A stretch of DNA of 55,866 bases, taken from NCBI GenBank assembly GCA_002269645.1, contig NIVC01004191.1, positions 1 through 55,866 on the forward strand. The letters are read 5' to 3'. This document shows, piece by piece, positions 1 through 55,866 of this stretch. A program made the translations under genes and the position numbers. Numbering within the stretch: the first letter of the stretch is position 1; the number at the start of each line of letters is the position of its first letter. This DNA comes from Macrostomum lignano. Lineage: Eukaryota. A model generated the notes under the pieces. The model worked only from the letters and a program-made list of their open reading frames with translations, was not told where the DNA came from and searched no databases.

Positions 1-75
1 TTTCTGATAGTTAATCATTGCCAACATTTTCTAGTTTACTTATGCGCTTGGTGCTCACGAGCAGCAGCAGCAGCA

Positions 76-914
76 AGCAGGCGCTGGCCGGTAGGACGGG
101 CCATGGGTGACTGTAATCTGCTACTCGGGTGAGTGTGGCCGGAACAATTGGCGATTTGCTCGTTGCGATCGAAGCGGCACTTGCCCGCCTGGCTGAGCTC
201 CTCCGTAGTGGCGGCAGCCCGGCCATTACTGTCAGGCTGTGCACGGATTCCCGTGCCGGCCTCCAAACGATTCTGCGCGGCCCGACCGTTGCGGCGGACG
301 ATGTCACCCGATGCGTCTGGGCTAATATCGCTGCCCTGCCGAGTGGCTGCAAAATTCACTTGCAATCGGTGCCGGGTCACGCTAACCTCCCTGGAACGAA
401 GCGGCTGATGAGTTGGCCGGGAGAGCTACCGAGACTCAACAACAGCCTAATTCCGTCACCCCTATCGCCGCTAGGACTGCCATCAATCATGTTATCCGAG
501 GTTGGCGAAAAACGCGAGACCACATGCACCCGTATCCGAGCCCGACGCCTGGACGACGATTTCCCGAGATGGGGCCAGGTCACCCTTTGCCAGCTGAGAA
601 CGCGCAAATCCCCCTCACGCGCGACACACTCCACCGATTCGGCCTCACTACTGACGACCGATACATTACCCGTGGAGAGTCGGACTCGGTCGAGCATCTG
701 CTCCTAACCTGCCCAGGCTACCACCAGGCTCGCATCCCGGCATCAGCGTTGATTGGAATACCGTGCTGGGGGGCGAGGGCAGCCTCCTCTGTGATTACCT
801 GCGGAGGGTGGGCCGCCAAAAACCGCCTATAGACGATCCAGGTGGCAGAGCAGCCCCGACCCGGCCTCCCGCGGGCGGCCGCAGGTCGGAGTGAAGAGAG
901 AGAGAGAGAGAGAG
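76..914 (+). mobile_element. 5'-truncated non-LTR retrotransposon 3' end (RNase H domain + C-terminal Cys/His motif, I/ingi-like group), frameshifted, with (AG)n tail
   Basis: ORF 129-707 has RNase H motifs (VAIEAAL, LCTDS, HLQSVPGHA). After a frameshift it continues NEAADELAGRA, then VTLCQLRT and DSVEHLLLTCP. (AG)n tail at 895-914. Flanked by AGC repeats at 60-74 and 913-918/4911-4919. Confidence 0.85.
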
Positions 915-918
915 CAGC

Positions 919-3900
919 ACTACATATCGCGCCAAAAGTGTTGATTTTCAGATGTTTTGACGCAAAAAACGCAAATTATACTACTATCTGAAAATGAAGT
1001 AAGTAGTATACAACAACGCTATCCTAAGCGTGATATGGCAATATGTAGTCGTAATAATCCATGTGCTCATATATGTACATTAATCCCATGTACTGCATTA
1101 ATCCCTATCTATCTCAAATTGTAAATGTACATTGTCTACTTCCATGTCTATCCCAATTCTACATGTGTATTGTCAACTTGTACAATCCTTCTATATGTAC
1201 ACTTGCGCATTAATCTACTTCTATGACAATTTTTATATGTACAGTACATTATGTACATTAATCCCCAATCTACACGACGGCCCCCGCTCTGCGTATTTGA
1301 ATCGTCAACCCCACAAGATTATATGTACAACTCGAAACACTAATTGTTACGTGTACAGCACAGTATATGCGCAGAGGTGGGTCGGTGTGTGCGCGCCAAC
1401 TGTACAATCTCACCTACTACCAAATGAGTCAACTAACATCCAAGTTTTACAGAACACGTCATATATGCATATTTATATGTGAATTACTCAAAACCAAATG
1501 TAACTGATTACGCCATACTACCATTAGTAGAGTTTACAAGTCGAGATTCTTACTGAAAAAGATTACATTCATAATTTTACATTTTTATATTGAAAAAGCT
1601 GATATCATGTTTATTTTCAACTATTTTCAATAGTATTTCAAAATATTTTCAAAATATTTTCAATATTTTCAATTTTCAATAGTTGAAACAGAGAGCATGC
1701 AGAAGCGCCCACCCACCCAAATTATACCCAAAATTTGCAAAGCGGCCGCACATCCAAGAATTAACTCTTCATATTCCGCTGACCCTCAAAAGCAAACAGT
1801 GTACGCAGAAACCGCCGCCCATCCCCAAAATTGGCGGAGGAGGCATGAGTTAGCCAAAAATTGCTGTCCACACTGTTATATCCACTCCTTTTATACTTCA
1901 TCCCTCTAGAATTCCGCCCTCGTCGCCACTCCGAGACAATTACGTCATTCCCAACCCCTCTCCCGAGTCAAAAAAGTTTTCAAAAAGACGTATATATATG
2001 ATACGTATACGATTTATTTAGTCGGCCTCTAAATTCAAGACTGTGAAAGCAATGTTTTATATGTTTCGTATCACAGTGCGGATGATACAAGACCCTTGTC
2101 GCACTTTATCCGCAAAATATGCCACTGACGCTGGTGTACACTATGGAATTAATTATGTTGCATGTTGAATCACCCTTTATCTCCGGCCATATTCAAAATT
2201 CAACCCCAAGACTTGTTCGAAAACATCCACCCCTCAGCAGACCCCTATATAGCAAATCGAATAGAACCACTCGTCCCTGTTTCTCTCTGCACCCTTCTAA
2301 ATGCCAAGGAATTTCGACCCCTCTCTCCATTTTCAGTGTACAAACAGATCTTTTCACAGCACGGACCCTATATTAAACCTCATTCAGCAAAACCCCTCTT
2401 CTCCAATTACGTCATCCATGCCGCCCCAGTTAGCAAGAAACTAACTTTCAATGCACACATCAACCCCACGAATCTGAGCAAATCCGAGTCAACCTCCAAC
2501 TGCATCGACCCAATACCCCTGCATCTGTCAATGTACACAGCCTATGAATCAGTGTCTCCTCTGCATACAATTCCGAGACTGAATTCTATAGATGTGTTTT
2601 GTCAAAGAAATACTTTGGCACTATAACCAATGCGGTATACTAGAAGTAGTGAAGTCCACCCGCCCAAAAACGTGCTGCTATGCCAATTCTATCGCTTCCA
2701 CTACCCTCTCACTAAAAGCTTTCAGACTCTATGAAAGTTCGATCGCTCGAAGCAGGAATGAAATACCCACGGACCTCTCCAAGTTGGAATTCCGTCATTT
2801 CATAAAAGGCGAATTTTCTCCTGTTTCTTTAATTTTAACATTAAAAGTTAGACTTTGTTGATCAAAATCAGTAATTTCATCACTGGAAACCATCATTTCA
2901 ACAGCTAATTTGCCCAAATGCCGTTTCAACTTTACTTGAGACGGCTTCGAAGCAAGAATGATCCCACACGGAAGTCCACAAGCCAGCCCAGCCTAAGAAA
3001 TGGTTAATAGAGGCTAAATTATTAGAAATGCAAACTTTTTTCATGAAAAACACGAGTTTTCCTCATTTTTTCGATTTTTAACGTTAAAATGCTTACTTTA
3101 TGGATCGAAATCTGTCATTTTATCAATAGAGATAATAATGTTAGCTAATTTGCACGTTTTTGGGCGGGTGGACTTCACTACTTCTAGTATACCGCATTGG
3201 TTATAGTGCCAAAGTATTTCTTTGACAAAACACATCTATAGAATTCAGTCTCGGAATTGTATGCAGAGGAGACACTGATTCATAGGCTGTGTACATTGAC
3301 AGATGCAGGGGTATTGGGTCGATGCAGTTGGAGGTTGACTCGGATTTGCTCAGATTCGTGGGGTTGATGTGTGCATTGAAAGTTAGTTTCTTGCTAACTG
3401 GGGCGGCATGGATGACGTAATTGGAGAAGAGGGGTTTTGCTGAATGAGGTTTAATATAGGGTCCGTGCTGTGAAAAGATCTGTTTGTACACTGAAAATGG
3501 AGAGAGGGGTCGAAATTCCTTGGCATTTAGAAGGGTGCAGAGAGAAACAGGGACGAGTGGTTCTATTCGATTTGCTATATAGGGGTCTGCTGAGGGGTGG
3601 ATGTTTTCGAACAAGTCTTGGGGTTGAATTTTGAATATGGCCGGAGATAAAGGGTGATTCAACATGCAACATAATTAATTCCATAGTGTACACCAGCGTC
3701 AGTGGCATATTTTGCGGATAAAGTGCGACAAGGGTCTTGTATCATCCGCACTGTGATACGAAACATATAAAACATTGCTTTCACAGTCTTGAATTTAGAG
3801 GCCGACTAAATAAATCGTATACGTATCATATATATACGTCTTTTGAAAACTTTTTTGACTCGGGGAGAGGGGTTGGGAATGACGTAATTGTCTCGGAGTG

Positions 3901-4910
3901 GCGACGAGGGCGGAATTCTAGAGGGATGAAGTATAAAAGGAGTGGATATAACAGTGTGGACAGCAATTTTTGGCTAACTCATGCCTCCTCCGCCAATTTT
4001 GGGGATGGGCGGCGGTTTCTGCGTACACTGTTTGCTTTTTGAGGGTCAGCGGAATATGAAGAGTTAATTCTTGGATGTGCGGCCGCTTTGCAAATTTTGG
4101 GTATAATTTGGGTGGGTGGGCGCTTCTGCATGCTCTCTGTTTCAACTATTGAAAATTGAAAATATTGAAAATATTTTGAAAATATTTTGAAATACTATTG
4201 AAAATAGTTGAAAATAAACATGATATCAGCTTTTTCAATATAAAAATGTAAAATTATGAATGTAATCTTTTTCAGTAAGAATCTCGACTTGTAAACTCTA
4301 CTAATGGTAGTATGGCGTAATCAGTTACATTTGGTTTTGAGTAATTCACATATAAATATGCATATATGACGTGTTCTGTAAAACTTGGATGTTAGTTGAC
4401 TCATTTGGTAGTAGGTGAGATTGTACAGTTGGCGCGCACACACCGACCCACCTCTGCGCATATACTGTGCTGTACACGTAACAATTAGTGTTTCGAGTTG
4501 TACATATAATCTTGTGGGGTTGACGATTCAAATACGCAGAGCGGGGGCCGTCGTGTAGATTGGGGATTAATGTACATAATGTACTGTACATATAAAAATT
4601 GTCATAGAAGTAGATTAATGCGCAAGTGTACATATAGAAGGATTGTACAAGTTGACAATACACATGTAGAATTGGGATAGACATGGAAGTAGACAATGTA
4701 CATTTACAATTTGAGATAGATAGGGATTAATGCAGTACATGGGATTAATGTACATATATGAGCACATGGATTATTACGACTACATATTGCCATATCACGC
4801 TTAGGATAGCGTTGTTGTATACTACTTACTTCATTTTCAGATAGTAGTATAATTTGCGTTTTTTGCGTCAAAACATCTGAAAATCAACCACTTTTGGCGC
4901 GATATGTAGT
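919..4910. mobile_element. Foldback-type non-autonomous DNA element: inverted arms 919-2675 and 3152-4910 around a 476-bp spacer
   Basis: Mirrored identical ORFs (2162-2626+/3201-3665-; 1132-1482+/4346-4696-). Only about two 1-bp indels noticed between arms. Termini ACTAC...GTAGT flanked by AGCAGC on both sides (3- or 6-bp TSD). No transposase seen. Confidence 0.85.
3880..3958 (+). promoter_or_regulatory. Outward-facing Pol II promoter-like motif set in the right foldback arm (mirror copy ~1869-1947 on the - strand)
   Basis: TGACGTAA (3880-3887), GGGCGG (3908-3913), TATAAAA (3932-3938) and a possible initiator ~20 bp downstream, in canonical order. Confidence 0.35.
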
Positions 4911-5917
4911 AGCAGCAGCCGCTATCCGTGCCCTCGGAGCATCCCATTTCTTCCCACAAAGGAGGGGTAACAATGTTGAGGTTGGAGCAAGAGAATAAAA
5001 TTATGGATCTAAGCATAAGAATGACTCTGAACTGAATACAATTTTTACATCGTCTTGGCTTTTTACTCGTATTGGCAAATGTGTACGAATATTCCGCAAA
5101 AAACATTGCCAGAAACACATGTAAAAAGATATACATGTAAAAATCTAAATGCAGTAGAAATGATTTCTTATGGCTTGAAAAAACCTTCTTTCCGGAAAAA
5201 TTTCCATTAAATTTCATTTATTGTCTGTACAGTGGTCTGTCTTGTATAGCGTACACAGATCAGCAGTACGGCGCTCTGGACTGGACAGTGAAAGTTCGTT
5301 AAGTGGGTTAGGAAAAATTTTGCGTCTTTCTATACTGTACATTCATGCTGGATGACAAGCGGAGGGTGTAGCGCCACGTACCACTTTGGAGAACGGATTT
5401 CGTCTCCCCCATCTCCCCTTCTTGGCTGCTCCACTGCAAATGCAACTGTCTTAAACAGTCCTTAGAATAATAATTTGGTAAAGTGCAGATTTCAGTAAGG
5501 CAAAACAGAACTTTCTGCTGCAAACATTCATACCAACCGGCCATTAAAGAGCATTTTGAAAGTGGATTCGTCTCATTTTGGCTGCTGACAGTACTTTCAA
5601 CTTGTATATAATGCTTGCACGAATAAATGCGCATTCTGGGCATACAAGGTACTAAAATATTGTATATAGCATTTTGAACAGTTAAAGCTGTACGTTGAAG
5701 TGAAATGAAAATTGGGTAAGAGAAATAAACGTCTACTATTACGTACATTCATACCTTCTACAATCACAGCTGAACATAATGGGAGCGCACAAGTCTCATT
5801 TTAAGCAGTAGACAGTACTTGAAGCTGGCATATAATGCATATATGCTTGCTCTTAAAGGCACATAAATGCTATAAATGTTTCACGAGCCAACAAGGAACT
5901 AAAACTTCCAACTATCC

Positions 5918-8546
5918 ATGACTAGCCTGCAGTCGTTAGACCAGCTGGAGTGCCATTTCACCTGGAAACCAGATGATAACTGCACAAACTCAAACATCGA
6001 TGAAGTGATCGAAAAGACGAAGAAAAAGATAAAGCGCGAGCCTCACAAAAAGGCCGCATACCTGGCAACCATAGCATACCTGTACACTCGCAGACGCGTC
6101 AAAAAGTTCGACTTGGCCAAGAAACATCTCGATGAAGCGTTGGAAATTGATGCACAAATACAGCAAGACAGTCAGGAAGACTGCATGGTGTCAAGCGAGT
6201 TGGTTATCAGGGCCGACATGCTGCACCTCAAGCAGCTGAGCAGAGGAAAAGGCAGGCCACTAAGACCTGAAGAACTCGAAACAGACATGCAGAGACTGAA
6301 CGAACTCTGGACTGACCCAAACAGCAAGGCTCGAGCGTTTGCAGCGAAGGGAGTCGCTTTCGACTGCTTTGGTCCAATGAAATACGCCATTGGCGCCAGT
6401 GCCTTCGCCGAGGCGTCAAGGATCCTATTGGACCACAGCAAGGCGTGCAACTTTACTGGCTCTATGGCGAAGCCTACTTAAGAGCTCGTTGCGATAGGCA
6501 GACGGCGAATAAACACGCTGACAGAGTTCAGTTGGACCTATGGAGAAGGGCAAAAGACGTCGGTGAGAAGAAAGGTCTCACGACGGCTACATTCTACGCG
6601 AACTATGCTGAAGCCATTCTGCACAACTACCGGTATTCCAGTCTGTGCCAAGGCTTGGCCGAAAAGGCTGCAAATCTTCTACTAGGAATGGATAAAGAGC
6701 AGAAAGAGCAGTCACAAGTCGTGTACATAATTTGCCTGAAAGTGTTTCGGTATCTTTTAAGAAAGTCAAACTCAAACAATTTAAAGGCCATTAGAAATCG
6801 GCTGTTTGAGGATGCTAAAGAAGTGGCAAGCGTATCTGACGATCCTGGATTCTTCCTTGAGCTTTCCAAAGAAGCTCTAAGCTCCGGCCATAAGAGGAGG
6901 CGGTCCAGCTGCTTGAAGAGGGCCAGGAAAAGCAGGTGAGCCGGGTCACATCTGGATTGAGTTGAAAATTATAGAGCTTCAGCGAGAACAATGGGGAAAA
7001 GACACAGCTGTAGACGCGTACGACTCTCTACGAGAAACCTTCAGGGTCTACAACAAAAATGTCGCCACAGTCGAGTTTTACAAGGCCATGTACCTAATAA
7101 AATTGGAGAAACAAAGGAGGCTGTAGAATCGTGCGTTGCTGCCTTTGAGCTGAGAAAACATTGGACCAAATATGGCCCAACCAGAAGGAAAACTTTCTTC
7201 GACTGCTGAACCAGAATCAGGAAGGGTTTGAAGAGTACCTGGCTTGGTATGCCGAAAACATCGGGACATTCAAAGTTCAGCTCGACGTCGAAGGCCTCTA
7301 CAGGACGGCTCTGGGGCGAGACGACAAAAACGATTTCGCTCTGGAGCATCTGGGTCGCCATTTTATGAAGAATGATGAATTTTCTAAGGCCGCTGCAAGT
7401 TTTAGAAAATTGTCCAGTGATTACGAGAACAAGCAAGCACTGATAGCTGAGTCGCTACTCAGAGACCCCGCCTCGGATTTGACGAAGTTGATGGAGTGTC
7501 TCGAGTGCGGATGTCGCGATGCGGCTCCTCGAATTTTCGACATTCTCGAGCGACGAAAGTCCGAACAGAAAACTGCCGAAAGGGTGATGGCGGATGCGTC
7601 AACATCATCTCAAGCTGGAAAAGACCCGCTGTTCTTCCGCCGAGAATTGTACGAGCTGTGCGCCAAGATCGAACTCACTCTGGACGATTCCAGCAGCTTC
7701 TTTATTGAAACTGAATTGGATTCGGACGATTTCAAGAAGTCTTTAAAGCTCAGAATTGCTGAGTTCTTGGAGCTCAATCTGCTAACGAGCAAGGCGGGCT
7801 CGACTCGGTCAGCTGAAGGCGCTGGCGATCGCGGAAACCTCATGAGATCGAATCGATTTCTCATGACGAAGCTGCAGATAAAAGAGACTGACATAGGACT
7901 TCAAGAAATGAACAACATGATCGTCTCGGTGCTGAAGGAGGCAAAGGAAGTCCTCGATCGGTCGCTGGCAGTTCGGCTTAAGGGATCGGGTCGAGAGTTT
8001 TCATACCCTCACGCGTTTGGCCAGTTAAAGAAGCAGCTTGGAGATGACTATAAAAAGCAGTTCAAACAGCTGAGTTCGGAGACAGAGCGGAAGGCATTCG
8101 AGCTCGAGTCGCTGATGAAGCTGCTCAAAGAAAACAAAGATGCTGCATCGCTTGAAAAGGTGCGAAAATGCCTGCTAGAAGAATTGAAGCGAATTGATCC
8201 CAACTTTCACCAATCGAGAGACACCAGAGACGTCTTTAACTTCATGGTGAGTCGTGAGCACAGAATTCTGTCAAGTGAGGACAGCTGGATTGTCCGCTGG
8301 GTCTACCCAGTAAACAGCGAGAAGCACTCGACTGAGATTGCAGTCAAGGGGCTCAATCAGCAGCTCAAATCTGATTGGTCGGGAGGCGGAGAGTGTCGAA
8401 GGGCGGCCTACGACGTGGCGCATCTGGCAGCAGAGTTCGCTGAGGAGACGTGGGCCGTCTTCTCCGATGGAGTTGGCGTCTCAAGTTTATCTGCTTCTGG
8501 TGCTCAGAACCAGAAGAATAAGTCTGAGTTGCAACGAGAGGCTTAA
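5918..8546 (+). CDS. Intronless IFIT-like TPR protein with extended C-terminus (~877 aa after repairing five -1 frameshifts); C-terminal ~7900-8470 putatively HEPN-like
   Basis: N-terminus SLDQLECHFTW matches the IFIT hallmark L.CHFTW. KGVAFDCFGPMKYAIGASAFAEA resembles IFIT [22 protein letters not shown]. Helical TPR-like segments follow. The ORF pieces 5918-6481, 6445-6939, ~6894-6960, ~6947-7125, ~7114-7209 and 7161-8546 join by successive -1 shifts with no stop on the joined path. TATAAAT at 5871. Confidence 0.75.
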
Positions 8547-8759
8547 CATTAAGCTTACATGCGTCTCATCGCAAGTAAGAGTGATATTTTCTCCGTTCTA
8601 CTGAAAGTGTTTTTTAATCGCTATAGCTACTCGTAGATTCGGTATTGCATGTAAGTTGATTGAATTCGATTACTTTATTTTTTAGAGTTTAAGTTTTTTA
8701 TTCTATTTTTTTGCATACGAAACTATTATTGAGTCAAACTCAATATGCCAATCCACAAT

Positions 8760-9000
8760 TCTCAAGATAACTCAAATTTTTGTCTGGTTGCAAGCGTTTC
8801 TCCTGTAACTTTGCTGAGAGGTTTAAGTCGCACAGCAACGAATCAAGAGTTTTTTTATACTCGTTTTTGTAGTCATGAGTTTTATGTAAGAGTTTTAAAA
8901 CAGGTTACTCATAAGTACGGTGTATCTATTGATATTACATCAGTCCATAACCGTAAATTTACAAACTTTAAATATTTCGATGTTTCCTGGGTAGCGACAC
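8760..9000 (-). pseudogene. Diverged fragment of an IFIT-like paralog (middle region), inverted
   Basis: Minus-strand YPGNIEIFKV (8993-8964) and DYKNEYKKTLDSLLCD (8874-8827) align in register with YAENIGTFKV and DYENKQALIAESLLRD of the main gene. Stops are present. Confidence 0.5.
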
Positions 9001-9234
9001 CTTGTTTAGCGCACTCTTGATTGCTATTTGAACAAAATATAAAGTTCGTCGCTTATTGCTTTCAATTTTGAAGATTCTACAAAACGGCAAAGATAATTTA
9101 CTTCCAGGTCGTATAAACCTTACTTGCTTTGCTAAGAGAAGAGGGCCTTGACAAGCAGGGAGAATTTGAGAAGTTAGACTAGCAACCTTCGGCCCCCATA
9201 GGAGAGGCAACAAAAAAGGGATAATATTTTTGCT

Positions 9235-9425
9235 ACCCAAAGATAACACCCCTAAAAGGGTAATAACCTTACCTGAAAGGAATAGTGTATATCCTTACTC
9301 AAGGATAATATACCTACCCAAAGATAACGCCCCCCCTACCCATATGATAATTCCCCTACCCAAAGATAATGCCCCCCCCCCCCTATCCATATGATAATTC
9401 CCCCACCCAAAGCCAAGGATAATAT
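9235..9425. repeat. Degenerate short tandem repeat (CCCAAAGATAA.GCCCCCC / CCCATATGATAATTCCCC units)
   Basis: Repeated CCCAAAGATAA and ATATGATAATTCCCC motifs are directly visible. Confidence 0.7.
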
Positions 9426-9626
9426 CACTATTGATACATTTAAAAAATTCAGCAGGCGATTTTCTTGCAATACTTGGTGGAAACAAGCACTGAAACAGTT
9501 TTAATCCATCTCCATCGATAAAAGGCAGTGTAAAAATGGTTATAACCTAGTTCGATGATCGCTGGGATTAACGTTCCAGAAAACCTACTTCTGTCATGCA
9601 CAATACGAGCGTTAAACATCACATAA

Positions 9627-10015
9627 TGTTCCCGAATTTTGATATTGAAAGACTTTGAGTGCCACTTTACCTGGCAACTCGGAGTGGCCTCATCAGCTCC
9701 GACTCCGGCCTGTAGAGTTAGACCATTCATAAATCCCTACTATAAGTAGAGTACACACCCAGTAAATTTATAAAAGCATGATGATGTTGCTATGTATGAC
9801 ACAAGAGATAAATCATGATTAGCTGAAAGAAGACGGGAACTTTCTGGTGGACCTGATTGCCGATAGTAAATTGATTATTAGGGCGCATCACTGTGTTAGA
9901 CTGAATAATTTTCGCAAAGAAAATCTGCACTCGTGTACGGCTACATGTAATTCCAGATTCGAAGAAGAGAACTACGCGCACTGGAACTACTATAAGAGGA
10001 GCCTGCAGCAACAGT
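9627..10015 (+). pseudogene. Degenerate N-terminal fragment of a second IFIT-like paralog
   Basis: LILKDFECHFTWQL (ECHFTW at 9657-9674). Downstream SKLIIRAH resembles SELVIRAD of the main gene. In-frame stops and frameshifts are present. Confidence 0.7.
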
Positions 10016-10077
10016 AAATGAGAAATAAATTGTTCCCTTGCAGACTTGCGGTCTGGAAGTGAGAGTTCGGGCGTTTA

Positions 10078-10555
10078 CACGTCTGCCTCCCGACCAATCA
10101 CAGCACAGCTGCTGATCGACCTCCTTCACTGCATGGAACCACGACAGTCAAGTGTTTCTCGCTGTTCACCAGGGAAGTGGTCAAACCAGCTGTCCTCACT
10201 AGAAAGAATTCAGAACAAGAACTTTACATAATTTCAAGCGATGCAGCATCTCTGCTTGTTTTCCGTAAGTAGCTTCATCAGCGACTCGAGCTTGAATGCC
10301 TTCCACTCTATCCAAACCCAGCTCGATAAACTGCTTAATATATAGTCGCAACGTCCAAGCTGCTTCTTCAATTAGCCAAACGCGTGAGAATATGAGCCCT
10401 AGACCCAGAATCATGGACGAATGAGTCCTTGAAATCTGCTATGCATGATTCATCCCTGAACATCCATGGTCCCTTGCATGTTCCTCGACCCGATCCTCTA
10501 ATTGTCGAACTGCCAGCGACCGATCGAGGACCTCCTTCGCCTCCTTCAGCACGAC
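10078..10555 (-). pseudogene. Inverted copy of the C-terminal (HEPN-like) region of the IFIT-like gene (corresponds to ~7925-8400)
   Basis: DNA-level matches such as GTGCTGAAGGAGGC.AAGGA.GTCCTCGATCGGTCGCTGGCAGTTCG, GGAAGGCATTC.AGCTCGAGTCGCTGATGAAGCT and GATTGGTCGGGAGGC. SEDSW and NSEKH (10166-10152) are retained. Indels disrupt the frame. Confidence 0.85.
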
Positions 10556-10932
10556 TTTACGGATTTTATTGCCACAAACCACTCGAATCTGAACAATTAC
10601 ATTGTGTTTCTAGAAGAATCATTGGCACTATCCAAAGCCTACCTGTCAGAGAAAATTTTTAGTATAAAAGCTGACGACAAATACAATGCAATGCTATCCT
10701 TGGTTTTTCGGAGATTTCCACAGCGCTGTAATTTTCTTCTTCTGTAGAAGCAGTTTAAGCATAGATCGAAGCAGAATTGTTTCCTTGCTTTCAAGAACAT
10801 AATCGTTGTTTATTTTTAAGTGCTCGTAGTTTTTTAAACAAACATACATAAGATTTCGTTAATTCCTTAATCGCTCATACTACGCTCGTATTGACGTTAC
10901 TTTCACAATTTCCCTAAAAAACTTACTTTATA

Positions 10933-11899
10933 CTTCGGGTGTGTCATAAGTAATGTCACTGCAGGCCTCTGTCTAAAATATGTAGGCACATGGATTTGTG
11001 GGTAGTGTAGCTGCAAAGTATACTTAGTGAAGCAATAGCAGTGCATTTGAGACGTGCATAGGTTGTTTATGGCCCAAGCTATCGCAAGAATACGCCAAGC
11101 AGATTTAGCAAGTGCAACGCGATGAAAAATCGTCTATGCAGCGAACAAAAATAACCATGAATCTCGACAAGACGCCTGCACCAAGCAGATCCGCAAGGTG
11201 TTTAGCAGCCGGGGCTTGAATGACATCCTAAACTGCCTGGTTGCTGAGGATGAAAGCTGGCTCCACCTGGATGGCAAGGGCAGCAAGGCAGACAATCGCT
11301 GCTGGTTGGGAGCTGGGGTCTGCTGCCGACCGTGACCACGAGGTCCGTCTCGGACAAGAAGACCATGCTGCTGGTGGCCTTTACGCCAAACAAAGATGTC
11401 TCATCGAGGGTTAAACGTCAAGTTCGATTGTCAGTAGTTTTTATCCGCTTTTTCCCGGCACACTGGGGTCCTTTGGCGCACTCTTCGGTCAAATTCCATG
11501 TCTCCTGGACGAGGTTCTGTGGCAGGTGGACACCGCACGGTCGCACACCTGTAAGGCTGTTTCGGATTTTCTACCTGCACGGCGAGTGAATCTGCTCTGA
11601 CAGAGTCCCTACAGCCCGGACCTCAACTTGTGCGACAGATTTCTGTTCCAATGACTAAAGGCTGACTTTTCCAAGAGGAGTTTCGCAAATCATGAAGAGG
11701 TTAAACAGGCCGCGTTGCACTGGTTATGGCTGTTGGATTAAAAACACCTGCAGGCTGAGGTGGACAAGCTATATGAGCACTGCCAGAGGGTGATTGATAT
11801 TGGGGGACTCTATATTGTTGAGTGGTACAGTTTTGTTTATCTGCGATTGCAAGTTCGTCTGTTTTCACATCAGTGACATAACTTTTGACACACCCGAAG
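10933..11899 (+). mobile_element. Mariner-type transposon, degenerate and internally deleted (967 bp)
   Basis: 29-bp TIRs (CTTCGGGTGTGTCATAAGTAATGTCACTG, 2 mismatches), TA flanks on both sides, remnants DESWLH, VDTARSHT and PYSPDLNLCD. Confidence 0.9.
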
Positions 11900-13083
11900 T
11901 ACCTAATGCACTACAAAGAACAATTATAAAAAATAAAAAAACTCAAAGAGCTACGCTTGAAATTAATGAAGTTCATTAAAGTAAGGGTGTATATAGCAAA
12001 CGAGAGGGTGAGTTTGCAGGTATTCTGACCTGCGTTTACTGTGAACGACAGGAAAGTCCAAATAAGCTGAAATTTCAGCCAAAATTCCTTGCACATTTGC
12101 TCAGCTAAATGGTAAAACTACAAAACAATTTGACATTTTAAGTAGTAAAAACTTGATAATACTTTTAAACTCCAGGCTCGATTCCATTAATTAGGGGCTA
12201 AATTGGAATCTCGGCTTGGCTCTGCTCGTGCAATTAACGGTGTTGAGAGCCAACCCCACAAGGCACAGTGAAGTGTACATGCCTTGAAAATGACAGATAA
12301 AGTTAGGTCATGTGCGTATAACTGCGTACGTATCCGTGCGCTTGTGTGCCTGCTCAGGGGAGTCGGCGGAATGGGCAGTAATGCCATTTACTCAGGATGT
12401 CAAATCATTCTTGGCATGGCTTCGGACATTCCCGTCGCTCACAGTAAACAAAGTACCCTTCGTAATTATTTCGTACTTATTAAGTCATGTTACTTTACAA
12501 TGTTTATATTAACACGGAAGCTAGCCCGTTAAAAAAAAGGACAACAATAAAAGCTGCAGAGAAACGCGAATGATAATTAATAAAAAAACCTGGAATAGAC
12601 AAACAACACGGGAAGAAACTGATATTTAAATAACGCTTAGCAAAATATCAATATCAAAACAGGACAATCAAACGTGTCAAAATAGAAGTGCACAACTCCA
12701 AGCTTTAAACTGTCTTTTTAACCAGTGTGTCGCTAATAGCTTAAAACTTTAAACACAGAAAACAACAATGTAATTAATAGAGCTGACGATGGTTTTTTTC
12801 ATTTACAATGGAAACGGTTTTAGAGAATGAAAATTCTCTTTAAAAAAGCTACAATTATAGTCTGGAATAACAACAAAACAAACCGAAAACACACAGAGCG
12901 GTTTTATAATGTGTTCTAAAAACCTTTGGCGCTTTCAAATGAGTATTGAATCATCAAAAGGATTATCAAACAACTGATTGACACTTAGAAATAAAAAATG
13001 TAGAACTTGAGTACATGAGAAACTCAAATAATTCGATTTCAAATTTATGGTTGAGAAAAAATTACAGTCGAGTAGTAGAAATT

Positions 13084-16000
13084 CTACACTGCAACAACGG
13101 AGACGCTGTTGACAGACTCCGGCTGGTCAAACATTGGCGTTTGCGGCGGCAGCGGCGGCCCAGGCAGGTTGGCCAGTCGCACCAGGAAGTTGCGCCATTC
13201 AATTTCATCGTCAGGAACAGACAGCACAAACCGGTTGGCTTGTTGCCAGTTCACTCGCGACTGGGCCTTTTCGGTCAGGTCCACGCCTTCGTCCATGAGC
13301 ATGAGCACTTCGCAGCGTGGCTGACCGAAACAGGCCTTCAGCATGCGGCTCTCTAGACTGCTTGACTGGTCCAATTTGGCAGCCATGTCTGCGCCAATGA
13401 AGAATACCACGGCTCGGACTGAGGGCTGTGGGATTTCAGTGGGCGTCAGGTGAGGTTATGTAGGTGTCAGGTGAGTTCAGGTAGGTGTCAGGTGAGTTTC
13501 AGTAGGTTTCAGCGTGTCAGGTGAGGTTATGTAGGTGTCAGGTGAGTTTCAGTAGGTTTCAGGTGAGTTTAGCAGGTAGGTGTCAGGTGAGTTTCAGCAG
13601 GTTTCAGGTGAGTTTAGGTAGGTGTCAGGTGAGTTTCAGCAGGTTTCAGGTGAGTTTAGGTAGGTGTCAGGTGGGTGTCAGATGCGTCAAATGACTGTCA
13701 GGTGTCAGTAAATGTCAGATCAGCTCACATTATTGAGCTGCTCATTGGCGAACAGTGTCATTAGATTCTCGTCGCTGCCAAAATGCTGAGCCCTGGTGCA
13801 CTCGTCAGCGCAGTAGGGTGCCACGTACACCTGGTAATCGGCCAGGTTGACGGCCTCGGCGCGGTCCTGCTGAAACATGCAGATGAGGCGGCTCAAGTTG
13901 GTGCTCGGCTGACCGCCCGGGTATTCGTCAACAACCAGCACAGAGGAGCGCAGTCTGAGCACGAATTGCATAGCAACAGAGCTGGGACCGACGCCAGTCA
14001 TTCGGGCATTATTGGCCGGGTTGCACTGCTGCATGAGGCCGCGGAGGAAGCTGCGGATGAAGCCGGGCGGGCTGGGCTCCGCTGTCAGGGCGGGCTGGCC
14101 CAAGCAGAATGCGATGAGCTGGCCAAGGCGAAGCAGCTGGAAGCCGTCGCGAGGCTCCAGAATCGAGCGCAGGACCTCCTCAATTCTGCGGTCCCTGACC
14201 CGATCCAGGGCGGTGCGGAGAATCTCCGACTGCGGGTGGAGCAGAGGTGGGGGACAGAGTGAATTTGTGTCTGGTGGGTCACTCTATGCATGTGTCTGGT
14301 GTGTCACTCTATGCATGTGTCTGGTGGGTCACTCTATGCATGTGTCTGATGGGTCACTCTATGCATGTGTCTGGTGGGTCACTCTATGCATGTGTCTGGT
14401 GTGTCACTCTATGCATGTGTCTGGTGTGTCACTCTATGCATGTGTCTGGTGTGTCACTCTATGCATGTGTCTGGTGTGTCACTCTATGCATGTGTCTGGT
14501 GTGTCACTCTATGCATGTGTCTGGTGTGTCACTCTATGCATGTGTCTGGTGTGTCACTCTATGCATGTGTCTGGTGTGTCACTCTATGCATGTGTCTGGT
14601 GTGTCACTCTATGCATGTGTCTGGTGGGTCACTATATGCATGTGTCTGGTGTGTCACTCTATGCATGTGTCTGGTGTGTCACTCTATGCATGTGTCTGGT
14701 GGGTCACTCTATCCATGTGTCTGGTGGGTCACTCTATGCATGTGTCTGGTGGGTCACTCTATGCATGTGTCTGGTGTGTCACTCTATGCATGTGTCTGGT
14801 GTGTCACTCTATGCATGTGTCTGGTGTGTCACTCTATGCATGTGTCTGGTGTGTCACTCTATGCATGTGTCTGGTGTGTCACTCTATGCATGTGTCTGGT
14901 GTGTCACTCTATGCATGTGTCTGGTGGGTCACTCTATGCATGTGTCTGGTGGGTCACTCTATGCATGTCTGGTGTGTCACTCTATGCATGTGTCTGGTGT
15001 GTCTCTATGCATGTGTCTGGTGTGTCTCTATGCATGTGTCTGGTGGGTCACTCTATGCATGTGTCTGGTGGGTCACTCTATGCATGTCTGGTGTGTCACT
15101 CTATGCATGTGTCTGGTGTGTCACTCTATGCATGTCTGGTGTGTCACTCTATGCATGTGTCTGGTGTGTCACTCTATGCATGTGTCTGGTGTGTCACTCT
15201 GTGTTTTTTTGTGTCTGGTGTGTCACTCTGTGCTTTTTGTGTCTGGTGTGTCACTCTATGTATGTGGCTGGTGTGTCACTCTATGCATTTGTGTCTGGTG
15301 TCACTCTATGCTTTTTGTGTCTGGTGTCACTGTGCATTTGTGGATAGCTGCCGATCTGGGAGGGTTGCAGACTGACTCACTGTAGTCCTATACTGGTCCA
15401 GCTGGGTCAGCCCCGCGAGCTGCAGCAGACCCGAGTAGCCCCTGATGACGTTGCCCCGGTCAGCATCCCCCATTTTTTCGATGTAGCCATCAACCAGATG
15501 TCTGCGAGGCTGGAACGTGTCCGAGTTGAACAGGTCAAAGTTGGACAGCAGCAGGCTGCAGTGCAAGTCCCTCGTCAGCGTCTGGGCTGTTACAAAGCTC
15601 CCCGGCTGCAGGTAGCGCCGAAGGCTGTCGCTGCGAGTCACCCGGAACAAGTCTGTGATGCTCTGTCGCAACTCACGGTAGCGATCATCCTCAGCCATTG
15701 TGGTCATGAGCCTGCTCACGGTCACCTGTTGGAGAGGAGGGTTCAGCAGCCCTGCTTTCAGCAACAGATATTGATGAGGGACTGGCTGCCCAATTCACCC
15801 CATCCTGATGAGCTGGCTGCCCCATTCACCCCATCCTAATGAGCTGACTGCCCCATTCACCCCATCCTGATAGACTGGCTGCCCCATTCACCCCATCCTG
15901 GTGAGCTGACTGCCCTATTCACCCCATCCTGGTGAGCTGACTGCCCTATTCACCCCATCCTGGTGAGCTGACTGCCCCATTCACCCCATCCTGATAGACT

Positions 16001-17029
16001 GGCTGCCCCATTCACCCCATCCTGGTGAGCTGACTGCCCCATTCACCCCATCCTGGTGAGCTGACTGCCCCATTCACCCCATCCTGATAGACTGGCTGCC
16101 CCATTCACCCCATCCTGGTGAGCTGACTGCCCCATTCACCCCATCCTGGTGAGCTGACTGCCCCATTCACCCCATCCTGATAGACTGGCTGCCCCATTCA
16201 CCCCATCCTGGTGAGCTGACTGCCCCATTCACCCCATCCTGGTGAGCTGACTGCCCCATTCACCCCATCCTGGTGAGCTGACTGCCCCATTCACCCCATC
16301 CTGATAGACTGGCTGCCCCATTCACCCCATCCTGGTGAGCTGACTGCCCCATTCACGCCATCCTGGTGAGCTGACTGCCCCATTCACCCCATCCTGAATC
16401 CTGATAGACTGGCTGCCCCATTCACCCCATCCTGGTGAGCTGACTGCCCCATTCACCCCATCCTGATAGACTGGCTGCCCCATTCACCCCATCCTGATAG
16501 ACTGGCTGCCCCATTCACCCCATCCTGATAGACTGGCTGCCCCATTCACCCCATCCTGGTGAGCTGACTGCCCCATTCACCCCATCCTGATAGACTGGCT
16601 GCCCCATTCACCCCATCCTGGTGAGCTGACTGCCCCATTCACCCCATCCTGATAGACTGGCTGCCCCATTCACCCCATCCTGTTGAGCTGACTGCCTCAT
16701 TCACTCCTAATTTCATTCTTTCAGCAAATACTACAATATATACCTACCTGACTACTTTCAAAAATCCGGAAGAGAAACTCGTCAATGCTGGCAAAAGCAG
16801 ACTGATCCAACAGCTGCTTCTCAAGAACAAAATCCAGTTTAGCAATATCATCAATGCACAGCTGTTTGAAGCAATTAGAGAAACGTTCCAGGGCAGCGTG
16901 AGCAGTGCTGCTAAATTTATAGTAGCCTATCAAGACATCATCATAATCATATGATGTTATGGCACTAGGATGCTGTTGCAGATCTTGCGAGTCTTTCAGC
17001 AGTGGCTCATGCAAATTTTTGTCACTCAT
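13084..17029 (-). CDS. 4-exon orphan gene, 489 aa (exons 17029-16748, 15725-15381, 14229-13729, 13425-13084); putative C-terminal TIR/SEFIR-like fold, possible N-terminal death-fold
   Basis: All three introns are GT-AG and phase 0, and the joined 1470 nt is open. The C-terminus shows beta/alpha alternation (SVLVVDEY; YQVYVAPY; NEQLNNPSVRAVVFFIG; CEVLMLMD; VPDDEIEWRNFLVRLANL). Confidence refers to the gene model; the domain call is weaker (~0.35). Confidence 0.75.
13445..13720. repeat. Intronic minisatellite, ~20-21-bp unit (GTGTCAGGTGAGTTTCAGTAG variants)
   Basis: Tandem copies directly visible; fills intron 3 of the TIR-like gene. Confidence 0.85.
14267..15330. repeat. Intronic minisatellite, 25-bp unit TGTGTCTGGTG(T/G)GTCACTCTATGCA, ~40 copies
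   Basis: Tandem array; explains the spurious 25-aa periodic ORFs at 14012-15385. Confidence 0.97.
15781..16710. repeat. Intronic minisatellite, 31-bp unit CTGCCCCATTCACCCCATCCTG + (GTGAGCTGA or ATAGACTGG), ~30 copies
   Basis: Tandem array with two interspersed unit variants. Confidence 0.97.
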
Positions 17030-17888
17030 TCTGGCCTGGGCACATGCAAAAAATATGAACCATTATAGAGCCATACATTTTCAGTTTGGTTATATTTAAA
17101 GTAGCACTAAAATGCTAAAAAAACATAAGCAAACATTTCTTTTGGTATAAGCTTAGTATCAAGGATGACTATTAGTAGATCATGGCTCTGCATAACTTAA
17201 ACTACTGTTAGCTGGGCAAAACATCATTTCTTTCCTCGAAAATAACTGTCTTTTTGGCTTAAAAGAACTAGTACCAACAACAATATAATACAAATAAACT
17301 GATGCAATTTAAGTGAAATTGATCACTAAGATTTAATTGATACTATTATTATGATAAATGTCAATATTAAGATAACTAGTTAATTGGAAAAATATTTTTT
17401 ATTTTAAAAAATATACTTTGTTTAAAACTCACTTTAAGTTTTTCAAATATTGGTTTTTTATTTCTATAACTTATATAATAAAAATAATTGAATATTTAAA
17501 AAAGATTAGGAATTACATTCATGACAGCTATTGTTTCAACTATAAGTAGAAAAAAATTTCCAAAAATATATCCAAAAATCATACTCTATATATCAATATT
17601 ATTAAATATATCATTTATTAAAACAATTAGAATTCTCTTATCTTGGTTGCTAATACCTAAGGACAAAATAAGTTTGAACTTTGTTAACTAAATGATTCTT
17701 TAAGAGATACATATGAAAAATGGAGGCTAATAAAATAAACATAAAAGCTACTTTATGTAAAATATTTATTAAGCATAAGAATGCTATAAGTAATAAAGTA
17801 TACTACTAGTCAAGAAAACTACTATGATATATTCTTATTGTTATATTTATACTCATATTTATCAATATTTTAAACATTATAGATTATA

Positions 17889-19191
17889 GGAGGGCTGAGC
17901 AATAAGTTTCCAGATGTGTTTCCAGAGAGGCAGCTGACAAAATCTGACACCATAGGTGTCAAGTACATTATATAAGTACAATGTTTGTAAAGTTTTAGAC
18001 ATACTGGTCATATATAGCCAGTGCAGCACCCAAACCAAGCTAGCATACCCACCCTATCTATCAAATTCACAATGGAGCTCAATAGGAGTCATTTTAGAGC
18101 AATTATTTATTACCATTTTAAAAGTGGTTTGCAGCAGCAAAAAAGTCTTGAGCAATTGCAAGGAGCTTTTGGGGATGAAGCACCATCTAGATCCACCATT
18201 TTTACTGGTTTGCTAAATTTTGATGCGGCAGGCAGAGTCTAGATAATGAGGAGTGCAGCAGCTAGCCTGTCTCCACAACAACTGAGGATAATGTTGCTAC
18301 TGTCTGGGCCATGGTTGAGGATGATGCCCAAGTGACTGTGGCCTAGATAGAGGCAGAGGTGGGCATTTCATCAGGATCCACCAGGACAATCCTGCATTCA
18401 CAGCTCAACCTGAGCAAGATTTCTGCATGCTGCATGCCTCATTAGCTGACTCCGAAGCAAAAGGAGGCTCGGGTGACCTAGTGCCACACTATGCTTGACA
18501 GATTCAACGGAGGCAGCTCAAACTTGGTCTGGGATATTGTCAGTGGTGACAAGTCCTGGATCTATAGTTTTGACCTGGAGACTAAGTAGCAGTTGGCCCA
18601 GTGGACTCCAGTTAGTGGCACCCTACTATCCAAGCTTTGGTGAGAGCACAGCGTGGCAAAGCAGATGGTGGCCATTTTTGTAGCAAAAACTGGTCATCTA
18701 GCCATGGTTACACTCATGCAGCAGTGCACAGTCACCAGTGATCAGTACACCAACATTTGCTTGCCAGAAGTGCTGAGCATTCTCTCTAGGCGTTGCCCAA
18801 AGACTCAAGCTTGGGGAATCCTTCTCTATCACAATGCCCCAGCCCACAAGGCTCGACAGGTGGCAGAGTTCCTGGCTGGAGAGTGCATTTAAGAGCTTGG
18901 TCATCCACCCTACAGCCCCAACCTGGCCCCGTGCGACTTTTTGTGTTTCCACAAATCAAGCGCAGGATGCGTGGAATCCACTATGGATCACCAGAAGCTG
19001 CAGTGGAGGCCTTCATCTAGCATGTGGAGGAGGTGCCTGCTTCAGATTGGTTCAGCTACTTTAGCAAGTGGTTTGAGCACATGAAAATTTGCATTGAATC
19101 TGCTGGAGAGTACTTTGAAAAGATGTAACTGCTTTTTTCTTTCTAACTATTTCTGTCTGCGCACATCCAGAAACTTATTGCTCAGCAGTCA
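17889..19191 (+). mobile_element. Full-length (~1.3 kb) degenerate mariner transposon
   Basis: TIR core GCTGAGCAATAAGTTTC at both ends with TA flanks. Transposase remnants MELNRSHFRAIIYYHFKSG, CMPH*LT (WVPH-like), IVSGDKSWIYSFD, HNAPAH and PPYSPNLAPCDF. Confidence 0.9.
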
Positions 19192-19927
19192 TAGAAGACT
19201 AGAATCTCATTTTTGGAATGGTATTATAAGGACTAGCAAATTTTATGACATTTTATTTTATAGATTTACATTAATAGACTAATGTCTAAACTATCAAAGT
19301 CACCAAAACATTATTTATACTAGAGGCATGTACTAAATGCTTATTTTTTATAAACAAATTAGGACAATATTGATCAAATTTTAGTTTTTTATGGCATTCT
19401 CTTAGTATTCAATTAATTCAACAATTATACAATTGCTCCTTTTAAATGCTTATCTTAATGAACATATTTATCTCAAAATACAATCATGGGAAAAGGTGAT
19501 CAACATTTATAGAATTATGTTGGTTACCCAACAAACATATTTAAGTATATATCCAAAAGATCATTATTATTAATATATTGTATAGTAAAGTCTACAATTT
19601 TTGAAAAAGTAAAATATAATTGTTTTGAATGTCTATCTAAATATCCATTAGGAATTCTACCTAGATTTCAATCATCAATAGCATGATTTGCAGACTAGCT
19701 TGGTGATAGGCCTAATTGTACATATTAGCCAAGCCTAACCAAATAGTAATTGCTAGAGTTCAAGCACAAGTACCCAAATTTCCTTATGCCTATGGATCTG
19801 GCAGAGTCAGCAGCATTGTTAGATAAAAATGTAATGGTTTTATTCTTTGCCCTTGTTCCCTGGCAGTTATTGAAATGTTATAGTAGCATTGAACTGGCAC
19901 TCTGGGCCTATGGCTGAAGGCCATCTT

Positions 19928-21045
19928 CTACCTATCTTCTGGCTTGTGGTAGTCAATCATCAGCTGCAGGTCTCTATTCTTCTTCTGCATGTACACTAGG
20001 GGTACCACACACAGGCTGTCTGACTCTTCGATGATATCCTTGTTGAGCAGCTCCTGGATCAACTTGTTCACCTTGGGCTCCCAGTGCACTAGCAGCTTCC
20101 TTGGTATTGTCTGCACAGGGATGCTATGCTTATGACAATCTGGCAATCTGACCTAGCTGCCTTGAGAAGATTTTGCTGAAATTGTGCACTAGGGCTTAGA
20201 TGTCCAGGTCCTTTATAATAGGCAGGTCAACCTCTTCATTGCTAAACTCTAGCACCAGCCTCTATTTGAGTTCCTCCAGCTAGCTGTTAGCATTGAGGTG
20301 GCCTATGCCATCCATTGTACACAAGCTCCTTCCTTGGTCATGCTTGGCTGTAACCTAGAGATTCACCTGGCTGTTTCTATTGGCAACATATACACATAAG
20401 TTGCTATTGGACAGAATAGCAGTCATGTGACTACTCTCAGCCAATAGCAACTTACATGTATGTGTTGCCAATAGAAACAGCCAAGGGAATCCCAAGGATG
20501 CGCATGTATGTCCTTGGTGGTGCCTCTGTGCAGTCACTGAAGTCCAGGCACATTTTGCAGGCCTTGATAAAGTCTAGCCCAGTGATGACAATGGCTACCA
20601 GGCCTTCCAACATATAGAATGGATGCCACCACTTGATGCCACCAAGCAACAATGCTAGGCTGGCCACTTGCTATACGGGTACCACTTGCTAGTTGACTGC
20701 CCATAGCTCCAAGTGCACACTCTCTAGCTGAACTGGCTGCATGCTTTGTAGGACCCACTTGTCTACAATTGATACCTGGCTGCCAGAGTTGATCAGCACT
20801 ATGATGTCTACACCTCCAATCTTGCACTGCAAATTGGATATCAATGGGTTTAGCCTTGTGACAACAGCTGCTACGCTGCTACTGGCTACACCTGCACTAT
20901 TCCCATAAGCACCCCAGAACAATCTGCTCACACTAGGGCCCACATTCAGAATGGGCCAAGGGTATAGGCTTCACCCCAGCCTATGCCATTTCCCAACAGG
21001 CACAGCTACTTGCAGTTCCTGGCAATATGGCCATGGTGGTTATAC
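19928..21045 (-). mobile_element. Heavily decayed Ty3/Gypsy LTR-retrotransposon internal fragment (gag knuckle - protease - RT start)
   Basis: GHIARNC; IGGVDIIVLINSGSQVSIV (degenerate DSG protease); IPRKLL...IIEESDS...PLVYMQKK...MIDYHK (RT N-terminus). Confidence 0.8.
20354..20497. mobile_element. Palindromic MITE-like element inserted in the Gypsy remnant; a second copy is split at ~21463-21477 + 22661-22771
   Basis: Long imperfect IR (TGGCTGTTTCTATTGGCAAC...GTTGCCAATAGAAACAGCCA) around a central AGTCA(C/T)GTGACT palindrome. Confidence 0.75.
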
Positions 21046-21477
21046 TAGTATATATCTTATATTGTAATCTTAGTTTTTCACTTAAATTATTTGCAAAAGC
21101 AAAAAAAATTAAATATAGACCTAATTGTGGATATATATGCTTTGCTTACACTAGGCTAGTATAAAAAATATTAATCCAGATATAAGAAAAGGCTACTAGT
21201 CATTTTGGTGACAAGACATTTTGGCAACCATTTTAAGACAAATAACTTTTTTGGCAATAGTAATTTCAGTAAAAAGCCTACAATATGAATCAATGAATGT
21301 ATAAATAAGGTCTTAGTCTTGATTTATGAACAATATATTTGAATTGTATTTAATTTATTTCAAAGATAAAACAAACTATAAAAAGGTCACTGATAATTTT
21401 TATTATAACAATAACAACTGCCTAAATAGCATAGTCCTCATACTATGAAAACACATGGATGAAAACACACATGTAAG

Positions 21478-22660
21478 CAGTGTTGGGCAAGTTACTCAAA
21501 AAAAGTAACTTGCGTTACTGTAACTTAAGTTACCACTTTTTAAAAAGTAACTTACGTTAGCCTAGTAACTTTGAACAAAAACCCGGTAACTTTTAAGTTA
21601 CTTCCGTTACTTACTTCCGTTACCTATGTTATAAACAAAATTTTCTGCTTTTTTAACATTGCAAATGTGCTGGAACAGCACAAATGATCGCGAAAGCCAG
21701 AAGGAAAAATACAACAAAATTAATTTCAGTAACTGTATTAAATTTTAATCACTTTAGGCCCTTTCCGTAAAAAGAAGAGAAGCTGAAGGTCAGAAACGTT
21801 AAAGGCAAAACGCAATTTAATTTTTAATAACATTATAAGTTATAATACACAAGGACAACTTAACGTAACTTCAGTTGTCCTTGATAATACATCGCTCGTA
21901 ATAAGTACCTGGCTTTACTCCACTCTACAGTCTGCTTTACTAGTCTTTTTATTTTCAATTATTTGAAATTTTTTTCAATTTTTTCAATTATTTTTCAATT
22001 CATTAATATTAAATTATTGTGCAGTGCAGTGCAGTGCCAGTGGACTTTAGTGGTGTAGCCAGGGAGGCCGCCTTAACAATCGTTGGGGCGGCAACTTCAC
22101 CCCACCTGCAAGACACCCCACCAGGGGGGGTGGGGTTGGGCGTGGCGGGTGCATGAGGCATGGCCAGCCAGGCCCACCCCCCCCCCCCCCCCCCCCCCCC
22201 AATTAAAATTCCTGGCTACGTCGATCACTGAGTGGATTTGTGGAGACTACAGATGAATTTCTTTCTTTGGTTGTTTGTTTCTAAGAACTAAACAAAATAT
22301 TTTTATTAACTTAAAAACGAAAAGCAAAAATATTTTACCGAAAATAACAAAGTAAAAACATGTTTCAAGTATTTCTTTATTAATTACAGCGTAATACCGT
22401 ATGATATTATTCACTTAGTTTTGAATTTAAGAATGAAAAATGCTAAAAATGTGACAACTGGCGTAATAGCTAAGCATATCAGTTTTAAATTTAAATATTG
22501 CGATTGTTGCAAAGTAACTGTAACGGACTTCCGAAATTTGAGTAACTTACCGTTACTCCGTTACCAAAATAGGAAAGTAACTTGCGTAAGGAACGCTTTA
22601 CGAAAAAGTAACTTGCGTTACCATTTACAAGTTACTCGGTAACGGAAGTGCCCAACACTG
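21478..22660. mobile_element. Non-autonomous hAT-type element (1183 bp)
   Basis: 12-bp TIR CAGTGTTGGGCA, perfect 8-bp TSD CATGTAAG (21470-21477 and 22661-22668), dense subterminal GTAAC/GTTAC repeats. Confidence 0.92.
22047..22230. mobile_element. Small hAT-like MITE nested in the hAT element
   Basis: Ends TAGTGGTGTAGCCAGG / CCTGGCTACGTCGATCACTG, near-TSD AGTGGACT / AGTGGATT, internal poly-C. Confidence 0.6.
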
Positions 22661-25576
22661 CATGTAAGTTGCTATTAGACAAAATAGTAGTCACGTGACT
22701 GCTCTTAGCCAATAGCAACTTACATTACATGTGTGTGTTGCCAATAGAAATGGCCAAGTGATTCTCAAGGTTGCTCATGTATAATAGTTCTAGTTTCCAT
22801 ATTAAATTATTTTGAGTTTGAGTTTACTTTGGCTGATTAGTTTTTACTGATGTTAAACTTGTAGAAAAATGTATATAGTAAGAATAGGATAGATGCTAAC
22901 TGGACAAGTAGAATGGGATAGCTCAAGGCTGACCAATAGGTGAAGGGGTAGGTAAGTCATGCAGAATCAAGCTATTTGCTTGATTGTTATATAGATTGAT
23001 TGAATATCAAACACATGTATACTGATTGAATTACTAGGGACTAGGCCTAACTTGTTTTCATCTATTAAGTCTACTTTTTTCCTGAAAATAAACTGAAATT
23101 GAAAAATTCAAATGCAGAAAAATGTATAAATACATATATACTTGTAGTGACCTTGTACTAAACCTTTGCAAAACTTTCAGCCATTCATGCAGTAAACATT
23201 TTATTCTAGAAATTTCCTCGCTATACTCTATGATTCTAAATATAGTAACTTGAATTCCCGCGCGAACTCTTTCTAGAAAACTCCCTCTTCCGGAATGTTC
23301 CATGAGAAAGCTATAAATATAAAGCACCCGCAATCAAACGGTTGCAGTTTTTTTCGACCTATCTTACGATTACGAACCTCTCTCATTAGCAATAATATTA
23401 AGAACCACCGCCTTTACGCGCCTTTATAAAGTATTTTTATGTATAGATTAAATCCCCGCACTTTTTATGATGTATCCGGCGTTCCTGAATGTTATTGTGT
23501 TATTATTTAGTCAGTATTTATTCAGTAGTGAGTTTCCTATTTCCGCGATACTTACTGTACGTACTTTATTACTATTGTTTTACTGTATGTTAATTCCTAT
23601 CGTATTTAAAACGCGAATGCGCTGTGTTTGGTGTTTGGGGTTTTCTAGGCGCTGTGTAGTAGTTGCAGTAGAGTAGCGTAGTTTTCAGAATTCAAGTCCA
23701 TCCAGTTTAAATAATAAATCTAATTACTTTTATTACAAATAGATTTTACAAATAAATATGAAATAAAGTAAGGCTCATTGCACCCACCAAACAAGGACGC
23801 ATTCATTCATCCGTCTGTCATCACAACGAATATTTTTTATTGGAATTGTTTGACTTCAAGAAGTTTATTTTACACCTTATTCATTTAAATCACTACAGAC
23901 TAGGCCTAACTTGTTTTAACTTATTGAGTTATTTTTAAAACTCAAAAAATTAAAGCAAGAAACTATGAGGCTTTTCATATTACCAATTCCAGAATCAGAA
24001 TCGGTTCGGATCTTCCAAGAAAAACAGCAGTATAACTATTTAATTCTGTTGAATGTTTGACTGCCTTAACAGCCTCACTTTGCACGATTTTCACTTTCTT
24101 TGTCACGTTATTGGCGTAGTAGTGGCTATAGCCCTCAAAAGGGCCGTTTGACGAGAGTGCTGACGTTATTAGTCCCAAAAGGATGGTGAACTCAACAATG
24201 GCAGAGTAGATGATGATAATTGGGATGAAGCCGAGTAGCAAGTGATGGCTGTGAGCACAGTGATGGCAGTGAGTAACAAGTAGGCAAACAGACAAAGTGG
24301 CGAGATTGGGCGTCGGCCCGTGGCAGTAGTGGAGCAAGAGTGCGTAGACAGTCTGGCCCAGACAGAGTGGAGCCGTGGCGAGAGATAACAAGAGAGAGGA
24401 CGAGAGAACGAGAGAGCGAAAGGACAAGAGGAGCGAAGGCGCGAAAGGAGGAAAGATGAAAAAAACCCCAGCCCGCCGCCAGGCGGGGTTAATAAAGGAG
24501 CGCAGGAGGGTTAACATAATATATGCGGAGAGTTTTCATTGGCTGGCGAGGGAAAAACAAGAAAATCGATCGCGCGAGACCCTGCAGCCGTACGCAAGGC
24601 TTACAAAGTACGCAGTGATTTAGCAATTGATACAGATTATTTGCGCGCTACTACAAGTAAACGTGAGAATACACTATTGGAAATCTAAATGAGAAATTGT
24701 AAGGAAAATTGTAGTCCAACGGCCCTTTTGCGGGACCACCTTAAACTGGCAACGTCATATTCTTCTTGGCGATTGTCATTTAATAATAAAAACTTTATAG
24801 CACATATCTCCCTCTAGTTATGGAGACAAAAAGTTATACTTCACAAATTGGTTCTGGTTCTGGAACCAGAACAAGCAATATGAAAAGGCCCTATAACTAA
24901 GATTATAGGCCTATATCTATTGCTATAAATACATAACTTTGGCCAATTGGTTTTTACTGATATTAAAACTAAAACTGATATTAATGATGAGGACGCACTT
25001 TTTTCCAAACCCCGCGCTAGCACATGGGCTCTAACCTTACTAGCCTACTAACAGTGGTCTATGGGCATTTTTATCCTTTTTCTGCGAATTGTCATAGAAT
25101 CTATACTAGATATAATGTTTGGTCATACTAGTAGTCATAATAACATGCATAGGCGCAGCTTTTTGGGTCATAAATCATCGCTTTCGAAGCTGGTCTGACA
25201 GCCACCTGCGCCTCACTCAGTGCTGAGGCTGGCGCCAGATGATCTGAGGGGATGCGAATGATGGCTTTTTTCTCATCATTCTTGACAGGCCATCAGATTT
25301 ATGAGGTCAGGGCCTATTGTTCGGGTTCACTCAAGCGTGTGACAGCTTTGACAGCTATGCGTTTTACCCCTAAAAGTACTTTGGGATTAGCGATTAGCGA
25401 TTTCTCTTCATTACCTTCACCTTCTATTTAATAAGAGCTTTCTAATGTATATTTTTTCATTAATTTCTGTCAATCCTACGCGAAAAGTCATACATCATTT
25501 TGTTGCGATTTTGATTGATTTATGGCCGCACCTGTCATCTTTTTACGACCCTGTGGGAACTGATAGGATCTCCCGG

Positions 25577-25708
25577 TCACGTGATTCTGGGTAGCAACAA
25601 GCTTAGCCAATCAGAAAATTCGGCGCTCATTTTAACAAAGCGACTCAGTCAATCAGAATCGACGTGTTCCATTATAACAAACTGTGGTCCAATTGGCGGC
25701 TATTTAAA
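25577..25708 (+). promoter_or_regulatory. Promoter-like cluster (E-box, two CCAAT-type boxes, TATA-like), possibly an LTR U3 remnant
   Basis: TCACGTGA 25577, AGCCAATCAG 25605, AGTCAATCAG 25647, TATTTAAA 25701. Confidence 0.35.
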
Positions 25709-27326
25709 CCGGTGTTTTTGGCCCGCTCGGACCCCAGACGCTTGCTATCGGCCAGGAACTCGCTCTTCCCTGGCCTGACCGTCGTCTCTTGATCCTCGGA
25801 TTGCGACTTCCCCCCATCATCATCATCAAGGACGAGTCCCCCCGGTCATCGGCAGCGACCATCAAAGTGAAGAGCATCACCTGCTATCTATCAGCGAAGA
25901 TTGTGACATCAGCATCATCCCGAGTCTACAGCTGCGAAGCATCAAGCCGATTCGGTCACTGCAGGTGGATTACCTGGTCTCCGGCTGTTGAGTTTCTGAT
26001 TGGTTGGGTGAGAGGCTACCTAGATTTGCTTGATCGGGTGATTCCCGCGCTATCTGTCCCCTGTTTCAGCAGCTGAATTAGGCGCACACTTTTGCTCTTT
26101 TTGTTCAGTAGTGCTGTTACTGAGGCAGAAGTCATTCAATAATACTGCTAGTAGTCTAAAACTCTAATTCAATCTGAAGTGCAAAGTAATCTTACTGATC
26201 TAAGGAGAAGGTTAAATCTAACAGTTATTTTTATCGGTTTTATTTCTTTGTTCGCCGATGGCTCAGATGAGTAGCTAAGCTAGTAGGCGCCGGTCGCAGT
26301 GGACCAATGGCAAGGCAGTTCTCAGTCGATCAAACTATCAAATCAGTGAGCAAAACTGCCAGAAGTGCAGAATCGGCGCCAGAGATGTACTCTGTGCACT
26401 CTAGGTTAGCTAAGCAGCTCGGGTGATGAATCATGCGGTCTCTGAAGTTCGAGTTAGCCTATCATCAGCGCTAGGAGAGGCTGGTTGGCGTGTTGAAGGC
26501 CAAAAGTACATATCTTCGTATTTAGCTATGTAAATAGTACATGTAGCTACCCCATAGTCTCGCCACTGCAAGAATCCCCTGCACAAGTCCCCTCTGTACC
26601 TGCATGGCCAATGCGATCAAGTCCCAGCAGTGTCCCTTATCATCGGCTATGACTTCGAGATTGACAGCAAAAAGACACTAGTTGGCAGGTAAGTGCAAAG
26701 CCCCTTCTAGTCGGAAGCCCGATTTCGAGAGTCCCGGTGTGGTGAGCCAGGGCGCATGGACTGGTGGCAGCAAATTAGTTGATCTGCGGATTAGCTAATT
26801 TCTACCTTCAAAATTCTCCTTGCTTGTCTCTCGCTGTCTTCTCTTAGCTATAGGACCTAGACTGCTCGCCCCAAGATCAAGCTACCATGGGGCTGACCAT
26901 CTGACAGGAGTGGGGGGCCAGGACTATAATTGATTTATTTCTGAGACCTGAGGCCCGAAGGCTTCCCCACAAGGGGGCCGAAAGGTCGAAACCCATCATT
27001 AAAATATACATAGTGAGAGTGAGGTGGCTGTATACTAGATGACAAAATTATAGGGTGGCTGACCAAGGGGTGAGCTAAGGCCAAATAGGGGTGAAATGTA
27101 GCCATTCCACCGTATGCATTTAGCGTTTAGTACAAAACCTCATCTATGCACTTTCATCTGCTGATTCGCTAAACGCAGGCTACCAATAGCAGCCTAACAT
27201 TGCGCTGTATTTTAATGCACGAAAGTACGAAGCAGTCCTTAGACCCCTCGCACTTCCCGCACTCTAGCAATCTCGCAGACCCTTTATCCTTTTCCTCTAC
27301 TTCCGACTCACTGTCAGAGTTCGCAG

Positions 27327-30300
27327 GCAAAGTCTACCCAGCTACTTACTACAATTCAGCTGAATGATGACCAGCAGAATATAACTCAACAATTTGAGTT
27401 TCTATCCGACGTTGATATTATTAGCGCATTTCCCGATCTAATTGATCGGCTTCATTCCCAGGGTCGCTTACCAGCTTTGGTGTTTATGAACGATCGTAAA
27501 GGCATTGAAAAGCTTGCTGCGTCGCTTGTTGATCGAGCTAATGAAAGGATTAAGCAAGCTGTCGATCCGAAACTGCTAGAGCGCATGGAGAAAGCTCGCG
27601 AAGCGATGGCCATCGCCCACAAGCGCAATCGTGACAAAGATGATTCGGACGATGAAAATCCGGTCGATGCCGCCGAACGGGAATCCTACTACAGACATCG
27701 GCTAGAACTGCGCAGCAAAATTCAGGCCTGCGCCTATTTTAAACCGCAGGCCGTACAAGAATCTTTTCTTAAGGAAGTACTGAAGCCGTTAAATGAGAAT
27801 GTGACGAATATGATAGAATTTGGCGTCTGCTATCACCATGCCGGTTGTTCTGCAAAGCACCGACAAGCTGTTGAGATGCTGTTCCGCAGCGGTCATTTGC
27901 AGGTTAGTTTAGGCTGTTTGCTTATTTTTTCAGCTTGATTGATCCATGGCTCTGAGTGCGAGCTAGGACTGTACATGTATGTAAGTTTAGCTTTATAGTG
28001 TTAACATATAGAGGTAGCTTAACTAAAAAATCTAGACGTAAATCAAATCAAAAATAATTCGGGAGCCTAGAATTAAAATAATAATTTTTGCTTCGATCTG
28101 CACATTTAGCCTTTTGACTTGATTACTCAATCGATGCGGTGTAAAAAAACTAAGCTGTTTTTACTTGGCCGTGTTGACAAAATATCATTCCACTTGAATT
28201 TTTAGTTTTAATTAGTAGACATAAAACGCATAAAAACTTACGAAGCGTTGGATCGACCAAAAAAGAAGCATGACAATCTCTGACTCTCGATCAAGTGTGC
28301 CCGGCAATGCACTCCTAACCCTCCCAGCCGCGTGCCGGCGTCAACACCCCCATTCTGTCTGCGTCAAACCCCCCTCCCAGTTGCACCCACCCCACTGTCT
28401 GTATAAGCCAACAGATTTTAGCTGGCTGCGCCCCAGTGCGCCCCCTCGCTCGCCCTGCGATTGGCTGGCGGCCCAGCCAATCGGTTTGTGTACTCTCCCC
28501 TTCCAATCGCGACCCCGGCGGGCTTTGTAACTTTTAAGACTCGTAATTTTGGCTAGCTGGGCCTGGGGTAGCGATACGATACCCCAGGGCTTAACCAGCT
28601 AGCGTAAATATAAATGTATGCAGGAGCGGCGGTAGGGGAGGCCATCCTTTCGTGTCGATCTAGACGCAGCTACAAGCTCTATTACAACCAAAACCGAACT
28701 TACTCAGAAGCCAGTCTTTACTCAGAACTTTCGCCAGAAGTTGAGAGAAGCCACCCCTACCGCCGCCATCGCTGTTGCGTGTGAAGATAAAGAGAGTGAC
28801 TCGCGTGTCTTTCTCATTCGAAGGACTGGTTTGGTTTAATTTGTGCCGTAGGGACAAGCTGATCAAGTCTCCTGGCGCGATCCCACGCTCAGAGTCCGAA
28901 GTCAGTCCGGCCAGTTGACTGACGCCATCTCTGGGCTCGTCCGTTGAGATAACTAGAGTTGCGATCTGGCCTATATCACAACACTCGTGCCGTGCCGTGA
29001 CTCTGAGCTGGCTGCAGCACCAGCTCAGAGAACTGTCCAGTGTGGTCGTTGTTTCGAGATCACCCACACGACCCAGCAATGCAGAAACTCTATAGTTTGC
29101 AATTACTGCAACCGGCCCGGTCACAAACAGGCCAGGTGTTTCAAACTGCAAAGAGACCAGCAGCAGACGGGAAACGGTCAGGTGACCTGGAGGCAGGGCC
29201 ATCCAGGCACCCACCCGAATTAGCAATAGAGGCCCAACCCAGCGCACGGAGCCAACCCGCACAAGGTACAGAACTTGGTTTTGTCGATGTGATATTTGAA
29301 AGCAGAACAAGTAGTATGGCATGCTTGCTAGATTCCGGCTCAAGTATATCCCTGCTAAGTGAAGCCGCGTGGAAGAGGAACTCGAATCGAGCCGGGTTGA
29401 AGCCAAGCTACATAAGAAAGAGTATTAAAGTTGCAAATGGCGATGTCAAAGATGTGCTGGGGGAGTGCGTTGGGGAATTTTCCATTGGCTCGCATAGATT
29501 TCGTCAACACCTTCGTCGTCGTCTCACACATACTGCACCGTTGCATCCTTAATGCAGATTTTTTCCGATCCCAATCAGCCACGTTAGATTTTGCCAACTA
29601 TCAGATCGTCACTTCGGAAGGAACTTTTTCTTTTTGTATTTCTTCTGAGTGACCCCTTCTTTGCCGGATAGTCATTTCGAAATCGGAAACAGTTCCTGCA
29701 AATCGGTCTCAAATCATTCGAGCTAAGCTAAGTCGGAGAGGAGTGAAGGAATTTCGGTTTTTAGGAATAGCAGAGACCGCTCCCAGACTGAAGGCCATGT
29801 GATGCTGCCTAGGTCAGTTGTGCCCTCTGCTGACGGTTCCGTCCCTCTCAAGATCACCAAAGTGTCGGTAGAACCTGTAGTCCTGACAAAAGGAAAGCAG
29901 ATTAGCTGGTTCTCGCCCATCCATGACAGCCAACCAAATCTTGATGAAGAACCCAAGGCACAAGTTAACCAGGTCTCTCTCGACAGACTGGGATCCTGTA
30001 GAGCATCTGGGCAGTTGTGACTCGCCGGACTTGTCCGAGGACCAGCAGGTGTCGTTCATAAAGTTGAACCGTCAGAACAGAGATGTCTTTGCCAAGGACC
30101 ATAGCGAGCTGGGTTCAACTGACCAGGCAATGCATACCATAGACACCAGGGACGCCAGGCCAACTAGAGAACCACCACGCCGCATCCCGCCGCACATTAG
30201 GCCAAAAATCGATAAAGAAATCGACAGGCTAATAGATTGCGGTAGGATCTACGAGTGTCAATCCTCGTGGGTCAGCCCAGTCATGCATGTACGGAAGAAG

Positions 30301-33300
30301 GACGGATCCATCTGGCTGTGCCTGGATTATCGCCGGCTAAATGAAGTAACCAGTCTTGACCCTTTCCACCGCCGCGAATGGATGAAACTTTAGAGGCGCT
30401 TGCAGGAAATGCTATTTTTTCAACTCTAGACTTGGAGAGAGTGTCTTGAACACTTGAGCAATTGTAATATTTGACAGAGGAGTAAAAATGAAGTACAAAA
30501 CTGGGTACACAAGTTTGAGTGAAAGGCTTTTACATATCAAAACAGTCCAGTCCGGTTATTGAGCGAGCTAAAAAAGTTAAAGTTGACGGCTAGCACCCCC
30601 CATGGCAAGCTGATTGTTCAGAGTAGGTTTTTGGGCCTTAATGTGTATAGCCTCTAATAAGCTAAGTTTGTTATCGTTCTTACAAAATTCTATAGTCAAT
30701 CATTTCGTATGGTTCAGTGTCACAGCAGCTCTTGCAGGTGAGCAAATGTTCATTAATGGCAGAGTTTTTTAGCCAATGTTCTCTAACCCTCGTGTACATG
30801 TGTCGTTTGGTCTTTCCTTTATAGGAAATGCTCTGGTCATCAGAGCAATTAAATTTGTAAACAAAACCTGCAGCGAGAGGTCGGGGCACACTGGATTTCT
30901 GATTCGATCTAAACTTAGCGATCTTTTCGGTGCGAAAGACAACAGGAATTTCAGCTTTGAGGTTTTTACGGAATAACTTTTTGATATTTTTAAAACTCAA
31001 TAGAGCAGAACGCTGAAAGTTTCTTTACCCGATTCGGTCGGCCAATCAAAAATAATATTGGGTGTCATCTTTTATTTCGTGCAGCCAGTGATTCACTTAA
31101 GAGTCTCACCGCCCCGTCCAGGTGGTCACAGCAACCGCCACCCTGGCTCTGGGCGTTCACATGCCCTGCAAAACTGTCGTATTCGCTAGCGACGACAAGT
31201 TTTTGGATGCGCTCAACTATCACCAGATGGCCGGTCGGTCTGGTCGACGCGGCTTCGACAACATCGGTAACATTGTGTTCTACGGCGTGCCCGCCTCCAA
31301 GATTGCTCACCTGATCCAAGCCGACCTGCCAGAACTGAAGGGCGGCTTTCCGCTTACCTGCGCTTTCGTTCTCAGACTGTTGCTACTGACTGGGAATGCC
31401 ACAGATCCCGAGGTGGCCCACAATCAAGCGGCTACGGTTTTGGAGCATCCGTTTGCTGCGCATCAGAGGCCGGATATGATGCAGCAATTACGATTGTTCT
31501 TTCTGTTTAGTGCAGAGTTTCTGTACGGGCAGGATCTTATTAATGAGTTGGGCGCTCCGCTGGTGAGTTTCATAGTGTTAATACTGTTGCACCAATGCAG
31601 GAACCTGTTTTTTTCCAAGCTGTATGCCATTTTATTTAAGTTCAGAATTTTCGTATTAAAATTTTTTTTTGATATCGGTATTTTAAGCAATTGCAATTTT
31701 CTGGGATCTCAAGACTTTTGCAACTTCTGCGTATCGGAGGAGAGACTCAGCGATGTAAAGCTGAGCTTTAAGGGTAAGGGTAAAGTCGTAAAGATATTGG
31801 GTGTTTGATTTGATTTTGAAAATTTTCACTGATTCTGAATTTCATTGTGGCATCCAGAGTTTGAATCCAGTATGCTAAATGGCACTGCGATTCTGACGCT
31901 TAAAATAACCATGTTTGCGTTGCTGACCCTGTCAGCTTTATCCTGCTGCACATTGCCTAACCCGATGAAAAATGCTACCTGCTTCGAGAAGAGTCCCAGA
32001 GTGTTGCAAGCAACACATGTGAAAAAGGAAATAAGTGACTCTAGACGACTTTGAAACGACGAGATGTCACGGTACAAGTCGCCAAAAAGTCGTCAAAGAG
32101 TCGCCTACGATTCAATTTGAAGCATTTAATTTTGAGACTATAAAACGACTCTACGGCGATGCAAGGGACTGTAGCGCTTCTATAATCACTATGGGGCTGC
32201 AGAGTATCTGAAGTCATTACAGTCTTGAGTCGTTAAAAAGTCACAAGAGTCGCCAGTGAGTTGTTTGCAATGAAGTAGAATGGTGTTTCTTCCCGGTTTA
32301 GGCACTTAAGATTACCTTAAGACTCGAGCCTCTTCAGTGGGAAGTTCTCTTAGCTCTCAGTAGCGTAGGTAGTGCTGCCACCAGTTCCTTCAGGTCTCGG
32401 CCTTCGGTGAGGTAAGCTTCCCGTCGGAACGAAATAACGAAGTCAACGAACACAGCACCAAGTGCAGATTTGCAGTTCAACGTACGAGGCGTCTCGTCAG
32501 CGGTACCTGCCGGGCTTGGTTGGTAGAGGGAGGGCTGAGTTAGCCTCTCGTAGGCTTAGGGCGCTTTAGTCGGGACTCAGTCAGACCAATAAGAACAGAA
32601 CTTAACGCACACAGATGGGCTGACACTCAGAACTCGCGGTTTCGGGAAAACGACTAGAAACTCAGAAAACTGGAAGCTCCTTGACGGAAACAAGGGGGAG
32701 GGGGGTCCTATTTATAGCCGGGAAACACCCGCGCACAAGACCTCGTGACTTGTTCTATTTTTAGAACTGACGTCACTTGAGAGTCTCGGGCAGGGTACTA
32801 GCGCGCGGAAGGCCTCGTGACTTGTTCTATTTTTAGAACTGACGTCACTTGAGGTCTCCGGCCAGAGTACACGCGGCTGTGACTCAGTTGCTATTTTAGC
32901 AACGAGTCACTCCTCTCCTTAGAGAAGGGAGGGGTCCGAAAGCACGTGATTCTCCCGGTAAACAGGGCCAACAGTAAACATGTTTACTGCACTTTAGGAC
33001 TCGAAGAACGCAGAGTCTGTCATGTGACTTGCTCACATGACAGAGGAAAACGGGACGGGAACGAAACAGAGACAGCCCACAGCCCACAGCAGAGAAGCTG
33101 AGGGCTGAGAACAGAGACGCAGAAGGGCAGAACAGGCCAAGGGCAGCAACAGACGGGCCAAGGGGGGCGGGAAGCTGACCAGCGGCAGACAGCAACCCAG
33201 GGCGAGGGCGAGGGAGACTGCTGACAAAGTGGGACGCCTAACATCAACTAGCGGATCACTACAGCAATGACTCTAGCAATTCTTGTCACGGTAAATTTAT

Positions 33301-35347
33301 CAACGGTATACGAATACTATTCGGCCATTCTCCAGGACCTGGCCGGCCTAGTGTGCCACATGGGCTACCTGCAGCCTGGCAACTTTGTGCTTACCTATCT
33401 GCTACGAACTCCCGCTCTGCGCCAGCTGTGCGAGCCAGCCAGCAATCAGCTGCCGCCGATTCACTACGAATTCTATTGCGTCGGCTGTCAGACTGATGAA
33501 CCGATAGTTGGTCAGAGATTCAAGTGCACCAAGTGCTGGTCTGACTACAGCCTGTGCGCCAGCTGCTACTCTGGCCGCCCTAATCACAGCCGGGGCTGGG
33601 AGCAGCAGCACACGGCCGCAGATTTTGAGCTTCAATTGCCGCCTTTGCGAGTGCAATTCACCTACAAAACGTTGAGGAAATTGGTTCGAATCCTGTGCCT
33701 CCTGTTCACTAAAATGGAGTTGCCCCGGTCTCTGGTTAAAAAGACGGCTGATGGAATTCTGCATTATGCCAGGTAAAAAGCTCTTCGATTTTTTGCTAGA
33801 ATTTCACCTACTCTCGCACCGCGCCACGACTCCTGGCTCGATTCCGTGCGCAAACACAGATTTTAGGGCTTGTGCACAAAAATTAGCCTTGGGGCTGTCC
33901 TACGTGTCTTAACCCGGGTCGGTTCGGGTGTCCAGCCCAAGTACAATACGATGGTACCTGCAGGCGTTGTGACGCTCTGCCAATATGGTATTACTGTACC
34001 AGGTTGCTCGTAAGTATGGTATATAGGGTTCGCTCTCCCGGCGTTATGACGTAGAATTTACTGTAATCTATCAAGCTTCCCAGGAAAGACTGAGTTCAAT
34101 CAGGCGGCTTACCGGTAGCCAAGTTATGAGATGCACGTTTGCCCTTTTTGGATCGTTGTCGATTTATTTGACGCGTTGAACCACTTGAAACTTTGTTCAG
34201 GTCGCAGTAGGAGCGAGAAAACCCCGAGAAAAAAAAGGGGGCGAGTCAGAAAAACCTGGGCCCAAATAAATAAATACCACCACAGGCCTACGTTTAGGGG
34301 AGGGGGGGCAGACGGCCTCACCGGCTAAGCCCACAAAGATTAGAGCAAAAAACAAACGCGCAACTGGTCAGCCAATCAAAACCCCGCCTAGGGAGGAGGG
34401 GCCGCACCCGCGCCAAAGACGGCCCAGCCGCAAGCCAACCAGCCCTGAGCACGGGGCAGGGGGGGGGGCACGGCTGGGGCCGCCAGCCAGACCCTGCCAC
34501 GCCCGCCAACCCCCCCCCCCTAGCCAGCCCCAAAGTGCATCGCGCCCTGCAAACCGGCAAGGGCGCATGCACTACATACGATTCACAGCCACAGCCATGA
34601 GGACCAGTCCCTCAAGGCACAGAATGTACATGCCTGACTATTAGAAAGCCAGGGCCGCTGTACACCTTGTATGAGTGCGAGCCTGCTTACAGTACCATCT
34701 CTCCTTTACTGATTTCTAGGCCAACCGAGAACTCCAAGGTGCTTCTGAAGCCGCTGCCAACCGATATTGAATCAGCAGTCCGTGACTACAACTCGGCCAC
34801 AGCTGTGACTTACACCAACTACCTGCGCTGCATTGCCGATTCTGGCCTGTTGAAATTCTCTACCGCTCTGCCGTTCAGCCAATCCGCTCCCATTGTGCCT
34901 AGCAGCGATCGCCAGCTCCAAGTGTCAGCGGTGGCTCCTCTGGCTCGGCTATCCTGGGGTCCCACCACTCCTGATTCTAACGAAGCACTTCGTCGCGTGC
35001 TATTGAACAGCGGTAATAACAGCTCGGAACAGTTGCGTCGCCTGTTGCCATTGGAGATTGTCACCGATGCCAATTTGATTCCGCTGCTGCCTACGAAGCG
35101 ACTGTTAAACGCCTACGCTTTGGACTTTTTCACTCACTGCAGTCGGGCTTCGATTGTTCGCGATAATGGAATTCGGGAGGGCGACTTGTTCGACTTGCTC
35201 AAAGACTTCTCACTGGCCTGCAGGGCCGTGGCGAATTTGCTGACTCAGCTGGCCGCTGATCCCGACGATCCGGTGGTCTGCGCCTTCAAACAGGTGGCAT
35301 TCGAGTACAAAGCGCGCTTTCGTCGAGCCTTCCCTGGCGCGCGTTGA
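27327..35347 (+). CDS. DDX60: DDX60-like Ski2-family RNA helicase, C-terminal half (exons ~27327-27902, 31122-31562, 33336-33772, 34720-35347) with an inserted ZZ zinc finger
   Basis: RLPALVF; GVCYHHAG...VEMLFRSGHLQ|VVTATATLALGVHMPCKTVVF...LDALNYHQMAGRSGRRGFD; LAGLVCH; SKVLL; LNAYALDFFTH...DN...EGD...LLKDFSL. All match the DDX60 motif order, and splice phases are compatible (0,0,2). The start of the first exon is approximate. Confidence 0.9.
28660..30435 (+). mobile_element. Ty3/Gypsy fragment (gag double zinc knuckle, protease, 5' RT) in the DDX60 intron; frameshifted and truncated
   Basis: CGRCFEITHTTQQC and CNYCNRPGHKQARC; CLLDSGSSISL; PPRRIP...WVSPVMHVRKKDGSIWLCLDYRRLN...IFSTLDL. Confidence 0.9.
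30435..31000 (-). mobile_element. Penelope-like element 3' remnant (GIY-YIG endonuclease)
   Basis: FVYKFNC...SYKGKTKRHMYTRVREH...SAINEHLLTC, then LLEAIHIKAQKPTLNNQ, the typical PLE C-terminus. Confidence 0.85.
32271..33243 (-). mobile_element. Probable solo LTR (~970 bp) in the DDX60 intron
   Basis: Minus strand starts TGTTA and ends CA; TATAAAT at ~32708-32714; internal ~40-bp duplication containing TGACGTCA; flanks GCAA/TCAA (imperfect TSD). Confidence 0.45.
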
Positions 35348-35560
35348 ATATTGAGTCAGTTTGGGATGCTCACGCTTAATAGCATACTTGATTTCGTTCA
35401 GCTTTGTCTTAGAATCTTTCCCAAGATGTGTACTTGGGATTTGCCACCAAGAGGTGTCTTAAAATCGTATCAACAGGCTTCTTGGAATCATTAATAATCC
35501 CTGTCTTTGAATCTTTGTCAAGCCGTTCTCGAAATCGAGAATCAGTTTCTTAGAATCTAG

Positions 35561-35837
35561 CCCGTTAAAAATAAGGGTTAATCTTGAAAGTTAGTAAACG
35601 AAAAGTAACTTTTGGTTCGTTAATTTACCATAGTTTAACTTTCGAAAGAGCGAATTCACGTTGATTAACGTGAACACTTTGTACGTTAACAAACTTGTAA
35701 ATTAACGTAAATTTACCCTCCGTAAAGTAAAGTCACGTCAAGTAACGTTTATTTACCTATATTTACGTTAATCAACCTTCAGGCTATTAGTTAATTACCC
35801 CCCCCCCCCGAAATATATTAAACCCCTTTTCAATGGG
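35561..35837. mobile_element. Possible small MITE inside a degenerate TTCTTAGAATC repeat tract (~35405-36030)
   Basis: Ends CCCGTTAAAA / TTTTCAATGGG, internal GTTAA/TTAAC motifs, and AATCAGTTTCTTAGAATC repeats on both sides. Confidence 0.35.
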
Positions 35838-38534
35838 AGAATCAGTTTCCCAGAATGGAGTATCAGTTACTCAGAAGCGATAATCAGTTTCTTAGAATCG
35901 TTACCAAGCCCGTTTCTTAGAATTGTTCCTCAGCCCTTGAAATCTTTTATAGGCCGTTTCTTTGGGTCACCAACCAATCTTTTTTTTTAGAATCGTTATC
36001 AAGCCCTCTCTTAAAACGGTTTCCAAGCAACTTCTTATTAATAGGCTGTTTCTTTTTTTACCCAAAAATCTCCCCATAGTTTCCCGTTAAAGTCCGTCAA
36101 TGATTCTTGCTTTGCTCAATTTGGAAGTTTCAGTTTGTTTTTTTCTGATTCACGTAAGCCACGGTTTTTTTGTTAAAACCTTTGTATTAAGAAAACTGCA
36201 GTTTTTTTAACAGAAAAGTGTTTAATCTACTTTTCGAATTCAAAGTCATGTTTTTTATTTATTTTTAACTGTATGAATTTTTCTTTCTGCCTTCAAAAAA
36301 ACGAGAATCAATTTGTTTTTCTTCAAATTTTATTTTTTCTTTTGCTTCCTCACCAATTTAATGGGTGCGTTAAAACGCTTCATTGGTTCTTTTTATAGGC
36401 AATAAAATAGATTACTTTGATTTACTATTAAACTGCTTGCCCCTCTGTCTTTTTTTAGGTTTTTCCTAAATTAGATAGCCAAAACTACGTATTTACTTTT
36501 TTACAAAGTAGCAGGCTCCTTCTATTTGAAAATGACACAGTCATATCTTATTGCGTGTCGTGTGTGTGCCGTATGTGCTACTTGTCACAGTGTCTTCTAG
36601 TCATTCTAGACAGATCACTGATAAAGTTTCAGCGTCTACGAGAATGTTGTTTTTGAAAATGAGCGCCGCCGTTCGCTTTGATTTGCACCTCACGGTCACG
36701 TGCCACCGGCGCTGTTGCCCGAAAAACAGAGACGTGTTCTTATGATAGCTTTTGTTTCTTTATTTCTATGCAGTTGCAGGTCGAGCGGTAAATTGGCGGC
36801 TGGTAAATTCGAGCCTCTGAGCGAAGAATGATCTACATGTTATTACGTAATAATGCAGTAATGCAGTAGTATAAAATTGCATCAGAAAAGCAATTTGTTT
36901 AAAATAGTTTTGTCGAAACATACAAAACGCTTACGTATGGGTTTTATATGTATGGCCTTAGCACTAAGATCTCACTTTGATCTGACATGTGCATGTACCT
37001 TTGGCTTGACATACCAACAACTTTCAATTGACCTTTGGTATCTCAGCAACCCTCCGCCTTTTTCATAAGCCACAGCATTTCAGCAATCCCGTCATGAGTA
37101 ATAATTGGCATATCAGAAACCCCCCATAAAATACGGGCGTACGTTAGAAAAAGTAGCTAATCGGCTTTTAACTTACGCTTTTCCTGCTTTCATTTTAAAA
37201 AAGAATTTCAAAGTAAGATGATATATTTTTAACAGATATCATTTGTTAGATAGTTAAATAGTCAGTTATTTCATTTATTTATTTATGAGTAGTGAATATC
37301 CGGCATTGGTATGCAAGAAATCGTGTATTGGAAATATCTTTGATCAGCTCACTAATAAAGTTACGAGAAAACGTGACATTTCGCAAAACAAACTTTTCAT
37401 ACTCGAGAGTTATTAAAAGTTATCAATTGATGAATACAATAAACAGTATCAGCGATGATGCACAATTTCGCCTAAAAACAGTAAAAAAAAACTTGGACAA
37501 ATTTAAATGATTTTAGCCAAGATAGAAGAAGCCGGAGAATTTGGTTGTTTCTTGATAATTTTAAAGGCAAAAATGTAAAAACCATTAAGCAAAGGATACT
37601 TCAATATACTTTTCGACAATGTTTTAAACTAAAATTTAGAGAAAAAGTAAATTGTCAGCTGATAAAAGTTTTGGATTATCGTATTATAGCTATGTATATT
37701 ATAATATGTTAATTTAATATTAATTAAGAATGAGCTAAAGAAAAAACTAAAACTACCACAGGATAAGTCGAATTCTACAATTTTCGAAGAATAGGGCTTG
37801 TAAAATAAGTGCGATATGCACGCTTTTCATCTCACTATATAAACATGATGTGCGCATTTGGTTAGCTTTTTATTTTCCAACTGAATTAAACTGTCCTTAA
37901 GGCACAATCAATATTCAAAAGTGACTTCAGGAAGTGAGAGAAAAAAGCCATATCTGAAGTATGCTGCAACACCTGCCACTGATAGTATAAGGTAAAAAAT
38001 AAACATGACTTCGACGACTAAATCAAAAATAATAGTCCGGGAATTACAACATCCGAAAAAATTAATAAATTGACACGTTTTTGGACACTTAGTCTAAAAA
38101 CTTTATAGAAAGATGCCGACTATGAACCATTTTAGCGTAAAGAGAAGTATTTCAAAAAGTTAATTGATCTTGCTGCATTCGATAATCCTGGACGATTTTG
38201 ATTCATTTAATATCCATCTGTTCAATATGTACTCGAATGTTATTTTAAATCTGTTCATCAGTAATAACTACTACTAAAATTAAATACGAGCTTTTTATCT
38301 ATTCTATACTACTCGACTTCAATTCTTAAGCTATTCGACTCAAAGCGACTTCGATATACTTGATGCAATTGTGAATCTATTTTATCTAGCTCGTCCAGTG
38401 TCTAAGTTATATTGTGCAATTGAAATCGATTCAATAAAAACTACGTATCTAATTTATTTTAATCGACTCAATATCCCATAGATAGCAATTTTACATGTAT
38501 TTCAAACAGTATAGCTAGCTACCTGCCCCTTGTA

Positions 38535-39322
38535 CGAGGTCTCCTCCAAAGGTAGTGTTACTTTGATTATATCTCTCGTTCTAATGATCCAAAAAACATC
38601 GTTTTGCACAAATTTAGAGCGGCATTTCTATTTTCTAGATAATAACTTGAAATCTTAAAAAAACAATGAAAACAAAAATTATGAACAAAAATGTAGCAGG
38701 AGCTACATTTATTGTACGGTGAGTCAACATTTCGAAGTAGTAGCTGACAAAAAAGGTAACTGGCTGAAGTAAATGCTATAAAATGCATGACTGCGGTAAA
38801 TGACTGCACTAAACCAATGAGCCGATGAAAGTTGAGCATGAATCTCGGCTGCACTGTGCCCCATCATCCTATAGGATGTAAACCACACTCCTCAAAGCAA
38901 CACTTGAATGCACATCCATGATTTTTGGCGCAACAAAAGAAGGGAACAAAAAGCAGTGAAGCTGAAGCCCAATGGGAAATATTCCACTGCCTTAAACGTT
39001 GTATGTTTCTTCGAGTTTTTTCCATAGATATCTCTGTGTTACAGCAGCCTAACAAAGAAGTTTGAGTGCATTGAGTGCATTCAATCAAAAGTACTTTTGC
39101 TACGTTCCGCTAGATTGTTTACTTACTGTAAGTCTATATAGTCGGACTCTTGCTACATTTTAGTTCATAACTTTTATTTCCATTGTTTGTTTTTGAAGAT
39201 GTTAAAGTTATAACCACGAAGATCGAGTTGCCGCTATAAAATTTTGCGAAATGATGTTATTTGGATCATTAGCACAAGAGTTATAATGAAAAGTAACACT
39301 ACTACTTTTGGAACAGCCCTAG
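38535..39322. mobile_element. Old Tc1/mariner-type deletion derivative with ~170-bp imperfect TIRs
   Basis: TA-CGAGGTCTCCTCCAAAGGTAGTGTTAC vs reverse complement TA-CTAGGGCTGTTCCAAAAGTAGTAGTGTTAC. Similarity extends through CTAATGATCCAAA and TTATGAAC.AAAATGTAGCA. Minus-strand remnant GHSAAEIHAQL. Confidence 0.75.
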
Positions 39323-39411
39323 TAGTATCACCCATGTCTATTCCTTTAATTTATTCCACTGGTTTCTGTATGTTTCGAACTCTTAATCTTGATCAATTAG
39401 GTGTCCTTGGC

Positions 39412-41522
39412 TTAGCCCATCGAGCAGTAGTCCTGCAGCTGCTGGAACTCCAGTCCGGTGAGGCTACGACTGCTCATACCGTAGCAGCGGATTGTGCCCT
39501 TGAAACTCCTATCATCTTCCAGGCTATAGCCTAGTCGCAGACACCCGAAGCGACTCGCAGCAGCGCTCCCAATGCTTCCATTTTGCGTTGGCTCCGCGTA
39601 CGTGATGCTTCCGTTAAAATAAAATTTCACACTTTCGGCGTTGGCGGCGAACGAATAGCCAACTGAGATTAAACTGGTTGAGTCATCGTTAGTAAACAGG
39701 TTGTAAGCTGACCAACGTTGATACTGGAAATATCCGTTCATCCAATGAAAATAGGCGTACAATGAACGGCTATATTTTGCCCAAGTACTAGCCGATTGGG
39801 TTCCGTCGCATTGTTGAATCCGGTGGTAGAAATTGTAGCTGAAAGTTTAGTCACTCGTCAGATTTTTTCTATGAACAATTGTTACACCATAACCCCTCCT
39901 CACTCTCTGCCCTAAGTCCCCTATCTTATCCCTCCCTGCCCCAGCCCCCATGTCACTCTGCCCCAGTCCCCCAACTCACCTCTTGCCCTAGTCCCCTTCC
40001 TCCCTCCCTGCCCCAGTACCCACCCTACTTCTTGTCCTAGTCCCCAACCTCACTTCTTGCTCCAGTCCCCCTCCTCACTCCCTGCCCAGCCCCCACCTCA
40101 CTCTCTACACCAGCCCCACCTCACTCCCTCCCCCAGCCCCCAACCTCACTCCCTACCACATTCCCCCTCCTCACTCCCTGTCCCAGTCCCCTACCTCCCT
40201 GCCCCAGTCCCCTACATGTACCTCCCTCCCTGCCCCAGTACCCCACTCTACTTCATGTCCTAGTCCCCCTCCTCACTCCCCTGCCCCAGTCCCCCTCCTC
40301 ACTCCCCTGCCCCAGTCCCCCTCCTCACTCCCTGCCCAGCCCCCTCCTCACTCCCTGCCCCAGTCCCCCTCCTCACTCCCTGCCCAGCCCCCTCCTCACT
40401 CCCTGCCCCAGTCCCCCTCCCCACTCCCTGCCCAGCCCCCTCCTCACTCTCTGCACCAGCCCCCCACCTCACTCCCTGCCTCAGTCCTCCAGATCCTTAT
40501 TCTCTTCTCCACTTATCTATACACTTTATCTGTATCCTAATTGATCTCTAGCCAATTAAAAGATTGTCAAGAAAGTGTTGAAATATTGTCTCACCCGCTC
40601 GTCATGTTATGCCTAGCTAGCATGTAGAATGAATAATTTCTATTAAAGTCCAAATCGTGCTCAAGGCCAGGCGTCTTAGCAATCAGATAGGAATCATTGT
40701 GCCCCATCAGCTGGGCACCGTCGGTCCCAAGGTTCACGTTGCGAGCGGTGAGGCAATACTGCCTTGGATTCACCTCGTTCAGTAAGCCGCTGTGCGTGAA
40801 TCGGTAAAACATTTTCATCTGCAGCTGGCTCAGTAGACCAGCGTTTTCTGAAAAATAGGCAAGGTACGTTACGACAATGACTCTATCCTTAACGTGGGAG
40901 AAGTGTAGAGTCAGAGTATCGTCTGGGTTTCTTTCGCTGACCAAGAAGCGACACTGCCCTGCCCACATCAAATCTTGTATAACTTTAGTCTTCTCCATGT
41001 TTAAATTGACACACAAACAACGGATAAACGAGTTTCTGAGCATCTTTTCACACAAGTTGGCTTGCTGAAACAACCTTGTCTTGAATTTTTGTGTGAATCA
41101 AGAATATTGATTGGACCAAACTGCAAGAATCAGTGTCGCTTTTTCGCAGAGAAAATAGTGTTCCTTGGCAGATTCATTCGTGCTAGCCACTTACTAGAAG
41201 CACCCGTATGCTGATAAGTGTCGCAGCTTCCAGATGTCCATTGTTCCTCTGTCGAGCAGGAGTCGCCAGTGTAGCACAGCCGAGTGTCCGGATCAAAGTG
41301 GAAGGCGTCACAAAGCGGCTGCAGGCTGCAGTGCACCGAGCACTCAGCGTTGCTTCCAACGTTGGACGCCGCAATCACTGCAGCGTCGGTGGGGCAGAGC
41401 GAAGTGCGTTGGAATGTCAGACTGTCCGTTTGGAAGCCGAGAGCAGAAGACAGCTGGCAGCAGCATGTCATTAGCATGGCAATCGGTAGACATAGCTTTG
41501 TAATTCGCGGGTAGCGATGCAT
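39412..41522 (-). CDS. Secreted PAN/Apple + LamG/concanavalin-like domain protein, 406 aa (exons 41522-41195, 41060-40595, 39838-39412)
   Basis: Hydrophobic signal-like N-terminus; SNAECSVHCSLQPLCDAFHFDPDTRLC (PAN); GHNDSYLI...LDF and LRLGYSLEDDRSFKGTIRC...LTGLEFQQL (LamG-like). GT-AG junctions give an open 1221 nt. Confidence 0.8.
39890..40490. repeat. C-rich intronic minisatellite (CCCCAGTCCCCCTCCTCACTCCCTG-like units)
   Basis: Tandem degenerate copies directly visible. Confidence 0.9.
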
Positions 41523-43357
41523 TTTCTAACAAGGGTTGAAACAGACTATTGACGCGATGGACTGAGAGTCCGCCTTAGCCCCATCATATTTTATTGGCAC
41601 TGAGCTTCCCCTTACATGTGGTATGGGAGGGGGAATGTAGCGACAATTCTATTGGCTGTTCGTCATGTTGGCATGGTTACGGAATCGGCCTAACAAACTC
41701 ACACTTGATTTCACTGTATTTCCCGTGTTTGCTCTCAGCTAATACTACTTCTGATGTTGTTTTCTAACAGGAAATCGAATTTTCTCGGGAAGTATCTGCT
41801 TCTACTGACATGACAGGCTCAAATATCTACATGTGAATTTCGCCTTTGTTGACTCTACAAAGAATTTACCGTTGGATTTCTCCTTCCAGCGTCCTCTCCG
41901 CGGCGGCCACTTCAGCGCAGAAAGTTGATGAAAAAGTGGTCTCTTCAATAGCCATTCAGCGATGCCAATTCATGAGTTAGGAAGACTTATCAGTAATGCA
42001 GGAACTACCCTCCGCTTTCCCCGGGACTTGTGAATTATTGACAGAAACAGAATCGCCGGTTTCCTCTATACAATGAATTTCTCCTTCAATTAAGTCGAGT
42101 TGGCTTCCCATAAGCTTTATCTCTGTCTCGGCCGCGCATTTTGAATTGCAACACTTTTCAGGCTTTAGAATGAGTCATCAATGTAAAATTTATGGGCGGC
42201 GTGCGTCCTGAAAAAACTAAGTTTTACGCAAATTCTACTTATAAATCTGTAAAATAAAATAATAGATTAGTTGAGCTGCATTCAGTATGGCATAGAAAGT
42301 TTAAGCAAAGAATTCTAAGCTACAACAGTCCAACTTGCAGCTGCAATTCTTATGCTTAAAATGTTTAGCATTACATTGCTCACTAGGAGACAGATTGAGA
42401 GAGGCTGCTTAAGCGTTAATGGTGCCAAAGCTGTACCCGGCAAGCGAAAGAGTTAGGAGAGAAAAATAGTAGAAGCAAGCTAGAATAGCCCGCCTGTTGG
42501 TTGAGTCGAAGAGTGGCAGAAGAGCAGTTTGAGCAGTGAGCTTGTATGTGCTTTTCTCTTTCGCTTCTCTCTGCCCATCAATGACAGACAGAGAAGCTCT
42601 CAGCGTCAATCTTCTCGTTTTCATTTTTTTCATCGCCCAGATGCTGTAATGAAGATATAAAACGAAGAAAACGCTTGCCTCAGCCGGAGCTGTGACGTAT
42701 TTTTTGGTGGACACGAGCCAGTTATAGCCACTGCACGCAACATGCAGCAGGTTCAACAGTCAGCCATGATGGTTTCTCACGTAAGTACAAGTATGATTTT
42801 ATCGCTCTAATCTTATATTTTTACCGGTAGATATGCCCTAATGTTTTGTTAGTTTAGGTAACCATGCAACCAATAGAGCAATTCCATTGGACCCTTAACC
42901 ACCAACCTGTGTATATACTATCTATAGTAAATCGTAAATCCTGTGCCACCAAAACATAGTAAAACAAGTAATGTAGTCTGTCTTTACAATTAGCAACTGT
43001 GTAAAGATAATTGTTAACGATAACAAGATTGTAATTATTTTGTACGCAAATAAATTTCGTCTTATGATCTGGATATCTTCGGAGCAGAATTTATTAAAAC
43101 GCAATGATAAACTTAAGTTTCTGCTATATACGCTGGTACGACCTAGAAAATGACCAAACTGAACCCAAGGACCACTAGAAGTTTTGAAGTTCGACTGAAC
43201 CTTTGAACGCTATGTACACAAATGAGTTCAGCGATTTGGATGGACATATGTACTATAAATCTTTAGAATCTGTGTAAAAACATACGCTCGCAATAACTGA
43301 GAGAAGCACCATGACACACTTAAACGGACACTACGACTCAAAAACACTCTTGAAACC

Positions 43358-44203
43358 ATGATAAAAAGCATTAAAGACAACGGCCCTAAAGTAAGGTAAT
43401 GTTTGCTTCTCTCTAACCCTGCTCAATAGAACTCGCAGCAGGAGCAGCCTCAACTGGCCCAGTGGCAAGCGGATCGAATCTGCACAGCTGCAGCTTCCGG
43501 TAGCCCCATCGCCTTGACGGCCGCCCTAACTGCCGTTGGCGTCACAGTCGACGTAGCCACTTCGGTAGACCGGTCCGTCGTCGACGCCGCTTACGCTGCA
43601 AACATCGTCAACTGTCGCGACTCAGTGCGCTGCTTGACGCCGCTTCACTGTGCGGCCACCGCAGCCGCTGCCGCCGCTGCCGGACCTGAAAGCGATCAGG
43701 TGGACGCAGGCGCGGGAGACTGCGCCGCTTTGCTCCTCGTGTTGGGCGCAAATCCCAATGCCAGAGACGGCCACGGTTGCACACCGTTGCACTACGCGGC
43801 TCGCTACGCCTCGCCAAAGGTTTGCCAATGCCTGCTGACGTGCCGGTCAACAAGGATCGATTTGCGCAACGCATGGGGCAGGACAGCACTCATGTTCGCC
43901 GCTTGGGGCGGCGATGAGAGTGGAGCGGTTAGCGGAGCTGGTGGCAGCGAGATTAAGCGGCTGGTGATTGCTCGATCTCTGCTCAGGGCCGGAGCCAACG
44001 TCGACATCCGCGACTCTCGCGGCAGAACGGCGCTGATGTGGTCGGCGTTGAACGCCAAAGTCGCTCTGCTCCGGCTGCTGCTGAACTCTGGCGCCGATTG
44101 GCGTCGGAGAAATTTTGACGGGCTGACGGCGGCTCAGCTGGCTCAGCGTGAGGGTCACGTCGAGGTGGCGCAACTTCTAGCTGCAGTTGCAGACAATGCG
44201 TAA
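43358..44203 (+). CDS. Ankyrin-repeat protein (~268 aa; exons 43358-43390 and 43430-44203)
   Basis: LTPLHCAA, GCTPLHYAA, GRTALMFAA, GRTALMWSA, GLTAAQLA; 39-nt GT-AG intron containing CTAAC branch point. The first exon is tentative. Confidence 0.85.
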
Positions 44204-45702
44204 GTAGAAATAAAAAGTCCAGGAACACGGGCGTATGCGTTTCTCAAAAAGTAGAAGGACGCTGCACTTGCAGGTTTTAATGCTGGCCAGTTTTCGCAGC
44301 AAAAAGCGTCAGAAAGTTGGGATATGTAAGTACTAAATTTACAATGTCTCAGCTTGTGGACTTCGAATTTTAGGCAATAATATGGCAACAGGGTTGTGGG
44401 CTCATTGGTGCAACGCCTTCGACAACATCGTCCCATAACCCCGAGCTCGTACACTGTACGCAGGCAAGCACTCATACACACGCTCACACGGTTTTTGTCT
44501 GTGGCGAAATCATGTTCAGCGCCATGCAAAAAATACAAATCAACATCGCTTGAAACATTTACTGAAGTTCAAAATGTGTATTGAAAACTGGTGCAAAAAT
44601 TTGCCCATGATATACTCTCGCTATGCTCGTAGAGTCGCGGAAAAGTTTAGAATCATCGCACGTGGTCCCATAACAGCAACTATCGAGCTGATCAATAGCA
44701 TTGTACATGAGGTTAATGAATTGTACACTGAGACTTTTCTCCCTAATCTTGGACAAACACATAGGCCAAACTTTCGTGCAAAACTCTTAGGCATTCACCG
44801 TGCAACTGTCGAATCGCAGAGGATTAGACTTTTAGCATATTGATTTTGGTTCGAAGCTGAGCTCAAATCATCCTTAGACTAGTTACTTATCGAATTATGA
44901 ATTCCAGCTTGAAATCACCATCCGGTGTTGCCAGTGCACCTGCGGAAGGCCAAGACGGTGCAGCCTCAAAGGAAGGAGCTCCAGGCACTGAAGCTGCAGG
45001 CGTGAACGCTTCCACGGGTACTTCCTGACGCATTTTCGGATTCGTCCATGAATTGAAAGATTACCAAAGTAACCAAATAACTGATGACTAACGAGTGACG
45101 ACGTCTCGGCGTATATAACCAAAGCTCTTCCTCATTCAATCTGTTTTTAACTGATTGTTAAAAATTTTCGTACGAGTTACAAACAAAAAACTTTTTTGTT
45201 TAAGCATCGTGAATGTTCGTAGTTCACTGATAAGACTTAAGCTATTTTAGTGACACTGTAAATAAACAAATATATTTTAATGATCCCGCAATTACAAAGC
45301 TAAACTTTACACCCTGAAAGTGAAGCATACGGCTCTTTCGAATTGCCTTTGTCGCTGGCGAACGAGTATTATTACAGTACATCGATAGATAACGACGTTA
45401 TACCCATTTTCCAGAGACGTCGATAGCCATCTGAATTTTAGTACTGAAAGTGTTAAACTCTTCGTTCACAGAGAGATAAAACTTGCTTTAAAGTACTATG
45501 ATTTCAAAGCGTTTAAAGCATCAATGCACCTAGTGCAATAATTTCTTTTTATCGAGGAATTCAAAACTGTGACAACTAGGAGAGAGAGAGAGAGGCTATT
45601 CTCTGTGAGAAAACAAAAATTAGCAACAACAGTCGAACTTTCTTTTGGAACAAAATACCTTTAAATTCAGAAGTTTGTAGTTTGACACGCGTCAAGATTG
45701 AT

Positions 45703-48700
45703 TTATACTTTACTGTCGCTAAGTAGCTTCATTGCGTCTCGCAGAGGCGGCGGTGGCGGCGGCGGCGGCGGCGGCGGCGGTGGCCGCGGTGGCCAGATCC
45801 TGTTAGGGTTTGGTGGCACACGCTCGTACAGAGAGGATGAGGATAAAGTTGCATTTGAGGCCAGGTCGTCAAAGTCCTCAGGTGGAGAAGCGTTCTGCCA
45901 GTAGGCGGGCGGTCGCGGAAGAGACGCAGGCTCGACGCTATCTATTTCTTCGGGACGACGTCGCCGTAGGGGTGGCCGTTCTCGCAAGAAGACGCGGACG
46001 CTGATGCAGCTGCTTCCGTTGCTGCCACCTCGTCGACTGGAAAGAACGCAGAAAGCAGCGGCCAGTGCTGCAGCAATAACCACCCCAGCCACCAGCAGTG
46101 CGGGCAAAAGCCAGGGCTGCTCCTCAAGCAGCGATGTCGCAGATGAGAGAGTGATCATCTGCACCGAGGCCGGAGAGCTGGACTCGAACTCACGGCTAGC
46201 TGGATTGAGGTAAAGCAATGGACTGCTGACTCGACCGATAGTGGTGGCAGCCTCTATCTTCACCGTATAAAATTTTGGTCCTGGAGGTGTTTCTTTGAAA
46301 GCGAATTCCGTCTCAGACAGGCCTCCTATTGACCTGCCGTCCAATGTTAGCCTGTAGGACAGGAGGGGACTGTTTAATCGAAAGCTGCCGGACCAGTCAA
46401 GGCGAACCAGAGGGCCAGAGAACTCAGCCAGTGGAGGCTGCACATAGACGGGATCTGCATGGAGGAGTATGAAAAAACGAAAATTAAAATTTCGCATGTA
46501 ATAATTTCGACTTTAATAAACGAATTTGATGGTACCTGCTGGTGAGGTATGCACTCGAAGCCAGACAATTTCATCGCTGCGAAACCTGGAATTGCTGACT
46601 ACGAGACGCGCTTTTAATTCTTGATAAGGGTCCAAACCGGTGACGTTCCAAGCTCCGGAAGCCTGTATTATTGGATAGTTTCTCTTTATCGTCTCTGTTC
46701 CAAAGACCTCAACTAGAAGCTCGTAGCCATCAACGGGACCGTTCGGATTTGCAGGCGGTACAGGCCTAAGAGTGATGTAGTTCGCGCTAGTGGCCTCGAC
46801 AGCTGGAGGACGCAGGCCCCGAGGAACACCAAATAGCGTAGAAAATTCTACTGCAGGACCGCGACCGCAGCCCGCTGAATTGCAAGCCTCCACCCTCGTC
46901 GAGTATACCGCGTTTGGTGTCAGATTACGCAGGCTGACAACCAGCAAGTTGTTGTCAAGCTGTATTTGGTATCCATTAAGGATGATGCTGAGATTTTTTA
47001 TGTGGCCGTTTGGCTTATTTGCTACTGGCGATTGAACCTGTAAAGTCGCGGAAACGTTGGTGACTCCCTGCAATAAAAGCAAAACAAGTGACTGAGTAAA
47101 GCACAGTTATTGATAAGTTGATTGCTAATAGAATGCTGCACTGTAAATGCTGATTTTTGCAGAAAAAACATATGATATTAATGATACAAGACGCATTCTG
47201 AGTTAGAAACTGTTAGAAATGTTTGTTGCAAGAACTATGTATAAAACGTACCAACAGCAGAGGAGCAAAGACCTCCGATGGTGCCATCTCAACTGTTCGC
47301 ACTAACGCCCAGTCACTTAAGCTCCCCTCCGGCAATGAGTTGAAGCAGCCGACTCGATAGCGGTAGAACGCGTACGGAAAAAGTTCATTTGATTCGTCAA
47401 TAAACTTCCAGCTCCCATCGCTATCATAATCTGCCCCGCTGAAGATGACAACTGCGTCAGAGAAACTGCTGTCTGAATGCAGTTGCGCTTGCCTTTCCAA
47501 GCGGCAGCTTACGATACGACCATTCGGCTGGCTTGGCGACAACCAAGTGACCCGAATTCCAACCTGCGTACCGTTTGTTGAGTTGAGTCTAACAGGCTGC
47601 AGTGATGGCAGTGGTTGACCAGTTGGTGGTGCCTCTAACGTGCGAAACGAAATGGTCTCTGTTGTCGCGCAAGCAGTGTCTGTGCAAGCTGTTAGCCGAG
47701 CTGAGTAATTCGTGAACGGATGAAGGGCCAACAAAGCGAAGGAAAGATACGTTGGTGGCAAAGGAATGTTGCCAAAAGGAGTTACTGCAAGGCTATAGTT
47801 GCGTAATTCGCCATTGCTGCGCAACGGAGGCACCCAGGCTATAACTGCAGCAGTAGCGTTTAGCTCAGCAATACGAGGCGCTTGAAGTCCTTCGGGTGAG
47901 CCAGCCTTAGTGACGGCGATGGCATCGGCGCTGCGAACACCGCCGGCGGAGTTGACTGCTACAACTGCGTAGGAATAGGCTGTGTCAGGCAACAAGCCAG
48001 CGTCAACTACCTGAAGTGTCGTTGAGGAAACCTCCGTAAACTTTTGACTGTTGCGCAACAGTCTGTATGATGTCACAACTCCGTTTGGTCGTTTTGGTGG
48101 TTGCCATTCAATCGCTATACGACTGGAGTCAAGAGTAGTCGGAATTGGTGCTTCCAGATCGGCAGGTGCTGCTTCTGAAGTGCGCACAGTTGTGACTGGA
48201 CTGTCAGTGCAGCCTGATGAAGTGCAGGCAGCCAAGCGAAATGCGTACTGCGCGAACGGCATTAAGCCGACTACTGCTGTGGTGTTTGTGTCAGCCGGTA
48301 AGTTTGTAAACAGAGGAACTTCGTTTTGTTTTAGCATGTATCTGCAATTGAAAATAGTTAGGATGAGCAAAATTACAGTATAAAATTTTGTACTTTCTGC
48401 AAAAACTTTATAGCTGAAACATTACCTAGTAATAACACCATTTTGAATCGCAGGCGGCAACCAGGATAAGTGCACGGCATTAGCTGTCACAGAGAAAATC
48501 TGGGGCGCTTTCACTCCTATTGGTGGTGCCTCTGGAGTGCGACCGATGCCAGGCGGTGATGCAGGGCCACAAGGAGGTGCTGGGTCGGCGGCAGAGTTGC
48601 AAGCCACTACTGAGTAGGCGTACAATGTGAAAGGTCTAAGATCTGAGCCTTTATCTGTCCACGATATTGTAGAACTATTTTGGTTTATGCCTTTGATACT

Positions 48701-51700
48701 TGAGACAATTGAGCCGTTTCTCCAAATGTTGTATTTTATAATTCGACCATTAGACTGGACGGGTGGATTCCAAGAAATAACCAAATACATTGGAAGCAAT
48801 GGTGCAACGCCTGGCACATCTGGAGGACCTGGCGTCGTCTCTGGAGTGACCAACTCTACAAAGGCACTCCTAATGCAGGCCACAGAGTTGCAAGCCTCAA
48901 TGGCATAGGAGTATTTGGTCCAAGCTTTTGCACTCGAGTCAGTTGCGGAGAAAATTGACCGGCCATTATCAGCCTTTGACAAATTTAAACTTCCGACAGT
49001 ATCGAACATTTCGCTAGTTTCTGAGCGTTGGCGGCGCAGGATGCGGTAGATTAGAATTTTTCCATTTGGCTCAGCCGGTGCAGACCAATTCACGCGGACA
49101 GTAATCGAGTATCTGGTGGCCTGGTTAACATTCATTAAAGACCCATAAGTAGCTAAGGTGTCGGCAGATTTGCTGTGCATTGTTGAATTTTTGGTAGCTG
49201 GATGTTCAATAGTACCACTGACGTTAGCAGGAACAATAATGGCTGCGACTTGCGGTGGCGACTGAGCCTCGGGCCGTGCCTCAGCGGTGCGGAGGCTTTC
49301 TGTGGGGCCAGTGACGCAACCAGCTTGTGTGCACGCTTCCAGAGCTACATTGTACACTGTGTACGGCTCTAATGGACGCCATCGAAAACCTGTCGAACGA
49401 CCAGCGTATAATAATACACTACTGTTAACAGTCAGCATATGCTTCAGCCGATACAATTTCACAAAACCATTTGGACGACGAGGAGAAAGCCAGTTAAGTA
49501 AAAGCTCGCGACCGTCAGCATTTGGCGTTGCTGTTATTTCAGCGAGGCCAATGGGCGGCGCCTCCCAGGTCGTTGCTTCGGTCCAGGGGCCAGAACCGAC
49601 CCCGCGGCTGTTAAAGGCAGCGAGACGAATATTATAGGTTGTAGCCGGCGATAAGCCACCGATAATGCAACCTCCACGGCTACCATCTAGCTCAATATGC
49701 TTTCCTGTGCCTTCAACTGCGATTCCCGCGCTGCGAATTGCCTAAAATGAGTAAAGCTGCAACATAAGTGCTTCTAATACCAGAATATCAGAGCTTCGTA
49801 ATTCCGGATATGTACATGTAAACACTTTAATGTCTAGCCTTCCGCAAATTACCTTGTAATCCAGTCGGTACAAAAGTACCCGCCCACTCCGTTCAGCACT
49901 GTTCGTCCAAGATACATTCAGGCTAAATGGATCCAGAGCTTCTGCGATAGGCGTCGGGACGTGCTGCGGAATATCATCAGCCGTTACTACTTCTGTCCAG
50001 TTACTTGCCGTCCTGCCGTAGTTGTTAACAGCCACGAGACGGTACTCAAAAGCGGAGTTGGGAGTAAGGTCAGGACTGAAGTCGAGAAAATTTCGACGCC
50101 CGCCGTCAACTTGACCAGCGAGTTTGATGGTAGACTCGGCAGCAACTGCAGCAGGATTTTCGTAGAGCTTGCGACGCTCAATTTTAAAGGTGCGAATGTT
50201 TTGCTGGCTTCGGGTAAGCTGTGCTGTTTGCCACTGCACTTGCACTGCATAAGCATCCACTGCGAACACGAGTGGGCCTGGCATTTGAAACGGTGCTCCA
50301 TCAACGGTGCGAGTAAGTACCCAGTCGCCCGCTCGACAACTGTAGTCGCTGATATTCTGGCAGACAATCATTGCAACGCTGTATTGACAGTTTGGCCGTA
50401 AGCCGTCGTAACTTGAGACCGTGCCAAAAGTCTCTCGAAGCAAATAGCGCTTTTGTATTATATCGCCAAATTCACCAATCAGTGTTAAAATGTACTGATC
50501 AATGCCAAGCTCCAGTGGCAGCAAATTCCAAGAGATTTGCAGACTGCCATCGTTCAGAGGCTCACACGCCTGAATGTTGCTTGCAATAGGTGGCTGGCGA
50601 GCAGGTGTTTGAACCATGATGGACGGACCGACAAGTTTCGTTGAGTTTTTCACTCCGTGAGCAATTACTCTAAACCAGTAGCGCTTATTGATCTGCAGAT
50701 CCGTAAAACTCGCGTTCCTCTGCCAAGCGGGAAGGTCACTAGCCACTAACCGGAATTGGTCGTCGCCGTCGACTTTCTGCTCAATCGAATACCGGATGGG
50801 CCGACCGCCTCTAATAGGCTCTGACCAGTAAACCAATACCGAGCTGCTCCCTGTGAGGACCACTCCCGGAGCTTTCAAACCAGCAGGTGGTGATTCGAGT
50901 GTTCTAACAGTGGCTAGCCAGCTGGTACGTTGGTGCAGCCTTGTCTTGTGCAAGCTGAAACTAGGAATGCGTATAACGTGTCTTGCTGTAATCCGCCGTA
51001 TCGATAGATGGTTTCCAGACCTGAATAGATCTGACGCTTGTTTGTGACGTCGTGTAACTGGTATTCCGTAATGCGTCCATTTGGATGCTCCGGCGGTTGC
51101 CATTGAGCCAAAAGCGCATCAACTGCTAGGGCCGTTAATCTGGGAGGCTCAATGCTTGTTGGAACCGATTCCGCAGTTGCTGCTTCAATCTAGAATATTA
51201 TTTTAGATTGTTTAACTGTAGTGGCTTTTTGACATGACGTGTGAAAACCCTTGCCGGTGTAATTTATTATTTATGTAACAATCGATTCTACACTACGATA
51301 TGCAAGCAATTAGTGATATAATGTTAAATATGAGAGGTTTTCAACACAGCGCTGATAAAAGCGACAGTCGATACGCAGCCACCGACAATGCTATTACTCT
51401 TAGATATAGCAGTTATGGTCACTGCTTTGTTCTCGCATCACCTAGGCCCACTATCTTACATGAGTGCCATGGTCTTACTTACAATTTTGTTCATTATCAG
51501 GAAAGTACATGTATAAAACGTCGGGTTGACAGCTGGTGTTCAAAGACGCAGATAACCTGACGAACCACAAACTAATTTGTTTGCGCAGATCCAAACGTTA
51601 ATTCGACTCCATTTTGCAACCATTCATAAAACCATCATTTTCTTGCGAGTAGCAATGCTTATAGACTACAAATGAATGTACGCTTCGTTACCATTTAGTA

Positions 51701-54700
51701 AACTTACCCATTCAGAAGCGGTGCACCCGCCATCGGTGCATGCAATTATTCTGTACTCGTAAACTTTGAATGGCTCCAATGCAAGACTGTCAACAAACTT
51801 GAAGACGAGCCCACTGAACAAATTCAAAGAGTCGGCTGTTTTGTTCACCATTTTCTGACGCCGTTCGACTCGGTAGGACTTCACTGGACCGTTGGGTTTG
51901 CTGGGTGGACTCCAAGTCAGGCTCAATGCATCTGGCCTGATTGGTTCAGCAACTGGTGGCGTTACAAACTTTGGTGCAGCCGAAAAAGTGCTCACAATTG
52001 TCAGCGAGGATTGGTTGGTAGCACCAGCAGAGTTTACTGCTTCCACAGCATAGGCGTATCTGGTGCTGGGACTCAACTGGCTGTCTAGAATTAGTCAAAT
52101 TTTTGGGAAGTATTATTGACAATCTATACATACATGTATGATTGGTAATATATAAGATCATAAAATATTTTTCAATGGTATTTTACTTTTACTGCTTTGA
52201 AGGGATATAAAGAATCATTTTTGAACCCTTATTCAAATAAAGCTATTCATAAAAAGAATCGTTTCTAATTGAAATTCTCACCATTGAATGATGCCTTTCG
52301 ACCCTCGTACACGAGCTGGGGCTCCGATAAGCACTTGTATTTAATTGCTTCGTGAAGAGTTTCTCTAGCACTGATAGGCCCAGTCTCGGTCGAGTCCGAC
52401 CGTACATGTACAGCATGACATGTCTCATTGCCAGACACAAAATCACAGGCATCGCAAGCCGCGGATTTGTCTGACCCAATGGGACAGGTAACACCAAAAC
52501 CACACCAGTCAGATGAAGCGCAGACCTCGAGGCTTGAATTGAACTTTCGACCAGCGCAGCAGCCGTTTGAGCTTTCTGCACCCTTGACGAGCTGCAGGCC
52601 GCAACAAGACCATGTAGACTCACCGTCAAAGTTATCTCGTGAAAGCGTATAAAGTTGAGCTTCACTACCTTCTTGACAGCAAACTGTTTCACTATCGCTT
52701 CCAGCTAGTAGAACATACTGGTCGCCGCAGCAAGACATATTCGACTGTGGCTGATAAGCGATGGAGTCGCCGCAGCACACTAGATCATTAGGGACCATTT
52801 GACCACCGCAGCATTGCTGATTTAGACTGCTGTGCAAGTGACCTGGAATAGTGTTTGAATGTTAATAGTTACTACTGGTAAAATTCCAATATGCAGCGAT
52901 TGGAACGACTCCAAAAGAGAAGAAAAGGGTCTCCTTACCACCGCAGCAAACTTGATCTCCATCTGTTTCATTGTAGTACGGAAGTCCTCCGCAACAGGCA
53001 TTGCCCAATCCGACATTGAAGGCGTCGGGAAATTCTGCATCTCTACAGCAGACGCTTCCATTAGGCACGCTCTGGTAGCCACCTCCGGGGCAGCACTGAA
53101 AGCCGTCAGTTATGGTGTGTAACTTTCCCTCGCAGCAGACTTGCTCCTCTGGCTTGTAGCACGCGCCGAGGTTGCAAGCTAGCCAACCAATAGGACATCT
53201 CGCGTATTGGCACGTGGCGTATGCAGAAGACCTGGTCTCATTCCTGCACGGATGCTGAACCGAACGGCGGTACAAACGGTAAACATCGATTACCCCTCCC
53301 GTTTCTCTAGGCACAGGCCAGCTAAGTTGAAGCCAACGACTCCCAGCTGACTTAACCACCGGCGGACCTTGACCCCTGGGTGCAACCTCAGATGTAGCGA
53401 CTTGCGTAGCGTTGCTAAGAACGCAATAAAACTGCAGCAGGCTTCTATTTGCACCTTGTTTGCTTGATTTGGAATCAAGGCTGTATGAGAGCCGAAAGTC
53501 CGTACTATTTAACGACTTGGCTCCAAATCAATCGAAAACTTTCGGTCGTTCACCAAAACTGAATATTTCCAATCGACTGTAAGTTGTTAGTGGAGAACGA
53601 GGCGGGTGGTGTAAAGTAGATCTGCACCGCGGTCAAGTTCAGAACACTAACCGGTAGGGCGGCTTGATTGTGTCGGAAACTAAATAAAAAGAAGAAACAA
53701 AGAAGATTTTTAACACCATATGACTGTTAAATTCGACTATTTGTGACTAAATTTAGAAGCGAATATACATAACTGTTTCAAATAACTCACCAGAGTCGAG
53801 TGTTAATACACTAGCTGAATTGCTCAGGACCCAGCCAGCCGGCACTACTGTCAGGTTGACAATCGCACTATAAACAACGCCTGGAAACAGGTTTCGAACA
53901 AAAACCTCAGTCCACCTATTTGCCCCACAATTGGGCACTTCCAAAACACGCGTGAAAGCCGCCGGACTCGTCAATTCAACGCGACATCTGGAAGGGAAGC
54001 CTCGTAGCTGTCGCAGCGTGGGCAGCGTGAGCTTCACGCGCACTGCTTGAGGTCCTGCTGGTGCAGCAAAGATGATAGGCCCGGCATCTGGAGGACCACC
54101 ACTCCAAGGCAAAACAGGTCGAGACGGCTCTCCGAATCCAGTTGCGCCGGCATCATTAAGCACAGCCAGACTGTAGCTGTATACTACACGATGGCTGAAC
54201 ATCATTATCTCTAAATTCGGTATTGAATCCAAAGTAGGATTCATTATTCCAGACACCTCTATTGTGAGGATTTTCATAGCTCCATAAGTCGACTGGCACA
54301 CTTAAGCGACGAATTCGGTATCGAAGTCGCGGACCGTTGGGCCAGTCTGGAGCTTTCCATGCGACTTCAATGGCTGCTGGAATGGCACGGAGTGCGATCG
54401 CAGTAGGCGCATGTGCTGGCTCGGCGGGCGGGGCAGCAGGGCTGAAGAACATTGAAACGTCACTCTCTGCACAGCCGCCTCCAATATTGCAAAGATTCAG
54501 GCTAGCCGTGTGGTTTGACCACGGCCGTAGATCGTCAACGATGGTTACACCGCCTGAAAAAGCCTCAGCCTTGGAAGTCGTGAGCAATATTGTTCGCATA
54601 GTATCTACTCTTAGCTCCAACCGCTGAAATGGCCCGTTTAAACGAGATTTTACATCTAGTTTCCAAGCCAGCGCTGCAGTTCTAGGCGATGCAGGATTAA

Positions 54701-55866
54701 CACTTGGCACGGGTTTCAATGGCGGTTCTGGCCTTGCCGGCAAAGTTCGTACTTCAGCCCAAGCACCGAATGAAAATCCGACAGAATTGACCACCTGAAC
54801 GCGATACCGTAAGCTGCTCCAAGGCCTGATTCCTTTGGAGTCAATCAACTCTAATATGCTGTCAGTCGCAGAGATGACACCGACCAAAACATCGGTTTTA
54901 TTTTCAGTTGGGCCTGTTCCATTATTTCTAAACAATCGATACTCGATGAGAGGACCGTTTAGTCGCTTTGGGGGACGAGGTCGCAATTTGACAGACGTCG
55001 GTGAAAGCGGGATCGCCTCTGGAGCAGGAATGTCTTCGCTTGGAGCTGCTGCAGTTCGAGCCTTCGTCACTGGAGCTGACGAATGCTGCGAGCAGCCTGC
55101 GCTGGTGCATGCCACAACTGCAAAAACATAGCGCTGCCATGGTGACAGTCCGACAGCCTGATAGCTCAGATTCATCGGTGGCAGCTGATTAAGACGGAAG
55201 TGCATTAGAATTTTTTTATTATTCATTTACAAATAAATAGAAGAGATTAAAAGTTTTCACTCACCGTTGCAATCAAAGTTTCATTCATTAACAAACGATA
55301 CGCCACAATATTTCCGTTCGGTCTGTTTGCGGAGTCCAAGTCAACAGAACGCTGACAGAAGTAATGTCGGCAATCTGTGGAGCACCCACTGGACCCGGGG
55401 TTGCTTCCGGCATTTTAACCGTCACCGGCACCGAATAGCCAGTTCCAAAGAGGCTCTGAGCAGCTGCTCGAATCGATATTGCGTATTTGGGAGCAGATCC
55501 GACACCAGAGCACTGGTAGTTGAAGACTCAGCCGATGGGACTGCGTCGGATGCTCTGATAGCGTTTTTATTCAAAAATATTTATTTTGAGCAGTAATATA
55601 CGCAGAATGTATCCGTTGCTTGTTTTTGAAGCTTGTATTGCTGTTTAAAAGCTTAAAACTCCTACCTGTCCCACTCTCCATCGTCCCCTTTTTGAATCTG
55701 GAGCGTCACGCTCACTCGCTGAGCCGAATTCGCCCGCCCAACTTCGCCCCAAGTGGCTTGCACTGATGTCGCGTTTATGACAATCAGATTCGGAGGCTCG
55801 ACGCCGTCTGGGCCTGAACGGGTGAAATATTGTTTTTGAGGTCTCTTAGCTTGATCAAAGAATACA
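45703..55866 (-). CDS. USH2A: Usherin (USH2A) ortholog, C-terminal half: many FN3 repeats, CCG-rich cysteine region, TM helix, proline-rich tail; continues beyond the window, and its 3' end may extend to ~44900
   Basis: Serial FN3 exons (W.PP..PNG.I..Y; Y...V.AC...GC). Usherin-typical CC-G repeats at 52265-53100 (CCGGQMVPNDLVCCGD; CCEGKLH...CCPGG). TM segment QPWLLPALLVAGVVIAAALAAAFCVL. Several single-base frameshifts (~50925, ~53510, ~53565, 55300-55480). Confidence 0.9.

What the first reader, a model, noticed from the sequence alone, without database searches (positions are those of the whole stretch)
5918..8546. IFIT-like TPR sensor fused to a putative HEPN-like ribonuclease domain
Seen: the IFIT hallmark ECHFTW at 5948-5965 and a second IFIT-like TPR motif, but the repaired protein (~877 aa) is almost twice the length of vertebrate IFITs (~480 aa). 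The extra C-terminus shows IVSVLKEAKEVLDRSL...FSYP...DSW...VNSEKH followed by a terminal helix. Inference: this matches my recollection of HEPN-like families with an (LR)..LD...FP...W..L..L.N..KH pattern. Established: IFITs bind viral RNA 5' ends, and HEPN domains are RNases (RNase L, Ire1, Cas13). A one-chain RNA sensor plus RNase would be an RNase L-like antiviral effector in an invertebrate without known interferons.
Basis: partly seen in the sequence, partly recalled or inferred. Interest (0 to 1): 0.88.

Follow-up and report, generated by a model that had tools for sequence, protein, structure and literature searches.

The report
IFIT-like flatworm gene, no HEPN domain

Summary
The sequence features are real. 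ECHFTW lies at 5948-5965. An 877-codon frame runs 5918-8546 if five 1-nt gaps are bridged, with no internal stops. IVSVLKEAKEVLDRSL, FSYP, DSW and NSEKH lie where stated.

The gene belongs to a rare family of all-helical proteins of about 860-1100 aa: 27 cluster representatives among 1.84 billion proteins. The only named members are Macrostomum lignano hypothetical proteins. The others come from one or more unidentified eukaryotes in two ENA assemblies. Copies sit in tandem arrays.

The first ~175 residues align in register with IFIT5 and IFIT1 (HMMER E 6e-5; hhalign 78%, E 1.7e-5), so "IFIT-like" holds for the N-terminus.

The C-terminal ~220 residues are the best-conserved part (N..KH in 15 of 16 members; dN/dS 0.24). 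They fail every HEPN test I could run:
- no conserved Rx4-6H motif;
- no HEPN hit in Pfam, PADLOC or PDB sequences;
- a confident AlphaFold model (pLDDT 85) matches only generic TPR solenoids in Foldseek, none significantly.

Best reading: an IFIT-related helical-repeat protein with a novel, uncharacterised C-terminal helical domain. This copy is either a young pseudogene or mis-assembled. An RNase L-like sensor-nuclease is not supported.

The parts
5918..8546 (+). Whole single-exon coding region. Conceptual product is 877 aa after bridging five 1-nt frame breaks, with no internal stop codon.
5948..5965 (+). ECHFTW, part of SLDQLECHFTW. This is the IFIT N-terminal signature. E, C, F and W are invariant in the family.
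5930..6430 (+). N-terminal region that aligns in register with IFIT1/IFIT5 residues ~12-179 (roughly IFIT subdomain I; that naming is from my memory of the IFIT structures).
6416..7160 (+). Central helical-repeat (TPR-like) stretch holding all five frame breaks: ~6416-6455, 6892, 6927-6930, 7103 and 7150-7159. Three of the five fall at A4 runs. The best TPR of the paralogues (P0002 384-412, TPR_2 38.6 bits) falls across the break at 7103.
7161..7490 (+). Last TPR-like helices (RPEY.AWF and FALEHLG motifs). At synonymous sites this stretch is very diverged from P0028 (pS 0.80).
7494..7673 (+). Conserved family motifs ECLxxGxxD (7494-7520) and LFF...YExCAxIE (7623-7673) that link the repeats to the tail. 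From about 7490 onward the copy becomes ~85% nt identical to the M. lignano gene for P0028, which suggests a gene-conversion boundary.
7824..8480 (+). Conserved C-terminal all-helical domain (repaired residues 638-856). It is family-specific, with no match to any known family or fold.
8253..8300 (+). REHxI...E.xW...W block. E, I and both W are invariant in 16 sequences.
8313..8327 (+). N-S-E-K-H. N, K and H are present in 15 of 16 members, and the residue before N is never Arg. In the model N lies at the end of a helix and K-H in the following loop.
8406..8447 (+). Last helix, AYDVAHLAAEFAEE. The conserved residues Y/D, H, E and E are spaced i, i+4, i+7, which puts them on one helical face. 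The small residues A..AA..A lie on another face.
9968..10560 (-). Heavily decayed fragment of a second copy of the C-terminal domain, lying tail-to-tail with the main gene. VLKEAKEVLDRSLAVR, ILSSEDSW, LVNSEKH and DWSGG are still readable, with stops and frameshifts in both directions.

Best explanation
The locus is one copy of a lineage-restricted, tandemly duplicating family of all-helical proteins of about 880 aa, from a Macrostomum-type flatworm.

Architecture (shown):
- an N-terminal cap homologous to the IFIT N-terminus (LxxLECHFTW plus about 160 further residues);
- a TPR-like helical array;
- a strongly conserved, family-specific C-terminal helical region of about 330 residues, whose last ~220 residues carry a set of near-invariant polar residues (RE-H, E, N..KH, Y/D..H...E..E).

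Mechanism (inferred). The protein acts as IFITs do, as a stoichiometric binder of RNA or another cytoplasmic ligand inside a helical clamp. The C-terminal domain packs onto the repeat array as a lid, ligand-binding site or oligomerisation module. It is not a HEPN nuclease. RGG-repeat tails on two paralogues suggest an association with RNA. Tandem arrays, gene conversion and decayed copies fit a fast-turnover gene family of the defence type.

State of this copy. Its frame is interrupted by five single-base gaps, so it is either a very young pseudogene or a correct gene in an under-polished long-read assembly. I cannot tell which.
For: Family and architecture:
- An exhaustive HMMER scan found 27 representatives. 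The full-length ones are 862-1117 aa and share both ends.
- The named members are all M. lignano hypothetical proteins.
- The genes are single-exon and arranged in tandem arrays.

IFIT link.

TPR: the paralogues pass the Pfam cut-offs (P0002 TPR_2 38.6 bits, P0028 TPR_1 28.3 bits).

One compact helical body: the AlphaFold model built on a 27-sequence alignment has pLDDT 84.7 and pTM 0.84 and is all alpha.

The C-terminal domain is conserved and constrained: see the invariant residues and dN/dS of 0.24 against P0028.

Not HEPN.

RGG tails: P0002 and P0020.

Frame breaks: all five are of the same kind, there are no stops, and three of five fall at A4 runs. By contrast, the neighbouring true pseudogene fragment has stops and shifts in both directions. 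A near-perfect 1.7-kb palindrome close to the contig end could be a long-read assembly artefact.
Against: - No experiment or expression data bear on function, and the RNA-binding and immune roles are pure inference.
- The IFIT homology is moderate (78% hhalign probability) and covers only ~175 of 877 residues.
- The IFIT5 triphosphate-contacting K150 aligns with a Cys, and T37 and Q41 with Lys, in the HMMER alignment. The IFIT RNA 5'-end pocket is therefore not evidently kept.
- A stripe of near-invariant His, Glu, Asn and Lys residues looks more like an active or metal site than a passive lid.
- Foldseek was run on the whole 461-residue model, not on the isolated domain. AlphaFold DB was not available.
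- The taxon of most family members is unknown.
Confidence: 0.5

Rival explanations
1. One reading: a one-chain IFIT-type RNA sensor fused to a HEPN (RNase L/Ire1-like) ribonuclease, with NSEKH as the catalytic motif.
For: N..KH is near-invariant (15 of 16 members). The N-to-H spacing equals that of the RNxxxH motif of KEN/HEPN domains (my knowledge of Ire1 and RNase L). The domain is all-helical and under purifying selection.
Against: - The defining Arg is absent. The residue before N is D, V, I or Q, and there is no conserved Rx4-6H anywhere in the domain.
- No HEPN, KEN or 2-5A-RNase family appears in Pfam for any of 16 members at E<=10, in PADLOC, or in a profile search of all PDB sequences.
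- Foldseek against PDB returns only generic helical repeat proteins, none significant.
- One lineage (P0013/P0031) has lost N..KH while keeping the rest of the domain.
Confidence: 0.05
2. The C-terminal domain is a new, non-HEPN enzymatic or metal-binding effector. This would make the protein a sensor-effector fusion of a previously undescribed kind.
For: The invariant or near-invariant residues are E (of RE), N, K, H, H and two E. In the last helix H, E and E are spaced i, i+4, i+7, so they lie on one helical face. This is the most conserved part of a family that is otherwise only ~25% identical. dN/dS is 0.24.
Against: - There is no similarity to any known catalytic fold or family.
- Conserved buried polar networks also occur in non-enzymatic helical bundles.
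Confidence: 0.22
3. A generic TPR scaffold protein unrelated to IFIT function or immunity. The CHFTW cap would be a shared structural capping motif or a convergence.
For: - Beyond residue ~175 only generic TPR similarity is detected.
- The single sequences P0007 and P0002 do not retrieve IFITs from PDB.
- The IFIT pocket residues are not kept.
- Liu et al. 2013 (PMC3688568) found no IFITs outside jawed vertebrates.
Against: - Nine of eleven residues are identical at the same N-terminal position.
- IFITs are the top or only PDB hits for the window's first ORF and for the family profile.
- The hhalign alignment is in register over 163 columns.
- Tandem arrays and gene conversion are typical of defence gene families.
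- M. lignano also carries several Mx genes (PMC11789081).
Confidence: 0.18
4. On the state of this copy only: it is a dead pseudogene rather than an assembly error.
For: All five frame breaks are clustered in 750 bp, while the 1.9 kb of flanking CDS is clean. A truly decayed sister fragment lies 1.5 kb away. Gene conversion from a P0028-like copy could have refreshed only the 3' part.
Against: All five breaks are 1-nt losses, there is not a single stop codon in 877 codons, and three of five breaks fall at A4 runs. The contig also carries a near-perfect palindrome that could be a long-read assembly artefact.
Confidence: 0.4

Closest known systems
Vertebrate IFIT1/IFIT5 (interferon-induced proteins with tetratricopeptide repeats)
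   Same: N-terminal SLxQLxCHFTW motif at the same position. About 165 residues align in register. All-helical and TPR-containing. Intron-poor genes in tandem clusters (IFIT clustering is from my own knowledge and from PMC3688568).
   Different: Almost twice as long (877 aa against ~480 aa). Similarity beyond residue ~175 is only generic TPR. The IFIT5 triphosphate-contacting residues K150, T37 and Q41 are not conserved in the alignment. It carries an extra conserved C-terminal region of ~330 residues with no counterpart in IFIT1. No interferon system is known in flatworms.
HEPN/KEN ribonuclease domains (RNase L, Ire1, Cas13, Csm6)
   Same: All-helical. An N-x-x-x-H spacing like the RNxxxH motif of KEN domains, lying at a helix-loop junction.
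   Different: No Arg and no conserved Rx4-6H. No sequence-profile or structural match.
Macrostomum lignano hypothetical proteins BOX15_Mlig031348g1 (P0028), BOX15_Mlig030191g2 (P0002) and BOX15_Mlig019237g1 (P0020)
   Same: True paralogues or orthologues. P0028 is 76% aa identical over the last 461 residues, and 85% nt identical over 7230-8474. P0002 is 63% identical over the first 169 residues. The architecture is the same.
   Different: Those genes are intact. They carry low-complexity tails (RGG repeats in P0002 and P0020, GEATGVQA repeats in P0028) that the window copy lacks. P0020 lacks the IFIT-like N-terminus.
Pfam DUF1722 (E. coli YbgA)
   Same: P0028 scores 29.2 bits, above the 22.5-bit cut-off. 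The window copy scores 17-19 bits, over the LKEAKEVLDRSL...YPHA stretch.
   Different: Only 1 of 16 family members hits. hhalign of the family profile against E. coli YbgA gives 0.03% probability. I treat the hit as spurious.

Membership tests
IFIT | N-terminal L-x-x-L-x-C-H-F-T-W motif within the first ~25 residues | tested here: met
   SLDQLECHFTW at residues 5-16 (5930-5965) aligns with IFIT1 13-23. E, C, F and W are invariant in 7 full-length members.
IFIT | Detectable homology to IFITs beyond generic TPR similarity | tested here: met
   The family profile's best PDB hit is IFIT5, E 6.1e-5. hhalign against IFIT1 gives 78.5% and E 1.7e-5 over 163 columns. This holds only for the first ~175 residues.
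IFIT | Tetratricopeptide repeats | tested here: met
   The paralogues pass the Pfam cut-offs (P0002 TPR_2 38.6 bits, P0028 TPR_1 28.3 bits). The window copy itself stays below the cut-off, because its best TPR is split by the frame break at 7103.
IFIT | A protein of ~460-490 aa made only of TPR-like helices | tested here: not met
   877 aa, with ~330 extra conserved C-terminal residues that show no similarity to IFIT1.
IFIT | RNA 5'-end pocket residues (IFIT5 E33, T37, Q41, K150, as I recall them from the IFIT5 structure papers) | tested here: inconclusive
   In the HMMER alignment E33 aligns with an acidic residue, T37 and Q41 with Lys, and K150 with Cys. The alignment is too weak to be decisive.
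IFIT | Induction by interferon or virus, and binding of PPP or cap0 RNA | not testable with these tools
   No expression or biochemical data are available.
HEPN | Conserved Rx4-6H catalytic motif | tested here: not met
   At most 3 of 16 sequences have R.{4,6}H at any alignment column. N..KH is preceded by D, V, I or Q.
HEPN | Profile match to a HEPN, KEN or 2-5A-RNase family, or to a solved HEPN protein | tested here: not met
   Pfam on the window and on 16 members at E<=10, PADLOC, NCBIfam, and a profile search of all PDB sequences all gave nothing.
HEPN | Structural similarity to HEPN four-helix bundles | tested here: not met
HEPN | Metal-independent endoribonuclease activity | not testable with these tools
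   This needs an assay.
DUF1722 (YbgA) | Family-wide match to the Pfam model or to YbgA | tested here: not met
   Only P0028 passes the cut-off, 1 of 16 members hits, and hhalign against E. coli YbgA gives 0.03%.

The most novel reading that the evidence does not exclude
IFIT-type proteins predate vertebrates. In flatworms and at least one other, unidentified invertebrate, an IFIT-derived ligand sensor has been joined to a previously undescribed helical domain. That domain's near-invariant Glu, Asn, Lys and His residues would form a new catalytic or metal site, giving a single-chain sensor-effector of interferon-independent antiviral immunity. It would not be HEPN, but it would work in the spirit of RNase L.
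Probability: 0.17. Interest if true: 0.75.

Novelty: new variant of a known kind. Interest (0 to 1): 0.42.

Why it matters
The one dedicated survey I could read (PMC3688568) concluded that IFITs arose with jawed vertebrates and the interferon system. A flatworm family that keeps the IFIT N-terminal signature would support the view that 'interferon-stimulated' effectors are older than interferon. M. lignano also has several Mx genes (PMC11789081), which points the same way.

The attached C-terminal domain is conserved, under selection and unlike anything catalogued. It is therefore a concrete target for structure and function work. The specific and more exciting claim, an RNase L-like HEPN nuclease, does not survive testing and should not be propagated.

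Tried and rejected
- HEPN/KEN: rejected on the motif, on profiles and on Foldseek.
- DUF1722: one paralogue is above the Pfam cut-off, but the family profile has no similarity to E. coli YbgA. Spurious.
- Weak chance hits, all set aside. Zebrafish interferon 3piv (E 0.009, a K/E-rich helix). RNase A against P0007 (E 0.11). Hemerythrin TIGR00058 in the TPR part of P0007 (E 0.043). LmuB in P0024.
- RNase III-like, HD, hemerythrin-like and ferritin-like readings of the conserved His/Glu pattern. I considered these from memory, and none is supported by any search.
- C-terminal domain against IFIT1: no similarity.
- Word-indexed homologue searches found only the window's own ORF or M. lignano proteins.
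- Pattern scans for the C-terminal domain in prokaryotic genomes, JGI metagenomes and IMG/VR found no relatives.
- The single-sequence AlphaFold model was useless (pLDDT 37).
- Literature searches for the M. lignano locus tags, the ENA accessions, and invertebrate IFITs gave nothing relevant.
- The taxon of the ENA contigs (ERZ25074608 and ERZ26859043) could not be established.
- A weak direct repeat upstream of the ATG (5576-5614 and 5800-5838, 74% identity) was not pursued.
Full report
**What is in the sequence**

The window is a metazoan contig. It carries fibronectin-III, ankyrin, ZZ and PAN domain ORFs, and no Rfam hits.

At 5918 (+) an ATG opens a frame that encodes MTSLQSLDQLECHFTW, with ECHFTW at 5948-5965. 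The mechanical ORF list shows four pieces in different frames. The last is an intact 461-codon ORF, 7161-8546.

A frameshift-aware alignment to the two closest homologues shows five breaks. Each is a codon with one base missing. They lie at about 6416-6455, 6892, 6927-6930, 7103 and 7150-7159. There is no sign of introns, and the homologous genes elsewhere are also single exons.

**Relatives**

The word-indexed search found only the window's own ORF. The exhaustive HMMER scan of 1.84 billion cluster representatives found 27 proteins at E<=1e-3.

Full-length members are 862-1117 aa. They share both the N-terminal LECHF(T/K/N)W and the C-terminal block ARREHHII..EAAWH..W....N..KH ... TAYDVAH.AAEFAEQT.

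The only named members are Macrostomum lignano hypothetical proteins:
- BOX15_Mlig030191g2 = P0002, 63% identical over the first 169 residues.
- Mlig031348g1 = P0028, 76% aa identical over the last 461 residues and 85% nt identical over 7230-8474.
- Mlig019237g1 = P0020.

So the window comes from M. lignano or a close relative (inference). The three whose contigs I fetched lie on high-coverage contigs of two ENA assemblies, with about 38% GC, and their organism could not be identified.

The genes lie in tandem arrays: three copies in 22.7 kb of the M. lignano scaffold, two in L003 and at least four in L004. The window itself carries a second, badly decayed fragment of the C-terminal domain on the minus strand at about 9968-10560. 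No relatives were found in prokaryotic genomes, JGI metagenomes or IMG/VR by pattern scan.

**The N-terminus**

The first ORF alone hits only IFIT1 chains in PDB (E 0.006). SLDQLECHFTW aligns with SLEQLRCHFTW at the same position.

A profile of seven N-terminal halves has IFIT5 as its best PDB hit (E 6.1e-5). Family 6-174 aligns with IFIT5 13-175, and there are two weaker colinear stretches. The IFIT1 N-terminal fragment 4hou scores E 0.004. The remaining hits are designed consensus TPRs that match a single repeat.

hhalign of the profile against human IFIT1 gives 78.5% probability and E 1.7e-5 over 163 columns.

Paralogues pass the Pfam TPR cut-offs. The window copy does not, because its best TPR is cut by the frame break at 7103. 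Single sequences of more distant members do not retrieve IFITs.

In the HMMER alignment IFIT5 K150 aligns with a Cys, T37 and Q41 with Lys, and E33 with an acidic residue. That these are the triphosphate-contacting residues is from my memory of the IFIT5 structure papers.

Conclusion: the first ~175 residues are probably homologous to the IFIT N-terminus. I put that at about 0.8. The IFIT RNA-end pocket is not evidently conserved. Strict membership of the IFIT family fails on size and architecture.

**The C-terminus**

With a 27-sequence alignment, AlphaFold gives a confident all-alpha model of the last 461 residues: pLDDT 84.7 and pTM 0.84. The high pTM implies one compact body rather than independent beads. 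The single-sequence model was useless.

Foldseek against PDB finds nothing at E<=1e-3. The 50 best hits (E 0.005-0.12, TM 0.12-0.24) are mostly TPR and other helical repeat proteins (consensus TPRs, OGT, SPY, APC/C and the like), with a few unrelated helical proteins, and none is a HEPN protein. BFVD gives the same picture.

Sequence-based searches of the last ~220 residues (16 sequences, alignment A2) agree:
- A profile search of all PDB sequences at E<=10 gives only two chance matches.
- None of the 16 members hits any HEPN, KEN or RNase family in Pfam at E<=10.
- PADLOC and NCBIfam give nothing.
- No column of the alignment carries an Rx4-6H in more than 3 of 16 sequences.

The DUF1722 match that gave P0028 its UniProt name is above the cut-off only in that protein. 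It is not supported by a profile comparison with E. coli YbgA (0.03%).

The domain is nevertheless real and constrained. L, E, I, W, W, E and E are invariant. N, K, H, A, H, A and F are near-invariant. N..KH is kept in 15 of 16 members and is lost in P0013/P0031. In the last helix Y/D, H, E and E fall on one face (inference from the spacing and). dN/dS against P0028 is 0.24 over the domain.

The HEPN interpretation is therefore not supported. The domain is an uncharacterised helical module with a possible ligand, metal or catalytic site.

**State of this copy**

Several points favour single-base under-calls in a long-read assembly:
- All five breaks are 1-nt losses.
- Three of five coincide with A4 runs.
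- There are no stops in 877 codons.
- The nearby genuine pseudogene fragment shows stops and shifts of both signs.
- The contig carries a 1.74-kb, 99-100% perfect palindrome near its end.

On the other hand, the five breaks cluster in 750 bp. Synonymous divergence from P0028 also drops abruptly from saturation (pS 0.80) to 0.10-0.20 at about 7490. That indicates gene conversion of the 3' part, which could equally have refreshed a dying gene. I leave this at roughly 60:40 in favour of assembly error or very recent inactivation.

**Mechanism and comparison**

Shown: the architecture, the IFIT-like cap, the family-specific conserved tail, the tandem arrays and gene conversion, the RGG tails in two paralogues, and the absence of every HEPN hallmark that I could test.

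Inferred: an IFIT-like binding role, probably for RNA, in a fast-evolving, defence-type gene family. The tail would serve as lid, ligand site or oligomerisation module.

A non-HEPN enzymatic tail remains a live alternative, at about 0.2.

The literature I could reach holds no description of this family. One survey reported no IFITs outside jawed vertebrates (PMC3688568). M. lignano is reported to have at least six Mx genes (PMC11789081), so ISG-type genes in this animal have a precedent.

**Verdict**

This is a real, rare and unannotated protein family, best filed as a new variant of the IFIT/TPR kind with a novel C-terminal domain. The RNase L-like sensor-nuclease reading is not supported. 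Interest is moderate.

Noticed in passing
window 9968-10560 (-), possibly to 10858: Decayed tail-to-tail fragment of a second family copy, C-terminal domain only. VLKEAKEVLDRSLAVR, ILSSEDSW, LVNSEKH and DWSGG are still readable, and it carries stops and frameshifts of both signs.
   Followed up: partly
window 940-2675 and 3152-4888: Near-perfect (99-100%) inverted repeat with arms of ~1.74 kb around a 476-nt spacer, about 1 kb upstream of the gene and close to the contig end. It is either a foldback element or a palindromic long-read assembly artefact. The two 154-aa ORFs (2162-2626 + and 3201-3665 -) are mirror images of each other.
   Followed up: partly
window ~7490: Abrupt change in synonymous divergence from the M. 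lignano P0028 gene, from pS 0.80 upstream to 0.10-0.20 downstream. The 5' part of the gene is closer to P0002, which suggests gene conversion or recombination between paralogues.
   Followed up: partly
window 45703-55226 (-): A run of long ORFs full of fibronectin type III domains, a large FN3-repeat gene. Several neighbouring ORFs are in the same frame and separated only by a stop (for example at 46513 and 48422). These could be short introns, errors or nonsense mutations.
   Followed up: no
window 43514-44203 (+), 33267-33776 (+), 41130-41522 (-): ORFs with ankyrin repeats, a ZZ zinc finger and a PAN domain respectively. These are other metazoan genes on the contig.
   Followed up: no
window 14266-15311, 15782-16704, 39893-40491, 13434-13681: Large minisatellites: a 25-mer x42, a 31-mer x29.5, 25/48-mer arrays and 21/42-mer arrays. 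The long 'ORFs' at 14012-15385 are translations of the 25-mer array.
   Followed up: no
window 5697-5712 (+): GAAGTGAAATGAAAAT about 210 nt upstream of the ATG resembles an IRF/ISRE-type half-site (AANNGAAA). It is quite possibly chance, and I did not test it against background.
   Followed up: no
L002 (M. lignano NIVC01000347.1), L003, L004: Family genes lie in tandem arrays next to retroelement ORFs (RVT_1, rve). L004 holds at least four copies in 21.7 kb, one of them with a duplicated C-terminal domain (P0003).
   Followed up: partly
P0002, P0020, P0028, P0024 (paralogues): Variable low-complexity or extra tails follow the conserved domain: RGG/RG repeats in P0002 and P0020, GEATGVQA repeats in P0028, and a Cys-rich C-terminus in P0024.
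   Followed up: no

Follow-up and report, generated by a model that had tools for sequence, protein, structure and literature searches.

A ZZ-type zinc finger inserted in the C-terminal extension of a DDX60-like helicase gene of Macrostomum lignano

The DDX60-like locus

The window, i.e., the whole 55.9-kb stretch of Macrostomum lignano DNA analyzed here, contains a DDX60-like reading frame composed of four GT-AG-spliced, stop-free exons (Table 1), whose spliced product is 696 residues long. Exon A, which is bordered by an acceptor AG at 27316-27317 and a donor GT at 27903-27904, is 99% identical to residues 959-1154 of A0A1I8FWF1 (P0077), an M. lignano protein with which the window protein as a whole shares 97% identity. 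The start of this exon holds no in-frame ATG, and the earliest ATG read from the sequence is out of frame. Exon B, with AG/GT borders and in phase 0, scores 40.9 bits against the Pfam Helicase_C profile and shows tblastn identities of 99% to P0077, 61% to the relative P0001 and 54% to a coral DDX60. Exon C, also with AG/GT borders, is a single open frame that begins in phase 0 and stops after the second base of a codon; the phases match across its borders, and the first base of exon D, which follows an acceptor AG at 34718-34719, completes the split codon. In tblastn, exon D is 38% identical to P0001 and 33% identical to the coral DDX60, with alignments that reach both C-termini. Exons A and B are separated by an intron that contains a retroelement, and another gene-like region is found upstream on the same strand, at 5.9-8.5 kb. 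Pfam searches with the upstream TPR-like ORFs returned no family match.

Table 1. Positions of the exons, the insert and the putative zinc ligands of the DDX60-like gene in the window.
Feature	Position	Strand	Description
Exon A, DDX60-like gene	27318..27902	+	Linker and first half of RecA2; first exon of the gene within the window
Exon B	31122..31562	+	RecA2 motifs V and VI (TATLALGVHMPCKTVVF, QMAGRSGRRG) and onset of the C-terminal extension
Exon C	33336..33772	+	ZZ finger between the DDX60 flanks DLAGLVCHMGY...LRQLCEP and TLRKLVRILCLLF
Inserted segment, 77 residues	33438..33668	+	Delimited against the 7-residue loop of other DDX60 proteins
ZZ-type zinc finger domain (IHYEFYC...QQHTAADFEL)	33459..33632	+	Pfam, PDB sequence match and model
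Three CxxC pairs	33477..33566	+	Cys codons 33477, 33486, 33525, 33534, 33555 and 33564; read from the sequence
Two candidate His ligands of the second zinc	33585..33611	+	Codons 33585-33587 and 33609-33611; H-x7-H
Exon D	34720..35347	+	C-terminal end of the DDX60 fold (NAYALDFF...FEYKARFRRAF) and stop codon

The host protein family was recognized by both sequence and fold. Annotated DDX60 proteins were the top matches in large protein searches, and the window product contains the RecA2 motifs TATLALGVHMP and QMAGRSGRRG. Its C-terminal extension is colinear, as far as the C-terminus (NAYALDFF...F.YK.RF), with that of coral, amphioxus, vertebrate and fungal DDX60 proteins in tblastn and phmmer comparisons. 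The AlphaFold model of the 696-residue product (mean pLDDT 86, pTM 0.80) matched Mtr4 and Ski2 in whole-model Foldseek searches with E-values of about 1e-10, as well as kDDX60 (3e-8) and FRH. Vertebrate, interferon-induced DDX60/DDX60L and annotated invertebrate DDX60 proteins thus share with the window product the RecA2 motifs, the colinear C-terminal extension (33-43% identity) and the Ski2-like fold, and the family-specific PIN-like_DDX60 domain is found in the 97% identical paralog P0077. In contrast to these proteins, the window product has a 77-residue ZZ insert in place of a 7-residue loop, and it has no N-terminal half. Judging from these alignments and the model, the gene in the window belongs to the DDX60 family of helicases and is represented by its 3' half. 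How DDX60, an interferon-induced helicase, works is still a matter of dispute, and its C-terminal extension is required for activity but has no assigned function (PMC9724679, PMC4833184); in human DDX60, this extension is needed for antiviral activity and has been proposed to mediate protein contacts (PMC9724679).

Truncation of the window copy

The paralog P0077 contains PIN-like_DDX60, DEAD, Helicase_C and ZZ domains. When P0077 and 11 DDX60 relatives were used as tblastn queries against both strands of the whole window, nothing was detected before residue 959, and neither the PIN-like_DDX60 nor the DEAD/RecA1 domain is encoded anywhere in these 55.9 kb on either strand. Since both domains are missing, this locus alone cannot encode an active helicase/ATPase. 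A previous sequence-only reading of this DNA had spoken of an RNA helicase, a description that holds for the DDX60-like RecA2 part and the C-terminal extension but not for the PIN-like and DEAD/RecA1 parts. The window copy is most likely either a 5'-truncated duplicate or the product of an assembly break.

Exon C is 90% identical to P0077, with the differences concentrated from the last loop of the finger onward; from this loop to the end of the exon, the divergence from P0077 is about ten times higher than in the other exons. This excess could reflect relaxed constraint in a truncated copy. It is indeed quite possible, if short of probable, that the whole four-exon unit is a dead, unexpressed 5'-truncated duplicate, in which case the finger would be inert here whatever the finger of the parent gene does. 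In line with this possibility, residues 1-958 of P0077 have no exon in the 27 kb upstream or elsewhere in the window, the upstream sequence includes the other same-strand gene-like region, exon A lacks an in-frame ATG at its start, the intron after exon A houses the retroelement, and exon C holds a cluster of fourteen substitutions and one indel (W/E versus R, at 33594-33602) relative to P0077. However, the 696 codons are free of stops and frameshifts, every splice site is preserved and the one indel keeps the reading frame, although at ~3% protein divergence a lack of stops carries little weight, with a rough chance of ~0.2 of finding none under neutrality. Moreover, an assembly error, or 5' exons located beyond the start of the window, may account for the missing half instead.

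Identity of the inserted finger

Within exon C, the in-frame translation of window positions 33468-33630 is EFYCVGCQTDEPIVGQRFKCTKCWSDYSLCASCYSGRPNHSRGWEQQHTAADFE. The sequence-only reading had proposed that this segment is a ZZ finger inserted in frame, within one exon, in the C-terminal region of DDX60, and both parts of the proposal were upheld: exon C encodes the finger together with the two flanks, each of which aligns to DDX60, and the finger matches the ZZ profile. Specifically, the exon scores 27.3 bits (E = 3e-6) and the spliced protein 24.2 bits against Pfam PF00569, whose curated gathering cut-off is 21.4 bits. The finger of P0077 also exceeds this cut-off (22.6 bits), the isolated insert of P0078 equals it (21.4 bits) and P0001 falls below it (19.2 bits). 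In phmmer searches against PDB sequences, the top matches were exclusively ZZ domains, i.e., those of PRT1 (1.4e-5), HERC2 (3.5e-5) and p62 (4.4e-5).

The predicted structure agrees with this assignment. When an AlphaFold model of the exon was searched with Foldseek, ZZ domains took 17 of the 20 top places (HERC2, PRT1, dystrophin, p62, BIG and ZZZ3 among them), with probabilities of up to 1.00 and E-values that are weak (>= 0.03) for so small a domain. Target-normalized TM-scores were 0.54-0.74 for isolated ZZ-domain entries and 0.11-0.16 for the long chains of dystrophin complexes. In the model of the full product, the finger, which spans ~58 residues of the 77-residue insert, is placed between helices 368-373 and 452-466 with a pLDDT of 85-89 and an E-E-E-E-H-E pattern of strands and helix; its least confident part is the last loop (model residues 421-430, pLDDT 70). 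Taken together, profile, sequence and fold-model comparisons confirm the prediction of a genuine ZZ-type zinc finger at this position. A chance pattern of Cys and His residues was ruled out by the Pfam, PDB and fold results and by conservation in relatives. Intron read-through was also ruled out as an artefact, given that the finger and both flanks lie in one exon and that the finger ORFs of relatives are uninterrupted.

The three CxxC pairs occur in the cross-brace order CVGC, CTKC and CASC. All four aligned insert-bearing sequences have the first and third pairs unchanged, whereas the second is present in P0077 and P0078 but gone in P0001. Both candidate His ligands of the window finger align with His residues of P0077 and P0078, in which they are spaced as H-x6-H, and the canonical second His of PRT1 is opposite a Phe of the window in the HMMER alignment. 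Solved ZZ domains are of the HxH, HxxH or HxxxH type (PMC12370974), and since neither H-x7-H nor H-x6-H matches any of these spacings, the second zinc site is uncertain. All eight ligands are present in P0078/P0223. In P0001, none of the four second-site ligands remains, the second CxxC pair and both His residues being gone, which indicates that the finger is dispensable in at least one lineage. Overall, the window finger resembles the ZZ domains of p62/SQSTM1, PRT1 and HERC2, its best sequence and fold matches, in its three CxxC pairs and in the order of strands and helix. It differs from them in the long spacing of its His residues, in the lack of the Asp pair that binds the alpha-amino group in p62 and PRT1 (see below), and in that its host is a helicase and not an autophagy receptor or an E3 ligase.

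Distribution and origin of the insert

In the DDX60 proteins of turtle and Rhineura, the corresponding region reads ...FHKLCQP(7-10 aa)VMEQLVLVLANLF, with nothing between, and both flanks of the window insert align to DDX60. In a MAFFT alignment of ~146 relatives, the loop between these anchors has a modal length of 7 residues and a range of 0-30 residues in ~140 other DDX60 relatives, and only five sequences have a loop of insert length (72-77 residues). These are the window copy, P0077, P0078, P0223 and one environmental sequence with a half-decayed finger; P0078, from marine metagenomes, and P0223, from a Logan assembly, are near-identical environmental sequences. The insert measures 77 residues in the window copy, 76 in P0077 and in P0078/P0223, and 72 in P0001/P0227, where it is half decayed. 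It is absent from every vertebrate, amphioxus, hemichordate, insect, coral and fungal DDX60 examined. Hence, the earlier expectation that vertebrate DDX60 has no ZZ domain was correct for the vertebrate sequences examined, and the insertion, far from being common among DDX60 homologs, is confined to three lineages among the ~146 aligned relatives.

A neighbor-joining tree computed with the insert columns removed recovered the window copy, P0001, P0078 and P0223 as monophyletic in 37 of 50 bootstraps (P0077 was left out, its C-terminus being too short). This simple distance tree lends moderate support to a clade of insert-bearing DDX60 sequences. Additionally, the finger lies within an uninterrupted ORF in P0078 and P0001. 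The insert would accordingly be inherited rather than a local accident: it may have arisen once, in a DDX60 sub-lineage, and it and its zinc ligands would have been retained since then at an overall sequence identity of 37-45%.

A word-indexed protein search with the exon alone gave no match because the relatives share no 5-residue words with it, and the same type of search with a four-sequence alignment retrieved only a P0001-related fragment and one insert-free relative. No insert-bearing relative was found in the viral contigs scanned, and a scan of metagenome contigs yielded three loci, all without the insert. The TARA and ENA contigs L001-L003 were checked for poly(A) tails as a sign of transcript origin, and none was found; their flanks contain microsatellites.

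The pattern of conservation bears on whether the insert does anything at all. It could be a tolerated passenger, i.e., a zinc knuckle that merely folds harmlessly, has no ligand of its own and is slowly decaying. P0001 and P0227 fit this description, as they retain the segment without the second CxxC pair and both His residues, and so do the loss of canonical ZZ ligand-binding residues from the window finger and the low confidence of its last loop (residues 421-430, pLDDT 70). However, the window and P0078 share all eight ligands as well as Y44, L73, Y78, F97 and P102 despite being only 33% identical over the exon, and the length of the insert is steady at 72-77 residues in all the lineages, whereas without selection the insert should have become shorter or variable in length. 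We therefore regard a mere passenger as unlikely.

Possible roles of the finger

The solved ZZ domains closest to the window finger suggest a role that can be examined residue by residue. The degron's alpha-NH3+ group is bound in p62 by two Asp residues, D129 and D149; mutating D129, D147 or D149 abolishes binding, and single D-to-K changes at D129/D149 have this effect (PMC6197226). The equivalents of this pair in PRT1 are 'two conserved Asp residues', D312 and D336 (PMC12370974). In the HMMER alignment to PRT1 (8zg8_A), the window has a Val (CVGC) opposite D312 and a Ser (YSLC) opposite D336. The same positions are occupied by Val and Ser in P0077 and by Thr and Cys in P0078; in P0001 the first is Val, and the second Asp is apparently kept, as far as we can read it from a part of the alignment that contains gaps. 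Since Val and Ser replace the Asp pair that cages the alpha-amino group, the finger is probably not a reader of free N-termini, and the link to autophagy or degron recognition drawn by the sequence-only reading is not sustained. Thus, although PRT1, HERC2 and p62 are its closest solved relatives by both sequence and fold, it is improbable that the finger, like them, reads N-degrons or N-termini and links the helicase to autophagy or ubiquitin-dependent degradation, the Asp pair being replaced in the window and P0077 alike. What we take to be the equivalents of p62 R139 and D147 are kept (GQRFKC and SDY), with a conservative Gln at N132, a correspondence that is our own residue matching and that would speak for such a reader; the D147 equivalent is the only one of D129, D147 and D149 that the window retains. 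On the other side, many ZZ domains, e.g., those of dystrophin and MIB1, are not known to read N-termini. A Trp of the window finger aligns with F352 of PRT1, which contacts hydrophobic degrons (PMC12370974), but this position differs even in the 97% identical paralog P0077.

That the finger is an added RNA-contacting element that shifts the RNA specificity of the helicase, loosely like the zinc-bound C-terminal domain of RIG-I-like receptors, is highly improbable: its host belongs to an RNA helicase family, the insert of kinetoplastid DDX60 touches the anticodon stem-loop of tRNA (PMC7773551) and several basic residues can be read in the finger (RFKCTKC, GRPNHSRG), but none of the solved ZZ domains matched is described as RNA-binding, and neither P0078 nor P0001 retains these basic residues.

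The reading that we favor, with moderate confidence, is that the finger is an inherited partner-docking or structural module in the DDX60 tail, seen here in a copy that is 5'-truncated or interrupted by an assembly break. The finger, which occupies a short surface loop connecting two helices of the C-terminal extension, would fold as an independent two-zinc module, project from the helicase tail and offer a partner protein or peptide a surface on which to dock. Such a role would be analogous to that of the lineage-specific inserts and terminal extensions that supply partners to other Ski2-like helicases. It is also conceivable, as a long shot, that the flatworm and partly marine eukaryotes possess a new DDX60 sub-family in which a non-canonical internal ZZ domain, i.e., one without the alpha-amino-binding Asp residues and with long His spacing, recruits a specific partner to helicase-bound RNA; candidate partners include a ubiquitin-like tail, an E3 ligase and a viral protein. 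If true, this partner-recruiting sub-family would represent an invertebrate antiviral helicase with a built-in adaptor, and would reveal a new class of ZZ ligand.

Whatever its role, the ZZ-bearing DDX60 adds a new architecture to a known family, and this architecture is not described in the literature searched, where DDX60 was not linked in a meaningful sense to ZZ domains, nor Macrostomum to DDX60. A DDX60 tail with a recognizable interaction module points to a surface loop in which an added docking domain is tolerated and perhaps put to use, and the ZZ-bearing lineage offers a handle for finding the partners of this tail. The value of the observation is limited by the fact that UniProt already lists the protein as an unreviewed prediction, that the window copy is truncated and that the degron reading fails its key sequence test. 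M. lignano is a flatworm in which RNAi and transgenesis are established, so the idea can be tested there.

Comparison with other modified Ski2-like helicases

In Mtr4 and Ski2, the arch/KOW module is inserted after RecA2 and binds adaptors. The window protein resembles these two helicases, which are also its top whole-model fold matches, in carrying an accessory module after RecA2 in a Ski2-like helicase; the module differs in fold and size, however, and a profile alignment of the DDX60 sequences to a Ski2 protein, by which the insert was to be placed relative to the arch or DSHCT regions, reached no farther than RecA2. Within the DDX60 family, fusions to TRADD-N domains have been described in cnidarians and brachiopods (PMC8195603). 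Those proteins and the window protein are alike in that an invertebrate DDX60 has gained an extra protein-interaction domain, but the added domain is a different one and is reported as a fusion, whereas the ZZ finger is an internal insert. Another parallel is kinetoplastid k-DDX60, in which a protruding, lineage-specific A-site insert adds a contact within the 43S complex (PMC7773551). Unlike the flatworm insert, which lies farther downstream in the C-terminal extension, that of k-DDX60 is located at the end of RecA2 and has no zinc finger, in a two-cassette protein. Among solved structures, k-DDX60 is the best sequence match to the RecA2 part of the window product.

The ZZ finger and its host gene

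The open frame at 33468-33630 of the forward strand reads ...LRQLCEPASNQLPPIHYEFYCVGCQTDEPIVGQRFKCTKCWSDYSLCASCYSGRPNHSRGWEQQHTAADFELQLPPLRVQFTYKTLRKLVRILCLLF... and encodes two histidines downstream of three CxxC pairs. Against the Pfam ZZ family (PF00569; curated cut-off, 21.4 bits) the exon product scores 27.3 bits and the spliced product 24.2 bits, and a phmmer search of all PDB sequences returned almost only ZZ domains, led by Arabidopsis PRT1 (1.4e-5), HERC2 (3.5e-5) and p62 (4.4e-5), then MIB1. A chance Cys/His pattern is ruled out by this profile score, these PDB matches and this ligand layout, so the ZZ finger claimed here by the sequence-only reading is real. Foldseek neighbours of the exon model are the ZZ domains of HERC2, PRT1, dystrophin, p62, BIG and ZZZ3. 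In the AlphaFold2 model, helix 368-373 precedes the finger (residues 384-442; pLDDT 85-89, one loop at 70) and helix 452-466 follows it. The profile match, the ligand layout and the predicted fold all class the segment as a ZZ finger.

A gene model of four exons was built from tblastn matches to relatives and a check of the junctions; the borders are canonical AG/GT and the phases agree (see the table). The 696-codon spliced product is stop-free, contains Helicase_C with motifs V and VI intact, and is colinear with DDX60 proteins up to their final residues. Just as had been claimed from the sequence, the finger is in frame within one exon; both conserved flanks share that exon (C), and the finger therefore cannot be skipped as a cassette. 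The model of the whole product (AlphaFold2, 61-sequence alignment) has a mean pLDDT of 86 and a pTM of 0.80, and the Foldseek neighbours of this predicted structure (Mtr4, Ski2, FRH, kinetoplastid DDX60, Pol theta helicase, Hel308 and Brr2) are together Ski2-like helicases. Spliced genes and retroelement remnants occur in the window, which is eukaryotic and has no N bases.

Positions of the exons, the related metagenomic coding regions and the other features
Feature	Position	Strand	Description
Exon A	27318-27902	+	Linker, first half of RecA2
Exon B	31122-31562	+	RecA2 motifs V and VI, start of C-terminal extension
Exon C	33336-33772	+	Finger flanked by both conserved DDX60 segments
Exon D	34720-35347	+	C-terminal end, stop codon
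P0078 coding region	L002 133-5310; L003 59-5236		ENA ERZ27293408; TARA SAMEA4397500
Possible IFIT-like gene	5918-8543	+	Long ORFs in shifting frames: 5918-6478, 6316-6936, 6917-7123, 7149-8543
Retroelement remnant	28600-30400	+	In exon A-B intron; gag-like zinc knuckle CNYCNRPGHKQARC, aspartyl protease, polymerase-like ORF start
Mariner/Mos1-type transposase remnant	18018-19081	+	Pfam HTH_48 29 bits; DDE-region-like peptides across several frames
Two long tandem arrays	14116-15140; 15651-16794		Periods 25 nt and 31 nt
Large inverted repeat	940-2675; 3152-4888		Arms ~1.7 kb, 99-100% complementary, 476 nt apart
Multi-exon fibronectin type III gene	45706-55226	-	Pfam fn3 90.6 bits in one exon
Ankyrin-repeat ORF	43430-44200	+	Pfam Ank_2 84.7 bits; between DDX60-like and FN3 genes
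Proline/serine-rich low-complexity repeats	39916-40548	+ frames	25-nt-based; direct-repeat family D3, 40017-40544

A paralog and the missing 5' half

HMMER, run exhaustively over 1.84 billion representative proteins, returned 388 relatives at E <= 1e-30. The best, P0077 (UniRef100_A0A1I8FWF1; 97% identical), comes from the free-living flatworm Macrostomum lignano, carries PIN-like_DDX60, DEAD, Helicase_C and ZZ, and has an unreviewed UniProt entry named only 'Helicase ATP-binding domain-containing protein'. This match makes M. lignano, or a species very close to it, the most likely source of the window. The window covers only residues 959-1513 of P0077, plus further C-terminus absent from that protein, with identities of 99%, 99%, 90% and 97% in exons A, B, C and D. 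Residues 1-958 have no match on either strand of the window, where DEAD/RecA1 was likewise not found with 11 other DDX60 relatives as queries; the locus is thus a duplicate truncated at its 5' end, a break in the assembly, or a gene with 5' exons beyond the window start. The 27 kb upstream of exon A hold repeats, a mariner remnant and another gene-like region on the same strand. As encoded here, the window copy cannot be an ATPase, and the four-exon unit may be a dead fragment.

Within exon C, 13 of the 14 substitutions relative to P0077 and the sole in-frame indel fall at 33585-33770 (the finger's last loop and the remaining exon); exons A, B and D have 1-2 differences each. Selection, relaxed constraint or gene conversion involving a third copy could each account for this cluster.

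Rarity and inheritance of the insertion

Every DDX60-like protein fetched was aligned from motif VI to the C-terminus. In the ~146 of them that had both flanks, the LC.P and TLRxLV anchors are separated by a loop with a modal length of 7 residues (range, 0-30), and the loop reaches 72-77 residues in five sequences: the window copy, P0077, the environmental sequence P0078, its close variant P0223, and a further environmental sequence, P0001. A regular expression for the ZZ pattern, run over 226 proteins, was confined to those insert-bearing sequences. The insert is absent from corals, amphioxus, a hemichordate, orthopteroid insects, skates, frogs, lizards, a mole and fungi. The vertebrate DDX60 proteins examined have no ZZ domain, as the sequence-only reading had held, and the insert is rare, occurring in three lineages among the ~146 aligned relatives.

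P0078 is a full-length DDX60 of 1725 residues with PIN-like, DEAD and Helicase_C, encoded intronless on two marine metagenome contigs of ~6 kb, one of them TARA. Its insert has all 8 ligands and in isolation scores 21.4 bits against Pfam ZZ. The contig flanks contain microsatellites and no poly(A) tail; the source of P0223, the close variant, is a Logan assembly. In P0001 and the fragment P0227, CxxC pairs 1 and 3 are kept, and pair 2 and both histidines are lost; those four residues make up the complete ligand set of the second zinc in a cross-brace arrangement.

A neighbour-joining tree with insert columns removed and >= 80% column coverage required took in the window copy, P0001, P0078 and P0223 (P0077 had too little coverage), and these four were monophyletic in 37/50 bootstraps. 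The simplest reading of these sequences would be a single old insertion within a DDX60 sub-lineage, kept since. Scans of viral and metagenome contigs gave no further insert-bearing members.

Possible role of the finger

The tool results show a conserved ZZ module, predicted to be folded, inserted into a surface loop of the C-terminal extension of DDX60, and sequence comparison indicates its inheritance in a small clade. The most likely role of the finger is docking: a partner protein or peptide would bind it. Antiviral and anti-IRES activity of human DDX60 depends on its C-terminal extension, which has been suggested to make protein contacts (PMC9724679). In kinetoplastids, DDX60 has acquired a lineage-specific insert through which it forms a new contact within the 43S complex (PMC7773551), and invertebrate DDX60 genes are known to acquire extra interaction domains (PMC8195603). 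Besides docking, it is possible that the finger is a tolerated, decaying passenger, as the decayed state of P0001 would suggest; there is little support for an RNA-contacting element.

A canonical degron reader, the role suggested by the sequence-only reading, is unlikely. In p62, D129 and D149 bind the alpha-NH3+ of the N-terminal residue, and each of D129K, D147K and D149K abolishes binding (PMC6197226); the PRT1 equivalents, D312 and D336, are two conserved ZZ-domain Asp that recognise this group (PMC12370974). When the window is aligned by HMMER to chain 8zg8_A of PRT1 (residues 303-366), with the published numbering reproduced for Y317, I333, D336 and F352, Val (CVGC) falls opposite D312 and Ser (YSLC) opposite D336. 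P0077 has the same residues, P0078 has Thr and Cys, and P0001 has Val at the first position and apparently keeps the second Asp, by our reading of a gapped alignment stretch. By our own residue matching, in p62 numbering, the D147 and R139 equivalents alone appear to survive. Judged on these residues, the finger fails the test that defines the N-recognin subclass. Its second zinc site is also atypical: the last two histidines are spaced H-x7-H in the window and H-x6-H in relatives, solved ZZ domains are all HxH, HxxH or HxxxH (PMC12370974), and Phe occupies the canonical second His position.

Our literature searches found no meaningful link between DDX60 and ZZ domains, or between Macrostomum and DDX60. 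The ZZ insert is a new architecture within a known family, real and rare. Its weight is probably modest, given that the degron reading fails its key test, the window copy is truncated, and the docking role is one that we infer.

Other features of the window

The N-terminus of the ORF run at 5918-8543, MTSLQSLDQLECHFTW, matches SLEQLRCHFTW of the human IFIT1 N-terminus, and its top PDB sequence match is IFIT1, a weak one (E = 0.024); no Pfam family matched. From these similarities, it is possible that an IFIT-like gene adjoins the DDX60-like gene in this flatworm. The aspartyl protease of the retroelement matches Pfam Asp_protease_2 at 22.2 bits, slightly below the cut-off. The inverted repeat, nearly perfect, represents a foldback element or else an artefact of assembly. 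Minus-strand ORFs at 39415-41525, neighbouring the proline/serine-rich region, have no Pfam match. All three phases of the 14116-15140 array are open, with a strong AT skew. The FN3 gene consists for the most part of fibronectin type III repeats and has a Cys-rich exon (52268-53527) and, at its end, a transmembrane segment and a proline-rich tail.
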